In this document: positions 1 through 64,000 of the stretch, one piece after another
Position numbering within the stretch: position 1 is the first letter of the stretch
Layout of the letters: each line of letters opens with the position of its first letter
Assembly: GCA_040954595.2 (NCBI GenBank)
Contig: CM082581.2
Coordinates: 310,001-374,000 of the forward strand
Source: Balanoglossus misakiensis
Taxonomy: Eukaryota; Animalia; Hemichordata
Reading direction: 5' to 3'
DNA: 64,000 nt
Notes under the pieces: model-generated
What the model saw: only the letters and a program-made list of their open reading frames with translations
Told to the model about the DNA's origin: nothing
The model's database searches: none
Position numbers and translations under genes: made by a program

Positions 1-233
1 ATAAAATTAGAAAACAAGTGAAAGCTTAAAGGATAAAAATTACACTTAAAAACCCCAAACAAACAGAAACAGTTCTGAAAGACAATCCCTATAAACCAAA
101 AAAGCAATGGAATGAAATAGTGCTGAATAAAAGGACGAGTCTTAAAAACCCCTTTGAAAACTGTCAATAGATCCAGCATTGTGGATAGAAGGTGCACAAA
201 CACTGAATCCTCTTTAGCCATATGCCTTGTTAA

Positions 234-1028
234 GATGGGTCCCCCGTATCTTTTTGCCCGTTGCTATGGGCCTATATAGGACATTACACCCCGATTTGGA
301 CTAAGCCGTTTTCAGAGTCTAACAAGGGGCTGGCAACAAGTTGAAAATCTGCACGATTGTGAGCGCGCGCCCCCTGACGCCATTGATATGCAATTTAGCT
401 AGGTCAAATTTCAAAAAGCCTAAGGCTTTTTATTCCGTGACCTAAAAAACGAACTTGATACGTATTCATTAGTTGCTCGAACCAGGGAAGATCGTGACGG
501 ATTTTGTTTTCGAATATTATCGTTGTATCCTACGATTTCAGCATACCCGTACCACACCTGAAAAAGTCATCGATTTTGGGTGTTTTTGGACGCACTATTC
601 CACCGGTATCGCTTCTTAGCACGACGAAAACTGAAAAAACGATCTGTCACACTGTGCGGAAGTACGTTCTCAACAAGCAGGTCAAATTCGGCTGGCCTAC
701 GTCGCCTGTGAAAAAAGGCTTAGGGATTTTTGTGAACGGTGCAAAATCTCTGTGTACAAAACATTGGATTTTTAGCGTTCGATCCAGTTACTGTGGTTAC
801 GGGACGCGCACGCTATCGCTGACCGCTGCTTTGCCGTATTAGCGTGGCGGCCTATGGCCGGGCGGTAGCTGCCGTAACCATACTCGGACAGAGTGTGTGC
901 ACACTATCGTGCGTATTTTTAACTAGTTACAAGCCCCTTGTCGGACGTTTATAACGGTTTCGATCAAAATTGAGTGTAATGTCCTGTAAAGGCCCATAGC
1001 AACGGGCAAAAAGATAAGGGGTCCCATC
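234..1028. mobile_element. Non-autonomous TIR element with TTAA TSD (Kolobok-like termini GA..TC)
   Basis: Imperfect TIR of about 55 bp (gatgggtcccccgtatctttttgcccgttgctatgggcc / ggcccatagcaacgggcaaaaagataaggggtcccatc). TTAA at 230-233 and 1029-1032. Copy 2 shows the empty site gccttgTTAAgttttg (~36602-36617). RR..YY termini with TTAA fit Kolobok rather than piggyBac. Confidence 0.85.
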
Positions 1029-1645
1029 TTAAGTTTTGAAATGATCATTCACGGTGATGAGTTATCAAGAATATACCCGTTAAAAAGTACTGTACCCTCA
1101 GAGAAGCATTTTGTAATGTCTTTAAAATTTGATGAAAACTATATGAATTTTCTAAGTGTATATTTATTCTTTGCAGAGGTAATTTACTTAGCTATAGGTT
1201 GATAATTTATGTTAATTTCAATGAATTATGCAAATAAGTAGTGAAAATACTTGTACATGAATATATCAGACAGTCTTATAGTGTCGTGTGAGGTTGATGA
1301 CACATATTCTTAACCACATATTTCTTGATCAATTAATTGTGTTTACACCAAAGTCCTCAATATCCTTGGCAATCTCTTCCTAGGAATTGTAACACTCTCT
1401 CCAAAATCCCCTGAAACTTGTGTACCCTGTCAGCAAAACTTTGTCTGATTTTTAAAATACAGATTACTTTTTCACCCTTGCAAACACATTTTCAAAGATA
1501 AGTTTTCACATTTGTTAATTTGTTTATATTATGCATAATTATAATTGGAAAAATTCTAAGATACAATTTCAACAAACATGTGTTCAGTACGAGTGTGCGG
1601 TTGATTTCAAATTTTAAAATGTGTGCAATGGATAGACAGGATGTG

Positions 1646-1842
1646 TGTTTAGCTGATTGTAACCATAGCAATATGCAATCCCCAAAAACAGTGTAGCCAC
1701 AGAAGAGACCAATGTTTAGCTGATTGTAACCATAGCAATATACAATCCCCAAACAATGTAGCCACAGAAGAGACCAATGTTTAGCTGATTGTAACCATAG
1801 CAATATACAATCCCCAAATAATGTAGCCACAGAAGAGACCAA
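1646..1842. repeat. 65-bp tandem minisatellite, 3 units
   Basis: Unit tgtttagctgattgtaaccatagcaatatacaatccccaaacaatgtagccacagaagagaccaa at 1646, 1713 and 1778. Also present in copy 2 (~37214-38160), where a MITE interrupts it. Confidence 0.92.
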
Positions 1843-1859
1843 AATCCACAGTTACATAC

Positions 1860-1982
1860 CGTCACATGCATGGCCATCTTCCAGCAGATAGAATCCTGGT
1901 CTGCAAGCGCAGAGATAACTACCATGGGTATTCTGACAACAGTGTTGACATGCATTTCCACCACTGTGACATTCATTCATAT
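1860..1982 (-). CDS. Exon encoding one calcium-binding EGF domain
   Basis: ttccag|exon|gtatgt, 123 bp, phase 1-1. Reads DMNECHSGGNACQHCCQNTHGSYLCACRPGFYLLEDGHACD (D-x-N-E-C and C-x-N-x-x-G-S-Y-x-C consensus). Parent gene unknown. Confidence 0.85.
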
Positions 1983-2915
1983 CTGGAAGGTAAGAAGAAA
2001 TTAGAAATTATTTACAAGCATTACATTATTCAAGATAAGCCTACTCTTGACTACTGGAATGTCACACCAAAGACACCTGGGGTCAGATTTATAACAAGAT
2101 GGGGATAATTTGTCTCAATTTGATCATTTGAGACAAAATATCCCCAAACTTATATATTGTCGATGTAACATTATAATATAGTTATATCACTGTCAGGCAT
2201 TTATGTCCTACAGTCAAGCGGTTTTAGGCACCTGCAGTTATTTTGATGGAGTTGGTTTGAATCCCACCAGTGCCAGAAGTGTGAGATGGTCAACTGGACT
2301 TGAGGCGTTTGAGTTCAACCAAACTTTATTTCTAAGTCTAGGAACTGCATGCACCAACTAAGGCCTACAAAATGGCTTCTGGATTGAAGAGAACTCACAA
2401 ACACATGCAATCACTTTTATAGGAGTAAACAGGTGTTAAAATAACATGTAAATTTTAGAGTTTTTTTTGTTTAATAAGATTTGTATTCAAATTCTATTTC
2501 TGAGTCTTACATAGTGATGAGCTTTTGTCATGCATTGATGTCATGCAACCACTCACTAATTACACACATGTGTTGGTGAGTATCTACAACCACATGTTGA
2601 ACCTCTTTAAATTGGACACCTGCAATCCAAACAATTTCTTCAGTCCCTTTGGTGTTAGACGGGTTTGACTGTACTTGAAAGTGCAGTTGATATACAGAAC
2701 AAAATGCTAAAAATAGAAATTGCAGACACAGTGACCCTTTAAAGGCCCTGCTCAACAGTTGCGTGCTAACACAAAGGATTTCTTATTTGTCTTCATTGTT
2801 CTGCCCTGAGATTGAGAAAATGGCCTTTAATATGTAAAGTGTCAGTTGCAGGTGCATGGCAGTACAATTGACATGATCCTTTAATTTTACAGTGCAATTA
2901 TAAGATAATACTTAC

Positions 2916-3023
2916 AAATCCTCCAGACATTATTCTGAAGAGAGATATGTATGCTTCCTGGCTGTTATTCATAAACTGGAACACCACAGTGCGTGAGTTT
3001 TGAAACATGGCACCAAGTGATTG
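2916..3023 (-). CDS. MED25: MED25-like exon, ACID/PTOV domain
   Basis: ccacag|108 bp|gtaag. Reads QSLGAMFQNSRTVVFQFMNNSQEAYISLFRIMSGGF, aligning with the vertebrate MED25 segment [36 protein letters not shown] (recalled). Confidence 0.85.
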
Positions 3024-3537
3024 CTGTGGGGAAAAAAATTGACTCCAATCACCATCCCTTGTGCAGGCAAAAGATCATGATATTGCCCTCGCTAATACTT
3101 CACCTCTACTTATGCAATGAATTAATGAATACAAAGTGTTGTAGGTCATCCAACATGAGAATGTCACTAACAAAATTATCATTGAGTTTCAAATCCCAAG
3201 TAACAGTGGACTTATATAGTTTATCACCCAGATGAAATTTTTTATCTAAATCTGCTCCTGTCGTATAAGGTTGCTTTGTTAAGACGTACAAAGGGAAATG
3301 ATTGCATTGCATGTACACTGTGTGCCTCTGGATGAAAGACCAATCTGTGTATTTCCTTGATGGGTACTACCACACGTTGTTCAGCCAAGCTCATAATTTG
3401 TGTAATGTGTACCCTCCAAAGATACATCTGGAAGCACCCTAAAAAATGCTCACTATCCAACATGATCCAACCACAATAACCCCATTGACCTACAGTCAAT
3501 TGTTTTAATTAGTTATTTGTATGTGAGCTGTACACAC

Positions 3538-3709
3538 CTCTTGCCATTCCAAGGCTCCGTGCCAAACAACACTTTTCTGCTGTTGTTGTTGTTGTTGTTG
3601 TTTTTGTTGTTGTGGATCAACTTGCTGCTGGTGAGTCAACTTGATGCACTTGAGCTGTAGAGGGCACTGGTATGTCCAGATCCATCGGTAGTGAAGTACT
3701 GGTATTAGC
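3538..3709 (-). pseudogene. MED25: MED25-like exon: polyQ then start of ACID domain, probably frameshifted
   Basis: ttacag|172 bp|gtgtgt. The 3' end reads QQQQKSVVWHGALEWQE (MED25 has WSGVLEWQE). Phase-0 reading from the acceptor (ANTSTSLPMDLDIPVP..) reaches TGA before the polyQ frame. Confidence 0.75.
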
Positions 3710-3732
3710 CTGTAATAACACATACAAATCAT

Positions 3733-3886
3733 TGTGATGTCCGGGGAGGGGTTATTGACAGTCGACAACGACGGAGTTCCACAGAAGTGATGTTTATTGA
3801 ATGACAACCACGCGGGAACTAACTGTTACAGGAAATCACGTATACAGACCATGTGACAATCACGTGATCATGACAATACTATCACA
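3733..3886 (-). repeat. Gypsy 3' LTR (154 bp)
   Basis: tgtgatgtcc..actatcaca. On the minus strand it is preceded by the purine tract aaagttgaggaga (PPT, 3887-3899). Confidence 0.96.
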
Positions 3887-4138
3887 TCTCCTCAACTTTA
3901 GAAGAAAACTTGTACTTTAAGTTTACAACTCGCTTTGGAAAGTATGAAATTTGCCAACACTGTCAAATTGTAATGCTTTGTGAATGATCATGTTCTAACA
4001 AACGAAAACAAAAATGAACCTTAACCTTAACAAGAACTTCAGAACTTCAGAACTAGGAAAATACAAATCTCCAAAAGAAAATTTGCTCTACAGAAACTCA
4101 TTCCATGATGTTTGTGGACAGTCTTATGTCAATATAAC

Positions 4139-7100
4139 CTATCCTTCTGGCATGCAATAGTCTTTGTGCCAAGGAGGTTTAGATTTTATTCTTGTTGAGC
4201 GTCTCACATCAGTACTATTGGGGTTTACATTTGTCTTAGGTGAATTTGTCACTGGCATTGTTGGAGGAACATTTACAATCGTTTCCAACGATGCTGTACC
4301 AGTAGGTGAAACAGGACTAGGACATGCTGGTCCAGTTGATTTCTGACTAGAACAGACGGGTTCTACTGGCAAGTTATCCAGGTTGTTATGTGTAGACAAA
4401 TCATGGATATGGGGGTTACAGGATGGAACACCATTTTGAACCCTTTGAGGTTGTTCATATGTCAAATGTTTGGAGTTCCATTCAGTGTCCTGGAAGGAAA
4501 ATTCTGGATATTCCTCAACATATTTCTTTACATGTCCAGTGGACCGTCTTTTTACACCTTTGGAGTTTTCCAATACTAACGCGCCTCCATCTTTCTGGAT
4601 GACTTTGTATGGTTCTGTCTCGAAATTGGGAGTGAGTTTGTTTTGCCTAAACGCTTGCTGGAGCAAAACAGTATCACCTTCCCTGATATCTGAGGAAGTG
4701 GCATGTCTCCTGTTGTCGGCATAGAACTTTTGTTTCATTTTCATTCTGTTGTTTCTTTCTCTCATTTTGATTTGCCAATCAGACTCATTGATTGTTTGGG
4801 ATGGAATTCTCAGTCTAGGAATTTTGTCCCTAAACTCTCTTCCCATCAGAGCCATAGCAGGAGATATGCCTGTCACAGTATGGGGTGTATTTCTATATTC
4901 AAATAGAAAATGTGTCAAATCTTTGTACCAACCTTTCTTTTGCAATTTAGCAATTCGTACAGACTTCAAAATTATTTCATTCAGCCTCTCAACACTTCCA
5001 TTGCTCTGAGGCCAGTATGGAATGGAATATTCATGATCAATACCTAAGTAATCAAGGAAACCTTCAAACTCGGCTGAGGTAAAAGGTGGACCATTGTCTG
5101 ATTTGACACAGTAAGGCAACCCATGTGTAAGAAACATAGCTTCCATGGCTTTTATGACATGGGCAGCATCTGTTTTCTTTAACAAAACTACTTCAGGCCA
5201 TCTGGAGTATAAATCAGTTACCACTAGTAATTTCTCACCATCACATACATCCAAAAGATCAACTGCTAAATCGAACCATGGTCCTTCAGGTAACTGTGTG
5301 GGTAATAATGGCTCTGGGTTTGGCCTGGCACTGACCAATTGACATGGATGACAGGATCGTATCAGTTTCTCCACATCCCTGTCCATCCCTGGCCACCAAA
5401 CTCTGTCACGTAAACGAGCCTTTGTCCTCACAATTCCCTGATGACCCTGGTGTGCAATGTTCAAGATTTTTCTTTGCAAAACTTGAGGAACAACCAATCT
5501 GTTACCACGCATGATCAATCTGCCATACAACCATAATTCGTCTTTCACATGCCAATAGGGTGAAGACTTCAATTTTGACCAATTTGCAGAGGTAATACAC
5601 CTTTCAACCAATTGCAAGCTCTGGTCTTTTGCAGATTCTCTCTCAATATCACGTGGGGTGATAGCAGATGGCATAGCCTCTAAAACAACACTACATGCAA
5701 AATCTTCAGTCTCTCTACAATACTTGTCAGATGGTTCGTCCACGGGCAATCTACTCAACATGTCCGCATAATTATTCTTTCCCTTGATATGGGTGATATG
5801 ATAATCAAATTGTTGCATATATAACAGCCATCTCTCAATTCTAGCTGAAGGGGGCCTGGAGTTAGGGCTGAATACTTTCAATAAAGGCTTATGGTCAGTT
5901 CTGACCTCAAAATGACTGCCTAGCAGAAACTGCTGAAGTTTCTCACATGCCCATTTAACTCCAAGTGCCTCTCGCTCAAACTGAGAGTACCTTGACTCAA
6001 CATGTGTAAGCTTTCTGCTAACATAGTACACTGGTTGATATGAACCGTTACTTTGCATTTGTTCAAGGATTGCTCCAACACCAACGGGCGATGCATCAGA
6101 AGTGACTCGAGTTTTAGCACCCTGCTTGAAATAAGCCATGAATGGACTTGTGGTCAATTTATGTTTGATGAGATTGAATACTTTTTCATGCTTGGGAAGC
6201 CATTCCCACTTTGCATCTTTGCGAGTCAAATCCCACAGTGGGCTTGTCACTGTTGCAAATTTATCGACATATCTAGAGCAAAATTGAGCCAGCCCCAAGA
6301 AACTTCTCAATTCTGATTTGTCAGTTGGCGTTCGAGCTTTTACAATAGCTTTGACCTTCTCATCAGTGAGTTTCATACCCTGGGCCGTCATCAAGTGACC
6401 CATGAATATCATACTGTCCCCTAGCTTACATTTTGTAAAGTTCAGCGTTAAACCATGCTCACTAAAACGCTTGACCACTTTCTCAACTCTGGTATGCAGC
6501 TGGTCATAATTTTCAGCTACTACTCTAATATCATCATGCATGTTGTGGGCACCCTCACAGCCCTTCAAAACCTGGCTAATTAGATTTTGAAACTTTTCAG
6601 TCGCCATGTTCACACCAAAAACTAAACGCTTGTAGCGATACAAAGAGTTGGGCCCTGAAAAGGTTGTAATATCCCTGCTCTCTTCATCGAGCTCAATTTG
6701 ATGGAAAGCCATATTCATATCAAGCTTGCAAAATACCTTGGCCCCTGAAATTTCCTCTAGCGTTTCATCCATGGTGGGAACAGGGTGTCTTTCCCTAACA
6801 ATGGCTTGATTTGCTTTTCTCATGTCCAGACATAGTCTGATATCCCCACCAGGCTTTTGTACTGTTACAAGGGGGTTGACCCAAGAGGTCGGACCCGAAA
6901 CCTTCTCTATTACTCCCAGCTTTTCAAGCTCGTTGAGTTTTTCAACAACTTTAGCACGGCGGTTGAAAGGAATTCGCCGGTACTGGGCTATGGGTTTGAC
7001 ATTCTCATCAATATGCAAATGGAGCTTGTAACCCTTTAACTTACCCAACCCATTAAATACCTCAGGATATTTCCTCCGCAATTCTGCAAGAATTGGCGAA

Positions 7101-8345
7101 GAATTATCAGCAGATATTGAATTTATCGTGTACAGATTCACATTTCCAACTCTCAACATATCTAAATTCTCAGAAGTATGCCGACTCAACAAAATCGGTT
7201 GGTCAGCCTTGATCACTATAAAATCAGCAATACACTTCTTTTTAGTAGGCGCTTCAACATGTAAGGCACATTTACCCAATATATCTAAAGGTTTACTAGA
7301 ACCATAGCTAAACACTTTATTGTTACAATTTCGAACTTTCACACCACGCTTTTCAGCAAGTCTGCGAAATTGTCTTTCACCAATGAGATTACACGTAGCA
7401 CCACTGTCGATGATAACCGGCATGTGTTGATTCTCGATCTGAATACCTGTATCAGTGAGGTCCTTCCCACTGGAAGCACGGAAAGCAGCATTGAAAGCAT
7501 AGTACGCTTTCTCCTCGTCAGTCTCGACGTCTGCATGGCCACCATCGGCGTTTGCATCAGTAGTCGTCTGAGCTACCTTGTGTTTACCGCGACCATCACC
7601 ACGCGTACGGCCACGTCCACGTGCGCTGCGGTTACCACCACGGCCTCGACTGTTGCCATTTTCACTGTCTTTAGACGGACAGTCTTCCCACTTAGCACGA
7701 CAGTCTGCAGCTCTGTGTCCCGGTTTTTGACATCGGAAACACCGGTCGGATTTTTGTTCGGCATTGCGAGAACTACCACTTGTACTGGCGCGACATTCAC
7801 GTTGCATGTGACCTTTCCTTCCGCAACGGAAACAGGCTAAGTCCGCCATTTTGTTTTTGGCGCGCGTACGTTTACCGCCAATATTGACTGCATTTGCACT
7901 CACAGCTTGAGTACCAGACACCAAAACTAGTGCATCTTTGTCGTGATACGACCGTATGATTTGTAGTAGTTTGGTAGTGTCCAAATTCTTTTCACGATAC
8001 AGCTTGCTTTTTAGCACCTTGTCGCTGATGTAGAGCAAGACACGATCTCTTATCTGGTTGTCTTTTTCCGTCTCGGGAAAATCACAGTCTTTCAGTAGGT
8101 TCTTGAGACGTATTACGTAGCTGTCGACCGTCTCCCCGGACGTGGGAGTTGCGCTGTAAAACTTCTGTCTCGCCATAGGAACGTTTTTCTGCAGTTGAAA
8201 GTGTTTATCCAAACATGCTATCAACGTTGCGCAGTTTGTGACGTCACCAGTTTCATCTTCAGATTTAGTGCTAACAATGTCTCTGATGCCCGCTCCAGCC
8301 ATGTGCAAAAGTAAGGCACGCTTCTGCGCATTATTTGAAACACCA
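4139..8345 (-). CDS. Gypsy gag-pol polyprotein, main part
   Basis: Two CCHC knuckles (CFRCGRKGHMQREC, CFRCQKPGHRAADC), protease IIDSGAT, RT (LDMNMAFHQ, NMHDDI), RNase H (SDAS, TDHKPL), integrase HHCC plus DDE (VDLL, SDNG, VERLN), all in one open frame. Confidence 0.96.
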
Positions 8346-8553
8346 TGTTGAGAACAGTATGAATTAGTAATTAGTGTTCCATATATGTACGTTTACCCGC
8401 CCACTCTCTGGTATGTAACCACGCCCACTTGAAGGGTACGTGTAGAGCATGGTACCGGTAATAAAGTAGAAGTTGCTTAGTGTTGTTACTTGACACACGT
8501 CTCCGTTCCATTCTCTAAGTACAATCGAACCCCGCGTGCATTTCAAGCACACA
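8346..8553 (+). repeat. BEL/Pao 5' LTR (208 bp)
   Basis: tgttgagaac..caagcacaca, identical to 14285-14492, contains AATAAA. Confidence 0.96.
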
Positions 8554-8557
8554 TTGA

Positions 8558-8575
8558 TGGTGCCGAGACCAGGAT
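8558..8575 (+). other. BEL/Pao primer-binding site, probably tRNA-His
   Basis: TGGTGCCGAGACCAGGAT, one mismatch from the complement of the invertebrate tRNA-His 3' end (TGGTGCCGTGACCAGGAT, recalled). Confidence 0.7.
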
Positions 8576-8592
8576 ACTGTACTTGAGACGAG

Positions 8593-11500
8593 ATGGATAA
8601 TCTGGAACGGATGAAAAGGAGCAGAACCGCACACCGCGGGCAGATGACCAAGATTCTCAATCAATTAGACCAAGCTTTCGATGCCGCAAAATCAGAAGTC
8701 GACGAGACAATATTGGACGTCATCCACGCTAAGTTGGAAGTAGCCTCCGCAAAACTACAGCACTTGCAAGATTTAGATAACAGCATCCTCGACAAGACAG
8801 ATGATGAAGAGTTAGAAGAAGCCACAACAAATACCGATGAATACCACAACGACGTCAAACAAAGGTTGGTCATTTTTCAGAGACATTTAAGTAGACTGAG
8901 CATGAAAGTCGGAAGAGGCGAGGAAACAAAGTTCAATCCAACAGCGGCTTCGTTCATGCCAAATGTAACACAGACAACCTACAAGAACGTACAACTTCCA
9001 AAACTATCGTTAGCAAAGTTTTCCGGGAATGTGCTGGAGTGGCAAAGTTTTTTCGATGGCTTCCTGGCTGCAGTACATAGTGACAAGAGCTTGAACGATG
9101 TTCAGAAATTACATTACTTGAGAGGACAACTCTCTGGCGAAGCAGCTAGGGCCATCGAGCGACTTCAACTCACCGAAGCAAACTATTCGAATGCTATCGA
9201 AATCTTACGCGAACGATATGGTCGAGACCACATTATAAAGGCTGCCTACATGAAGGCCCTTTGGGAACTGCCCACACCTAATGAAGACCTTGCGAGTATA
9301 CGGGAATTTTACGACTCGATCGAAAGCTACATTCGAGGTCTGAGATCGCTCGGAAAGGACGAATCGTCATACGGGGACCTGCTCGTGCCAATCATTATGG
9401 AGAAACTACCGGGTAGAATGCGCGAATTCATAGCCAGAGATCATGGTTCATCCCGCGAGTGGACACTACAGAAATTACGCGAGGCTATACAACGAGAAAT
9501 AGATGCTATGGAAGCCGGACAATCGTTATCCGCATTATCTATGTCGCCGCTAAGCCACCATGAAACACAACCGCGCGCAACAGCCGCATTCTACACCAGG
9601 GGAGAAACCAAGTCTACACCGCGAAAATGCCCATATTGCAAAGAAGAATCGCACAACCCTCTTAACTGTAACAAGGTAACCACCGCAGATCAGCGATTAG
9701 AAATCGTAAAACGCGAACGCCTTTGCTTCAATTGCTTGGGTAACCATCGAGTTTCTCAGTGTAAGTCGAAAAACCGCTGCAGAAACTGTAAACGAAAGCA
9801 TCACACGTCGTTGTGTTCACCAACGCAATCCGCAGAAAAAAGGGACAGACAAGCTGAAACAGCAGAAGCTCCCACCACAGTTCACGCGAAATCGGTCTCG
9901 ACAGTAGAAACCAACTCTCCTACCGACATGAGTCTCGCAACCGCAACGGACAGAGGAGCCGTGTTGTTGAAAACCGCCGTAGCGCAAGTCTCTAGCCCCT
10001 CAACAATCGCGACAGCTACGATACTGATCGACGAAGGAGCCACTAAGTCCTTCATCACACAAGATATGGCAGAACAATTAAGACTAGAATCAGACCGCTC
10101 ACAAGTAATCGATCTTGCCGCATTTGGAGACACGAAAACCTCTGCGAGGTCTCTCAATCAAGTGACATTCTCATTGCACACTACTTCTGGATCGAAGCTA
10201 GATATTACCGCGCTAGTCGTGCCCAAAATATCGGCGCCCTTGAGGAATCTCATCAGCCCCTCTATATTAGAGCTACCGCATTTAAGGGGTTTGAACTTCG
10301 CGCACCCGCACTCAGATTCGGACACTTTCGAAATATCTATACTTCTCGGAGCCGATTATTATTGGCAGTTGATTGAAGATGAGATCATCCGCGGAAAGGG
10401 GCCAACAGCTGTGAAATCGAAATTGGGATATCTTCTATCGGGACCGACTCACACCCGCGATCTGAAAACAAACACCGTTCTGCACATCGCCACAGAGCTA
10501 AGACAGGAAGAATCGGATCTGAAAGCCTTTTGGGACTTAGAGACAATCGGCGTCAAGGGAGATCCACAAATAAACGATAAAATGACAGGATATGAAACTT
10601 ACTGCAAAGACAATATCGATTTCCAAGATGGCCATTACGTCGCCCGCCTTCCATGGAAACCAGACCACCCACCCCTGCCAACGAACTACAAGATAACTAA
10701 CAATCGCACGCGCGCCATGGTGAGAAGATTGGACATGGAGTCACGACTTGCGTATGATAATATCATACAGGAACAAACACGAAGGGGGTTTATAGAATTA
10801 GTAACGGACGATGACACAACAGAAGGCCACTATCTTCCACATCATCCAGTTAAGAAGGATTCCGGAACAACCCCGATAAGAATCGTGTATGATTGCAGTT
10901 GCCAGGCAGGAAACGGAGCAAGTCTAAATGACTGTTTGTCGACAGGGGCTCCGCTACTGAACGATCTGACTTCGATATTGATTCGCTTTCGTATGCATCG
11001 GTTCGCACTGTCGGCAGACATAGAGAAAGCCTTTCTACAGATCGGGTTACACAACGAAGACCGCGACTATACGAAGTTTTTATGGCCATCGGACTACCGC
11101 GATCCGGAAAGCAAGTTTGACGTTTACCGTTTCAAGAAAGTTTTGTTTGGTGCAGTGTCGTCGCCCTTCATTTTAAACGCGGTCGTCCAAACACACCTGG
11201 ACTCAAATATCTCAAACGTGTGTCGCGACATCAAAGAAAACATCTACGTCGATAACGTCTTGAGTGGAGTAGACACTGAAGATGATGCGTGTGATTACTA
11301 CAGTGAAGCCAAGTCGGTAATGGATAAGGGCGGTTTCAATCTCCGTTCGTGGGCCTCGAACTGTTCAGAATTACGCGACCTAGCGAAGCAGCATCAGGAT
11401 TTAGACAACGACACAACGGTGAATGCCTTCGGCCTACTTTGGAACACTGAGTCTGATGCAATTTCGTACAAACGAAAGGAACTTGACAACGGAAATCTGG

Positions 11501-12597
11501 TAACTAAGAGAGAAATCGTCCGCAACACCGCAAAGATGTATGACCCGCTTGGACTTCTCGCGCCTATACTAGTGAAGGCAAAATGTCTCATTCAAGAAGT
11601 TTGGAAACAAAATGTACAATGGGACGAACCACTACCGCAAATTCTGAGTGACACTTGGACGAACATACGCAGAGACTTAATTACCGCAACAGATGAGTTC
11701 TCGATCAACAGGAAATACTTCGAATGCCAGGCTAATTGTCGAGAACCTTATGAATTACATGTGTTTGCAGATGCCAGTGTCAAGGCGTACGGTGCCGTCG
11801 CTTATCTTCGCCATGGCGACAACACTGCTCTTGTCATGTCCAAGACTAGAGTTGCCCCAACAAAGCCCATCACGCTTCCACGCCTGGAATTGCTGGCCGC
11901 GTTGATTGCAGCCCACCTGTTGAAATTCATCCGAAATAGCCTCATGCAGCAGGGAAACATCAAAATCACACAGTGCGTCTTATGGTCCGACAGCCAAATA
12001 GTATTACACTGGATTAACAGCCGTCGAACTTTACCAACTTTCGTTGGGAACCGCGTACGAGAAATCAAATCAACACCAGTGGATGTGTTTAATTATTGCC
12101 CTACTGACAGCAATCCGGCGGACATTATCACACGTGGAATCGCCGCTTGTAAACTACGTGAGAATGCACTATGGTGGACCGGCCCATATTGGCTGAAAAA
12201 CGGTGAATGGCCCGCGTCAACTGTCAACTTCAATGCAGCCGCTATTGATGAACGCGACCAAGCTCAGATCACCGGGTCATTTGAGGCCATCGCTACTCCG
12301 CGTCGCCATGGTGACACGTGTGAAGACATAGCGACTGTTATACACGCGACTCGCTACAGCTCATACGCCAAACTGTTACGTATTACCGCTCACGTGAGAA
12401 GATTCGTTTCAAACTGCAGAAAAGCCCGCGATAAAAGAAATGTCGGACCTATCTCAGGTACAGAAATACGCGACGCTGAGAGAATGTGGATTTTGAGCGT
12501 TCAGCGAAGGCATTACAGTAGTGAAATCGATTTACTACAGTTTAGAGAAAGGCAAATTGGGAACTTTGGCCAAGCAGCTTCGCCTATTCATGGATGA
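8593..12597 (+). CDS. BEL/Pao polyprotein: gag, protease, RT, RNase H
   Basis: DUF1759-like gag (LPKLSLAKFSGNVLEWQSFF), Cys/His knuckles, protease LIDEGA, RT (ADIEKAFLQ, YVDN), Pao RNase H (FADAS, PRLELLAA, WSDSQI, NPADI). Confidence 0.95.
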   Translation: MDNLERMKRSRTAHRGQMTKILNQLDQAFDAAKSEVDETILDVIHAKLEVASAKLQHLQDLDNSILDKTDDEELEEATTNTDEYHNDVKQRLVIFQRHLSRLSMKVGRGEETKFNPTAASFMPNVTQTTYKNVQLPKLSLAKFSGNVLEWQSFFDGFLAAVHSDKSLNDVQKLHYLRGQLSGEAARAIERLQLTEANYSNAIEILRERYGRDHIIKAAYMKALWELPTPNEDLASIREFYDSIESYIRGLRSLGKDESSYGDLLVPIIMEKLPGRMREFIARDHGSSREWTLQKLREAIQREIDAMEAGQSLSALSMSPLSHHETQPRATAAFYTRGETKSTPRKCPYCKEESHNPLNCNKVTTADQRLEIVKRERLCFNCLGNHRVSQCKSKNRCRNCKRKHHTSLCSPTQSAEKRDRQAETAEAPTTVHAKSVSTVETNSPTDMSLATATDRGAVLLKTAVAQVSSPSTIATATILIDEGATKSFITQDMAEQLRLESDRSQVIDLAAFGDTKTSARSLNQVTFSLHTTSGSKLDITALVVPKISAPLRNLISPSILELPHLRGLNFAHPHSDSDTFEISILLGADYYWQLIEDEIIRGKGPTAVKSKLGYLLSGPTHTRDLKTNTVLHIATELRQEESDLKAFWDLETIGVKGDPQINDKMTGYETYCKDNIDFQDGHYVARLPWKPDHPPLPTNYKITNNRTRAMVRRLDMESRLAYDNIIQEQTRRGFIELVTDDDTTEGHYLPHHPVKKDSGTTPIRIVYDCSCQAGNGASLNDCLSTGAPLLNDLTSILIRFRMHRFALSADIEKAFLQIGLHNEDRDYTKFLWPSDYRDPESKFDVYRFKKVLFGAVSSPFILNAVVQTHLDSNISNVCRDIKENIYVDNVLSGVDTEDDACDYYSEAKSVMDKGGFNLRSWASNCSELRDLAKQHQDLDNDTTVNAFGLLWNTESDAISYKRKELDNGNLVTKREIVRNTAKMYDPLGLLAPILVKAKCLIQEVWKQNVQWDEPLPQILSDTWTNIRRDLITATDEFSINRKYFECQANCREPYELHVFADASVKAYGAVAYLRHGDNTALVMSKTRVAPTKPITLPRLELLAALIAAHLLKFIRNSLMQQGNIKITQCVLWSDSQIVLHWINSRRTLPTFVGNRVREIKSTPVDVFNYCPTDSNPADIITRGIAACKLRENALWWTGPYWLKNGEWPASTVNFNAAAIDERDQAQITGSFEAIATPRRHGDTCEDIATVIHATRYSSYAKLLRITAHVRRFVSNCRKARDKRNVGPISGTEIRDAERMWILSVQRRHYSSEIDLLQFRERQIGNFGQAASPIHG

Positions 12598-13984
12598 TCA
12601 AGAACTGATCCGCGTCGGAGGTAGACTTCATAACGCACCTCTGGACTATGATACAAAGTTTCCCGCACTGCTACCAGCGAAGGAACATTTCACACAGCTA
12701 CTTATAGCAGATGCACACAAGAAAGTCGCGCATGGAGGGCTAACCTCGACGGTTACGTATATCCGCAAACGGTTCTGGATCACCAAAATAAGGCAGGTAG
12801 TGAAGACCTATCTACGAAACTGTGTCACGTGTAGGAGAATCCATAGCAAACCCTTCAAAGCTCCAGTAACCGCACCACTTCAGACACTCAGACTGTTAGA
12901 AGCCCCGCCGTTTACAGTGACTGGCGTGGACTTCACTGGGGCGTTCTACGTGAAGGAAGAAAGGGGTGGATGCAAGGCCTACGTCTGTCTGTTCACGTGC
13001 GCAGTTACGCGTGCCGTTCATCTGGAGCTAGTACATGACTTGTCGACGCAAAGTTTCCTCCGCGCCTTCCGTCGGTTTTCAGCGAGACGATCGACACCAC
13101 GCTACATGATTTCCGACAACGCGACAACATACGAATGTGCAGCAGATGAACTACAACGACTTTTTGAGTCTCCTGTTGTCAAGACGTATTTGGCTGACAG
13201 CAGAATTGACTGGAAATTCATACCAAAGCGTGCCCCATGGTTTGGGGGATTTTACGAGCGATTAATAGGCATCACGAAAACCGCACTGAAGAAAGTACTT
13301 GGGCGGTCCTTTGTTACGTTCGACGAACTACAAACTGTTTTGACAGAAGTTGAAGCAATCATCAATGATCGTCCTCTCACTTATACGTCCACAAATCACG
13401 GAGACCCGCAGCCGCTGACGCCGTCTCACTTGTTACATGGCAGACAACTTACAGGGTTGCCCTATGACACGCCTGACATCGACGAAATGAAGGATCCGAC
13501 ATATGGGATCACCAAGTCAGCGCTACAAACTCGTGCGGATTACCTGGCCAAGTTGCTTGATCATTTCTGGCAGAGATGGTCGAGGGAATATTTGACATCA
13601 CTTCGTGAAAGAGACATGGTGAAAAGGGAAGGACGAACAGAGAACGTCATCAATGTCGGCGATGTCGTTTTAGTTGAGGACAGCCGTACACCACGTATGA
13701 AATGGAACTTAGCAGTAGTGGAAGGATTGAATTACGGCAATGACAATCTTGTGCGATCTGCCGAAATAAAAACTCGGTATGGCCGTACTAATCGCCCTAT
13801 TAAGAAACTGTATCCGATTATGGAACTTGCCGTCAAAACTGACACTGACAGAGTTGACTCTGAAATTGACAATGACAAGGCTGGTACAAATGGACAAGTA
13901 AACCAAGCCCAGCCCGACAGAATTAGTCGTGCCGCAGCAGTGAAGGCACGTGATCGTATCAAAAAATGGTCGTATGCTCTGTGA
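12521..13984 (+). CDS. BEL/Pao integrase plus DUF5641-like tail (+1 frame relative to upstream ORF)
   Basis: H-x4-H..C-x2-C zinc finger, GVDFTG, SDNA, GGFYER, LTPSHLL, FWQRWSREYL. Confidence 0.93.
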   Translation: MKSIYYSLEKGKLGTLAKQLRLFMDDQELIRVGGRLHNAPLDYDTKFPALLPAKEHFTQLLIADAHKKVAHGGLTSTVTYIRKRFWITKIRQVVKTYLRNCVTCRRIHSKPFKAPVTAPLQTLRLLEAPPFTVTGVDFTGAFYVKEERGGCKAYVCLFTCAVTRAVHLELVHDLSTQSFLRAFRRFSARRSTPRYMISDNATTYECAADELQRLFESPVVKTYLADSRIDWKFIPKRAPWFGGFYERLIGITKTALKKVLGRSFVTFDELQTVLTEVEAIINDRPLTYTSTNHGDPQPLTPSHLLHGRQLTGLPYDTPDIDEMKDPTYGITKSALQTRADYLAKLLDHFWQRWSREYLTSLRERDMVKREGRTENVINVGDVVLVEDSRTPRMKWNLAVVEGLNYGNDNLVRSAEIKTRYGRTNRPIKKLYPIMELAVKTDTDRVDSEIDNDKAGTNGQVNQAQPDRISRAAAVKARDRIKKWSYAL

Positions 13985-14284
13985 AACTGATTTGAACTGA
14001 GAAGTAATGTTTCACAGTAATGAACATCGTTCAGTTTGTATTAGTTAATGTAAACTGCAGTTCCTTTTCGGGAGCAAGTTACTAGTATATTGTTTGAAAG
14101 CTGTTTGTTTAATATTGATTCTGTGACCGTTAACGTAAACATGTTAGATTTTCATCTGTCGTTAAACTTCGATAGTTAGATTCAATTCGAGTACCAAGGT
14201 CGACATCTGTTTAGAATTAGGCTTTATAGCAACCAACTGATTGATCTGAGTTTCTGTCGCCAACCATTTCGGCGGGCGGAGTGA

Positions 14285-14492
14285 TGTTGAGAACAGTATG
14301 AATTAGTAATTAGTGTTCCATATATGTACGTTTACCCGCCCACTCTCTGGTATGTAACCACGCCCACTTGAAGGGTACGTGTAGAGCATGGTACCGGTAA
14401 TAAAGTAGAAGTTGCTTAGTGTTGTTACTTGACACACGTCTCCGTTCCATTCTCTAAGTACAATCGAACCCCGCGTGCATTTCAAGCACACA
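14285..14492 (+). repeat. BEL/Pao 3' LTR (208 bp)
   Basis: Identical to 8346-8553. Confidence 0.96.
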
Positions 14493-14631
14493 CACCAGAA
14501 GCTGCTACGAACAGTTCAAATTCCTGAAGCCAACGCTCCCACCTTTGCTGAAGAGCCTCTGGTTCGCCTTCACAGTCGAATCCCGCCACTCCTGGCAGTC
14601 CGGACAGCGTTACGGGTGTAGACATTTTCAT
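14493..14631 (-). CDS. Gypsy gag N-terminus, separated by the BEL insertion
   Basis: Reads MKMSTPVTLSGLPGVAGFDCEGEPEALQQRWERWLQEFELFVAASG. Removing the BEL element and one TSD joins it in frame to VSNNAQKRALLLHMAGAG. Confidence 0.92.
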
Positions 14632-14714
14632 GCACTCAAATCACAGCTAAAAAGTCACCAAATCTCGTAAAGGTTGCTTGCGTATGTTCTTCGATAGTTA
14701 ATTTAGACAACTAA

Positions 14715-14727
14715 ATCCTCGTCGCCA
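14715..14727 (-). other. Gypsy primer-binding site, tRNA-Ser(GCU)
   Basis: Minus strand TGGCGACGAGGAT, 4 nt after the 5' LTR, complementary to the ..AUCCUCGUCGCCA end of tRNA-Ser(GCU). Confidence 0.85.
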
Positions 14728-14731
14728 TTTA

Positions 14732-14885
14732 TGTGATGTCCGGGGAGGGGTTATTGACAGTCGACAACGACGGAGTTCCACAGAAGTGATGTTTATTGAA
14801 TGACAACCACGCGGGAACTAACTGTTACAGGAAATCACGTATACAGACCATGTGACAATCACGTGATCATGACAATACTATCACA
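14732..14885 (-). repeat. Gypsy 5' LTR (154 bp)
   Basis: Identical to 3733-3886. Confidence 0.96.
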
Positions 14886-14908
14886 ATCATGACTGTAAAT
14901 AATTCTGT

Positions 14909-15790
14909 ATTATATTATATCATGCTACTGTCCACAATTCTGATTGGACGAGAGCTCAATCCAGCGATGCTAAAATTAAGCAATAAAACATCCCTAGCCA
15001 TGGTATACCACGAGATTTTGACCAGTTCACAACATATACGCACGAGCGATAGCGAGTGCGTATATGGAGTTGAACTGGTCAAAATCTCGTGGTATACCAT
15101 GGCTGGGGGTGTTTTAATGCTATTAGATTATGCCAGTATATTGAAACTTTGCATAAAACCTTTTAAAAAGGCATTTTCTTTGACTATGATATATGACTGT
15201 GGTATATGGCTAATATATCACGGTCACGTGTCGTGTCTCGACCAATCAAATAGCGTGATTTACACCATCAATATACTGGTATAATATAATACTCAATAAT
15301 GCACTGCTAAAACGGGCCGCTGAACCAGCATATGGCAGCAAAAATGTGCGGTTAAACCACAGTCGCGCGTGTTTAAATCAAATAAATAAAACAAAAATAC
15401 TGTTGAATGAACAGATGTTTCATTTTGGAACTGCTCTGTGAAAATATTTGTCACTTTATCACGCGCAATGCCAGTCTTGTCACTTTTTGTCGTCTGCTTC
15501 ATGTTTAATGCTCGATCCCGGCTGCTCGTGTTTACATTCATTGTCGCCATGTTGGTTCACGATCGTAATTTCTCTTTCTGACGCCGTTTCGGTAAGAAAA
15601 TGACACTGATATGCCACAAAAACAATTGTTGATATAATATAATAGCAATAACCCCCGCCTCAGTCGGGTATACACTTGATTTGGGTACAATTCCCTCCAT
15701 ATAGCACTCGCCTGACGGCTCGTGCTATATATCTCGAATTGTACCCAAATATCGCGTATACCCGCCTTCGGTGGGGGTTATTGCTTAAAT
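14909..15790. mobile_element. Non-coding element with long terminal hairpin (15642-15785) and asymmetric subterminal IR
   Basis: tatattatatca (~14911) is inverted at ~15630 (tgatataatata), followed by a ~145-bp palindrome with apex cactcgcctgacggctcgtg. It hosts the 14972-15285 element. Confidence 0.6.
14972..15285. mobile_element. Hairpin-ended non-coding element (family A), copy 1
   Basis: ~145-bp palindrome at 14979-15121 with apex gcacgagcgatagcgagtgc, plus internal IR ccagtatattga / tcaatatactgg. An inverted copy lies at ~16266-16575. Confidence 0.7.
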
Positions 15791-16084
15791 ATCAATCACA
15801 TGATCTGGCCATGTGACCCAAAGCATTGTCATTTCCAGGTAATGGGAAAACAACATTGTGGTATCCCGTATAATATTTTTCCATATGTGTTTATCAAAGA
15901 AAATCTTTATCTACTGGTCATCCAATGTCCTCAGTTAAGACATCAAGCTGCCATCTTCTGATGTCATGTTAGGTAACAAATTATACAAATGCAGTTCTAT
16001 TAAAATACTGAAAAGTGATAAAATGTCACTTGCCAGGCAAAAGGGATAGATGGGTATTATAACTCAGTTCATAACATAACATAC

Positions 16085-16225
16085 CAATGACTGGTTTTGT
16101 ACATGTACTTGTGGCTGTGTCAGAGTTCGAACAACATTGGTGCCAGTGGTGACAGGTGGATTCTTGCTGCAGCTCACATTAGGTACTGTCGGTTGTGTTG
16201 ACTGCACTCCTGTTTGCATCGATGA
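16085..16225 (-). CDS. Probable MED25-like low-complexity exon
   Basis: atgcag|141 bp|gtatgt, phase 0-0, S/T/Q/P-rich (SSMQTGVQSTQPTVPN..QNQSL), located between recognised MED25 exons. Confidence 0.6.
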
Positions 16226-16265
16226 CTGCATAAGTAAACACAGTAGTATTAAATCGTTATTATGG

Positions 16266-16575
16266 TATACCAGTATATTGATGGTGTAAATCACACTATT
16301 TTATTGGTCGAGACACGACACGTGACTGTGATATATTAGTCATATACCACAGTCATTTATCATAGTCAAAGAAAATGCCTTTTTAAAATGTTTTATGCAA
16401 AGTTTCAATATACTGGCATGATATAATAGCAATAAAACACCCCCAGCCATGGTATACCACTTGATTTTGACCAGTTCAACTCCATATACGCACTCGCTAT
16501 CACTCATGCGTATATGTCGTGAACTGGTCAAAATCTCGTGGTATACCATGGCTGGGGGTGTTTTATTGCTTAAAT
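16266..16575. mobile_element. Hairpin-ended non-coding element (family A), inverted copy
   Basis: Reverse-complement match to 14972-15285, with palindrome at 16427-16571. Confidence 0.7.
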
Positions 16576-17194
16576 AACTCCAACATTAACTTTGGATATC
16601 AGCCGTGATGTCTTATTCTACTCTGTAAAACATTAAGAATTACCGTAATCACGCCAAAAATTCAACCAGAAACAAATGGCTGGAAATTCACAGTAGGCAA
16701 TTACGCACTGGTCCAACACTTTGAGGTTATAAAATAATTAATTATCGAAAGAATAGTGGAAGGTCGAACTAATGACACGGTCGAACAGATGGCACGATCA
16801 AGGTTCTCAGAGTTTGGTTTTCAAACAATGGTGTTCTACATATTGTTCAACATTGTTATTGTTGAAAAATAAATTCTAGTCTGAGTTCATTTAATATTCA
16901 CAATGCCCATTACTAATGTACAAGTTCTATTGAAAAGCTAAAGACTGAACATTTCATAAAGCTATCCAGAGCTGAACAAGAAACTAGGGTTAATTCCTTC
17001 AGTGAAAAAAATACTGAAAAAAAACAAATGTTAATTTGCCTTTAGCAGTTAGCAGAAAATGTCACCAAAATTTTACCATGACATTGGCGGATTATACCAT
17101 TGATAGGAGAATATGAAAAGGGGAACTTGAATATTTTTTTCCTCTGGTTTTGGCAAAGTATAATCAAACCAATCGAAATGACTGCAGTGGCAAC

Positions 17195-17353
17195 AAATCT
17201 GTGTTTGTTTCCACCACTATATAGTGGCCACTTTGTTTCAGTTCATGTACATGTACATTGCACATTAATTGACCCGTCTATAGAAGCCACCTGTCTATAA
17301 ATGCCAGTTTAGGAAAGTCCCTTGACTGGCCAGTATAGACAGGTTTGACTGTA
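17195..17353. mobile_element. Tc1/mariner-type MITE remnant
   Basis: Right end aggtttgactg-TA. The left end cagtcaaatctg is retained only in copy 2 (~41678). Short internal repeats of the tatagtggccac type. Confidence 0.5.
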
Positions 17354-17442
17354 CCTACCTCTTTGTGGCTGTGAATCAGTACCTGACCATCTCTAGGGCT
17401 TGGAGTTGATAGGATTCACATCAGCAATTGGTGGCGTCTTAC

Positions 17443-17539
17443 TGAACTGACTACCATTTGCCATTTGCATGACACCTTCTACGGCTTTCAGTGCAGCAGC
17501 TGGTGCCTGCTGGGAAGTCATCTTTGGTGGTGAAATTGC
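17443..17539 (-). CDS. MED25: MED25-like exon, SD1-like motif
   Basis: ggacag|AISPPKMTSQQAPAAALKAVEGVMQMANGSQF|gtaaga. AAALKAVE resembles MED25 AAQNAVE. An alternative donor at 17358 would include a TAG. Confidence 0.6.
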
Positions 17540-17970
17540 CTGTCCAAAAAGAGTAACAAACCTAGTTAATATGGAGCATTATCAAGGCCAGTATTCAAAC
17601 CACCATTTTTAATTCATGACTTCCAATTTTTAATTCGATGTTGAACTTGCAACTCTTGAAGTCCCATTTTCAACACACACACCGACATTTGGACAGGATT
17701 GGGTTTAGGCTTTTCACATTAATCTCATTAAAATTGGAATTGATCTCTGAGTCTGTGGCATTATCCAAATAAGTCTTTGCATTGACAGAGTGGGCTTCTA
17801 GCAACCAAAACAGAAGTTTTGAATGTGTTTTGAAAAAAATAGTCTACTTTAAAGACAATGGTAAGACAAGGCTATGTGAAACAGTCAAAAAATGCTTTCA
17901 ATTCACAGGATGGGTAACTAGAAACAGCTAATTTAAATCTCATAAAGTAGAAGATAGACCACAAGTGTAC

Positions 17971-18230
17971 CTGGGTGGATGAAAATTGTCTCATGGGGAT
18001 ACTTGAAACAGTCACATTGGATTGTTGTGTCCTGCTTGCTGTGACAGTGGATACTGGTTGGTTTGGAAAAGCGGTAGGCTGGGCAGAAGGCATTGATGTC
18101 CTTTGACCTTGGCCCTTCATCTGGGGCTGACTTGGTTGAGTCAGTTTCTGTTGAGAGGACGACAGTTTTTGTGGAGACTGACTTCCAATTTGACTTGGTT
18201 GTCCAGGTGACATGTGACAGATGCTACTCA
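17971..18230 (-). CDS. Probable MED25-like Q/S/P-rich exon (acceptor uncertain)
   Basis: Open Q/S/P/T-rich frame (SPGQPSQIGSQSPQKL..FSSTQ) ending at a gtac donor, conserved in copy 2. Confidence 0.5.
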
Positions 18231-18712
18231 AGGCATATACAAATACAAGATGGCGTAACTGAAACATAGTAATCTTTCTCATGGTTTTCATAAACAGTAA
18301 GCTACCATGGGTATACCACACTTAACTACCAAGTCTGGATTTGTTGCAATCTGTCATGGATATCCCATAGGGTACTTTGACAGAGTAAATCAGACTGCAT
18401 GAGTATTGGGTGATAAGTAATTATAACTTGGGTAATTAAAATAACCAGTGCCTGGGAAAGTCATTAAAACCTGCAACTTGATTTGACTTGGTCAGCCTAT
18501 AAGTGCTTCCCACTTGTTACAACTTAGGATATATCTGATTAAAGCCCATGAGGCTAAGTGATGTTTTTTTCAGAAGGTGACCCTGCCTGAAATAAACATA
18601 CCTTGGCAGAGCGGCTTTACATAATTCTACTATATATCACACTTCACTTGGAGGTGTAATTATGTGCGGACTTAATTTGACAATGGCTGGGAAGCAACAC
18701 TGGAGACTTTAC

Positions 18713-18898
18713 CTGGAGATGATCTTCCAACAGTTGATTTGAGAGGATTTGAGGTCATACCAGAGGTAGGCCCTGTAACCATGGTAACTGTTGATGCAGG
18801 TTTCAGTGGATGTGTTGTGGTAGTGGTTGTACTGGTTGCTATGGTTGTAGGTTTCACTATGGCATCCTCTTTCGTATCACCACTAGACACAGATTTTC
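18713..18898 (-). CDS. Probable MED25-like T/S-rich exon
   Basis: tttcag|186 bp|gtaaag, phase 1-1, reads GKSVSSGDTKEDAIVKPTT..GRSSP. Confidence 0.5.
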
Positions 18899-19790
18899 CT
18901 GAAACACAATCATTACAAAAATGGAGGATTATAGAGTTGATGTAAAATTCTGCTGTGGATTCACACAATGTCACAAAACTTGTCTTGAACCTGTACCAGT
19001 GTTTCATCCAGGATTTAACCATGGAAACTGATTGCCCACCTACCAACAATTTTCAGGGGATGTGTAATTCATTGGCCAGGCATTGAAATGATGGGGAATA
19101 ATAGGCTTGGCTTGTGCATGTACTGCAACAGAATACACTGCATCACTCGCGAAAATAACTTCTGTAAGCCTCAGATCGTGTGCAGAGGTCATGAAGTTCT
19201 GGCATATAAAGTATTAGCCAACCAAGAGCGAATAATAATATGTGATGTGTAATAAATATTAATAAAAATATTACAACCATTTTACGGAAGTACCGATTTA
19301 GGGTAATGAAAATTTTAACAACCACAAAAAAGGTGTTCTACATCACCACAATATGATGAATTGGTTGTCAATGGCCATGTAAACAAGTTGTATATTTGTC
19401 CTTTGAACTTTAGAATCTGGATTGTATGATTTCAAATATTTGCTTAGCAACAGATACCCAAGCAGTCACGCAGTTACACCCATTGGAAAATGGTATCACC
19501 CACACCAAGGTGGGTGGAAGTTGGTCCTGGTGCTTTTTTTTCCCATGATTCAAATTACAGTAAACGCCATATTAGAAATTCTGCCAACTTTCCCTCGATT
19601 TTGTAAAAAAATATGATGACTTATACATGACAAATATTTTTTTTTCTGAAAGAGTGACCTCAAAGCTACCAAATTATGTAGAAATTACCTGGACCGGATT
19701 TTCCCTTTAAGGATAGATTGTTCAAGACAAAAGTAATGGCTTGAATAGAATATTACATGCACATTTCTATTAAGGACACCTCTGTATTAA

Positions 19791-20313
19791 AGGGACAAAG
19801 TCTCTCTCTCGCTGCCCTTTTTTCCATTAATAATGTTTGATACAAGACACTGTTTATGTTAATGTACATGTGTATATGTAGTGAATGAACGTTCAACCAT
19901 ACACAACTTCCATCCCGCGTGTATGATATGGGAGTAAAAACTCACCCAAAACGAATAAATGGTAGAGACTGATTATTCATTTTGGCGAGTTTTTTCACTC
20001 ATGTCCACAAGCAGTATATATGTTACTTTTTATCTACTTTCTGGGGGCATTGCAGGGTTGTTCTTCATTAAGTTTTTGGGATTTTTTTTTCTTTTGTGTC
20101 TTTCTTTTATGGAGTTGTTTCTGGGTTTGTTTTGTATGTTTTTTTTACAGTATGGGCATACGGCCTGAATTAAAGAATAAATAAATATACTTTGTGTGTG
20201 GTTGAATATTGATTCACTATATATCCACATGTAGAATAACATAAATAGTGTCTTGTATCAAATATAATTAATTGAATAAGGGGCAGCGAGCGGGAGAGAG
20301 AGCCTGTATCCCT
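19791..20313. mobile_element. Kolobok-like MITE (TTAA TSD, AGGGA..TCCCT) inside an older MITE
   Basis: Long TIR agggacaaagtctctctctcgctgccc.. with TTAA on both sides. The same family occurs at 34542-34836. In copy 2 its right TIR is split by the HINE stack. Confidence 0.8.
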
Positions 20314-20512
20314 TTAAGGACATGTTGTGTGATCCCAGAGGTGCCCTTACTAGGCAGGTTTCAATGTACTTCACATGTGAGTTGTACTTTACTGTCGGTA
20401 TGGAATCATTTCCTGGTTGACATGGTGAGCTTTACATACAGATAAACCACCTCAAAAAGTGGGGGCTATAACTAGAGAATGATCTTTAACCTCAGAATTT
20501 TACCATAATTAC

Positions 20513-20611
20513 CTTGAATATCGTAAACTCTTCATATCGTCAAATAACTGCACTGCAGTACTCAGACCTTCTGAAACCATACTGTATTTCTCACCTGCTC
20601 CTGACAAAAAT
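20513..20611 (-). CDS. MED25: MED25-like exon, vWA domain
   Basis: tttcag|99 bp|gtaatt. Reads [32 protein letters not shown] versus MED25 [31 protein letters not shown] (recalled). Confidence 0.88.
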
Positions 20612-20879
20612 CTGAAATACAACACAGTACAATTATTTAACAACAGGTGTATGTAAACAATGTCTACTCCGATTGTAGACAGATTTGGTTAAACATTTTA
20701 TGAAACATTTAAAGGTAGGAACCTCTAATAAAAGCCAGTGAGTCAAAGGACAAAACTGAGACTTTGAAACAGTAACCCATTGCCAAGTGTGACGGGGTGA
20801 TGCGATCAGGCTAATAAAGGAGTTTTAATTTACCTTAGTATACTAAATTTAGAATAAACAAAAAAATCTACGATTAAAA

Positions 20880-21771
20880 AACAACTGTTACAACGGGTTG
20901 GCGAAAACAAATATAGGGAACCCCCCCCCCCCCTCCCCCCCCCAAAAAAAAAAACAAATGTGGTAAAGGGGTCCAACATTTTGCACACCATCACTTTTCG
21001 GCAGTCAGTCTGCATTCAAGCCAAAGGAGCAAACCAAATATCAAGAAATACCACGACAATACTAACCGTATAGTAAATAGGTGAACAAGTATCTTCAGGG
21101 TGGCTAAAACAAAAATGATTACCCCCCCCCCCCCCAAGACATGATGGAAGGTTCCAAAAATTTGAATCCCATCATTTTAGTTCTGGTGGAGCCCCATTGA
21201 AACCAAAACATCAAAGAAAAATAATATTTTTAGCAAAATATTGTATGAGAAGGGAGTAAATCAGCCAACAAACAACTTCGGAGTGGCCAAAATGGAAGTG
21301 CCCCCCCCCCCCAACAAAAAATGATGGGGCCCTATAATTTGCACCCGATTATTTTTGGCCAGGTGGGTCCCCTCCAAGGCAAAAACCACAAAAATAAATT
21401 AATTGTAGCCCAAATTCCCATGATGATAGAGTAAATAGGTGAACAAATATCCTCGAGTGACCACAACAGAAGAGACCCCCCGAAAAAAAATGATGGAGGG
21501 GCCCTAAAAATTGCACCCCATCATTTTCGGGTAGTTGGGTCCCCATAGAAGCCAAAACAGCAAAAAAATCAATTTTAGCACAAAAATCCTACGGGAATAC
21601 ACATCATACCACAAAACGGAAGTACCTCCCCCCCCCCCCAGAAAAATATGATGGAGGGGCCCTTAAAATTGCACCCCATCATTTTCGGGTAGTTGGGTCC
21701 CCATAGAAGCAAAAACAGCAAAAAAATCTATTTTAGCACAAAAATCCTACGGGAATACACATCATACCACA
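20880..21771. repeat. Degenerate tandem repeat, ~160-190-bp units with C- and A-homopolymers
   Basis: Recurrent cccccc..aaaaatgatggaggggccctaaaaattgcaccccatcatttt units near 20920, 21120, 21300, 21475 and 21630. Confidence 0.7.
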
Positions 21772-21928
21772 CTAACAGGTTTGACTGTATGTTGATCTGT
21801 GTCATGAATAGCAGACATTTACCAATGACTGATTGTACAATATATGATTTCAGTGTCACATATACATGTATAAGACACTAAGTACAAACCCATACATCTT
21901 ACTTTCTCTCCAAATTGTAGATACTCAC

Positions 21929-22040
21929 AAACGCATGTATGTTGAATCCTGGTCTGCAACCACACTCTGGTAACTGGTTGGTGTGTTGCAATCTACTTGT
22001 TGGCATGGTGACCAACCAGCTTGATCGCACTCATTGTCAT
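21929..22040 (-). pseudogene. Frameshifted calcium-binding EGF exon
   Basis: ccgcag|112 bp|gtgagt. Reads DDNECDQAGWSPCQQVDCNTPTSYQ, then after a frameshift CGCRPGFNIHAF. Length is not a multiple of 3. Confidence 0.7.
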
Positions 22041-22795
22041 CTGCGGGGAAAACACAAATATCATAAAATGTGTTAGAATGAATACATGTGAATTACAGTT
22101 TTCTTTGAGTACACATTTGAAAATATACGATAAGAGAGCAAAATTGTGTGAAACTTAATAAATATCATCTGGCATATTATAACTTGGTCATTACATATGT
22201 TTATCTGTACCAGTACTGTATACTGATAAACAAACAATGTAGTAACCACATTACATTTAACAAGGTAGTGTTTGAAAGCCAAAAATATCATGCACGAGAC
22301 AACAAACTCATTTTTTGGCTCCGAAGTGTAAACAGGGGAGTCTGTCAAGTTGGGTATGAGCTACTAGTAGGCAACCTTCAGTCTCGAGAGACTATGGCAT
22401 GATGCACTATGATTTAAAACAGCTTCGTGAGTGGCTTGTCAGACCAATACGGGAATGACAATCCTTCCTGCAGTTGGAGCACAAGAACTCTGATGCAGCA
22501 GTTTCAGTTGCACACTGCATCTTTCGCCGTCTGTCAAACTACTTCCATCCGTCAAGAATTCATACCATTTTCTAGTAGGGGTGTGTAGCTTTATGTTTTT
22601 GGCGGTGGTGTGTAGCTTTGAGGTGTTGCGGAAGAATTGGAACAGGGGCAGAAATCGGAACGGATTAGCCAGCAGTGTTTTTGCTACCCGCGAGAAAAAA
22701 GTTTGGCGAGACGATTTTCATACAAATTAGTCAAACTTGCGAAGCACTGCTATCTAACATCGTCGTTTGTTTTGACATGATCAACTTGCCATGAT

Positions 22796-23369
22796 TAGAC
22801 TGTCGACAGTCCCTCGCGCCTAATGTGTATCGACTCGGCGTTTCGTTCGAGGGCCGTAAGGCCCGTATCTTTTGAGGGCCGAAGGCCCGATTCGGCGTTT
22901 CGTGGTGCGATGGCCGTAAGGCCTCGGGCGTGGGCGTGGCCCGAGGGACTGTTATACCTTGTTTCGCCCTCACACGGGCACTGTGGGAAAATGCCCCTGT
23001 AAAATGATTGACAGTTAATATACGTCATAAACTCATAAACGGCAAAGATGTTTTTGTGGCATCGCCAACGGGCACTGGGAAGTCTTTGGCGTATGAAATC
23101 GCACCTTTTCTCTTGGACAGGATCGGCGAATTTACCGAGGAACCGTCATCGATAGTTTTGGTTGTATCGCCGCTGATTTACGCCCCCATATGCAAATTTT
23201 ACTACGTCATTTTCTGCATGCATAATTAATATCAAGGCAAGGCTTACAAGCTATAACAGTCTCTCGGGCCTTACGGCCCTCGCACCACGAAACGCCGAAT
23301 CGGGCCTTCGGCCCTCGCACGAAACGCCGAATCGATACATATTAGGCGCGAGGGACTGTCGACAGTCTA
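22796..23369 (+). mobile_element. Non-autonomous TAG..CTA element carrying a RecQ-type helicase fragment (AcademH-like)
   Basis: Long TIRs (tagactgtcgacagtccctcgcgcctaatgtgtatcga..). 8-bp TSD GCCATGAT (22788-22795, 23370-23377). The internal ORF piece GKDVFVASPTGTGKSLAY..IVLVVSPLI matches SF2 helicase motifs I and Ia. Confidence 0.85.
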
Positions 23370-23612
23370 GCCATGATCAGTGCACTACAATGCGTGAAAG
23401 TGGACCGCTGTTCTGTTCATTGATCATCACCCCCCTGTATCATGAACATTGTATAGCAATCCATTGAATTCAGCTCTTCCAGCTAGTGGCCGCACTCGCT
23501 TGATTTCCTGTGTGTGTCTCTGGGGACACAAATAATGCATATGCGTCTTTTTCTAATTTGCATATTTTGAATGGGTTAGGTGTGCCCTGACTTGAATGCG
23601 TCAAGCATACTA

Positions 23613-24350
23613 ATCTTTACGGCCCTGATACGGCTTTTGCGGCCCGAGGTCGTACGGTGGAAGCGCCCGACCGCAGGGAGGGCGCGAATCGCCGTACGAC
23701 CGAGGGCCGCAAAACCCGTATTAGGGCCGTAAAGGTTTTATCATATGCCTTATTGAACAATAATCTACAAGAAACTAATAAAATACACATTCTGTAATAT
23801 TTTGGAATGTAAATATTACGTTTTTATCTATCGTTTTGAAATGATAAATCGCTTAGCATAGAGCCGTATTCCTCCAGTTTTTGCGGATTGATATGCATGA
23901 TGTCATTTGTTTACATTCTATTGCACGTGAGATGTAGACGCGCTCGAACTCACACAGCCGAGCGCGAGCAAAACATTATTTTTTCCTCGCGACGATCGAC
24001 GCCGACAGTCACATCAAATCATCAATTTTGCTATTCATATTTCCAAATAAAGCTCTACAACATGCAGCGATTATGGAAGAGGATGTGATTCGGTAGTGGC
24101 ATAGGACGTACACACACTGCAAGTGCACTAGTCACTGACACCGCACCAGAAAAATTTAATTCCGAACGTAGCAGCGACAACTTTGGAATCTCGCGCAATA
24201 AACACAAAACTAGATCCGGATATTGAACGCGTCTTCCAAATATGGTCACCGGGCCGGGGCGTGATAAGCAAAAAAAACTGCACGGATGTGAGGGCGCTTT
24301 TCCCCATAGACTTTACATGGGCACGTGAATATAGGCATATGATAAAGGTT
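23613..24350. mobile_element. Hairpin-ended non-coding element
   Basis: ~120-bp palindrome at 23615-23734 with apex gcgcccgaccgcagggagggcgc, then tttatcatatgcct inverted at ~24333 (aggcatatgataaa). Confidence 0.7.
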
Positions 24351-25319
24351 GTTATGGAAGTTTCTTTTTAGAACCACTAGTGTTAGTCTGTGGGCCCAAC
24401 CAGCAAAAAAGGTTCTAGAAATGTTATTATGTTGTATAGGAGTTTTGTTCTACATGAAATTAGCTGGAAATGACGGGTGGGAAACTATTGATGTGAAATC
24501 AGGTCACTTCTACCGAAAATGATGGACCAGAGAGCAATGACTATTTTAATTTATTTCATATACTATGTTCACAACTGCTATGCTCCCATAAACTGGGGAA
24601 ACTAAATGATTGTACTTTCTGTTTGAACAATTCATGTATTTTTTTCGCTACCACCTACACTACTATAATCAGCACATGACAGTATATACTTGAATATGGA
24701 TAAATTTTATCAAAACACTTCAGCTGATCTTGAATGCTGTCTGATTTTTTTTTTCCAAATGTATTTCTTTCACTTTTAGACTAGTACTTCTGCTTGCACT
24801 GTTTTTTTCAAAACACATTTCTCATAGTTGCACTGGTGCAATTTGATATGACATACACAATGAATTCCATCAGTATAACATAAGATACAGAATCTGAGAG
24901 GGAAATGACAATATATTTGTGTGAGGCCATTTGTGAGTGCAGGCCATTTTTAAGACTTAATTTAAAACAGTTATTAGAGCCCAGGACAAGTGGTTTTTCC
25001 CCCTGTCAAGCACCCACCTTATCAGGCTGCATTCAATATTACATGAGCAAATCAGTTCAGCATTTCACTGTGGTGTTTGCACTGTTCTCCAAACATTCTG
25101 CTCTTCATCCACTACACACTGAGAGAGCACCAAGTGTCCTTGACGCTATATTTTTAATTTCTAACTATGGAAAGTGCCTGATAACTTTAAATTATTTTCT
25201 TTTTTAACATGGTGACTGACTGTAATCTCTGCAACTTACAACTTCTGTAAGCACCCTTTTGTGGCAGGAAATGCAAAGCCATTGTTAGCCTATACCCTCC
25301 CCACTCAAAAAAAACTTAC

Positions 25320-25439
25320 CTAAACAATTGACATGATCTGCACTCAGAGAAAAACCATCATCACCACAACTACAGCTGAATCCACCCTCTGCATTGTGAC
25401 AACCTCCAGCACAAACAGAATCTGAACACTCATTCACAT
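25320..25439 (-). CDS. Exon encoding one calcium-binding EGF domain
   Basis: ttttag|120 bp|gtaagt, phase 1-1. Reads DVNECSDSVCAGGCHNAEGGFSCSCGDDGFSLSADHVNCL. Confidence 0.85.
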
Positions 25440-25759
25440 CTAAAAACAGAAAACAAAAACATCCATTGTAATTATTCAAGTCAATACCTATCCTCCCTTC
25501 CTTTAAACATTTTCTTAAATTGAACAAATTCACATGGCTTTGAAATTAAGTATTAACAGTGATATTTCTAATATTTCTAACAGGCCTGACTTTTCTAAAC
25601 GTTCAGTTTCTTTGTGGATTTGTAGAAATGATGTACAAACTGAGCTGTCAGGTCATAACTGTTTGTGCTTTGGCATGAACACATATCCCAGAATGCCCTA
25701 CAGGGTTGGCAAAGAAATTGATAAACTCTTCACCTAAAATTTCAAACTCGTAGATCTTA

Positions 25760-26172
25760 ATTATATAGATTCTCACACTCCTGGCATGCTGAGAGTGTGG
25801 GATCAGAGTGTAAGAACAAATCAATCCCACACACTCACTGAATCGAAAGCTGTATATGACGCGAGCGCTGATTGGATGACAAAGCGTTTTTCAATAACGT
25901 GCGCTAAATGTTATCCAATGACAGGATAAAGAAACTACAACATGCCAGATGACAACTCAAGAGTCATTTATTCAATGTTTTAAGACGAATTTGGCTAATT
26001 TGTGCCCGTGTGAGAAATATAATCTCATACACAAAGGACCTAGGATCATATTTCCCACACTTGTCAGGGATGTTTTGTCCCACATTCGCCTGCGGCTCGT
26101 GTGGGACAGAAAATCCCCAACTCATGTCAGAATTATGACCCCTAGTCCTTGGGAGTGTAAGATTCTATTAAT
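25760..26172. mobile_element. Hairpin-ended non-coding element (degenerate)
   Basis: Imperfect palindrome at ~26020-26165 with apex cacattcgcctgcggctcgtgtg. IR tatagattctcacac (~25764) versus gtgtgagaaatata (~26008). Confidence 0.55.
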
Positions 26173-26814
26173 CTCACAACCTTAGGACCTGGGATAAGAT
26201 TTCTCAGATGAGTTGGTGAAATTTTTGCTTGTGTTAGTCAACATATACCTGATAAGTGTAAAAAATTGCATCAAGGACACAGTGGTCCCATTCAGTCTAC
26301 ACGGAGTACATATACACAGTCAGATCGCACGGTGCTCATTTGCATATGAAAGTTCATCAAGCGAGCGAACGTTAACTTTCAAACAGACTGCAATAGGCCA
26401 ATTTTCAAGGTGATTTTCAACTTGATTTTTATGCTCTGTTGTGCAATAAAATACCAGATTAGCTGGATAAATTACGAAAGTGATTCCCATTTTTCACTGC
26501 AGACGTAAATTTTATGAAAATCTGTTGGTAATAGTAGAAGTTTTTAACGTGTTTTCAGTGGTATGTTGGTGACCCCGAAAGAGACGTCCACAAACGTGTC
26601 AAAAATCATTTGAAAACGACCTCGGAAGTTAACCAAACTTTCCTGACAGAGAGGTCTAATATCGGTCCCGACATCCGTGAAAAAAAATTAATTCGAAATG
26701 CTATTTTCCATATTATGATGTTCAGTATCAGTGATTGGTGATGGTGATTCTAATAGTGGTGACTTATCTGTATATTTTGGGCATACCCCATACTTTTTCG
26801 ATGTGGTACATTAT

Positions 26815-26935
26815 GTGGATTACTGCAGTCATTGCATTGACACGCAGGGCCACAACCATTGTGGGTCTTATAAACATTTACAACATCTGCTATTACAAGT
26901 TGGCATCTTTTTGCAGCCACACCCTTTTGTTAGCA
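26815..26935 (-). pseudogene. Academ C-terminal Cys-rich (CXC-like) zinc finger, frameshifted
   Basis: Minus strand reads LLTKGCGCKKMPTCNSRCCKC and, after a shift, GCGPACQCNDCSNP. Confidence 0.7.
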
Positions 26936-27382
26936 ACTCCAAATTATTTTTCACTTTTTCTAAATTGGCATCACTGTCCCAAATAATATCAAGTTCGCCG
27001 TTGCTTAGTCTGTATCCATAATTATTGAATAAGGGAAACGTAACATGGCACTGATCGGCCTGGGACCATAACTGAGAGACCCAGCATGATCTTTTCCAGT
27101 GCAGTTGTAGGGCTTCAAAGGAAGGGATACATTCTTCCTCATACTGGATACGTGGCCAAATTGTTTCTCGTATATATGTAAGCCATTTGATGTGGTTATC
27201 TTTAAGACTGTTAGTGACACTGGCTACTTGTTGATAAAGTTCAAAAGGATGAGATGCATCAAATGCTTGAAAATGTTTCTTAACATAAACACTACCTTTT
27301 AAACGTATGAAAGCAAAAATTCCATTCCCTACACTGTCTACTGTTGTGTCTATCAGTGTTCCAGGTATAAGGGTGCCACTAG

Positions 27383-27895
27383 TTATAAATTCAGGGTATT
27401 GAAAAAATGTCTTGTAGAAAGATATCTTTCCGATGCCTGCAAAGTATAGTCACAACCTGTGCATGTGAACACTGTTTGAAATATTTTGCCTACATATTGG
27501 AGGGGAATATGTTGCAAATCAGGGTCTAAATTTAAATCTGATTTGAATTGATTCATGTCTAAATAAGTGAGATTGGATAAATCATTATCCAGTTGTACAA
27601 ATATCTCCTTTTGAACATGTTGATATAGTACTGGGAGGAGAACATGATAAGTATCGGTATCAGGGGAGTAAATAACACCTTTCTTGTAAGAGGACTGAAC
27701 TGCATGAAGGATGCATCTACTGTCAGCTTCTTCATGACAACTTTTGGCTTCCCACTCAGACACAATTCCATTACTACCGACGAAAAGACTTTTGTCCCTA
27801 TTTTCCCCATCAAAGCCACCTGCTGTAATGAGGACATGATCACCTTGCAGAGCCGGTACAATTATTTTTAAAGATGTGGCTGACAAGAAGTTCAC
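27383..27895 (-). pseudogene. Academ XPG/PIN-like nuclease fragment
   Basis: CHEEADSRCILH..YSPDTDTY..TGCDYT acidic motifs. Confidence 0.78.
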
Positions 27896-28976
27896 TAGTT
27901 TTCTCTTGCTTGGCCTACAATTAATGTATGTTTTGAGCTAATATTATTGATTTCCTATTTTTTATGCATTTGTTTGTATTTTTCCATGTTATTGGTAAAA
28001 AGTCTTCATTTCTGAAAGTGATGGGCTTACTTCTTTTAAATTTAGTATGAAGCTTCCCAATTGTTGTCTGACTAACCATATTTTTGTTCAAATTGTTGCA
28101 AAATTTGCATATTTATAATTTTGTGCAATATTTGCCATTTTTGGTCAATTTTTTTTCTTTAAAACCGCATGCCAGATTGCTTTGCAATTTTGTAGGCATG
28201 TTCGTAGGTGTAACCCAAATAATATGTTGTAAAAAATGTGATATTTTCATAAATGTGTTATAGGGGAAACTTTTGCAATTTTTGTCAAAAATTGTTTTCC
28301 TGAAACTGCTTGTCATATTGCATTGACCTTTGGCAGCATGTTCCTTGTAGTGGTTGAAGTAAGGTATTGTACAATTTTGTGTTTTTGCCACTTTTGAACA
28401 AATATTTTTTTGTGAAACTGCTTGTTGATTGCTTTGAGATTTGTTTTTTCTCTGATTGCTTTGAAATTTAGGATATAATTTCATAACACATACATGTATA
28501 TGTGCAACTTTTATTCAATTCTGATATCAGAAATATTCAATATTTAGCGAGTTTTTTCTCCTAAACCAATTGTCCAGTTGTTTTGAAAGTTACTGTTTAC
28601 AAGGAGTTGTTACCCCCAACTTAGGCATGTTTACATAACTTCAATAAGCCAGCTGTTAGAGAGACCATGGGCTATTAAATTGTTTATTACCAGTGGCAGG
28701 TCAGTGTGTGTGTCTGTCTGTCTGTCTGTCTGAAAGAAGTTGCTTCTCATATGTGTTTGTACAGACAATTTTTGGTCAATTTTTTTTCTAGCACTACTTG
28801 TAAGACTGTCATGACACATGACAGTTTATTGGGCATGTTCCTTGTTAATTTTTTTTACATTCCATATTTCTATATCGTAAGATCATATCTGCTTGCAATG
28901 TCACCTGTAATTTTTATTCTGGTGTGTCACTGTTTCCGCATAATCCTCAAATGGGACCACAGTGTCCTTGACGCTA

Positions 28977-29464
28977 TTCTTTGCTGTGTCATCTGAAAAT
29001 ATATTAGTTAGCTCCCTGGCGGTATTAAGTGGTGAAAATACATCAGCACTTTCAAGACAATTGATATACAACCTGCAGTTTGACTCATGTATTTTATGTA
29101 CACTAACTGAATTATGGGTTTCATTTTGGAAAGGAAATAACTGATCTTTTAGATTCTTGGCAGCCATAGCTCTATAGGGTAAATAAATTGCTATTCTCTC
29201 CATTAACCCACCTGTAGAAGTATGCAATGCAGCTTTAACATCTTTATTGACGCACATTTCATGGGCTTCATCTAGTGCTACATTAACCCAAGTTGAGCCT
29301 GACAAATTGCAAACAAAACCACCTGCTTTGAAATGTAACAACAGAGAGTTTGGCATCTTCAGAAGGTCAGCAAGATGTCTGGGAATTAACCTCAAGTACA
29401 GGGATCGGTCATATGCATGGAACAGTGGGTTTATTATTTCAAAGCCGATATTCGAAGGTTCCAA
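28977..29464 (-). pseudogene. Academ transposase fragment, region of the putative catalytic E
   Basis: PLFHAYDRSLYLRLIP..GGFV..VALDEAHEMCVNKDVK, truncated by a TIR at 28976. Confidence 0.72.
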
Positions 29465-30137
29465 TTTCCTGACCTTATTGCAATGTACAAAGACATGTAT
29501 GCAAACAAATCTTCCTCTATAAATCTAACCCAAAATTTGAAAGTTTTGTCTGTATTTGCCCTTCTGCACAGTACGTGAAATATCCCATAATTCATTCTGA
29601 TTTGTACAATCAGAGATTACTCAGTCAAACCAGGCAAAGTTCACATGTGTAGAGAGAATTGTAGACCACTAATAGAAATTTTGAGATCTTACTTTTAAGG
29701 TGAATCTTATTGTCAATTACCATTTCAAATGATTTAGAAAATTATGTATTATTGAGAGAGAAGATACGAATTTTATAAAATAATCAAGCAATTGCATAGC
29801 CAGCCATACCAAAAAGTTTGGAGTAAAACAGGGACACTTGAAACACCTGTTTAATCAAACAAAATGATATTGATATTTTCTTTTGACAGAACAATGGAAA
29901 TTTACATGTTAACTTTCAACAGAGACTGGCCACCTCAGTCAATCATTGCTTGTTTCCTCATTGCTTGTTTCCTCCAAAGTGTGGCATTTGCAGTACATGA
30001 ATACTTTGATTCTTATTGCTTTTAAATTTTGATTTTGGAATTTCACTCTAATTCCTCAACGTACTTTTCCTAGATAAACATAAATAGATTTATATGTACT
30101 TCATATCATTGTTAGTATCTAAAACAGAAAAAAGTTA

Positions 30138-30889
30138 TTAAATGGGCAACCTTAGATGATACAAATCATTGAGAATTGTGGGTAAAATATCGTACTGTGT
30201 TCTGTCACAAAAAATCTGAAATTCCTCTTGCAAGCGAGTAAGTTGAGCCTTAAGGTCACCATTAATTTTGTCAATATGATCAGCTTTATCTTCAGTACAT
30301 TCCAAAGATTTTGTGACAGCTTCTAGTAAACATTTTTGGACTGTTTCTGTATTTAAGGGACAGTGCTGGGTATTATGGGTGTCACCCCTCTTATTCAAAA
30401 AGGAATTGACAATACATCTAAACATACTTTCCCAAATTTGTGTTAGGAAGCGATGAGTTAGCTTGAAATTTGTACACTGTACTAGGGTTTCCAAAGTTCC
30501 CCCTTTATGATTGAACCCTGCCAGATGTTTTAGGCCAGCATCCCAGAATATTTTCATGATGACTGGTTGGTAATTTTTTTGAGTGTGCCAGTCTCTGATA
30601 AAAGGCTGCAACCAGTCTAAATTTGCACCATACATGTCTTTTAACTTTATCAGGTGATGGAAAGTTTTCCCATCACCAACCACAACCAGGTATTTTATTC
30701 TTACACCAACTCTGAATGTAACATATACAGCTTATTGATAATGTTATGGACAGTTTCAATGGTGTCTGCGTGTTCACTTGATATGCCCAAATAAATGACA
30801 TTTGAGCATTCACTTTCATTACTGTTAGCATTTGTTGCTAATGTTGATTTAAAATCCCCAAAAACTGTTTCTATATCAGCTCTGTGCAT
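30138..30889 (-). pseudogene. Academ transposase core fragment
   Basis: LGISSEHADTIETV.., VGDGKTFHHLIKLK..DWH..KIFWDAGL. Duplicated at 33079-33830. Confidence 0.7.
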
Positions 30890-31151
30890 TGCATTTTTCT
30901 GTAGAGCAAAAATGAATTGTCAGAAAACAGTTCTGACCAAGCAATGGCTTCTTCTTGTTTAATGTCAAAATCTGACAGTGAAATTGATGACCGTGGTTGA
31001 TGTTGTCTCAGTAGAGGTGGTTTAAATACTACATCATTATGAACAGTATCATTGGATTTTTTTCTCCGTAAATGTACGGGCTTTTCTCACAGGTGCACTC
31101 AAACCTGTACCAGTATTTTTTTAGATAGATCTGTCAACCATGATTTTAGTA

Positions 31152-32045
31152 TTATTTCCACAAATTGCCAAAAATTTCATTCATTTCATAGTCTACTGTA
31201 TTTTGTGAACAAAAGCCACTGTTTAATTCCTGCCACCGTTCAAATGAATTCTGTGCATTTTCACTCACCAGACTATCTTTACTTTTAATTAACTGCCTGT
31301 TAAGAAGCAAATCATAATGGCCTGGTTGACCTGGCCTGTCTGGTGTGTACAAGAGACAGACAGGCTCAGTCTTGGAGAACACATCACCATCACCTCTTGC
31401 AAATATATCATTCTGCTTGGTGTATATATGTAATGGACATTTTGCAACATACACTACAGATATCATTTCTGGCATACCAGCATATTCATCTGCCTTTTCC
31501 ATACATTGTGTTCTGTGCAAAATGTCCATATAACGAGTGCCGTCTAACAGGACATCAAGTTGTGCATCATCCATTCCTTCAAAGTATATATGATTGGCAC
31601 GCATTATGTCTACTGTATCTGCTCTTAACTTGTCTGCGAATATTTTCTCTCGGTCAGCTAAAATTGGGTCAGAAGGGAGTCCACTAGGTAAATGATCGCA
31701 ATTTTGCAATGCAATATCATTTCTCACAGAGATGCTCCTGAAAAAGCACCTTCCATCACCATATATGTTGATTAGCTTAAAATCTTTGACAGTTGAATGT
31801 TTGTCATGACTGCCAAAAACAATATCATCAACACTGTTCAAAATTGACTTTGGTTTTGGTTGGACCATTTGATAAGAAGTACCGTGGAAACCTCTGTCCT
31901 TTGGATCAGCTCTAACAGCTGCATATTTAGCTGATTTATCAATATTGTCAATGGAAGTTATACAAAATGCATTATTTGCAATATTTTCCTCTGTGAAATC
32001 AGCTGATGTTCTTTTGTTGATAACTCCCAACATGTATCTATGCAA
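31152..32045 (-). pseudogene. Academ transposase fragment with embedded OTU-like cysteine protease domain
   Basis: SIDNID..FHGT motif followed by IYGDGRCFFRSIS (Asp/Cys box), AGMPEM, LHIY and GHYDLL (His box) in a single frame. Confidence 0.78.
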
Positions 32046-34092
32046 TGTATCTCCAGAACAAATAATACCAAATCAATTTAGAATTTTCACTAGAGTAGAT
32101 GACCTACTATAACCTTCAACAATGTCAGCCAGGTAAGTATGCAATGGGTAAGTACAATGATCAGAACAAGTGAACAATATCATACACACAAAACAAACGC
32201 CTGAGGAATCGTGCTCTACTCTCCATAGAGTGCTGGTCATAAAATCCATAGTAGTGTTTATTCCATTCAAAGTTGGGGCTTTTTAATTTACTGCATTCAC
32301 TGTTGTTCAACGAATTGCTAGGACGTTGTGTTGACATGTACAGGGATCGGTGATATGCATGGAACAGTGGGTTTATTTTTTTCAAAGCCGATATTCGAAG
32401 TTCCAATTTCCTGACCTTATTGCAATGTACAAAGACATGTATGCAAACAAATCTTCCTCTATAAATCTAACCCAAAATTTGAAAGTTTTGTCTGTATTTG
32501 CCCTTCTGCACAGTACGTGAAATATCCCATAATTCATTCTGATTTGTACAATCAGAGATTACTCAGTCAAACCAGGCAAAGTTCACATGTGTAGAGAGAA
32601 TTGTAGACCACTAATAGAAATTTTGAGATCTTACTTTTAAGGTGAATCTTATTGTCAATTACCATTTCAAATGATTTAGAAAATTATGTATTATTGAGAG
32701 AGAAGATACGAATTTTATAAAATAATCAAGCAATTGCATAGCCAGCCATACCAAAAAGTTTGGAGTAAAACAGGGACACTTGAAACACCTGTTTAATCAA
32801 ACAAAATGATATTGATATTTTCTTTTGACAGAACAGTGGAAATTTACATGTTAACTTTCAACAGAGACTGGCCACCTCAGTCAATCATTGCTTGTTTCCT
32901 CATTGCTTGTTTCCTCCAAAGTGTGGCATTTGCAGTACATGAATACTTTGATTCTTATTGCTTTTAAATTTTGATTTTGGAATTTCACTCTAATTCCTCA
33001 ACGTACTTTTCCTAGATAAACATAAATAGATTTATATGTACTTCATATCATTGTTAGTATCTAAAACAGAAAAAGTTATTAAATGGGCAACCTTCGATGA
33101 TACAAATCATGGAGAATTGTGGGTAAAATATCGTACTGTGTTCTGTCACAAAAAATCTGAAATTCCTCTTGCAAGCGAGTAAGTTGAGCCTTAAGGTCAC
33201 CATTAATTTTGTCAATATGATCAGCTTTATCTTCAGTACATTCCAAAGATTTTGTGACAGCTTCTAGTAAACATTTTTGGACTGTTTCTGTATTTAAGGG
33301 ACAGTGCTGGGTATTATGGGTGTCACCCCTCTTATTCAAAAAGGAATTGACAATACATCTAAACATACTTTCCCAAATTTGTGTTAGGAAGCGATGAGTT
33401 AGCTTGAAATTTGTACACTGTACTAGGGTTTCCAAAGTTCCCCCTTTATGATTGAACCCTGCCAGATGTTTTAGGCCAGCATCCCAGAATATTTTCATGA
33501 TGACTGGTTGGTAATTTTTTTGAGTGTGCCAGTCTCTGATAAAAGGCTGCAACCAGTCTAAATTTGCACCATACATGTCTTTTAACTTTATCAGGTGATG
33601 GAAAGTTTTCCCATCACCAACCACAACCAGGTATTTTATTCTTACACCAACTCTGAATGTAACATATACAGCTTATTGATAATGTTATGGACAGTTTCAA
33701 TGGTGTCTGCGTGTTCACTTGATATGCCCAAATAAATGACATTTGAGCATTCACTGTCATTACTGTTAGCATTTGTTGCTAATGTTGATTTAAAATCCCC
33801 AAAAACTGTTTCTATATCAGCTCTGTGCATTGCATTTTTCTGTAGAGCAAAAATGAATTGTCAGAAAACAGTTCTGACCAAGCAATGGCTTCTTCTTGTT
33901 TAATGTCAAAATCTGACAGCGAAATTGATGACCGTGGTTGATGTTGTCTCAGTAGAGGTGGTTTAAATACTACATCATTATGAACAGTATCATTGGATTT
34001 TTTTCTCCGTAAATGTACGGGCTTTTCTCACAGGTGCACTCAAACCTGTACCAGTATTTTTTTAGATAGATCTGTCAACCATGATTTTAGTA

Positions 34093-35250
34093 TTATTTCC
34101 ACAAATTGCCAAAAATCTCATTCATTTCATAGTCTACTGTATTTTGTGAACAAAAGCCACTGTTTAATTCCTGCCACCGTTCAAATGAATTCCGTGCATT
34201 TTCACTCACCAGACTATCTTTACTTTTAATTAACTGCCTGTTAAGAAGCAAATCATAATGGCCTGGTTGACCTGGCCTGTCTGGTGTGTACAAGAGACAG
34301 ACAGGCTCAGTCTTGGAGAACACATCACCATCACCTCTTGCAAATATATCATTCTGCTTGGTGTATATATGTAATGGACATTTTGCAACATACACTACAG
34401 ATATCATTTCTGGCATACCAGCATATTCATCTGCCTTTTCCATACATTGTGTTCTGTGCAAAATGTCCATATAACGAGTGCCGTCTAACAGGACATCAAG
34501 TTGTGCATCATCCATTCCTTCAAAGTATATATGATTGGCACGAAGTCTCTCTCTCGCTGCCCTTTTTCCAGTAATTATGTTTGATGCAAGACACCGTTTA
34601 TGTTATTCTACATGTGGATATATAGCGAATCAATGTTCAACCACACACAACTTCCATCCCGTTTGTAGACACGAGACAGAAAAACTCACCTAAATGAATA
34701 ATTGGTGTTTACCGTTTATTCATTTTGGCGAGATTTTCACTCATATCATACAAACCACATGTAGAATAACATCAACGGTGTCTTGCATCATACATAATTG
34801 ATGGAAAAAGGGCAGCGAGAGAGAGACTTTGTCCCTTTAACTTGTCTGCGAATATTTTCTCTCGGTCAGCTAAAATTGGGTCAGAAGGGAGTCCACTAGG
34901 TAAATGATCGCAATTTTGCAATGCAATATCATTTCTCACAGAGATGCTCCTGAAAAAGCACCTTCCATCACCATATATGTTGAATAGCTTAAAATCTTTG
35001 ACAGTTGAATGTTTGTCATGACAGCCAAAAACAATACCATCAACACTGTTCAAAATTGACTTTGGTTTTGGTTGGACCATTTGATAAGAAGTACCGTGGA
35101 AACCTCTGTCCTTTGGATCAGCTCTAACAGCTGCATATTTAGCTGATTTATCAATATTGTCAATGGAAATTATACAAAATGCATTATTTGCAATATTTTC
35201 CTCTGTGAAATCAGCTGATGTTCATTTGTTGATAACTCCCAACATGTATC
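34093..35250 (-). pseudogene. Duplicate of the OTU-containing fragment, disrupted by a MITE
   Basis: ORFs 34093-34515 and 34772-35080 match 31152-32045. Confidence 0.78.
34542..34836. mobile_element. Kolobok-like MITE, left end deleted
   Basis: Same TIR as 19791-20313, ending gtccct-TTAA. Absent from the first tandem unit (gctcTTAActtg at ~31621-31632). Confidence 0.85.
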
Positions 35251-35855
35251 TATGCAATGTATCTCCAGAACAAATAATACCAAATCAATTTAGAATTTTC
35301 ACTAGAGTAGATGACCTACTATAACCTTCAACAATGTCAGCCAGGTAAGTATGCAATGGGTAAGTACAATGATCAGAACAAGTGAACAATATCATACACA
35401 CAAAACAAACGCCTGAGGAATTGTGCTCTACTCTCCATAGAGTGCTGGTCATAAAATCCATAGTAGTGTTTATTCCATTCAAAGTTGGGGCTTTTTAATT
35501 TACTGCATTCACTGTTGTTCAACGAATTGCTAGGACGTTGTGTTGACATGTACACAGCGCGAGACAATGATTGACAGGCAGAATGTATCAAAATTCTGGC
35601 CCATGTGACTGACTCCGCGAATCTGATTGGTAGACAAGACGCAAAAGTGTAAAAACTTGAAAGTCGATTTCACTTTATGAATGAAAGTGATTCCATAATT
35701 AGCATATCTCGTTGGGGCCACAGATCGTTGCACAGGGGAAAGAACGTAATCCCGCTAAATAAAGTACAAGGCCGCTCGAATATTTTAGCAGGATATTGGA
35801 ATATTGTATCCTACCTCTTCTAACGAAAAATAAGAAGACTGTTCATGTGATAAAT

Positions 35856-36014
35856 ATATAATCCCATGATATTTTTCTTTATTTACGTCATCGTATACTC
35901 GTGGTTTTCGCGGAGTCTAGCAACATCTCGCCTAGGGCTCGAAGTTGCACAGCTCTGCGAAAACACTCGTATACGATGACGTCAAACAAAGAAAAATATC
36001 ATGGGATTATATAT
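35856..36014. repeat. Long branched hairpin (~160 bp)
   Basis: tatataatcccatgatatttttcttt..aaagaaaaatatcatgggattatata with apex ctcgcctagggctcg. Confidence 0.8.
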
Positions 36015-37267
36015 AAAAATAGTATTCCATAACACAGGGTCAATCTCACTGACAATATATTCAACATCAAGTGTACTCAGATCAACAGTTTGTTTTGCAG
36101 TAATTTATACTGAATTTTTAAGATTGCTGATAAATGCTGGCATTTAATTTCACAGCCACCCAATCAAGCATTTTGCAAAAAGTCAACGTCAACTTTACTC
36201 AAGTCTCTTACTTGCTTTTCAAGCCTCTCTATCTGTTGTATGCACAACATACTGGGGATGTTCGACAAGTGCATTTTGGAGGGAATAGTGAGATCTGAAC
36301 CCGTTCGGTACAAAAAGGTGGAGAACTTTCTACTCACTTTTGATACAACAGAAAGGTGAATTGGATAATACACACATAGAAATTCCCGAATAAGCCAGCT
36401 ATTAGGTTTTCTGTGGAATTCCACTGGTTGTACCTTGACCTTGGGTCGCAAAGGCTGATATTCATCATCTAAACAATCATTGCAATGGAATGAAATAGTG
36501 CTGAATAAAAGGACGAGTCTTAAAAACCCCTTTGAAAACTGTCAATAGATCCAGCATTGTGGATAGAAGGTGCACAAACACTGAATCCTCTTTAGCCATA
36601 TGCCTTGTTAAGTTTTGAAATGATCATTCACGGTGATGAGTTATCAAGAATATACCCGTTAAAAATTACTGTACCCTCAGAGAAGCATTTTGTAATGAGA
36701 TGAAAACTATATGAATTTTCTAAGTGTATATTTATTCTTTGCAGAGGTAATTTACTTAGCTATAGGTTGATAATTTATGTTAATTCCATTGAATTATGCA
36801 AATAAGTAGTGAAAATACTTGTACATGAATATATCAGACAGTCTTATAGTGTCGTGTGAGGTTGATGACACATATTCTTAACCACATATTTCTTGATCAA
36901 TTAATTGTGTTTACACCAAAGTCCTCAATATCCATGGCAATCTCTTCCTAGGAATTTTAACACTCTCTCCAAAATCCCCTGAAACTTGTGTACCCTGTCA
37001 GCAAAACTTTGTCTGATTTTTAAAATACAGATTACTTCTTCACCCTTGCAAACACATTTTCAAAGATAAGTTTTCACATTTGTTAATTTGTTTATATTAT
37101 GCATAATTATAATTGGAAAAATTCTAAGATACAATTTCAACAAACATGTGTTCAGTACGAGTGTGCGGTTGATTTCAAATTTTAAAATGTGTGCAATGGA
37201 TAGACAGGATGTGTGTTTAGCTGATTGTAACCATAGCAATATGCAATCCCCAAACAGTGTAGCCACA

Positions 37268-38016
37268 AGTCGCTTGCACACGTGCAATGATTAGGGCGCC
37301 CTTTTTGGGATTATAAAAGTTGGTAAACATTTCTTATCAGCGACTCAAATAGTTTTGCATTCACATGTGTATAAAAGGGACGGGATCACCGCACTCAATG
37401 CGTCCACAGCAGCGTGGCTAAAGGTCGCAATGGCGGATTCAGTGATGTGTTTACTGTATATGTAGCTCTGGACTTATACCCAAACAGCGTATAAGTCCAG
37501 AGCTACTGTATATGGTACTCCTGAATTTGCTTTTTAAACGTCGCCGACGCTGATTTCATGGGCATTTGAATGAACCGATACCGGTTTATGGTAACCTTTC
37601 ATTGGAGGTTGCGCCTGGAAGACTGCAGTCCATGCTACTAAATCGTCGTCGGAGGTCGAGTTTGCAATTCCTTTGTATGTGCCTTGGCCATTTCCGTGTC
37701 ACTCCAATTGTTGCCTCGAGACACTGCTTCGGCCATTGTTTTAGTAAAGTGAACCTCAACGCTTAATGCAGCGCTTAATGAGACAAACCGCGTCGGCAGA
37801 GTGCGTTTAGATCGGCGTTTAGTGCGGTGTTTCTGTTCACACGTGATTTGAATCGCTGTTTAGTGCGGCGCCCCGACCCAGGTCCCACCCCTCAACACCG
37901 TCACAAAAAAAGAGCGGCGCAGGGCTGCTCTCACCTTTTCACACGTGGCACTTGCAAATTAACGCCGCCCTAGGGCAGCCGCTGGGGCAGCGTTGACGGC
38001 ACGTGAGAAAGGCACT
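37268..38016. mobile_element. TIR element with 3-bp TSD (PIF/Harbinger-like)
   Basis: Imperfect TIR agtcgcttgcacacgtgc / gcacgtgagaaaggcact. TSD ACA (37265-37267, 38017-38019). Copy 1 has the empty site gtagccACAgaag. Confidence 0.75.
37463..37505. mobile_element. 43-bp TAG..CTA mini-element with 9-bp TSD
   Basis: Perfect 17-bp TIR tagctctggacttatac / gtataagtccagagcta, flanked by CTGTATATG at 37454-37462 and 37506-37514. Confidence 0.85.
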
Positions 38017-38177
38017 ACAGAAGAGACCAATGTTTAGCTGATTGTAACCATAGCAATATACAATCCCCAAACAATGTAGCCACAGAAGAGACCAATGTTT
38101 AGCTGATTGTAACCATAGCAATATACAATCCCCAAACAATGTAGCCACAGAAGAGACCAAAATCCACAGTTACATAC

Positions 38178-38300
38178 CGCCACATGCATGGCCATCTTCC
38201 AGCAGATAGAATCCTGGTCTGCAAGCGCAGAGATAACTACCATGGGTATTCATACAACAGTGTTGACATGCATTTCCACCACTGTGACATTCATTCATAT
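38178..38300 (-). CDS. Calcium-binding EGF exon, duplicate of 1860-1982
   Basis: ctccag|123 bp|gtatgt, reads DMNECHSGGNACQHCCMNTHGSYLCACRPGFYLLEDGHACG. Confidence 0.8.
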
Positions 38301-39257
38301 CTGGAGGGTCAGTTGCAGGTGCATGGCAGTACAATTGACATGATCCTTTAATTTTATAGTGCAATTATAAGATAATACTTACAAATCCTCCAGACATTAT
38401 TCTGAAGAGAGATATGTATGCTTCCTGGCTGTTATTCATAAACTGGAACTCCACAGTGCGTGAGTTTTGAAACATGGCACCAAGTGATTGATGTGGGGAA
38501 AAAATTGACTCCAATCACCATCCCTTGTGCAGGCCAAAGATCATGATATTGCCCTCGCTAACATGTGTTATTACATGTATTTAAATATTTCACCTCTACT
38601 TATGCAATGAATTAATGAATACAAAGTGTTGTAGGTCATCCAACACGAGAATGTCACTAACAAAATTATCATTGAGTTTCAAATCCCAAGTAACAGTGGA
38701 CTTATATAGTTTATCACCCAGATGAATTTTTTTATCTAAATCTGCTTCTGTGGTATAAGGTTGCTTTGTTAAGACATACAAAGGGAAATGATTGCATTGC
38801 ATGTACACTGTGTGCCTCTGGATGAAAGACCAATCTGTGTACTTCCTTGATGGGTACTACCACACGTTGTTCAGCCAAGCTCATAATTTGTGTAATGTGT
38901 ACCCTCCAAAGATACATCTGGAAGCACCCTAAAAATCAAATCGTTTATCGAAAAATGCTCACTATCCAACATGATCCAACCACAATAACCCCATTGACCT
39001 ACAGTCAATTGTTTTAATTAGTTATTTGTATGTGAGCTGTACACACCTCTTGCCATTCCAAGGCTCCGTGCCAAACAACACTTTTCTGCTGTTGTTGTTG
39101 TTGTTGTTTTTGTTGTTGTGGATCAACTTGCTGCTGGTGAGTCAACTTGATGCACTTGAGCTGTAGAGGGCACTGGTATGTCCAGATCCATTGGTAGTGA
39201 AGTACTGGTATTATCCTGTAATAACACATACAAATCATGACTGTAAATAATTCTGTA

Positions 39258-41055
39258 TTATATTATATCATGCTACCGTCCACAATTCTGATTGGATGAG
39301 AGCTCAATCCAGCGATGCTAAAATTAAGCAATAAAACACCCCCAGCCATGGTATACCACGAGATTTTGACCAGTTCACAACATATACGCACGAGTGATAG
39401 CGAGTGCGTATATGGAGTTGAACTGATCAAAATCTCGTGGTATACCATGGCTGGGGGTGTTTTATTGCTATTATATTATGCCGTTATATTGAAACTTTGC
39501 ATAAAACATTTTAAAAAGGCATTTTCTTTGACTATGATATATGACTGTGGTATATGGCTAATATATCACGGTCACGTGTCGTGTCTCGACCAATCAAATA
39601 GCGTGATTTACACCATCAATATACTGGTATAATATAATACTCAATAATGCACTGCTGAACTAGCATATGGCAGCAAAAATGTGCGGTTAAACCACAGTCG
39701 CGCGTGTTTAAATCAAATAAATAAAACAAAAATACTGTTGAATGAACAGATGTTTCATTTTGGAACTGCTCTGTGAAAATATTTGTCACTTTGTCACGCG
39801 CGATGCCCGTCTTGTCACTTTTTGTCGTCTGCTTCATGTTTAATGCTCGATCCCGGCCGCTCGTGTTTACATTCATCGTCGCCATGTTGGTTCACGATCG
39901 TAATTTCAGTTTCGGTAAGAAAATGACACTGATATGCCACAAAAACAATTGTTGATATAATATAATGGCAATAACCCCCGCCTCAGTCGGGTATACACTT
40001 GATTTGGGTACAATTTCCTCCATATAGCACTCGCCTGACGGCTCGTGCTATATGTCTCGAATTGTACCAAAATATCGCGTATACCCGCCTTCAGTGGGGG
40101 TTATTGATTAAATATCAATCACATGATCTGGCCATGTGACACAAAGCATTGTCATTTCCAGGTAATGGGAAAACAATATTGTGGTATCCCGTATAATATT
40201 TTTCCATATGTGTTTATACTTTAGAACCACCAGACAGGTAACATGTATCAGTCATGGTGCCTCAACAGCATCTTGGCATTCGTCTGCACAGTCGTCATTT
40301 GCACCACATTGCTGAAATTCCCCGTTAGCTGGAAATTTGAATGCCAATGGAACTGCGTCTGATGTCATTGATATCAAAGAAAATCTTTATCTACTGGTCA
40401 TCCAATGTCCTCAGTTAAAACATCAAGCTGCCATCTTCTGATGTCATGTTAGGTAACAAATTATACAAATGCAGTTCTATTAAAATACTGAAAAGTGATA
40501 AAATGTCACTTGCCAGGCAAAAGGGATAGATGGGTATTATAACTCAGTTCATAACATAACATACCAATGACTGGTTTTGTACATGTACTTGTGGCTGTGT
40601 CAGAGTTCGAACAACATTGGTGCCAGTGGTGACAGGTGGATTCTTGCTGCAGCTCACATTAGGTACTGTCGGTTGTGTTGACTGCACTCCTGTTTGCATC
40701 GATGACTGCATAAGTAAACAGAGTAGTATTAAATCGTTATTATAGTATACCAGTATATTGATGGTGTAAATCACGCTATTTTATTGGTCGAGACACGACA
40801 CGTGACTGTGATATATTAGTCATATACCACAGTTATTTATCATAGTCAAAGAAAATGCCTTTTTAAAATGTTTTATGCAAAGTTTCAATATACTGGCATG
40901 ATTTAATAGCAATAAAACACCCCCGGCCATGGTATACCACTCGATTTTGACCAGTTCAACTCCATATACGCACTCGCTATCACTCGTGCGTATATGTCAT
41001 GAACTGGTCAAAATCTCGTGATATACCATGGCTGGGAGTGTTTTATTGCTTAAAT
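39258..41055. mobile_element. Duplicate cluster of hairpin-ended elements (equivalent to 14909-16575)
   Basis: Palindromes at ~39327-39469, ~39968-40106 and ~40907-41051. Confidence 0.65.
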
Positions 41056-44000
41056 AACTCCAACATTAACTTTGGATATCAGCCGTGATGTCTTATTCTA
41101 CTCTGTAAAACATTAAGAATTACCGTAATCACGCCAATAATTCAACCAGAAACAAATGGCTGGAAATTCACAGTAGGCAATTACGCACTGGTCCAACACT
41201 TCGAGGTTATAAAATAATTAATTATCGAAAGAATAGTGGAAGGTCGAACTAATGACACGGTCGAACAGATGGCACGATCAAGGTACTCAGAGTTTGGTTT
41301 TCAAACAATGGTGTTCTACATATTGTTCAACATTGTTATTGTTGAAAAATAAATTCTAGTCTGAGTTCATTTAATATACACAATGCCCATTACTCATGTA
41401 CAAGTTCTGTTGAAAAGCTAAAGACTGAACATTTCATAAAGCTATCCAGAGCTGAACAAGAAACTAGGGTTAATTCCTTCACTGAAAAACAAACAAATGT
41501 TAATTTGCCTTTAGCAGTTAGCAGAAAATGTCACCAAAATTTTACCATGACATTGGCGTATTATACCTTTGATAGGAGAATATGAAAAGGGGAACTTGAA
41601 TATTTTTTTCCTCAGGTTTTGGCAAAGTATAATCAAACCAATCGAAATGACTGCAGTGGCAACATAACATATTTGACAGTCAAATCTGTGTTTGTTTCCA
41701 CCACTATATAGTGGCCACTTTGTTTCAATTCATGTACATGTACATTGCACATTAATTGACCCGTCTATCGAAGCCCCCTGTCTATAAATGCCAGTTTAGG
41801 AAAGTCCCTTGACTGGCCAGTATAGACAGGTTTGACTGTACCTACCTCTTTGTGGCTGTGAATCAGTACCTGACCATCTCTAGGGCTTGGAGTTGATAGG
41901 ATTCACATCAGCAATTGGTGGAGTCTTACTGAACTGACTACCATTTGCCATTTGCATGACACCTTCTACGGCTTTCAGTGCAGCAGCTGGTGCCTGCTGG
42001 GAAGTCATCTTTGGTGGTGAAATTGCCTGTCCAAAAAGAGTAACAAACCTAGTTAGTATGGAGCATTATCAAGGCCAGTATTCAAACCACCATGTTTAAT
42101 TCATGACTTCCAATTTTTAATTCGATGTTGAACTTGCAACTCTTGAAGTCCCATTTCCAACACACACACAGACATTTGGACAGGATTGGGTTTAGGCTTT
42201 TCACATTAATCTCATTAAAATTGGAATTGATCTCTGAGTCTGTGGCATTATCCAAATAAGTCTTTGCATTGACAGAGTGGGCTTCTAGCAACCAAAACAG
42301 AAGTTTTGAATGTGTTTTGAAAAAAATAGTCTACTTTAAAGGCAATGGTAAGACAAGGCTATGTGAAACAGTCAAAAAAAGCTTTCAATTCACAGGATGG
42401 GTAACTAGAAACAGCTAATTTAAATCTCATTAAGTAGAAGATAGACCACAAGTGTACCTGGGTGGATGAAAATTGTCTCATGGAGATACTTGAAACAGTC
42501 ACATTGGGTTGTGTCCTGCTTGCTGTGACAGTGGATACTGGTTGGTTTGGAAAAGCGGTAGGCTGGGCAGAAGGCATTGATGTCCTTTGAACTTGGCCCT
42601 GCATCTGGGGCTGACTTGGTTGAGTCAGTTTCTGTTGAGAGGACGACAGTTTTTGTGGAGACTGACTTCCAATTTGACTTGGTTGTCCAGGTGACATGTG
42701 ACAGATGCTACTCAAGGCATATACAAATACAAGATGGCGTAACTGAATCATAGTAATCTTTCTCATGGTTTTCATACACAGTAAGCTACCATGGGTATAC
42801 CACACTTAACTACCAAATCTGGATTTGTTGCAATCTGTCATGGATATCCCATAGGGTACTTTGACAGAGTAAATCAGACTGCATGAGTATTGGGTGATAA
42901 GTAATTATAACTTGGGTAATTAAAATAACCAGAGCCTGGGAAAGTCATTAAAACCTGCAACTTGATTTGACTTGGTCAGCCTATAAGTGCTTCCCACTTG
43001 TTACAACTTAGGATATATCTGATTAAAGCCCATGAGGCTAAGTGATGTTTTTTTCAGGAGGTGCCCCTGCCTGAAATAAACATACCTTTGCAGAGCAGCT
43101 TTACATAATTCTACTATATATCACACTTCACTTGGAGGTGTAATTATGTGCGGACTTAATTTGACAATGGCTGGGAAGCAACACTGGAGACTTTACCTGG
43201 AGATGATCTTCCAACAGTTGATTTGAGAGGATTTGAGGTCATACCAGAGGTAGGCCCTGTAACCATGGTAACTGTTGATGCAGGTTTCCGTGGATGTGTT
43301 GTGGTAGTGGTTGTAGTGATTGCTATGGTTGTAGGTTTCACTATGGCATCCTCTTTCGTATCACCACTAGACACAGATTTTTCTGAAACACAATCATTAC
43401 AAAAATGGAGGATTATAGAGTTGATGTAAAATTCTGCTGTGGATTCACACAATGTCACGAAACTTGTCTTGAACCTGTACCAGTGTTTCATCCAGGATTT
43501 AACCATGGAAACTGATTGCCCACCTTCCAACAATTTTCAGGAGGATGTGTAATTCATTGGCCAGGCATTGAAATGATGGGGAATAATAGGCTTGGCTTGT
43601 GCAAGTACTGCAACAGAATACACTGCATCACTCGCGAAATAACTTCTGTAAGCATCAGATCGTGTGCAGAGGTCATGAAGTTCTGGCATATTTAGTATTA
43701 GCCAACCAAGAGCGAATAATAATATGTGATGTGTAATAAATATTAATAAAAATATTACAACCATTTTACGGAAGTACCGATTTAGGGTAATAAAATTTTA
43801 ACAACCACAAAAAAGGTGTTCTACATCACCACATTATGATGAATTGGTTGTCAATGGCCATGTAAACAAGTTGTATATTTGTCCTTTGAACTTTTGAATC
43901 TGGATTTTATGATTTCAAATATTTGCTTAGCAACAGATACCCAAGCAGTCACGCAGTTACACCCATTGGAAAATGGTATCACCCACACCAAGGTGGGTGG

Positions 44001-44624
44001 AAGTTGGTCCTGGTGCTTTTTTTTCCCATGATTCAAATTACAGTAAACGCCATATTAGAAATTCTGCCAACTTTCCCTCGATTTTGTAAAAAAATCTGAC
44101 GACTTATACATGACGAATATTTTTTTTTCTGAAAGAGTGACCTCAAAGCTACCAAATTATGTAGAAATTACCTGGACCGGATTTCCCCTTTAAGGATAGA
44201 TTGTTCAAGACAAAAGTAATGGCTTGAATAGAATATTACATGCACATTTCTATTAAGGACACCTCTGTATTAAAGGGACAAAGTCTCTCTCTCGCTGCCC
44301 ATTTTTCCATTAATAATGTTTGATACAAGACACTGTTTATGTTAATGTACATGTGTATATGTAGTGAATGAACGTTCAACCATACACAACTTCCATCCCG
44401 CTTGTATGATATGGGAGTAAAAACTCACCCAAAACGAATAAATGGTAGAGACTGATTATTCATTTTGGCGAGTTTTTTCACTCATGTCCACAAGCAGTAT
44501 ATATGTTACTTTTTATCTACTTTCTGGGGGCATTGCAGGGTTGTATACTTTGTGTGTGGTTGAATGTTGATTCACTATATATCCACATGTAGAATAACAT
44601 AAATAGTGTCTTGTAACAAATATA

Positions 44625-47600
44625 ATTAAAGCTGCAAGCAGCGTTGGCGGGGCACAAGCGGTTCCCATGGTGACCAGCAAATGCCACGACTGTATCTGCT
44701 GGGGATACCAAGATATGGGAAAGTAGGTCAAAGGTCACCTGAGGTCACCCCAAATTTTGGCAAAAAATTGGACCCCATACTAGTCTAGGTCCAACAAAAA
44801 CCAGACCCCTAACTCAATTGGTTCGCCTAGAATTAGGTATGCGCATAATTAATGAGGTCTTGTGTAAAACTCCATATGTGCTCCATCGGCCCCCCAAAAC
44901 CAGGACTCTAACTGCTATGGATGCTGAGATATGGGAAAGTAGATCAAAGGTCATCCAAGGTCACCTAAAATTTGGGCATAAACTTTTGACCCAAGAGTGG
45001 GCCATGTCCAACCAATACCAGACCTCTAGCCCTATTGGGTAGCATGGAATTAGATATGCAGAAAAATGATGCTTCAGAAATAGGTCAAAGGTCATTGTCA
45101 AAATTACCAAAATATTTGTGTCATGTCCTGGCAGCATTGGTACCCATGTCCACAAAATTCATGACTGTGGTGCTTTGACAAGAGGAGGTATGGGGAATAT
45201 GCATATATAATTAGTTGTTTTAAAACTGGGTCAAAGGTCATGTGAAAATTGCCCTGAAAAATTGTGACAACTTCCGGTCATATGATGACTCATATCCAAA
45301 AAAAGAATTTCCATTCTGTCAACATTTTGGCTACAAAACGGAATTATCACTTTTCAATGGTTTTCCGAAAATCCAACATGGCCGCCATAGTGATCGACCA
45401 ATCACAGTGCGCTTCGCAAACTTGATAGACATAGGTTAGGTGACCACATATCCCAAATCCCGAGACTCGGTAACCGCTGGTTCTGGAGAAGAAGATTTTG
45501 AAAGTTTTAAGTAGTTTTTCAGAAAAACAATTGTAGCAAAAAAACTTTATGTATGACGTCATGATTTCAATAGGGTAAAATGATGGACAGAAAGTAGGCT
45601 ACCTGCACACCAAATTTGAACTCGATCGGCCCAGTGGTTTTTGAGAAGGACTTGTTTAACGATTTTCAGGAAATCCAATATTGCCGCCAGGTCACGTGAT
45701 TAATTAAATATTCACGAGCCACTGCACGTCTACTCATTGGCCCCTATCACCCTACCAAGTTTCAGCCCCCTAGGTGCTGCCGTTTTCCAGATCTACCTGG
45801 CCGATTTTTGGAGAAGAAGAAGAAGAATAAAGAATTAAAGCTGCAAGCAGCATTGTCCGGGCCCAAGCTCAATTATCTGATCTGATAATTAGATATGCAC
45901 ATAATTAATGAGTAGGAACATAATGCTGTGTTTTATCCCATGAAATATCAAGGTTATGTTTGGTGTTGATATAGTGTTAAGTAGGTCAAAGGTCACCCAG
46001 AGGTCACCCACAATTTGGGCAGAAAATTTTGACCCATAGTGGTCCATGTCCAACAAAAACCAGATCTCTAGCCCTTTTGGTTAGCTCGGAATTAGGTATG
46101 CACATAAATAATGAGTTAAGCAGGTGTCACAGGTGAGCCAAAACTTTTGCTTTTCATTATGGCCCCATACCTCCAAACGCCAAGGCTGTATCTGCGGTGG
46201 ATGTCAAGTTATGCAAAAGTAGGTCAAAGGTCACCCGAGGTCACCCAACATTTGGGCAAAATATTTTGACCCCATACTGGTCCATGTATAACAAAAACAA
46301 AACCTCTAGCCCTTTTGGTTAGCCCAGAATTAGGTATGCACATAAATAATGAGTCAAGCAGGTGTCACAGGTCACCCAAAACGTTGTCTTTTCCGTATGG
46401 CCCCATACCTCCAAACGCCAAGGCTGTATCTGCTGTGGATGTCGAGATATGCAAAAGTAGGTCAAAGGTCACCCGAGGTCACCCAACATTTGGGCAAAAT
46501 ATTTTGACCCCATACTGGTCCATGTATAACAAAAACAAAACCTCTAGGTCTATTGGTTCATCATTAATTAGGTATGCGCATATTTAATGAGGTCACCAGA
46601 GGTCAAAGGGGTCATGAAAAGTAGCAAAATTTTTTGATCACATACAAATCCACATACATCAAAAACCAAACTTATAGCCCTATTGGTTAGCCTGGAATTA
46701 GATATGCAGAAAAATGATGCGTCAAAAGTAGGTCAAAGGTCATTGCCAAAATTACCAAAATATTTATAGCTTATTCTTGTCATATGATGATTCATATCCA
46801 TAAAAAGAATTTCTGTGCTATCAATTTTTAGGCTAGAAAAGGAATTTTTACTTTTTAATCGTTTTTCACAAAATCCAATATGGCCGCCATAATCTTCGAC
46901 CAATCACATTCCCCTTCGCAAACTTGATAGACATCTGTTTAATGACCACGCACACCAAATCTTGTGACTGGGTTATCGCCCGTTCTTGAGAAGAAGATTT
47001 TTGAAGTTTCACTATGGTTTTTCGAAAATCCAATATGGCCGCCATAATCTTCAACCAATCACAATGATCTTCGCAAACTTGATAGACATCAGTTAGGTGA
47101 CCACATACCCCAAACCGCGTGACTCAGCTATCACCGGTTCGGGAGAAGAAGATTTTTGAAATTTAAGCCAGATTTCAGAAAAAAAATTGTAGCAAAAAAA
47201 CTGCAACATTTACAGCAAAATATCCAATTACAAAAATGATGGGTAGAAGGTTGACTACCTGCACACCAAATTTGAAGTCGATCTGACTTGTAGTTTCTGA
47301 GATCTGAGATTTGCATTTTTTCAGAAAATCCAATATGGCCGCCAGGTCACGTGACTAATTAAAAATTCAAGGGTTCAATGCACGACTACTCATTGACCTT
47401 GACCACTGTAGCAAGTTTCAGAAGTGTACCTGCAGCGGTGTCTGAGATCTAGAGCGACAAAGAATTGACAGAAGAATAAAGAAAGAAAGAAAGAAAGAAA
47501 GATTAAAGCTGCAAGCAGCATTGTCCGGGCCCAAGCTCTATTATCTGATCTGATTATTAGATATGCACATAATTGATGAGTAGAAACATAATGCTGGGTT

Positions 47601-50600
47601 TTATCCCATGAAATATCAAGATTATATCTATGTTTAGTGCTGATATAGTGTTAAGTAGGTCAAAGGTCACCCACAATTTTGGCAGAAAATTTTGACCCAT
47701 AGTGGTCCATGTCCAACAAAAACCAGACCTCTAGCCCTTTTGGTTATCCCAGAATTAGGTATGCACATAAATAATGTGTTAAGCAGGTGTCACAGGTGAC
47801 CCAAAACTTTGGCTTTTCATTATGGCCCCATACCTCCAAACACCAAGGCTGTATCTGCTGTGGATGTCGAGATATGCAAAAGTAGGTCAAAGGTCACCCG
47901 AGGTCACCCAACATTTGGGCAAAATATTTTGACCCCATACTGGTCCATGTATAACAAAAACAAAACCTCTAGGTCTATTGGTTCATCATTAATTAGGTAT
48001 GCGCATATTTAATGAGGTCAGCAGAGGTCAAAGCGGTCATGAAAAGTAGCAAAATTTTTTGATCACATACAAATCCACATACATCAAAAACCAAACTTAT
48101 AGCCCTATTGGTTAGCCTGGAATTAGATATGCAGAAAAATGATTCGTCAAAAGTAGGTCAAAGGTCATTGCCAAAATTACCAAAATATTTATAGCTTATT
48201 CTTGTCATATGATGATTCATATCCATCAAAAGAATTTCTGTGCTATCAATTTTTAGGCTAGAAAGGGAATTTTTACTTTTTAATCGTTTTTCACAAAATC
48301 CAATATGGCCGCCATAATCTTCGACCAATCACATTCCTCTTCGCAAACTTGATAGACATCTGTTGAATGACCACACACACAAAATCTTGTGACTCGGTTA
48401 TCGCCGGTTCTCGAGAAGAAGATTTTTGAAATTTTACTAGGGTTTTTCGAAAATCCAATATGGCCGCCACAATCTTCGACTAATCACAATGATCTTCGCA
48501 AACTTGATAGACATCAGTTAGGTGACCACATACCCCAAACCCCATGTCTCGGTTATCACCGGTTCTGGAGAAGAAGATTTTTGAAATTTAAGCCAGATTT
48601 CAGAAAAAAAATTGTAGCAAAAAAACTGCAACATTGACAGCATAATTTCCAATTACAAAAATGTTTGACAGAAGGTAGTCTACCTGCACGCCAAATTTGA
48701 AGTTGATCTGACTTGTAGTTTCTGAGACCTGAGATTTGCATTTTTTCATAAAATCCAAGATGGCCGCCAGGTCATGTGACTAATTAAAAATTCATGGGTT
48801 CAATGCACGACTACTCATTGACCTTGACCACTGTAGCAAGTTTGAGAACTGTACCTGCAGTGGTGTCTGAGATCTAGAACGACAAAGAAATGACAGAAGA
48901 ATAAAGAAAGAAAGAAAGAAAGAAAGATTAAAGCTGCAAGCAGCATTGTCCGGGCCCAAGCTCTATTATCTGATCTGATGCTGATATAGTGTTAAGTAGG
49001 TCAAAGGTCACCCGAGGTCACCCAACATTTGGGCAAAATATTTTGACCCCATACTTGTCCATGTATAACAAAAACAAAACCTCTAGGTCTATTGGTTCAT
49101 CTGTAATTAGGTATGTGCATATTTAATGAGGTCAGCAGAGGTCAAAGGGGTCATGAAAAGTAGCAAAATTTTTTGATCACATACGAATCCACATACATCA
49201 AAAACCAAAATGATAGCCTTAAAGGTTAGCCTGGAATTAGATATGCAGAAAAATGATGCGTCAAAAGTAGGTCAAAGGTCATTGCCAAAATTACCAAAAT
49301 ATTTATAGCTTATTCTTGGCATATGATGATTCATATCCATACAAAGAATTTCTGTGCTATCAATTTTTAGGCTAGAAAGGGAATTTTTACTTTTTAATCG
49401 TTTTTCACAAAATCCAATATGGCCGCCATAATCTTCGACCAATCACATTCCCCTTCGCAAACTTAATAGACATCTGTTTAATGACCACACACACCAAATC
49501 TTGTGACTCGGTTATCGCCCGTTCTGGAGAAGAAGATTTTTGAAGTTTTACTATGGTTTTTCGAAAATCCAATATGGCCGCCATAATCTTCGACCAATCA
49601 CAATGATCTTCGCAAACTTGATAGACATCTGTTAGGTGACCACATACCCCAAACGGCGTGACTCGGTTATCGCTGGTTCTGGAGAAGAAGATTTTTGAAA
49701 TTTAAGCCAGATTTCAGAAAAAAAATTGTAGCAAAAAAACTGCAACATTGTCAGCATAATTTCCAATTACAAAAATGATGGGCAGAAGGTAGTCTACCAG
49801 CATGCCAAATTTGAAGTTGATCTGACTTGTAGTTTCTGAGATCTGAGATTTGCATTTTTTTAGAAAATCCAAGATGGCCGCCAGGTCACGTGACTAATTA
49901 AAAATTCACAGGTTCAATGCACGACTACTCATTGACCTTGACCACTGTAGCAAGTTTCAGAAGTGTACCTGCAGCGGTGTCTGAGATCTAGAGCGACAAA
50001 GAATTGACACAAGAATAAAGAAAGAAAGAAAGAAAGAAGAAAGAAGGAAAGACAGAAAAACCCCAACGAAACCAATAGGGCCCAAGCGCTGGTATGCGCT
50101 TGGGCCCTAAAAAACCCCAACGAAACCAATAGGGCCCAAGCGCTGGTATGCGCTTGGGCCCTAAAAAACCCCAACGAAACCAATAGGGCCCAAGCGCTGG
50201 TATGCGCTTGGGCCCTAATTAAAGCTGCGAGCAGCATTGTCGGGCCCAAGCGCTGCTCTCGAATTATATATGCACAGTATGAATGTGAAGAAACAGAATT
50301 TTCTATCGGGTGTATTATCTCATGACATAACAAGGACGTATGTATTTTTGCTGCTGAAATAGGGTGAAGTAGGTCAAAGGACACCTGAGGTCACCCAACA
50401 TTTGGGCAATTTTTTTTGACCCATACTGGTCCATGTCAAACAAAAACTAAAACTCTAGCTCTATTGGTTCGCCTGTAATTAGGTATGTGCATATTTAATG
50501 AGGTCAGCAGGTGTCACAGGTGACCCAAAAATGTGGCTGTACATTTTTGCCCCATCCTGCCAAATGCCAAGGCTGTATCTGCTCTGGATGCTGAGATATG

Positions 50601-53600
50601 CGAAAGTGGGTCTAAGGTCACCTGAGGTCACCAAACATTTGGGCAAAATTTTTTGACCCATACTGGTCCATGTCAAACAAAAACTAAAACTCTAGCTCTA
50701 TTGGTTCGCCTGTAATTAGGTATGTGCATATTTAATGAGGTCAGCAGGTGTCACAGGTGACCCAAAAATGTGGCTGTACATTTTGGCCCCATCCTGCCAA
50801 ATGCCAAGGCTGTATCTGCTCTGGATGCTGAGATATGCGAAAGTAGGTCAAAGGTGACCAGAGGTCACCCAACATTTGGGCAAAAAATTTTGTTCCCATA
50901 GTGGTCCATGTCCAACAAAAACCAAATCTCTAGCTCTATTGGTTCGCCTGTAATTAGCTATGTGCATAATTAATGAGGTCAGCAGAGGTCAAAGGGGTCA
51001 TGAAAAGTAGCAAAATATTTTGATCACACACTAATCCACATGCATCAAAAACCAAACGTCTAGCCCTATAGGTTAGCCTGGAAATAGATATGCAGAAATA
51101 ATAACGTGTGAAAAGTAGGTCAAAGGTCATGTGAAAAATCGCCAAAAAATTGTAACATAATTTAGTCACATGACGATTGATATCCATAAAAAGAGTTTGT
51201 ATGCTATCAATTTTTACACTAGGAAAAGGAATTTCAATTTTTCACTGCTTTTTACATAATCCAATATGGCCGCCATAATCTTCGACCAATCACAATGTTC
51301 TTTGCAAACTTGATAGACATCAGTGAAGTGACCAAACTCCCCGAATCTTGCGACTCAGTTATCGCCCGTTCTGGAGAAGAAGATTTTTTGAGTTTTACTA
51401 TGGTTTTTCGAAAATCCAATATGGCCGCCATAATCTTCGACCAATCACAATGATCTTCGCAAACTTGATAGACATCAGTTAGGTGACCACATACACCAAA
51501 CCCCGTGTCTCGGTTATCACCGGTTCTGGAGAAGAAGATTTTTGAAATTTTGACCAGATTTAAGAAAAAAAATTGTGGCAAAAAAACTGCAACATTGACA
51601 GCATAATTTCCAATTACAAAAATGATGGGCAGAAGGTAGTCTACCTGCACGCCAAATTTGAAGTCGATCTGACTTGTAGTTTCTGAGATCTGAGATTTGC
51701 ATTTTTTCAGAAAATCCAAGATGGCCGCCAGGTCATGTGACTAATTAAAAATTCAAGGGTTCAATGCACGACTACTCATTGACCTTGACCACTGTAGCAA
51801 GTTTCAGAAGTGTACCTGCAGTGGTCTCTGAGATCTAGAGCGACAAAGAATTGACACAAGAATAAAGAAAGAAAGAAGAAAGAAAGACAGAATTAAAGCT
51901 GCAAGCAGCATTGTCCGGGCCCAAGCTCTATTATCTGATCTGCACATAATTAATGAGTAGAAACATAATGCTGTGTTTTATCCCATGACATATCAAGGTT
52001 ATATCTATGTTTGGTGCTGATATTGTGTTAAGTAGGTCAAAGGTCATCTGAGGTGACCCAAAATTTGGGCAGAAAATTTTGACCCATAGTGGTCCATGTC
52101 CAACAACAACCAGACCTCTAGCCCTTTTGGTTAGCCCGGAATTAGGTATGCACATAAATAATAAGTTAAGCAGGTGTCATAGGTGACCCAAAACTTTGGC
52201 TTTTCATTATGGCCCCATACCTCCAAACGCCAAGGCTGTATCTGCTGTGGATGTCGAGATATGCAAAAGTAGGTCAAAGGTCATCTGAGGTCATCCAAAA
52301 TTTGGGCGAAAAATTTTGACCCATAGTGGTCCATGTCCAACAAAAACCAGACCTCTAGCCCTTTTGGTAAGCCCAGAATTAGGTATGCACATAAATAATG
52401 AGTAAAGCAGGTGTCACAGGTGACCCAAAACTTTGGCTTTTCATTATGGCCCCATACCTTCAAACGCCAAGGCTGTATCTGCTGTGGATGTCGAGATATG
52501 CAAAAGTAGGTCAAAGGTCACCCGAGGTCACCCAACATTTGGGCAGAAAATTTTGACCCATAGTGGTCCATGTCCAACAAAAACCAGAACTCTAGCCATT
52601 TTGGTTAGCCCGGAATTAGGTATTCACATAAATAATGAGTAAAGCAGGTGTCACAGGTGACCCAAAACTTTGGCTTTTCATTATGGCCCCATACCTCCAA
52701 ACGCCAAGGCTGTATCTGGTGTGGATGTCGAGATATGCAAAAGTAGGTCAAAGGTCACCCGAGGTCACCCAACATTTGGGCAAAATATTTTGACCCCATA
52801 CTGGTCCATGTATAACAAAAACAAAACCTCTAGGTCTATTGGTTCATCTGTAATTAGGTATATGCATATTTAATGAGGTCAGCAGAGGTCAAAGGGGTCA
52901 TGAAAAGTAGCAAAATTTTTTGATCACATACAAATCCACATACATCAAAAACCAAACTTATAGCCCTATTGGTTAGCCTGGAATTAGATATGCAGAAAAA
53001 TGATGCGTCAAAAGTAGGTCAAAGGTCATTGCCAAAATTACCAAAATATTTATAGGTTATTCTTGTCATATGATGATTCATATCCATAAAAAGAATTTCT
53101 GTGCTATCAATTTTTAGGCTAGAAAGGGAATTTTTACTTTTTAATCGTTTTTCAAAAAATCCAATATGGCCGCCATAATCTTCGACCAATCACATTCCTC
53201 TTCGCAAACTTGATAGACATCTGTTGAATGACCACACACACAAAATCTTGTGACTCGGTTATCGCCGGTTCTCGAGAAGAAGATTTTTGAAATTTTAATA
53301 GGGTTTTTTGAAAATCCAATATGGCCGCCATAATCTTCGACCAATCACAATGATCTTCGCAAACTTGATAGACATCAGTTAGGTGACCACATACCCCAAA
53401 CCCCGTGTCTCGGTTATCACCGGTTCTGGAGAAGAAGATTTTTGAAATTTAAGCCAGATTTCAGAAAAAAAATTGTAGCAAAAAAACTGCAACATTGACA
53501 GCATAATTTCCAATTACAAAAATGTTTGACAGAAGGTAGTCTACCTGCACGCCAAATTTGAAGTTGATCTGACTTGTAGTTTCTGAGATCTGAGATTTGC

Positions 53601-56600
53601 ATTTTTTCAGAAGATCCAAGATGGCCGCCAGGTCATGTGACTAATTAAAAATTCATGGGTTCAATGCACGACTACTCATTGACCTTGACCACTGTAGCAA
53701 GTTTGAGAACTGTACCTGCAGTGGTGTCTGAGATCTAGAACGACAAAGAAATGACAGAAGAATAAAGAAAGAAAGAAAGACAGATTAAAGCTGCAAGCAG
53801 CATTGTCCGGGCCCAAGCTCTATTATCTGATCAGATTATTAGATATGCACATAATTAATGAGTAGAAACATAATGCTATGTTTTATCCCATGAAATATCA
53901 AGGTTATATCTATGTTTGGTGTTGATATAGTGTTAAGTAGGTCAAAGGTCACCCAGAGGTCACCCACAATTTGGGCAGACAATTTTGACCAGTAGTGGTC
54001 CATGTCCAACAAAAACCAGACCTCTAGCCCTTTTGGTTAGCCCGGAATTAGGTATGCACATAAATAATGAGTTAAGCAGGTGTCACTGGTGACCCAAAAC
54101 TTTGGCTTTTCAGTATGGCCCCATACCTCCAAATGCCAAGGCTGTACCTGCTTTGGATGCCGAGATATGCAAAAGTACGTCAAAGGTCATCTGAGGTCAT
54201 CCAAAATTTGGGCAGAAAATTTTGACCCATAGTGGTCCATGTCCAACAAAAACCAGACCTCTAGCCCTTTTGGTTAGCCTAGAATTAGGTATGCACATAA
54301 TTAATGAGTTAAGCAGGTGTCACAGGTGACCCAAAACGTTGGCTTTTCATTATGGCCCCATACCTCCAAACGCCAAGGCTGTATCTGCTGTGGATGTCGA
54401 GATATGCAAAAGTAGGTCAAAGGTCACCCGAGGTCACCCAACATTTGGGCAAAATATTTTGACCCAATACTGGTCCATGTCCAACAAAAACCAAACCTCT
54501 AGGTCCATTGGTTCATCTGTAATTAGGTATGTGCATATTTAATGAGGTCAGGAGAGGTCAAAGGGGTCATGAAAAGTAGCAAAATTTTTGGATCACATAC
54601 AAATCCACATACATCAAAAACCAAACTTATAGCCCTATTGGTTAGCCTAGAATTAGATATGCAGAAAAATCATGCGTCAAAAGTAGGTCAAAGGTCATTG
54701 CCAAAATTACCAAAATATTTATAGCTTATTCTTGGCATATGATGATTCATATCCGTAAAAAGAATTTCTGTGCTATCAATTTTTAGGCTAGAAAGGGAAT
54801 TTTTACTTTTTAATAGTTTTTCACAAAATCCAATATGGCCGCCATAATCTTCGACCAATCACATTCCCCTTCGCAAACTTGATAGACATATGTTTAATGA
54901 CCACACACACCAAATCTTGTGACTCAGTTATCGCCGGTTCTTGAGAAGAAGATTTTTGAAATTTTACTAGGTTTTTTTTTAAATCCAATATGGCCGCCAT
55001 AATCTTCGACCAATCACAATGATCTTCGCAAACTTGAAAGACCTCAGCTTGGTGAACACATACCCCAAACCGCGTGACTCGGTTATCGCCGGTTCTGGAG
55101 AAGAAGATTTTTGAAATTTTGACCAGATTTCAGAAAAACAACTGTAGCAAAAAAATCGCAACATTGACAGCAATATATCCAATTACAAAAATGATGGGCA
55201 GAAGGTACTCTACCAGCACACCAAATCTGAAGGAAATCTGACTTGTAGTTTCTGAGATCTGAGATTTGCATTTTTTCAGAAAATCCAATATGGCCACCAT
55301 GTCACGTGACTAATTAAAAATTCAAGAGTTCAATGCACGACTACCCATTGACCTTGACCACTGTAGCAAGTTTGAGAAGTGTACCTGCAGCGGTGTCTGA
55401 GATCTAGAGCGACAAAGAAATGACAGAAGAATAAAGAAAGAAAGAAAGAAAGAAGGAAAGACAGAAAAACCCCAACGAAACCAATAGGGCCCAAGCGCTG
55501 GCTTGCGCTTGGGCCCTAAAAAACCCCAACGAAACCAATAGGGCCCGAGCGCTGGTATGCGCTTGGGCCCTAATTAAAGCTGCAAGCAGCATTGTCGGGC
55601 CCAAGCGCTGATCCGGTATTATATATGCACAGTATGAATGAGAAGAAACAGAATGCTCTATCAGGTGTTTTATCTCATGACATAACAAGGACGTATGTAT
55701 TTTTCCTGCTGAAATAGAGTAAAGTAGGTCAAAGGTCACCTGAGGTCACCCAACATTTGGGCAAAATTTATTGACCCATACTGTTCCATGTCCAACAAAA
55801 ACTAAAACTCTAGTTCTATTGGTTCGCCTGTAATTAGGTATGTGCATATTTAATGAGGTCAGCAGGTGTCACAGGTGACTCAAAAATGTGGCTTTACATT
55901 TTGGTCCCATCCTGCCAAATGCCAAGGCTGTATCTGCCCTGGATGCTGAGATATGCAAGTAGGTCAAAGGTCACCAGAGGTCACCCAATATTTGGGCAAC
56001 AAATTTTGACCCCATATTGGTTCATGTCCAACAAAAACCAAACCTCTAGCTCTATTGGTTCGCCTGTAATTAGCTATGCACATAATTAATGAGGTCAGCA
56101 AAGGTCAAAGGGGTCATGAAAGTAGCAAAATATTTTGATCACACACAAATCCACATGCATCAAAAACCAAATGTCTAGCCCTATAGGTTAGCCTGGAAAT
56201 AGATATGCAGAAATAATAATGTGTGAAAAGTAGGTCAAAGGTCATGTGAAAAATCGACCAAAATTTGTAACATATTTTAGTCACATAAAGATTGATATCC
56301 ATAAAAAGAATTTGTATGCTATCAATTTTTAGACTAGAAAAAGGAATTTCAATTTTTCACTGCTTTTTACAAAATCCAATATGGCCGCCATAATCTTCGA
56401 CCAATCACAATGTTCTTTGCAAACTTGATAGACATCAGTGTAGTGACCATACTCCCCGAATCTTGCGACTCAGTCATCGCCCGTTCTGGAGAAGAAGATT
56501 TTTGGAGTTTAACTATGGTTTTTCGAAAATCCAATATGGCCGCCATAATCTTCGACCAATCACAATGATCTTCGCAAACTTGATAGACATCAGTGAGGTG

Positions 56601-59600
56601 ACCACATACCCCAAACCCCGTGTCTCGGTTATCACCGGTTCTGGAGAAGAAGATTTTTGAAATTTAAGCCAGATTTCAGAAAAAAAATTGTAGCAAAAAA
56701 ACTGCAACACTGTAGCAAAATTTCCAATTACAAAAATGATGGGTAGAAGGTAGTCTACCTGCATGCCAAATTTGAAGTCGATCTGACTTGTAGTTTCTGA
56801 GATCTGAGATTTGAATTTTTTCAGAAAATCCAATATGGCCGCCAGGTCACGTGACTAATTAAGTATTCACAAGTCACTGCACATCTACTCATAGACTTTG
56901 ACCACTGTAGCAAGTTTGAGCAGTGTACCTGCAGTAGTTTCAGAGATTTAGTTGGCCGAAGAATTGACACAAGAATAAAGAAAGAAAGCCGGAAAGAAAA
57001 ATTCCAACGAAACCAATAGGGCCCAAGCGCTTGCTTGCGCTTGGGCCCTAAAAACCCCAACGAAACCAATAGGGCCCAAGCGCTTGCTTGCGCTTGGGCC
57101 CTAAATATAGCTGCAAGCAGCAATAGCGGGCCCAAGCCAACATAGCACATAGCAACATAGCAATAAGCATATCTGCTCTGGATGCCAAGATATGGTAAAG
57201 TAGGTCAAAGGTCACCTGAGTTCATGCAAAATTTGGGCAAGAAATTTTGACCCTATACTGGTCCATGATCAACAACAACCAAACCTATAACCCTATTGGT
57301 TAGCCTGGAATTAGGTATGCACATAATTAATGAGGTAGGCAGGTGTCACAGGTGACCCCCATTTTGGCTTTTCAACTTTAGTCCCAACCCTCCAAACGCC
57401 AAGTCTGTACCTGCTCTGTATGCCGAGATATAGGAAAGTAGGTCAAAGGTCACCTGAGGTCACCCACAATTTGGGCAAGAAATTTTGACCCTATACTGGT
57501 CCATGTCCCACAAGAACGAAACCTCTAGCCCTCTTAGTTAGCCCATAATTAGGTATGCACATAATTAATGAGTTAAGCAGGTGTTACAGGTGAGCCTAAA
57601 ATTTTGCCTTTTATTTTGGTGCCATTGTGCTCACTGACCAATAGACAGTCACTGTACAGGACTATTGCACAGACCAGAATTCCACAATAAGACATGGACA
57701 TACCTTAACCATAGAGGTATAGTATAAGTAAAGGTATAAATTTAATAAAGAAATTAATATAAAAAAATCGGTCGATTTTTCATATTATTTTATTTCGCTA
57801 AAAATTATTGACAAATGCTAGGCTAGCTGCACACCAAAGTTGGAGATGATCGGCCTAACAGATTTTGAGATATGTATGCATATTTATCCAAAGTAATATG
57901 TGGTCATAGCTTTACTATGTAAAGTATACGCCGATGGCTTGGGCGAAAAATATGAAAAATAATACTTAAAAATCTTCTTCTCAAATATGACATGGCCTAT
58001 GGCCTTGACATTTGGCATGTACAACCCTGGCCATATGGCCCACAAAGTATCTTAACAGAATTTTGATATCTCCATTCATATGCAAATTAGGCCTATTTGA
58101 AAATTTTGCCCATATATGGTCATCAGGTCACGTGACTAATTAAACATTCACAAGGGTACTGCACCAGCTCTCATTGGCCTGCACCACTGTGCCAAGTTTG
58201 AAATTGATAGGTTTAGCCGTTTTCCAGATCTAGCTGGCCGAAAAAACTACACAAGAAAAAAAAGAAGTAGAAGAATATAGCTGCAAGCAGCAATGGCGGG
58301 CCCAAGCCAACATAGCACATAGCAACATAGCAATAAGCATATCTGCTCTGGATGCCAAGATACGGTAAAGTAGGTCAAAGGTCACCTGAGGTCATGCAAA
58401 ATTTATTTGAGAAATTTTGACCCTATACTGGTCAATGTTCAACAAAAACCAAAACTATAGCCCTATTGGTTAGCCTGGAATTAGGTATGCACATAATTAA
58501 TGAGATATGCAGGTGTCACAGGTGACCCCTATTTTGGCTTTTCAACTTTAGTCCCAACCCTCCAAACGCCAAGTCTGTACCTGCTCTGGATGCCGAGATA
58601 TAGGAAAGTAGGTCAAAGGTCACCTGAGGTCACCCCAAATTTGGACAAGAAATTTTGACCCTATACTGGTCCATGTCCCACAAGAACGAAACCTCTAGCC
58701 CTCTTAGTTAGCCCAGAATTAGGTATGCACATAATTAATGAGTTAAGCAGGTGTTACAGGTGAGCCTAAAATTCTGCCTTTTATTTTGGTGCCATTGTGC
58801 TCACTGACCAATAGACACTCACTGTACAGGACTATTGCACTGACCAGAATTCCACAATAAGACATGGACATAGAGGTATAAGTAAAGGTATAAATTTATT
58901 TAAAAAATTAATATAAAAAAATCCGTCGATTTTTCATATTATTTTTTTTCGCTTAAAATTATTGACAAATGCTAGTCTAGCTGCACACCAAAGTTGGAGA
59001 TGATTGGCCTGCCAGATTTTGAGATATGTATGCATATTTATCCAAAATAATATGTGGTCATAGCTTTACTATGGAAAGTATAGGCCCATGGCTTGGTCAA
59101 AAAATATGAAAAATAATACTTAAAAATCTTCTTCTCAAAATTGGCATGGCCAATGGCCTTGACATTTGGCAAGTAGGACACTGACCACATGGTCCGCAAA
59201 AGTTGCTAAAAGAATTTTGATATCTCCATTCATATGCAAATAAGGCCGATTTGGAAATTTTGCCCATATATGGTCATCAGGTCACATGACCAATTACACA
59301 TTCACAAGGGTACTGCACGAGCTCTCATAGGCCTGCACCATTGTGCCAAATGTGAGATTTGTAGGTTCAGCCGTTTTCACGATCTAGCTGGACAAAAAAA
59401 CGACACAAGAAGAAGAAGAAGAAGAAGAAGAAGTAGAAGAAAAACCCCAGTAATACCAATAGGGCCCAAGCCTGCTGGGCTTGGGCCCTAAATATAGCTG
59501 CAAGCAGCAATAGCGGGCCCAAGCCAACATAGCACATAGCACATAGCAACATAGCAATAAGCATATCTGCCCTGGATGCCAAGATATGGTAAAGTAGGTC

Positions 59601-61031
59601 AAAGGTCACCTGAGGTCATGCAAAATTTGGGCAAGATATTTTGACCCTATACTGGTCTGTGTTCAACAAAAACAAACCTATAGCCCTATTGGTTAGCCTG
59701 GAATTAGGTATGCACATAATTAATTAGGTAGGCAGGTGTCACAGGTGATCCCCAATTTTGGCTTTTCAATTTTAGTCCCAACCCTCCAAACGTAAAGTCT
59801 GTACCTGCTCTCGATGCCAAGATCTGGTAAAGTAGGTCAAAGGTCACCTGAGGTCATGCAAAAATTGTGCAAGAAATCTTTACCCTATACTGGTCCATGT
59901 TCAACAAAAACCAAACCTATAGCCCTATTGGTTACCCTGGAATTAGGTATGCACATAATTAATGAGATATGCAGGTGTCACAGGTGACCCCCAATTTGGC
60001 TTTTCAATTTTAGTCCCAACCCTCCAAACGCCAAGTCTGTACCTGCTCTGGATGCCGCGATAAAGGAAAGTAGGTCAAAGGTCACCTGAGGTCACCCAAA
60101 ATTTGGGCAAGAAATTTTGACCCTATACTGGTCCATGTCCCACAAGAACGAAACCTCTAGCCCTCTTAGTTAGCCCAGAATTAGGTATGCACATAATAAA
60201 TGAGTTAAGCAGGTGTTACAGGTGAGCCTAAAATTGTGCCTTTTATTTTGGTGCCATTGTGCTCACACACCAACAGACAGTCACTGTACAGGACTATTGC
60301 ACAGACCAGAATTCCACAATAAGACATGGACATAGCTTAACCATAGAGGTATAAGTAAAGGTATAAATTTAATAAAAAAATTAATATAAAAAAATCGGTC
60401 GATTTTCATAGTATTTTTTTTTCGCTTAAAATTATTGACAAATGCTAGGCTAGCTGCACACCAAAGTTGGAGATGATCGGCCCTAACAGATTTTGAGATA
60501 TGTATGCATATTTATCCAAAATAATATGTTGTCATAGCTTTACTATGTAAAGTATAGGCACATGGCTTGGGCGAAAAATATGAAAAATAATACTTAAAAA
60601 TCTTCTTCTCAATATTGACATGGCCTATGGCCTTGACATTTGGCATGTAGAACCCTTGCCATATGGCCCACAAAGTATCTTAACAGAATTTTGATATCTC
60701 CATTCATATGCAAATTAGGCCGATTTGAAAATTTTGCCCATATATGGTCATCAGGTCACGTGACTAATAAAACATTCACAAGGGTACTGCACAAGCTCTC
60801 ATTGGCCTGCACCATTGTGCCAAGTTTGAAATTGGTAGGTTAAGCCGTTTTCCAGATCTAGCTGGCCGAAAAAACGACAGAAGAAGAAAAAGAAAAACTC
60901 CAGGTACCTGCTGGGCTTGGGCCCTAAAAAACCAGGATAATACCAATAGGGCCCAAGCGCTGCATGCGCTTGGGCCCTAAAAATTCCAACAATACCAATA
61001 GGGGCACAAGCCCGATAGGCTTTTGCCCCTA
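44625..61031 (-). mobile_element. Stack of 11 nested Helentron-type non-autonomous elements (HINE/DINE-like)
   Basis: Each unit on the minus strand has a 5' hairpin TAGGGCCCAAGC..GCTTGGGCCCTA, a (TTC)/(TTTC) microsatellite, central tandem repeats, a subterminal GCTTGGGCCC, and a 3' stem-loop GCTGCTTGCAGC. No TSD, inserted in TT. Copy 1 has the empty site aaatataattaattg (~20260-20274). Confidence 0.82.
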
Positions 61032-61540
61032 ATTAATGGAATAAGGGGCAGCGAGCGGGAGAGAGAGCCTGTATCCCTTAAAGGACATGTTGTGTGATCC
61101 CAGAGGTGCCCTTACTAGGCAGGTTTCAATGTACTTCACACGTGAGTTGTACTTTACTGTCGGTATGGAATCATTTCCTGGTTGACATGGTGAGCTTTAC
61201 ATACAGATAAACCACCTCAAAAAGTGGGGGCTATAACTAGAGAATGATCTTTAACCTCAGAATTTTACCATAATTACCTTGAGTATCGTAAACTCTTCAT
61301 ATCGTCAAATAACTGCAATGCAGTACTCAGACCTTCAGAAATCATACTGTATTTCTCACCTGCTCCTGACAAAAATCTGAAATACAACACAGTACAATTA
61401 TTTAACAAAAGGTGTATGTAAACAATGTCTACTCCGATTGTAGACAGATTTTGCTAAACATTTTATGAAACATTTAAAGGTAGGAACCTCTAATAAAAGC
61501 CAGTGAGTCAAAGGACAAAACTGAGACAATGTCCCTTTAA

Positions 61541-61625
61541 CCCTTTCACCCCCAGTTCCTTCTATACAGGTTGAACCTTTTCATAGATAACAATGGGTTT
61601 AGACTGAACCTTGGTTGTGAAAGGG
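61541..61625. mobile_element. 85-bp piggyBac-like MITE
   Basis: TTAA-ccctttcac..gtgaaaggg-TTAA. Confidence 0.75.
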
Positions 61626-61674
61626 TTAATGGGCTTCCATAATGAGTGTTCTTTAAAATAAGAGGGTGTTACTT

Positions 61675-61787
61675 AAGGGTTATTACACTAAGTTTTGCCG
61701 ATAACGCGTCATATTTGAGTGATGTCCATATTATGGACATCACGAGGATGCATCACGTTATCGACAAAACTTAGTGTAATAACCCCT
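61675..61787. repeat. Long hairpin (~112 bp), probable end of a hairpin-type element
   Basis: gggttattacactaagttttgccgataacg..cgttatcgacaaaacttagtgtaataaccc with inner palindrome gtgatgtccatattatggacatcac. Confidence 0.75.
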
Positions 61788-62047
61788 TTATCATACATGA
61801 ACAGTAACCCATTGCCAAGTGTGACAGGGTGATGCGATCAGGTGATCAACGTATAGGCCGTAGTATCATTCTAAGAGGGTTGGTAGCTTTCATTATGATG
61901 GGGCATGTGATTCAGGTCCCCCCCCCCCCCCCATCTACCTTAGCTGAGCTTTGGATCGCTTCGCCAAAGTTTATATGACAAGGGTGTTAGCCCATTCCTA
62001 TAACATTTGGCTAGCTATATCGTTTATTATTAATGAATTAATTAATA

Positions 62048-62101
62048 TGACTGACTGACTGACTGACTGACTTAATGAATCAATCAATCAATCAATCAAT
62101 C
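62048..62101. repeat. Compound microsatellite (TGAC)n (AATC)n
   Basis: Directly visible. Confidence 0.9.
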
Positions 62102-63244
62102 ACCCAGACATGGCCTGGAAGGATTCACCCCCTGTTGAGATGTTGGCACCCCCTAGCAAATTGTCATGGTCGGGGTGGTCAGTGGCCCTTAAAATGATGT
62201 CACTCACATGATAGAGATATTAATTACATAACTCTTTTCCAGAGTGTGCTCTATTTACAGTCTGCACTATATACAGGTACATGTGTAATGATATTTCAAT
62301 TACTTTTGGAATCACAGGACAGTAGAAAGGTTGATTGAACAAAAGGTTTTTGAAATTCACTCACCATGTATTGGAACAGCTCTTACAGACATCACATCAT
62401 CATTCAACGCTAAATCTTCGTAACTTTTACATACTGTTAATATAAATATAATTACTTTTCTTTAAATATCATCCAAATATTACAATGTTTCTAGCAATTT
62501 CATAAACTGCATTAAGATAATACTGTGTGTATGATATATACTTTGTGGATAGGATACAGATCTTTGCTTATTACCAAGAATATAACACCATGTGTTTGGA
62601 TTTTAAATGCAGTTCGGAGCTGACTGTGTTGCATTTTGACTGCAAAATTAAAATATTTAGTTACATTTCCTTGCATTTAGTGTTGAAAATGTCACTTTCA
62701 GCTTTAAAATGAGCACTGATATCTATGGAACTAGGAGAATTGTGCTTTCTACAACATACAATATTTACATTTAATCAAACAACAGGAGGATATTTGACAG
62801 TCAATCAATAAATATGACATACATATGAGTTGCATGTACACAACTAGACACATGTATGCATGTGATATTTAAAGGGACATTAACTGTAACACATGCTCTA
62901 CCCAGAACTCCACTTGTCAACATAATCTGTATGTGTGTAACGGCTATTGAAATGAATTCTAGTCCAGACTTGAATTCAAATTTAGAATAACAATACTGAC
63001 TAGACACACCTATATTTCATCATGATTCAGGGATCTGAAGAAGACACTGCAGTAAATACTTAAAACAAAAATATTGAAAACAAAGTGAAAAGTTGTACAG
63101 CTAGTGAAGCTTGAAATATGTTCAGACACAAGTAGAACAGGCAATGAAAACACATTATAAACATTGAGAAAAACACCCAAAGTAACATGTACTACCGGTA
63201 TCTATGGGGGCTGTTCTGGTCAAAATTGTAGTTTATTACTAAAA

Positions 63245-63572
63245 CATGTTAGAATTAATTTTATAAAGCCTGGAATTAATTTTACCAGTATGTAGAATTA
63301 TTTTTTATGTGCTTTAATTATTTTTTGTAGTCATGCAGAAATCATTTTATGTGTTCTAAATTTTAGCTTATCTTTGTTAGAAATAATTTTGCCAACAATA
63401 TCTCAAATTATTTTTACGTGAACAATCGAATTAATTACAGGTGTAGTGTCGAATTAATTTTACGTGTTGTGTCGAATTAATTTCACGTGTAGTGTCGAAT
63501 TAATATCACCTGTTTGGTCAAATTAATTTCACGTGTTGTGTCGAATTATTTTACGTTGTGTCGAATTAATAT
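63245..63572. repeat. Degenerate ~22-bp tandem repeat
   Basis: Units like gtgtcgaattaattttacgtgtt, best conserved at 63425-63572 and decaying leftward. Confidence 0.75.
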
Positions 63573-64000
63573 TGCCCTTAGAATCCTTTCCGCGTAAATC
63601 AAGATGGCGGCGGCTGAGCATGTCTTTCTCGCTGCATAAAGTTCAAAAAGGGGCCGTTGTACTAGTTGTGAGACGTTTTGGGGTGATTTGCTGTCTAATA
63701 TAAATGCAGTGTGCTCGAAAACGACGATCGGTGCACGAGTTTTGGTCTACAGACAGAATTTTCTAGTCAAACCACTCAAAACCACTACCAGTTGGTGTAA
63801 TCGCCAGCCTTGCTATGGTATAGCCCAGCTCTGCGTACAGTGTTCTTGGCGTGGAGGCTGTGTAACGCCGGGAACACACAGACCTGTACGCAGAGCTAGC
63901 TGTTGCCCCGCGTTGCCAGTTCACCTAGATTGAATAAATTTTGACATCTGAACATACGAAAATTGTGTTAATTTGTTATTTCCCGAACTAAGAAATAGCT

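Follow-up and report, generated by a model that had tools for sequence, protein, structure and literature searches.

The closest described relatives of the locus analyzed here are Helitron2/HLE2 elements (Bao and Jurka, 2013, PMC3627910; Li et al., 2024, PMC11417382; here and below, statements on cited papers reflect the available parts of their text), with which it shares asymmetric terminal repeats, a 5′ hairpin that incorporates the 5′ repeat, a 3′ repeat lying 20–30 nt from the end and T-flanked insertion without target duplication. One known Helitron2 family inserts at TTTT^T/C (PMC3627910), as do the inner elements of our locus. However, the available parts of these descriptions (PMC3627910, PMC11417382) contain neither a fixed internal self-target nor balanced stacks, such as are found here. 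HINE/DINE-1 elements (Thomas et al., 2014, PMC4067079; oyster Cg_HINE, PMC7492417) have further features in common with the locus, namely a subterminal repeat with a nearby inverted copy, a microsatellite behind the head, central tandem repeats, a 3′ palindrome and poly-T targets, but in the text available the word “nested” is not used of insertions in PMC4067079 and has 0 occurrences in PMC7492417, while the stack described here is nested.

Self-insertion is described for FoHeli, an HLE2-type element of Fusarium (PMC5148889; PMC13342296), in which repeated short 5′ ends of 31, 65, 73 or 85 nt, up to five per copy, are ascribed to self-insertion near the 5′ end. FoHeli has several heads per 3′ end and a repeated length that depends on the strain, whereas at our locus heads and bodies are equal in number, the offset is one and the same, and four subfamilies take part. 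Maize Helitrons (PMC3288121) likewise insert near or in each other and have multiple termini, but they are canonical HLE1 elements for which the text available reports no single fixed site. Tandem Helitron arrays arise by rolling-circle amplification (as summarized in PMC12628747), and such concatemers are head-to-tail copies of one sequence, in contrast to nested copies of different subfamilies. For target choice by HLE2 elements (Helitron2, Helentron, DINE-1) the literature consulted offers a T-rich preference and hypotheses only, while the Helitron biochemistry found there concerns the HLE1 element Helraiser (PMC5876387). Our literature search, which drew mainly on the main text of open-access papers, yielded no description of balanced HINE stacks at a fixed site in animals.

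Results

Architecture of the Stack

The window is a 64,000-nt stretch of DNA from the hemichordate Balanoglossus misakiensis. Both strands of the window were scanned for motifs over their full length, which revealed exactly 11 element 3′-end motifs, all on one strand and all inside the stack (44630, 45839, 47507, 48932, 50223, 51897, 53789, 55578, 57109, 58279, 59496), and 11 hairpins, which end at 50109, 50163, 50217, 55518, 55572, 57050, 57103, 59490, 60926, 60979 and 61031. Read as brackets, ends and heads give the order (((()))((())())(()())), which first reaches zero at the final hairpin, and this bears out the arrangement that had been proposed in the original prediction. Nesting is at most four deep, and sibling elements adjoin with 0-nt gaps in 4/4 cases. 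No trace of the family appears in the remaining 47.6 kb of the window. The elements, sorted into subfamilies A to D, are as follows.

44625..45833, minus strand: element 1 (subfamily D), body and 3′ end; outermost, hosts elements 2, 5 and 9; its flank continues in the empty paralog
60980..61031, minus strand: element 1, 5′ head, 52 nt; the hairpin inner arm is a variant of its own 3′ subterminal repeat
45834..47501, minus strand: element 2 (A), body and 3′ end; hosts element 3; mosaic of two A types
50164..50217, minus strand: element 2, 5′ head, 54 nt
47502..48926, minus strand: element 3 (A), body and 3′ end; hosts element 4; 97% identity to element 6
50110..50163, minus strand: element 3, 5′ head, 54 nt
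48927..50109, minus strand: element 4 (A), uninterrupted, 1183 nt; internal deletion near the 3′ end
50218..51891, minus strand: element 5 (B, with an A-like part beside the microsatellite), body and 3′ end; hosts elements 6 and 8
57051..57103, minus strand: element 5, 5′ head, 53 nt
51892..53783, minus strand: element 6 (A), body and 3′ end; hosts element 7
55519..55572, minus strand: element 6, 5′ head, 54 nt
53784..55518, minus strand: element 7 (A), uninterrupted, 1735 nt
55573..57050, minus strand: element 8 (B), uninterrupted, 1478 nt
57104..58273, minus strand: element 9 (C), body and 3′ end; hosts elements 10 and 11
60927..60979, minus strand: element 9, 5′ head, 53 nt
58274..59490, minus strand: element 10 (C), uninterrupted, 1217 nt
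59491..60926, minus strand: element 11 (C), uninterrupted, 1436 nt; head without the inner hairpin arm
20186..20762, no strand: empty site, paralogous or allelic; 20266/20267 corresponds to the position of the 16.4-kb stack

Because about 2.4% of random orders of 11 + 11 marks (16796/705432) also close only at the last mark, the bracket order by itself is modest evidence. Stronger evidence comes from the gapless siblings and from excision of the inner copies, after which a G followed by five As (five Ts on the element strand) is rebuilt in 6/6 hosts and matches the five uninterrupted copies. The run is split 1 + 4 in two hosts, across 5.2 kb and 15.1 kb, and is still rebuilt upon excision; by our arithmetic, the chance of such complementary A counts, given the counts, is 1 in 15. 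The predicted nesting of four subfamilies at one internal T-run is likewise found, with 10/10 inner copies at one site and 10/10 in the orientation of the host. We consider it very likely that the stack consists of eleven non-autonomous elements that came together by nested insertion at a fixed site. A rolling-circle concatemer of near-identical head-to-tail units, which the original prediction had already discounted, is contradicted by the nesting and by the diversity of siblings: only 4/10 inner 3′ ends follow a head, and the siblings that do so differ in subfamily or are ∼91% identical.

Element Class

The stack elements are non-autonomous members of the Helitron2/HLE2 class (HINE/DINE-1-like) and lie on the minus strand. 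Helitron2 is defined by a 5′ repeat of 8–15 nt located 0–2 nt from the 5′ end (PMC3627910), and here a 10-nt core begins 2 nt from the end in 10/11 elements, while in element 1 the pattern begins at 3 nt, within a longer G run. The distance from the 3′ subterminal repeat to the element 3′ end is 24–25 nt in 11/11. Both hairpin arms are present in 10/11 elements, the inner arm being deleted in element 11, and of the 5′ heads that were folded 4/4 form stems of 13–14 bp (z −4.6 to −7.3 against shuffles). A short 3′ palindrome with a 4-bp stem is found in 11/11, and three of these ends, when folded, did no better than shuffles (z 1.00, 0.97, −0.13). A purine microsatellite (plus strand) adjoins each head, the central tandem repeats are 237–238 and 155 nt long, and the stack has only three stop-to-stop frames of at least 120 aa, all spanning junctions or repeats. 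The element termini, in the orientation of the element, are TAGGG and TAAT or TATT, unlike those of a canonical Helitron (HLE1; 5′ TC, 3′ CTRR, A^T insertion). A Helentron in the strict sense has an autonomous partner with the same ends that encodes RepHel and an AP endonuclease. No RepHel was found among the 11 window frames scanned (of 23 listed). The hairpin pattern had 0 matches in viral contigs and two in metagenome contigs, both of them a single GC-rich palindrome without the other features of the elements.

The Internal Site

The inner insertions sit in the five-T run, 52–54 nt inside the 5′ end of the host. Read along the element strand, the 3′ subterminal repeat GCTTGGGCCC recurs in direct orientation as the inner arm of the head hairpin. 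From this arm it is 21–22 nt to the insertion point, compared with 24–25 nt from the true repeat to the true 3′ end. The spacer behind the arm is shorter by 3 nt than its counterpart at a true end and has no 3′-type palindrome, both of which count against end mimicry. Between hairpin and site the spacer differs in sequence among four subfamilies yet is constant in length. Sites read TTTT^T in 2/6 hosts and TTTTT^C in 4/6, and all fit TTTT^Y; the plain TTTT^T/C rule known from a Helitron2 family (PMC3627910) covers the internal site as well. The 11 elements contain 384 TTTT^Y sites, and the head site alone is occupied. Outside the stack the window has a further 642 TTTT^Y sites, none of them with a family copy.

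These counts bear on an explanation that accepts nested insertion but takes the site as the best plain target, a five-T run edging a pyrimidine microsatellite and perhaps opened by the hairpin, with neither mimicry nor specific docking. Helitron-1N1_CRe inserts between TTTT and T/C (PMC3627910), HINEs favor poly-T (PMC4067079), and 6/6 host sites conform to TTTT^Y, but every element offers 24–51 such sites (both strands) and 8–15 runs of five or more, of which the head site alone was used. A plain target would not predict strict orientation or same-subfamily hosts, and the outer site, which repeats the element's own end letters, is not TTTT^Y. This explanation is unlikely.

The Outer Insertion and Its Empty Site

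As had been predicted, the stack is missing from the first copy of the surrounding duplication, where the flank runs unbroken through 20266/20267 (left 97.6% over 4189 nt, right 98.0% over 496 nt). Against this empty paralog the outer insertion gained or lost zero bases at a T^T site, which confirms the TT-type insertion without target duplication. The outer site is not TTTT^Y, and its target letters repeat the element's own end letters; a 7-nt look-alike duplication is present because of this match. Near the outer target there is no good copy of the subterminal repeat, the best matches having three mismatches, and anchoring is therefore not required for insertion. The flanks of the two duplication copies differ by 1.5–2.0% substitutions. 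It is conceivable that the surrounding 25-kb duplication consists of two haplotypes that were joined in tandem.

Subfamilies, Pairing and Relative Age

The pairing of bodies with heads was examined with alignment-based body identities. Under the bracket pairing, body and head similarity are correlated (rho 0.76), and 1/20,000 free permutations reached as high a value (p ∼1e-4). The claim that subfamily marks fix the pairing holds coarsely, in that last-in-first-out pairing ranks within the best 96 of the 31,104 pairings that the order allows, but not finely: 90 pairings score higher, element 5 is a B/A mosaic and the loop of element 9 is unlike those of elements 10 and 11. A same-subfamily host is seen, post hoc, in 6/7 inner (non-root) insertions; such kin-host sorting arose in 8/2520 label permutations and at 0.002–0.003 in sequential simulations. 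A tree of the seven A and B bodies (C bodies were compared pairwise) gave no sign that inner copies are younger. Nor was this expectation borne out by private substitutions: in the five A bodies counted, by a measure that dates insertions poorly, the innermost A copies have 24 and 37 private substitutions in 1005 columns and their hosts 13, 8, and 5.

Sorting by subfamily raises the question of where the nesting took place. Sub-stacks (2-3-4, 5-6-7-8, 9-10-11), or the whole 16.4 kb, might have been built elsewhere and moved as composites by read-through of inner 3′ ends, which would account for sub-stacks sorted by subfamily, with 6/7 non-root insertions in kin hosts, and for the short time that a flank difference of 1.5–2.0% leaves for 11 events; Fusarium elements with duplicated 5′ ends do transpose as units (PMC5148889). 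Units running from the outer head to the first 3′ end, however, would leave spare heads, of which there are none, and transfer of the whole must read past ten inner 3′ ends. We regard composite movement as possible but doubtful; it is compatible with nested insertion by the main route and alters only where the nesting happened.

Identity of adjacent units across junctions, which the original prediction had named as a sign of tandem duplication, occurs in part: an 89-nt stretch is shared without differences by the 2|3 and 3|4 junctions. Adjacent A bodies are only 93–95% identical, and the closest pair, 3/6 (97%), is not adjacent. Hosts 2 and 3 lack four bases by the site that their nearest relatives have. 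Separate multiplication of bodies and heads by tandem duplication, unequal crossing-over or conversion, with bracket balance arising by chance, would explain the shared 89 nt, three adjacent heads identical over 54 nt and the mosaic elements 2 and 5. It is at odds with the divergence of neighboring A bodies and the separation of the 3/6 pair, and leaves four subfamilies and the complementary A counts unexplained. Unequal crossing-over is rejected as the origin of element 3, which is no 4/2 hybrid and is 97–99% like element 6 throughout. Separate multiplication is very unlikely for the stack and could at most have contributed to the group 2-3-4.

Recurrence Elsewhere in the Genome

Contigs of one sample, which is possibly the source of this assembly, provide rough evidence suggesting that head-after-head junctions recur widely in the genome, in agreement with the original prediction. 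Contigs crossing such a junction account for ∼10–11% (four-A form) and 3–8% (five-A form) of summed head-end depth, which is not equal to copy number. Mean depth of the junction-crossing contigs in X2 is 5221 and 2664 per contig, compared with 37–39 for two flank-bearing contigs. In these comparisons the microsatellite at 55400–55470 was left out, depth per bin merges junction types, and gap calls can stem from contigs that run a few letters beyond a junction. Run X3, which contains 0.08 of the words, provided one example of a dispersed head.

Abundance of this kind invites the suspicion that mis-assembly of a high-copy repeat produced the order. The runs contain the family in great abundance, neither examined stretch is spanned by any contig, and the 25-kb duplication might itself be two haplotypes in tandem; nevertheless, all bodies are distinct in sequence, and mis-joins would destroy the A counts, the subfamily match and the exact empty site. 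An artefact is extremely improbable.

Discussion

The class of the elements is already known, as is self-insertion close to the 5′ end, from fungal HLE2 elements (PMC5148889), and the surprise is limited accordingly; what is new is the spacing rule (21–22 vs. 24–25 nt) and the kin-host preference, which was noted post hoc. The “safe harbor” of the original prediction finds no place, as we infer that selection cannot account for a single base-precise site within non-coding elements. Homologous circle integration is rejected on logical grounds, since it would give head-to-tail dimers and not nests.

It is moderately probable that the ten inner insertions were made into resident heads, one after another, by a putative trans-acting RepHel that treats the site as an element end, and quite probable that the resident hairpin provides anchoring; the end-mimic route in particular is plausible but tentative. 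RepHel carrying the incoming 5′ end would dock on the inner hairpin arm, or the incoming 5′ repeat would pair with the arm, and RepHel would then nick the T-run as it would at a 3′ end. The nicked run would be joined to the incoming end, in place of circle closure or an ordinary T-rich target. Pairing of 5′ and 3′ repeats has been proposed to set the end point (Bao and Jurka; PMC3627910), and Helraiser joins its ends precisely via a circle (PMC5876387). Each insertion would leave the host as a head of 52–54 nt and a headless body and would supply a fresh site, and since every guest brings such a site, the locus would gain targets while it grows. Head-to-tail siblings might result from the same reaction, either at the re-formed T-run of the host or at a true 3′ end.

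A bolder and unlikely version is that the inner arm is a built-in homing site, a decoy 3′ end found by repeat pairing in trans or by subfamily-specific RepHel binding. We found no description of a self-encoded target guide for eukaryotic rolling-circle transposons in the literature searched. If this version were true, kin would be the preferred hosts of each subfamily, and alteration of a short DNA repeat could redirect target choice.

The stack offers a test system for target choice, in which ten insertions share one base-precise site, follow a spacing that mirrors the elements' own 3′ end and show a preference for kin. It also indicates that insertion alone can generate headless bodies and short arrays of heads, an outcome that repeat annotation would misread as a satellite plus fragments.

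Organization of the Nested Elements

The 3′-end and hairpin-end motifs were searched on both strands across all 64 kb, and this whole-window scan yielded 11 3′ ends and 11 hairpin ends, all within 44625–61031 and in a single orientation, reproducing the bracket order (((()))((())())(()())) of the original prediction. The nesting tree, with elements numbered by the order of their bodies, is 1[2[3[4]], 5[6[7], 8], 9[10, 11]], in which six copies host others, the remaining five are uninterrupted and nesting reaches a depth of at most four. The monomers rebuilt by excision are 1183–1946 nt long and gave no match at E < 1e-3 to the rest of the window, which is AT-rich, eukaryote-like and repeat-filled (GC about 35–48% per 2 kb). 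The stack is a genuine, unusually clean nest of elements of known type.

Each monomer, read on the minus strand, has a 10-nt repeat lying 2 nt inside its 5′ end, and this repeat pairs with a nearby inverted copy to give a 13–14 bp hairpin (z −4.6 to −7.3 in all four heads folded), followed by a 20-nt spacer with five T's at its end and then a pyrimidine microsatellite. The bodies contain 155-nt and 237–238-nt tandem repeats, and a 3′ copy of the 10-nt repeat lies 24–25 nt from the element end; it is followed by a short palindrome whose folding is not better than that of shuffles. In its strict sense the name Helentron requires an endonuclease-bearing partner, and none was found among the 11 window frames scanned. 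The anatomy agrees with Helitron2 as defined by Bao and Jurka (PMC3627910), the HLE2 description (PMC11417382) and HINE/DINE-1 anatomy (PMC4067079; PMC7492417; PMC3630058), as set out in the accessible parts of these papers.

By their 3′ ends the bodies sort into four groups: A (elements 2, 3, 4, 6, 7), B (5, 8), C (9, 10, 11) and D (1). Such subfamily marks had been taken as independent support for the bracket pairing of bodies with heads, and body and head distances do correlate (rho 0.76; p about 1e-4 from 20,000 free permutations). If each head may go to any open body there are 31,104 order-valid pairings, of which 96 score at least as well as the bracket pairing and 90 score better, so the marks back the pairing between groups and cannot settle it within groups. 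Elements 2 and 5 are mosaics.

Excision of the inner copies restores G plus five A's (plus strand) in six of six hosts, the same as in the five uninterrupted copies. The A-run is divided one plus four in hosts 1 and 5, where the four-A half is 15.1 and 5.2 kb distant, respectively, and zero plus five in the other four hosts. Sibling elements adjoin without a gap in 4/4 cases. The excision result has one blemish: hosts 2 and 3 lack four site-adjacent bases that are present in elements 4, 5, 6 and 7, and junctions 2|3 and 3|4 are identical across 89 nt, the identity stopping at a deletion in element 4; a short conversion tract or a common donor variant could account for this.

The Duplicated Flank and Other Repeats

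In the duplicated flank the outer element maps between positions 20266 and 20267, and no base was gained or lost. The flank copies, which could be haplotypes set in tandem, diverge by 1.5–2.0% substitutions, below the divergence of any element pair, so that if the stack postdates the flank split the differences among elements would come mostly from diverse donors. Inner copies had been expected to be younger, and this pattern is absent: in 1005 columns the innermost elements 4 and 7 carry 24 and 37 private substitutions, versus 13, 8 and 5 in hosts 2, 3 and 6. The duplication as a whole (104–20810 and 36482–61842, about 25 kb, 93–100% by block) could reflect either genuine tandem duplication or a tandem assembly of two haplotypes, and its insertions are reciprocal, the first copy having two LTR retrotransposons and the second the stack.

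Other repeats in the window
3733–14885: outer LTR retrotransposon, identical end repeats of 154 nt; RT, RNase H and integrase in a 1417-aa frame
8345–14492: Pao/BEL-type LTR retrotransposon, 209-nt identical end repeats; Peptidase_A17, DUF1759, DUF5641
14976–15291, 16258–16573, 39324–39639, 40738–41053: four copies of a 316-nt palindromic repeat
21072–21771, 22790–23375, 23612–23737: region of a 158-nt tandem repeat, plus two MITE-like palindromic pieces
26868–35221, minus strand: broken frames, weak DUF6589 match under its cut-off
63406–63570: about 6 arrayed copies of a 23-nt unit

The Pao/BEL-type element is nested within the outer LTR retrotransposon, which is presumably Ty3/Gypsy-like by its domain order, and the identical end repeats suggest that both are recent. 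The broken frames probably represent a decayed DNA transposon; they include a 2.2-kb internal duplication at 99.4% (29393–31601 and 32335–34542) and a motif that we take to resemble an OTU protease, for which there was no Pfam match. The 316-nt repeat forms one inverted pair per duplication half, and the 158-nt repeat region and MITE-like pieces lie directly right of the empty site.

Choice of the Insertion Site

One Helitron2 family has the target rule TTTT^Y, insertion falling between TTTT and T or C, according to the accessible part of its description (PMC3627910). Such sites number 384 on both strands of the 11 monomers, and the chance that the first insertion in each of six hosts would land at the two head positions is about 3e-8, or 8e-7 counting only runs of five or more, figures that overstate the surprise because the window was chosen for its odd look, a bias that does not amount to the orders of magnitude needed to matter. 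None of the 642 such sites in the window outside the stack holds a copy, and inner copies share their host's orientation in 10/10 cases. Element 11 (59491–60926) has lost its inner hairpin arm and received no insertion, a single case.

Three public sequencing runs (X1, X2 and X3) of one sample contain the element and are possibly the assembly source, hence not independent. Among the matches listed, 11 contigs in X1 and 4 in X2 on 55400–55640 cross the head-after-head junction with one A fewer (10 and 11% of local summed depth), and 3 and 7, respectively, on 56680–57400 cross with one A more (3 and 8%), counts from one sample in which short overhangs may imitate a junction. Two X2 contigs with flank plus element end have depths of 39 and 37. 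At face value, summed depth not being copy number, these data mean roughly 70 to 550 copies per junction form; the window has six head-after-head junctions. By the 31-letter rule, one X2 contig of 89 nt spans the junction, showing no gap and 8 other letters, and in our comparison it agrees with none of those six. Dispersed copies exist, with one X2 and one X3 record among the matches listed.

Proposed Mechanism and Precedents

Within the head hairpin, the inner arm copies the 3′ repeat in direct orientation, and insertion occurs 22 nt past this arm in five hosts and 21 nt in one; true element ends lie 24–25 nt past the 3′ repeat in 11/11. The spacer is constant in length over four subfamilies and variable in sequence, and the outer genomic target carries the same letters as the element's own last letters. 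In the accessible parts of the sources, Helraiser, which belongs to HLE1, mobilizes a single strand via a circle whose end junction is precise (PMC5876387), and Bao and Jurka suggested that pairing of the 5′ and 3′ repeats marks the Helitron2 end point (PMC3627910). From the arm-to-site spacing, the outer target letters, the Helraiser circle and the pairing idea, we infer that RepHel, the Helitron-type transposase, with an incoming 5′ end would read the resident "repeat, about 22 nt, T-run" as an element end and would then join the incoming element at the resident T-run, a route drawn from DNA in which both enzyme and chemistry are putative.

Two patterns were noticed post hoc: 6/7 non-root insertions are in a same-subfamily host (8/2520 label permutations; 0.002–0.003 in simulations, whether or not subfamily waves were included), and C elements are never mixed with A or B (42/2520; about 0.005 in such simulations). 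They fit sequence-specific recognition or sub-stacks moved as units.

Self-insertion near the 5′ end has already been published for Fusarium HLE2 elements, with repeated heads of 31–85 nt and as many as five 5′ ends (PMC5148889; PMC13342296), descriptions from maize include nested Helitrons that have multiple termini (PMC3288121) and tandem Helitron arrays have been reviewed (PMC12628747), all as given in the accessible parts of these papers. A search of mainly open-access main texts found no balanced, fixed-offset animal stack and no account of the arm-to-site spacing. The behavior of the stack is a variation on already known self-insertion. It yields a rule for HLE2 target choice that is specific and can be tested, and copies without the inner arm, like element 11, are a natural control for hairpin-anchored targeting.
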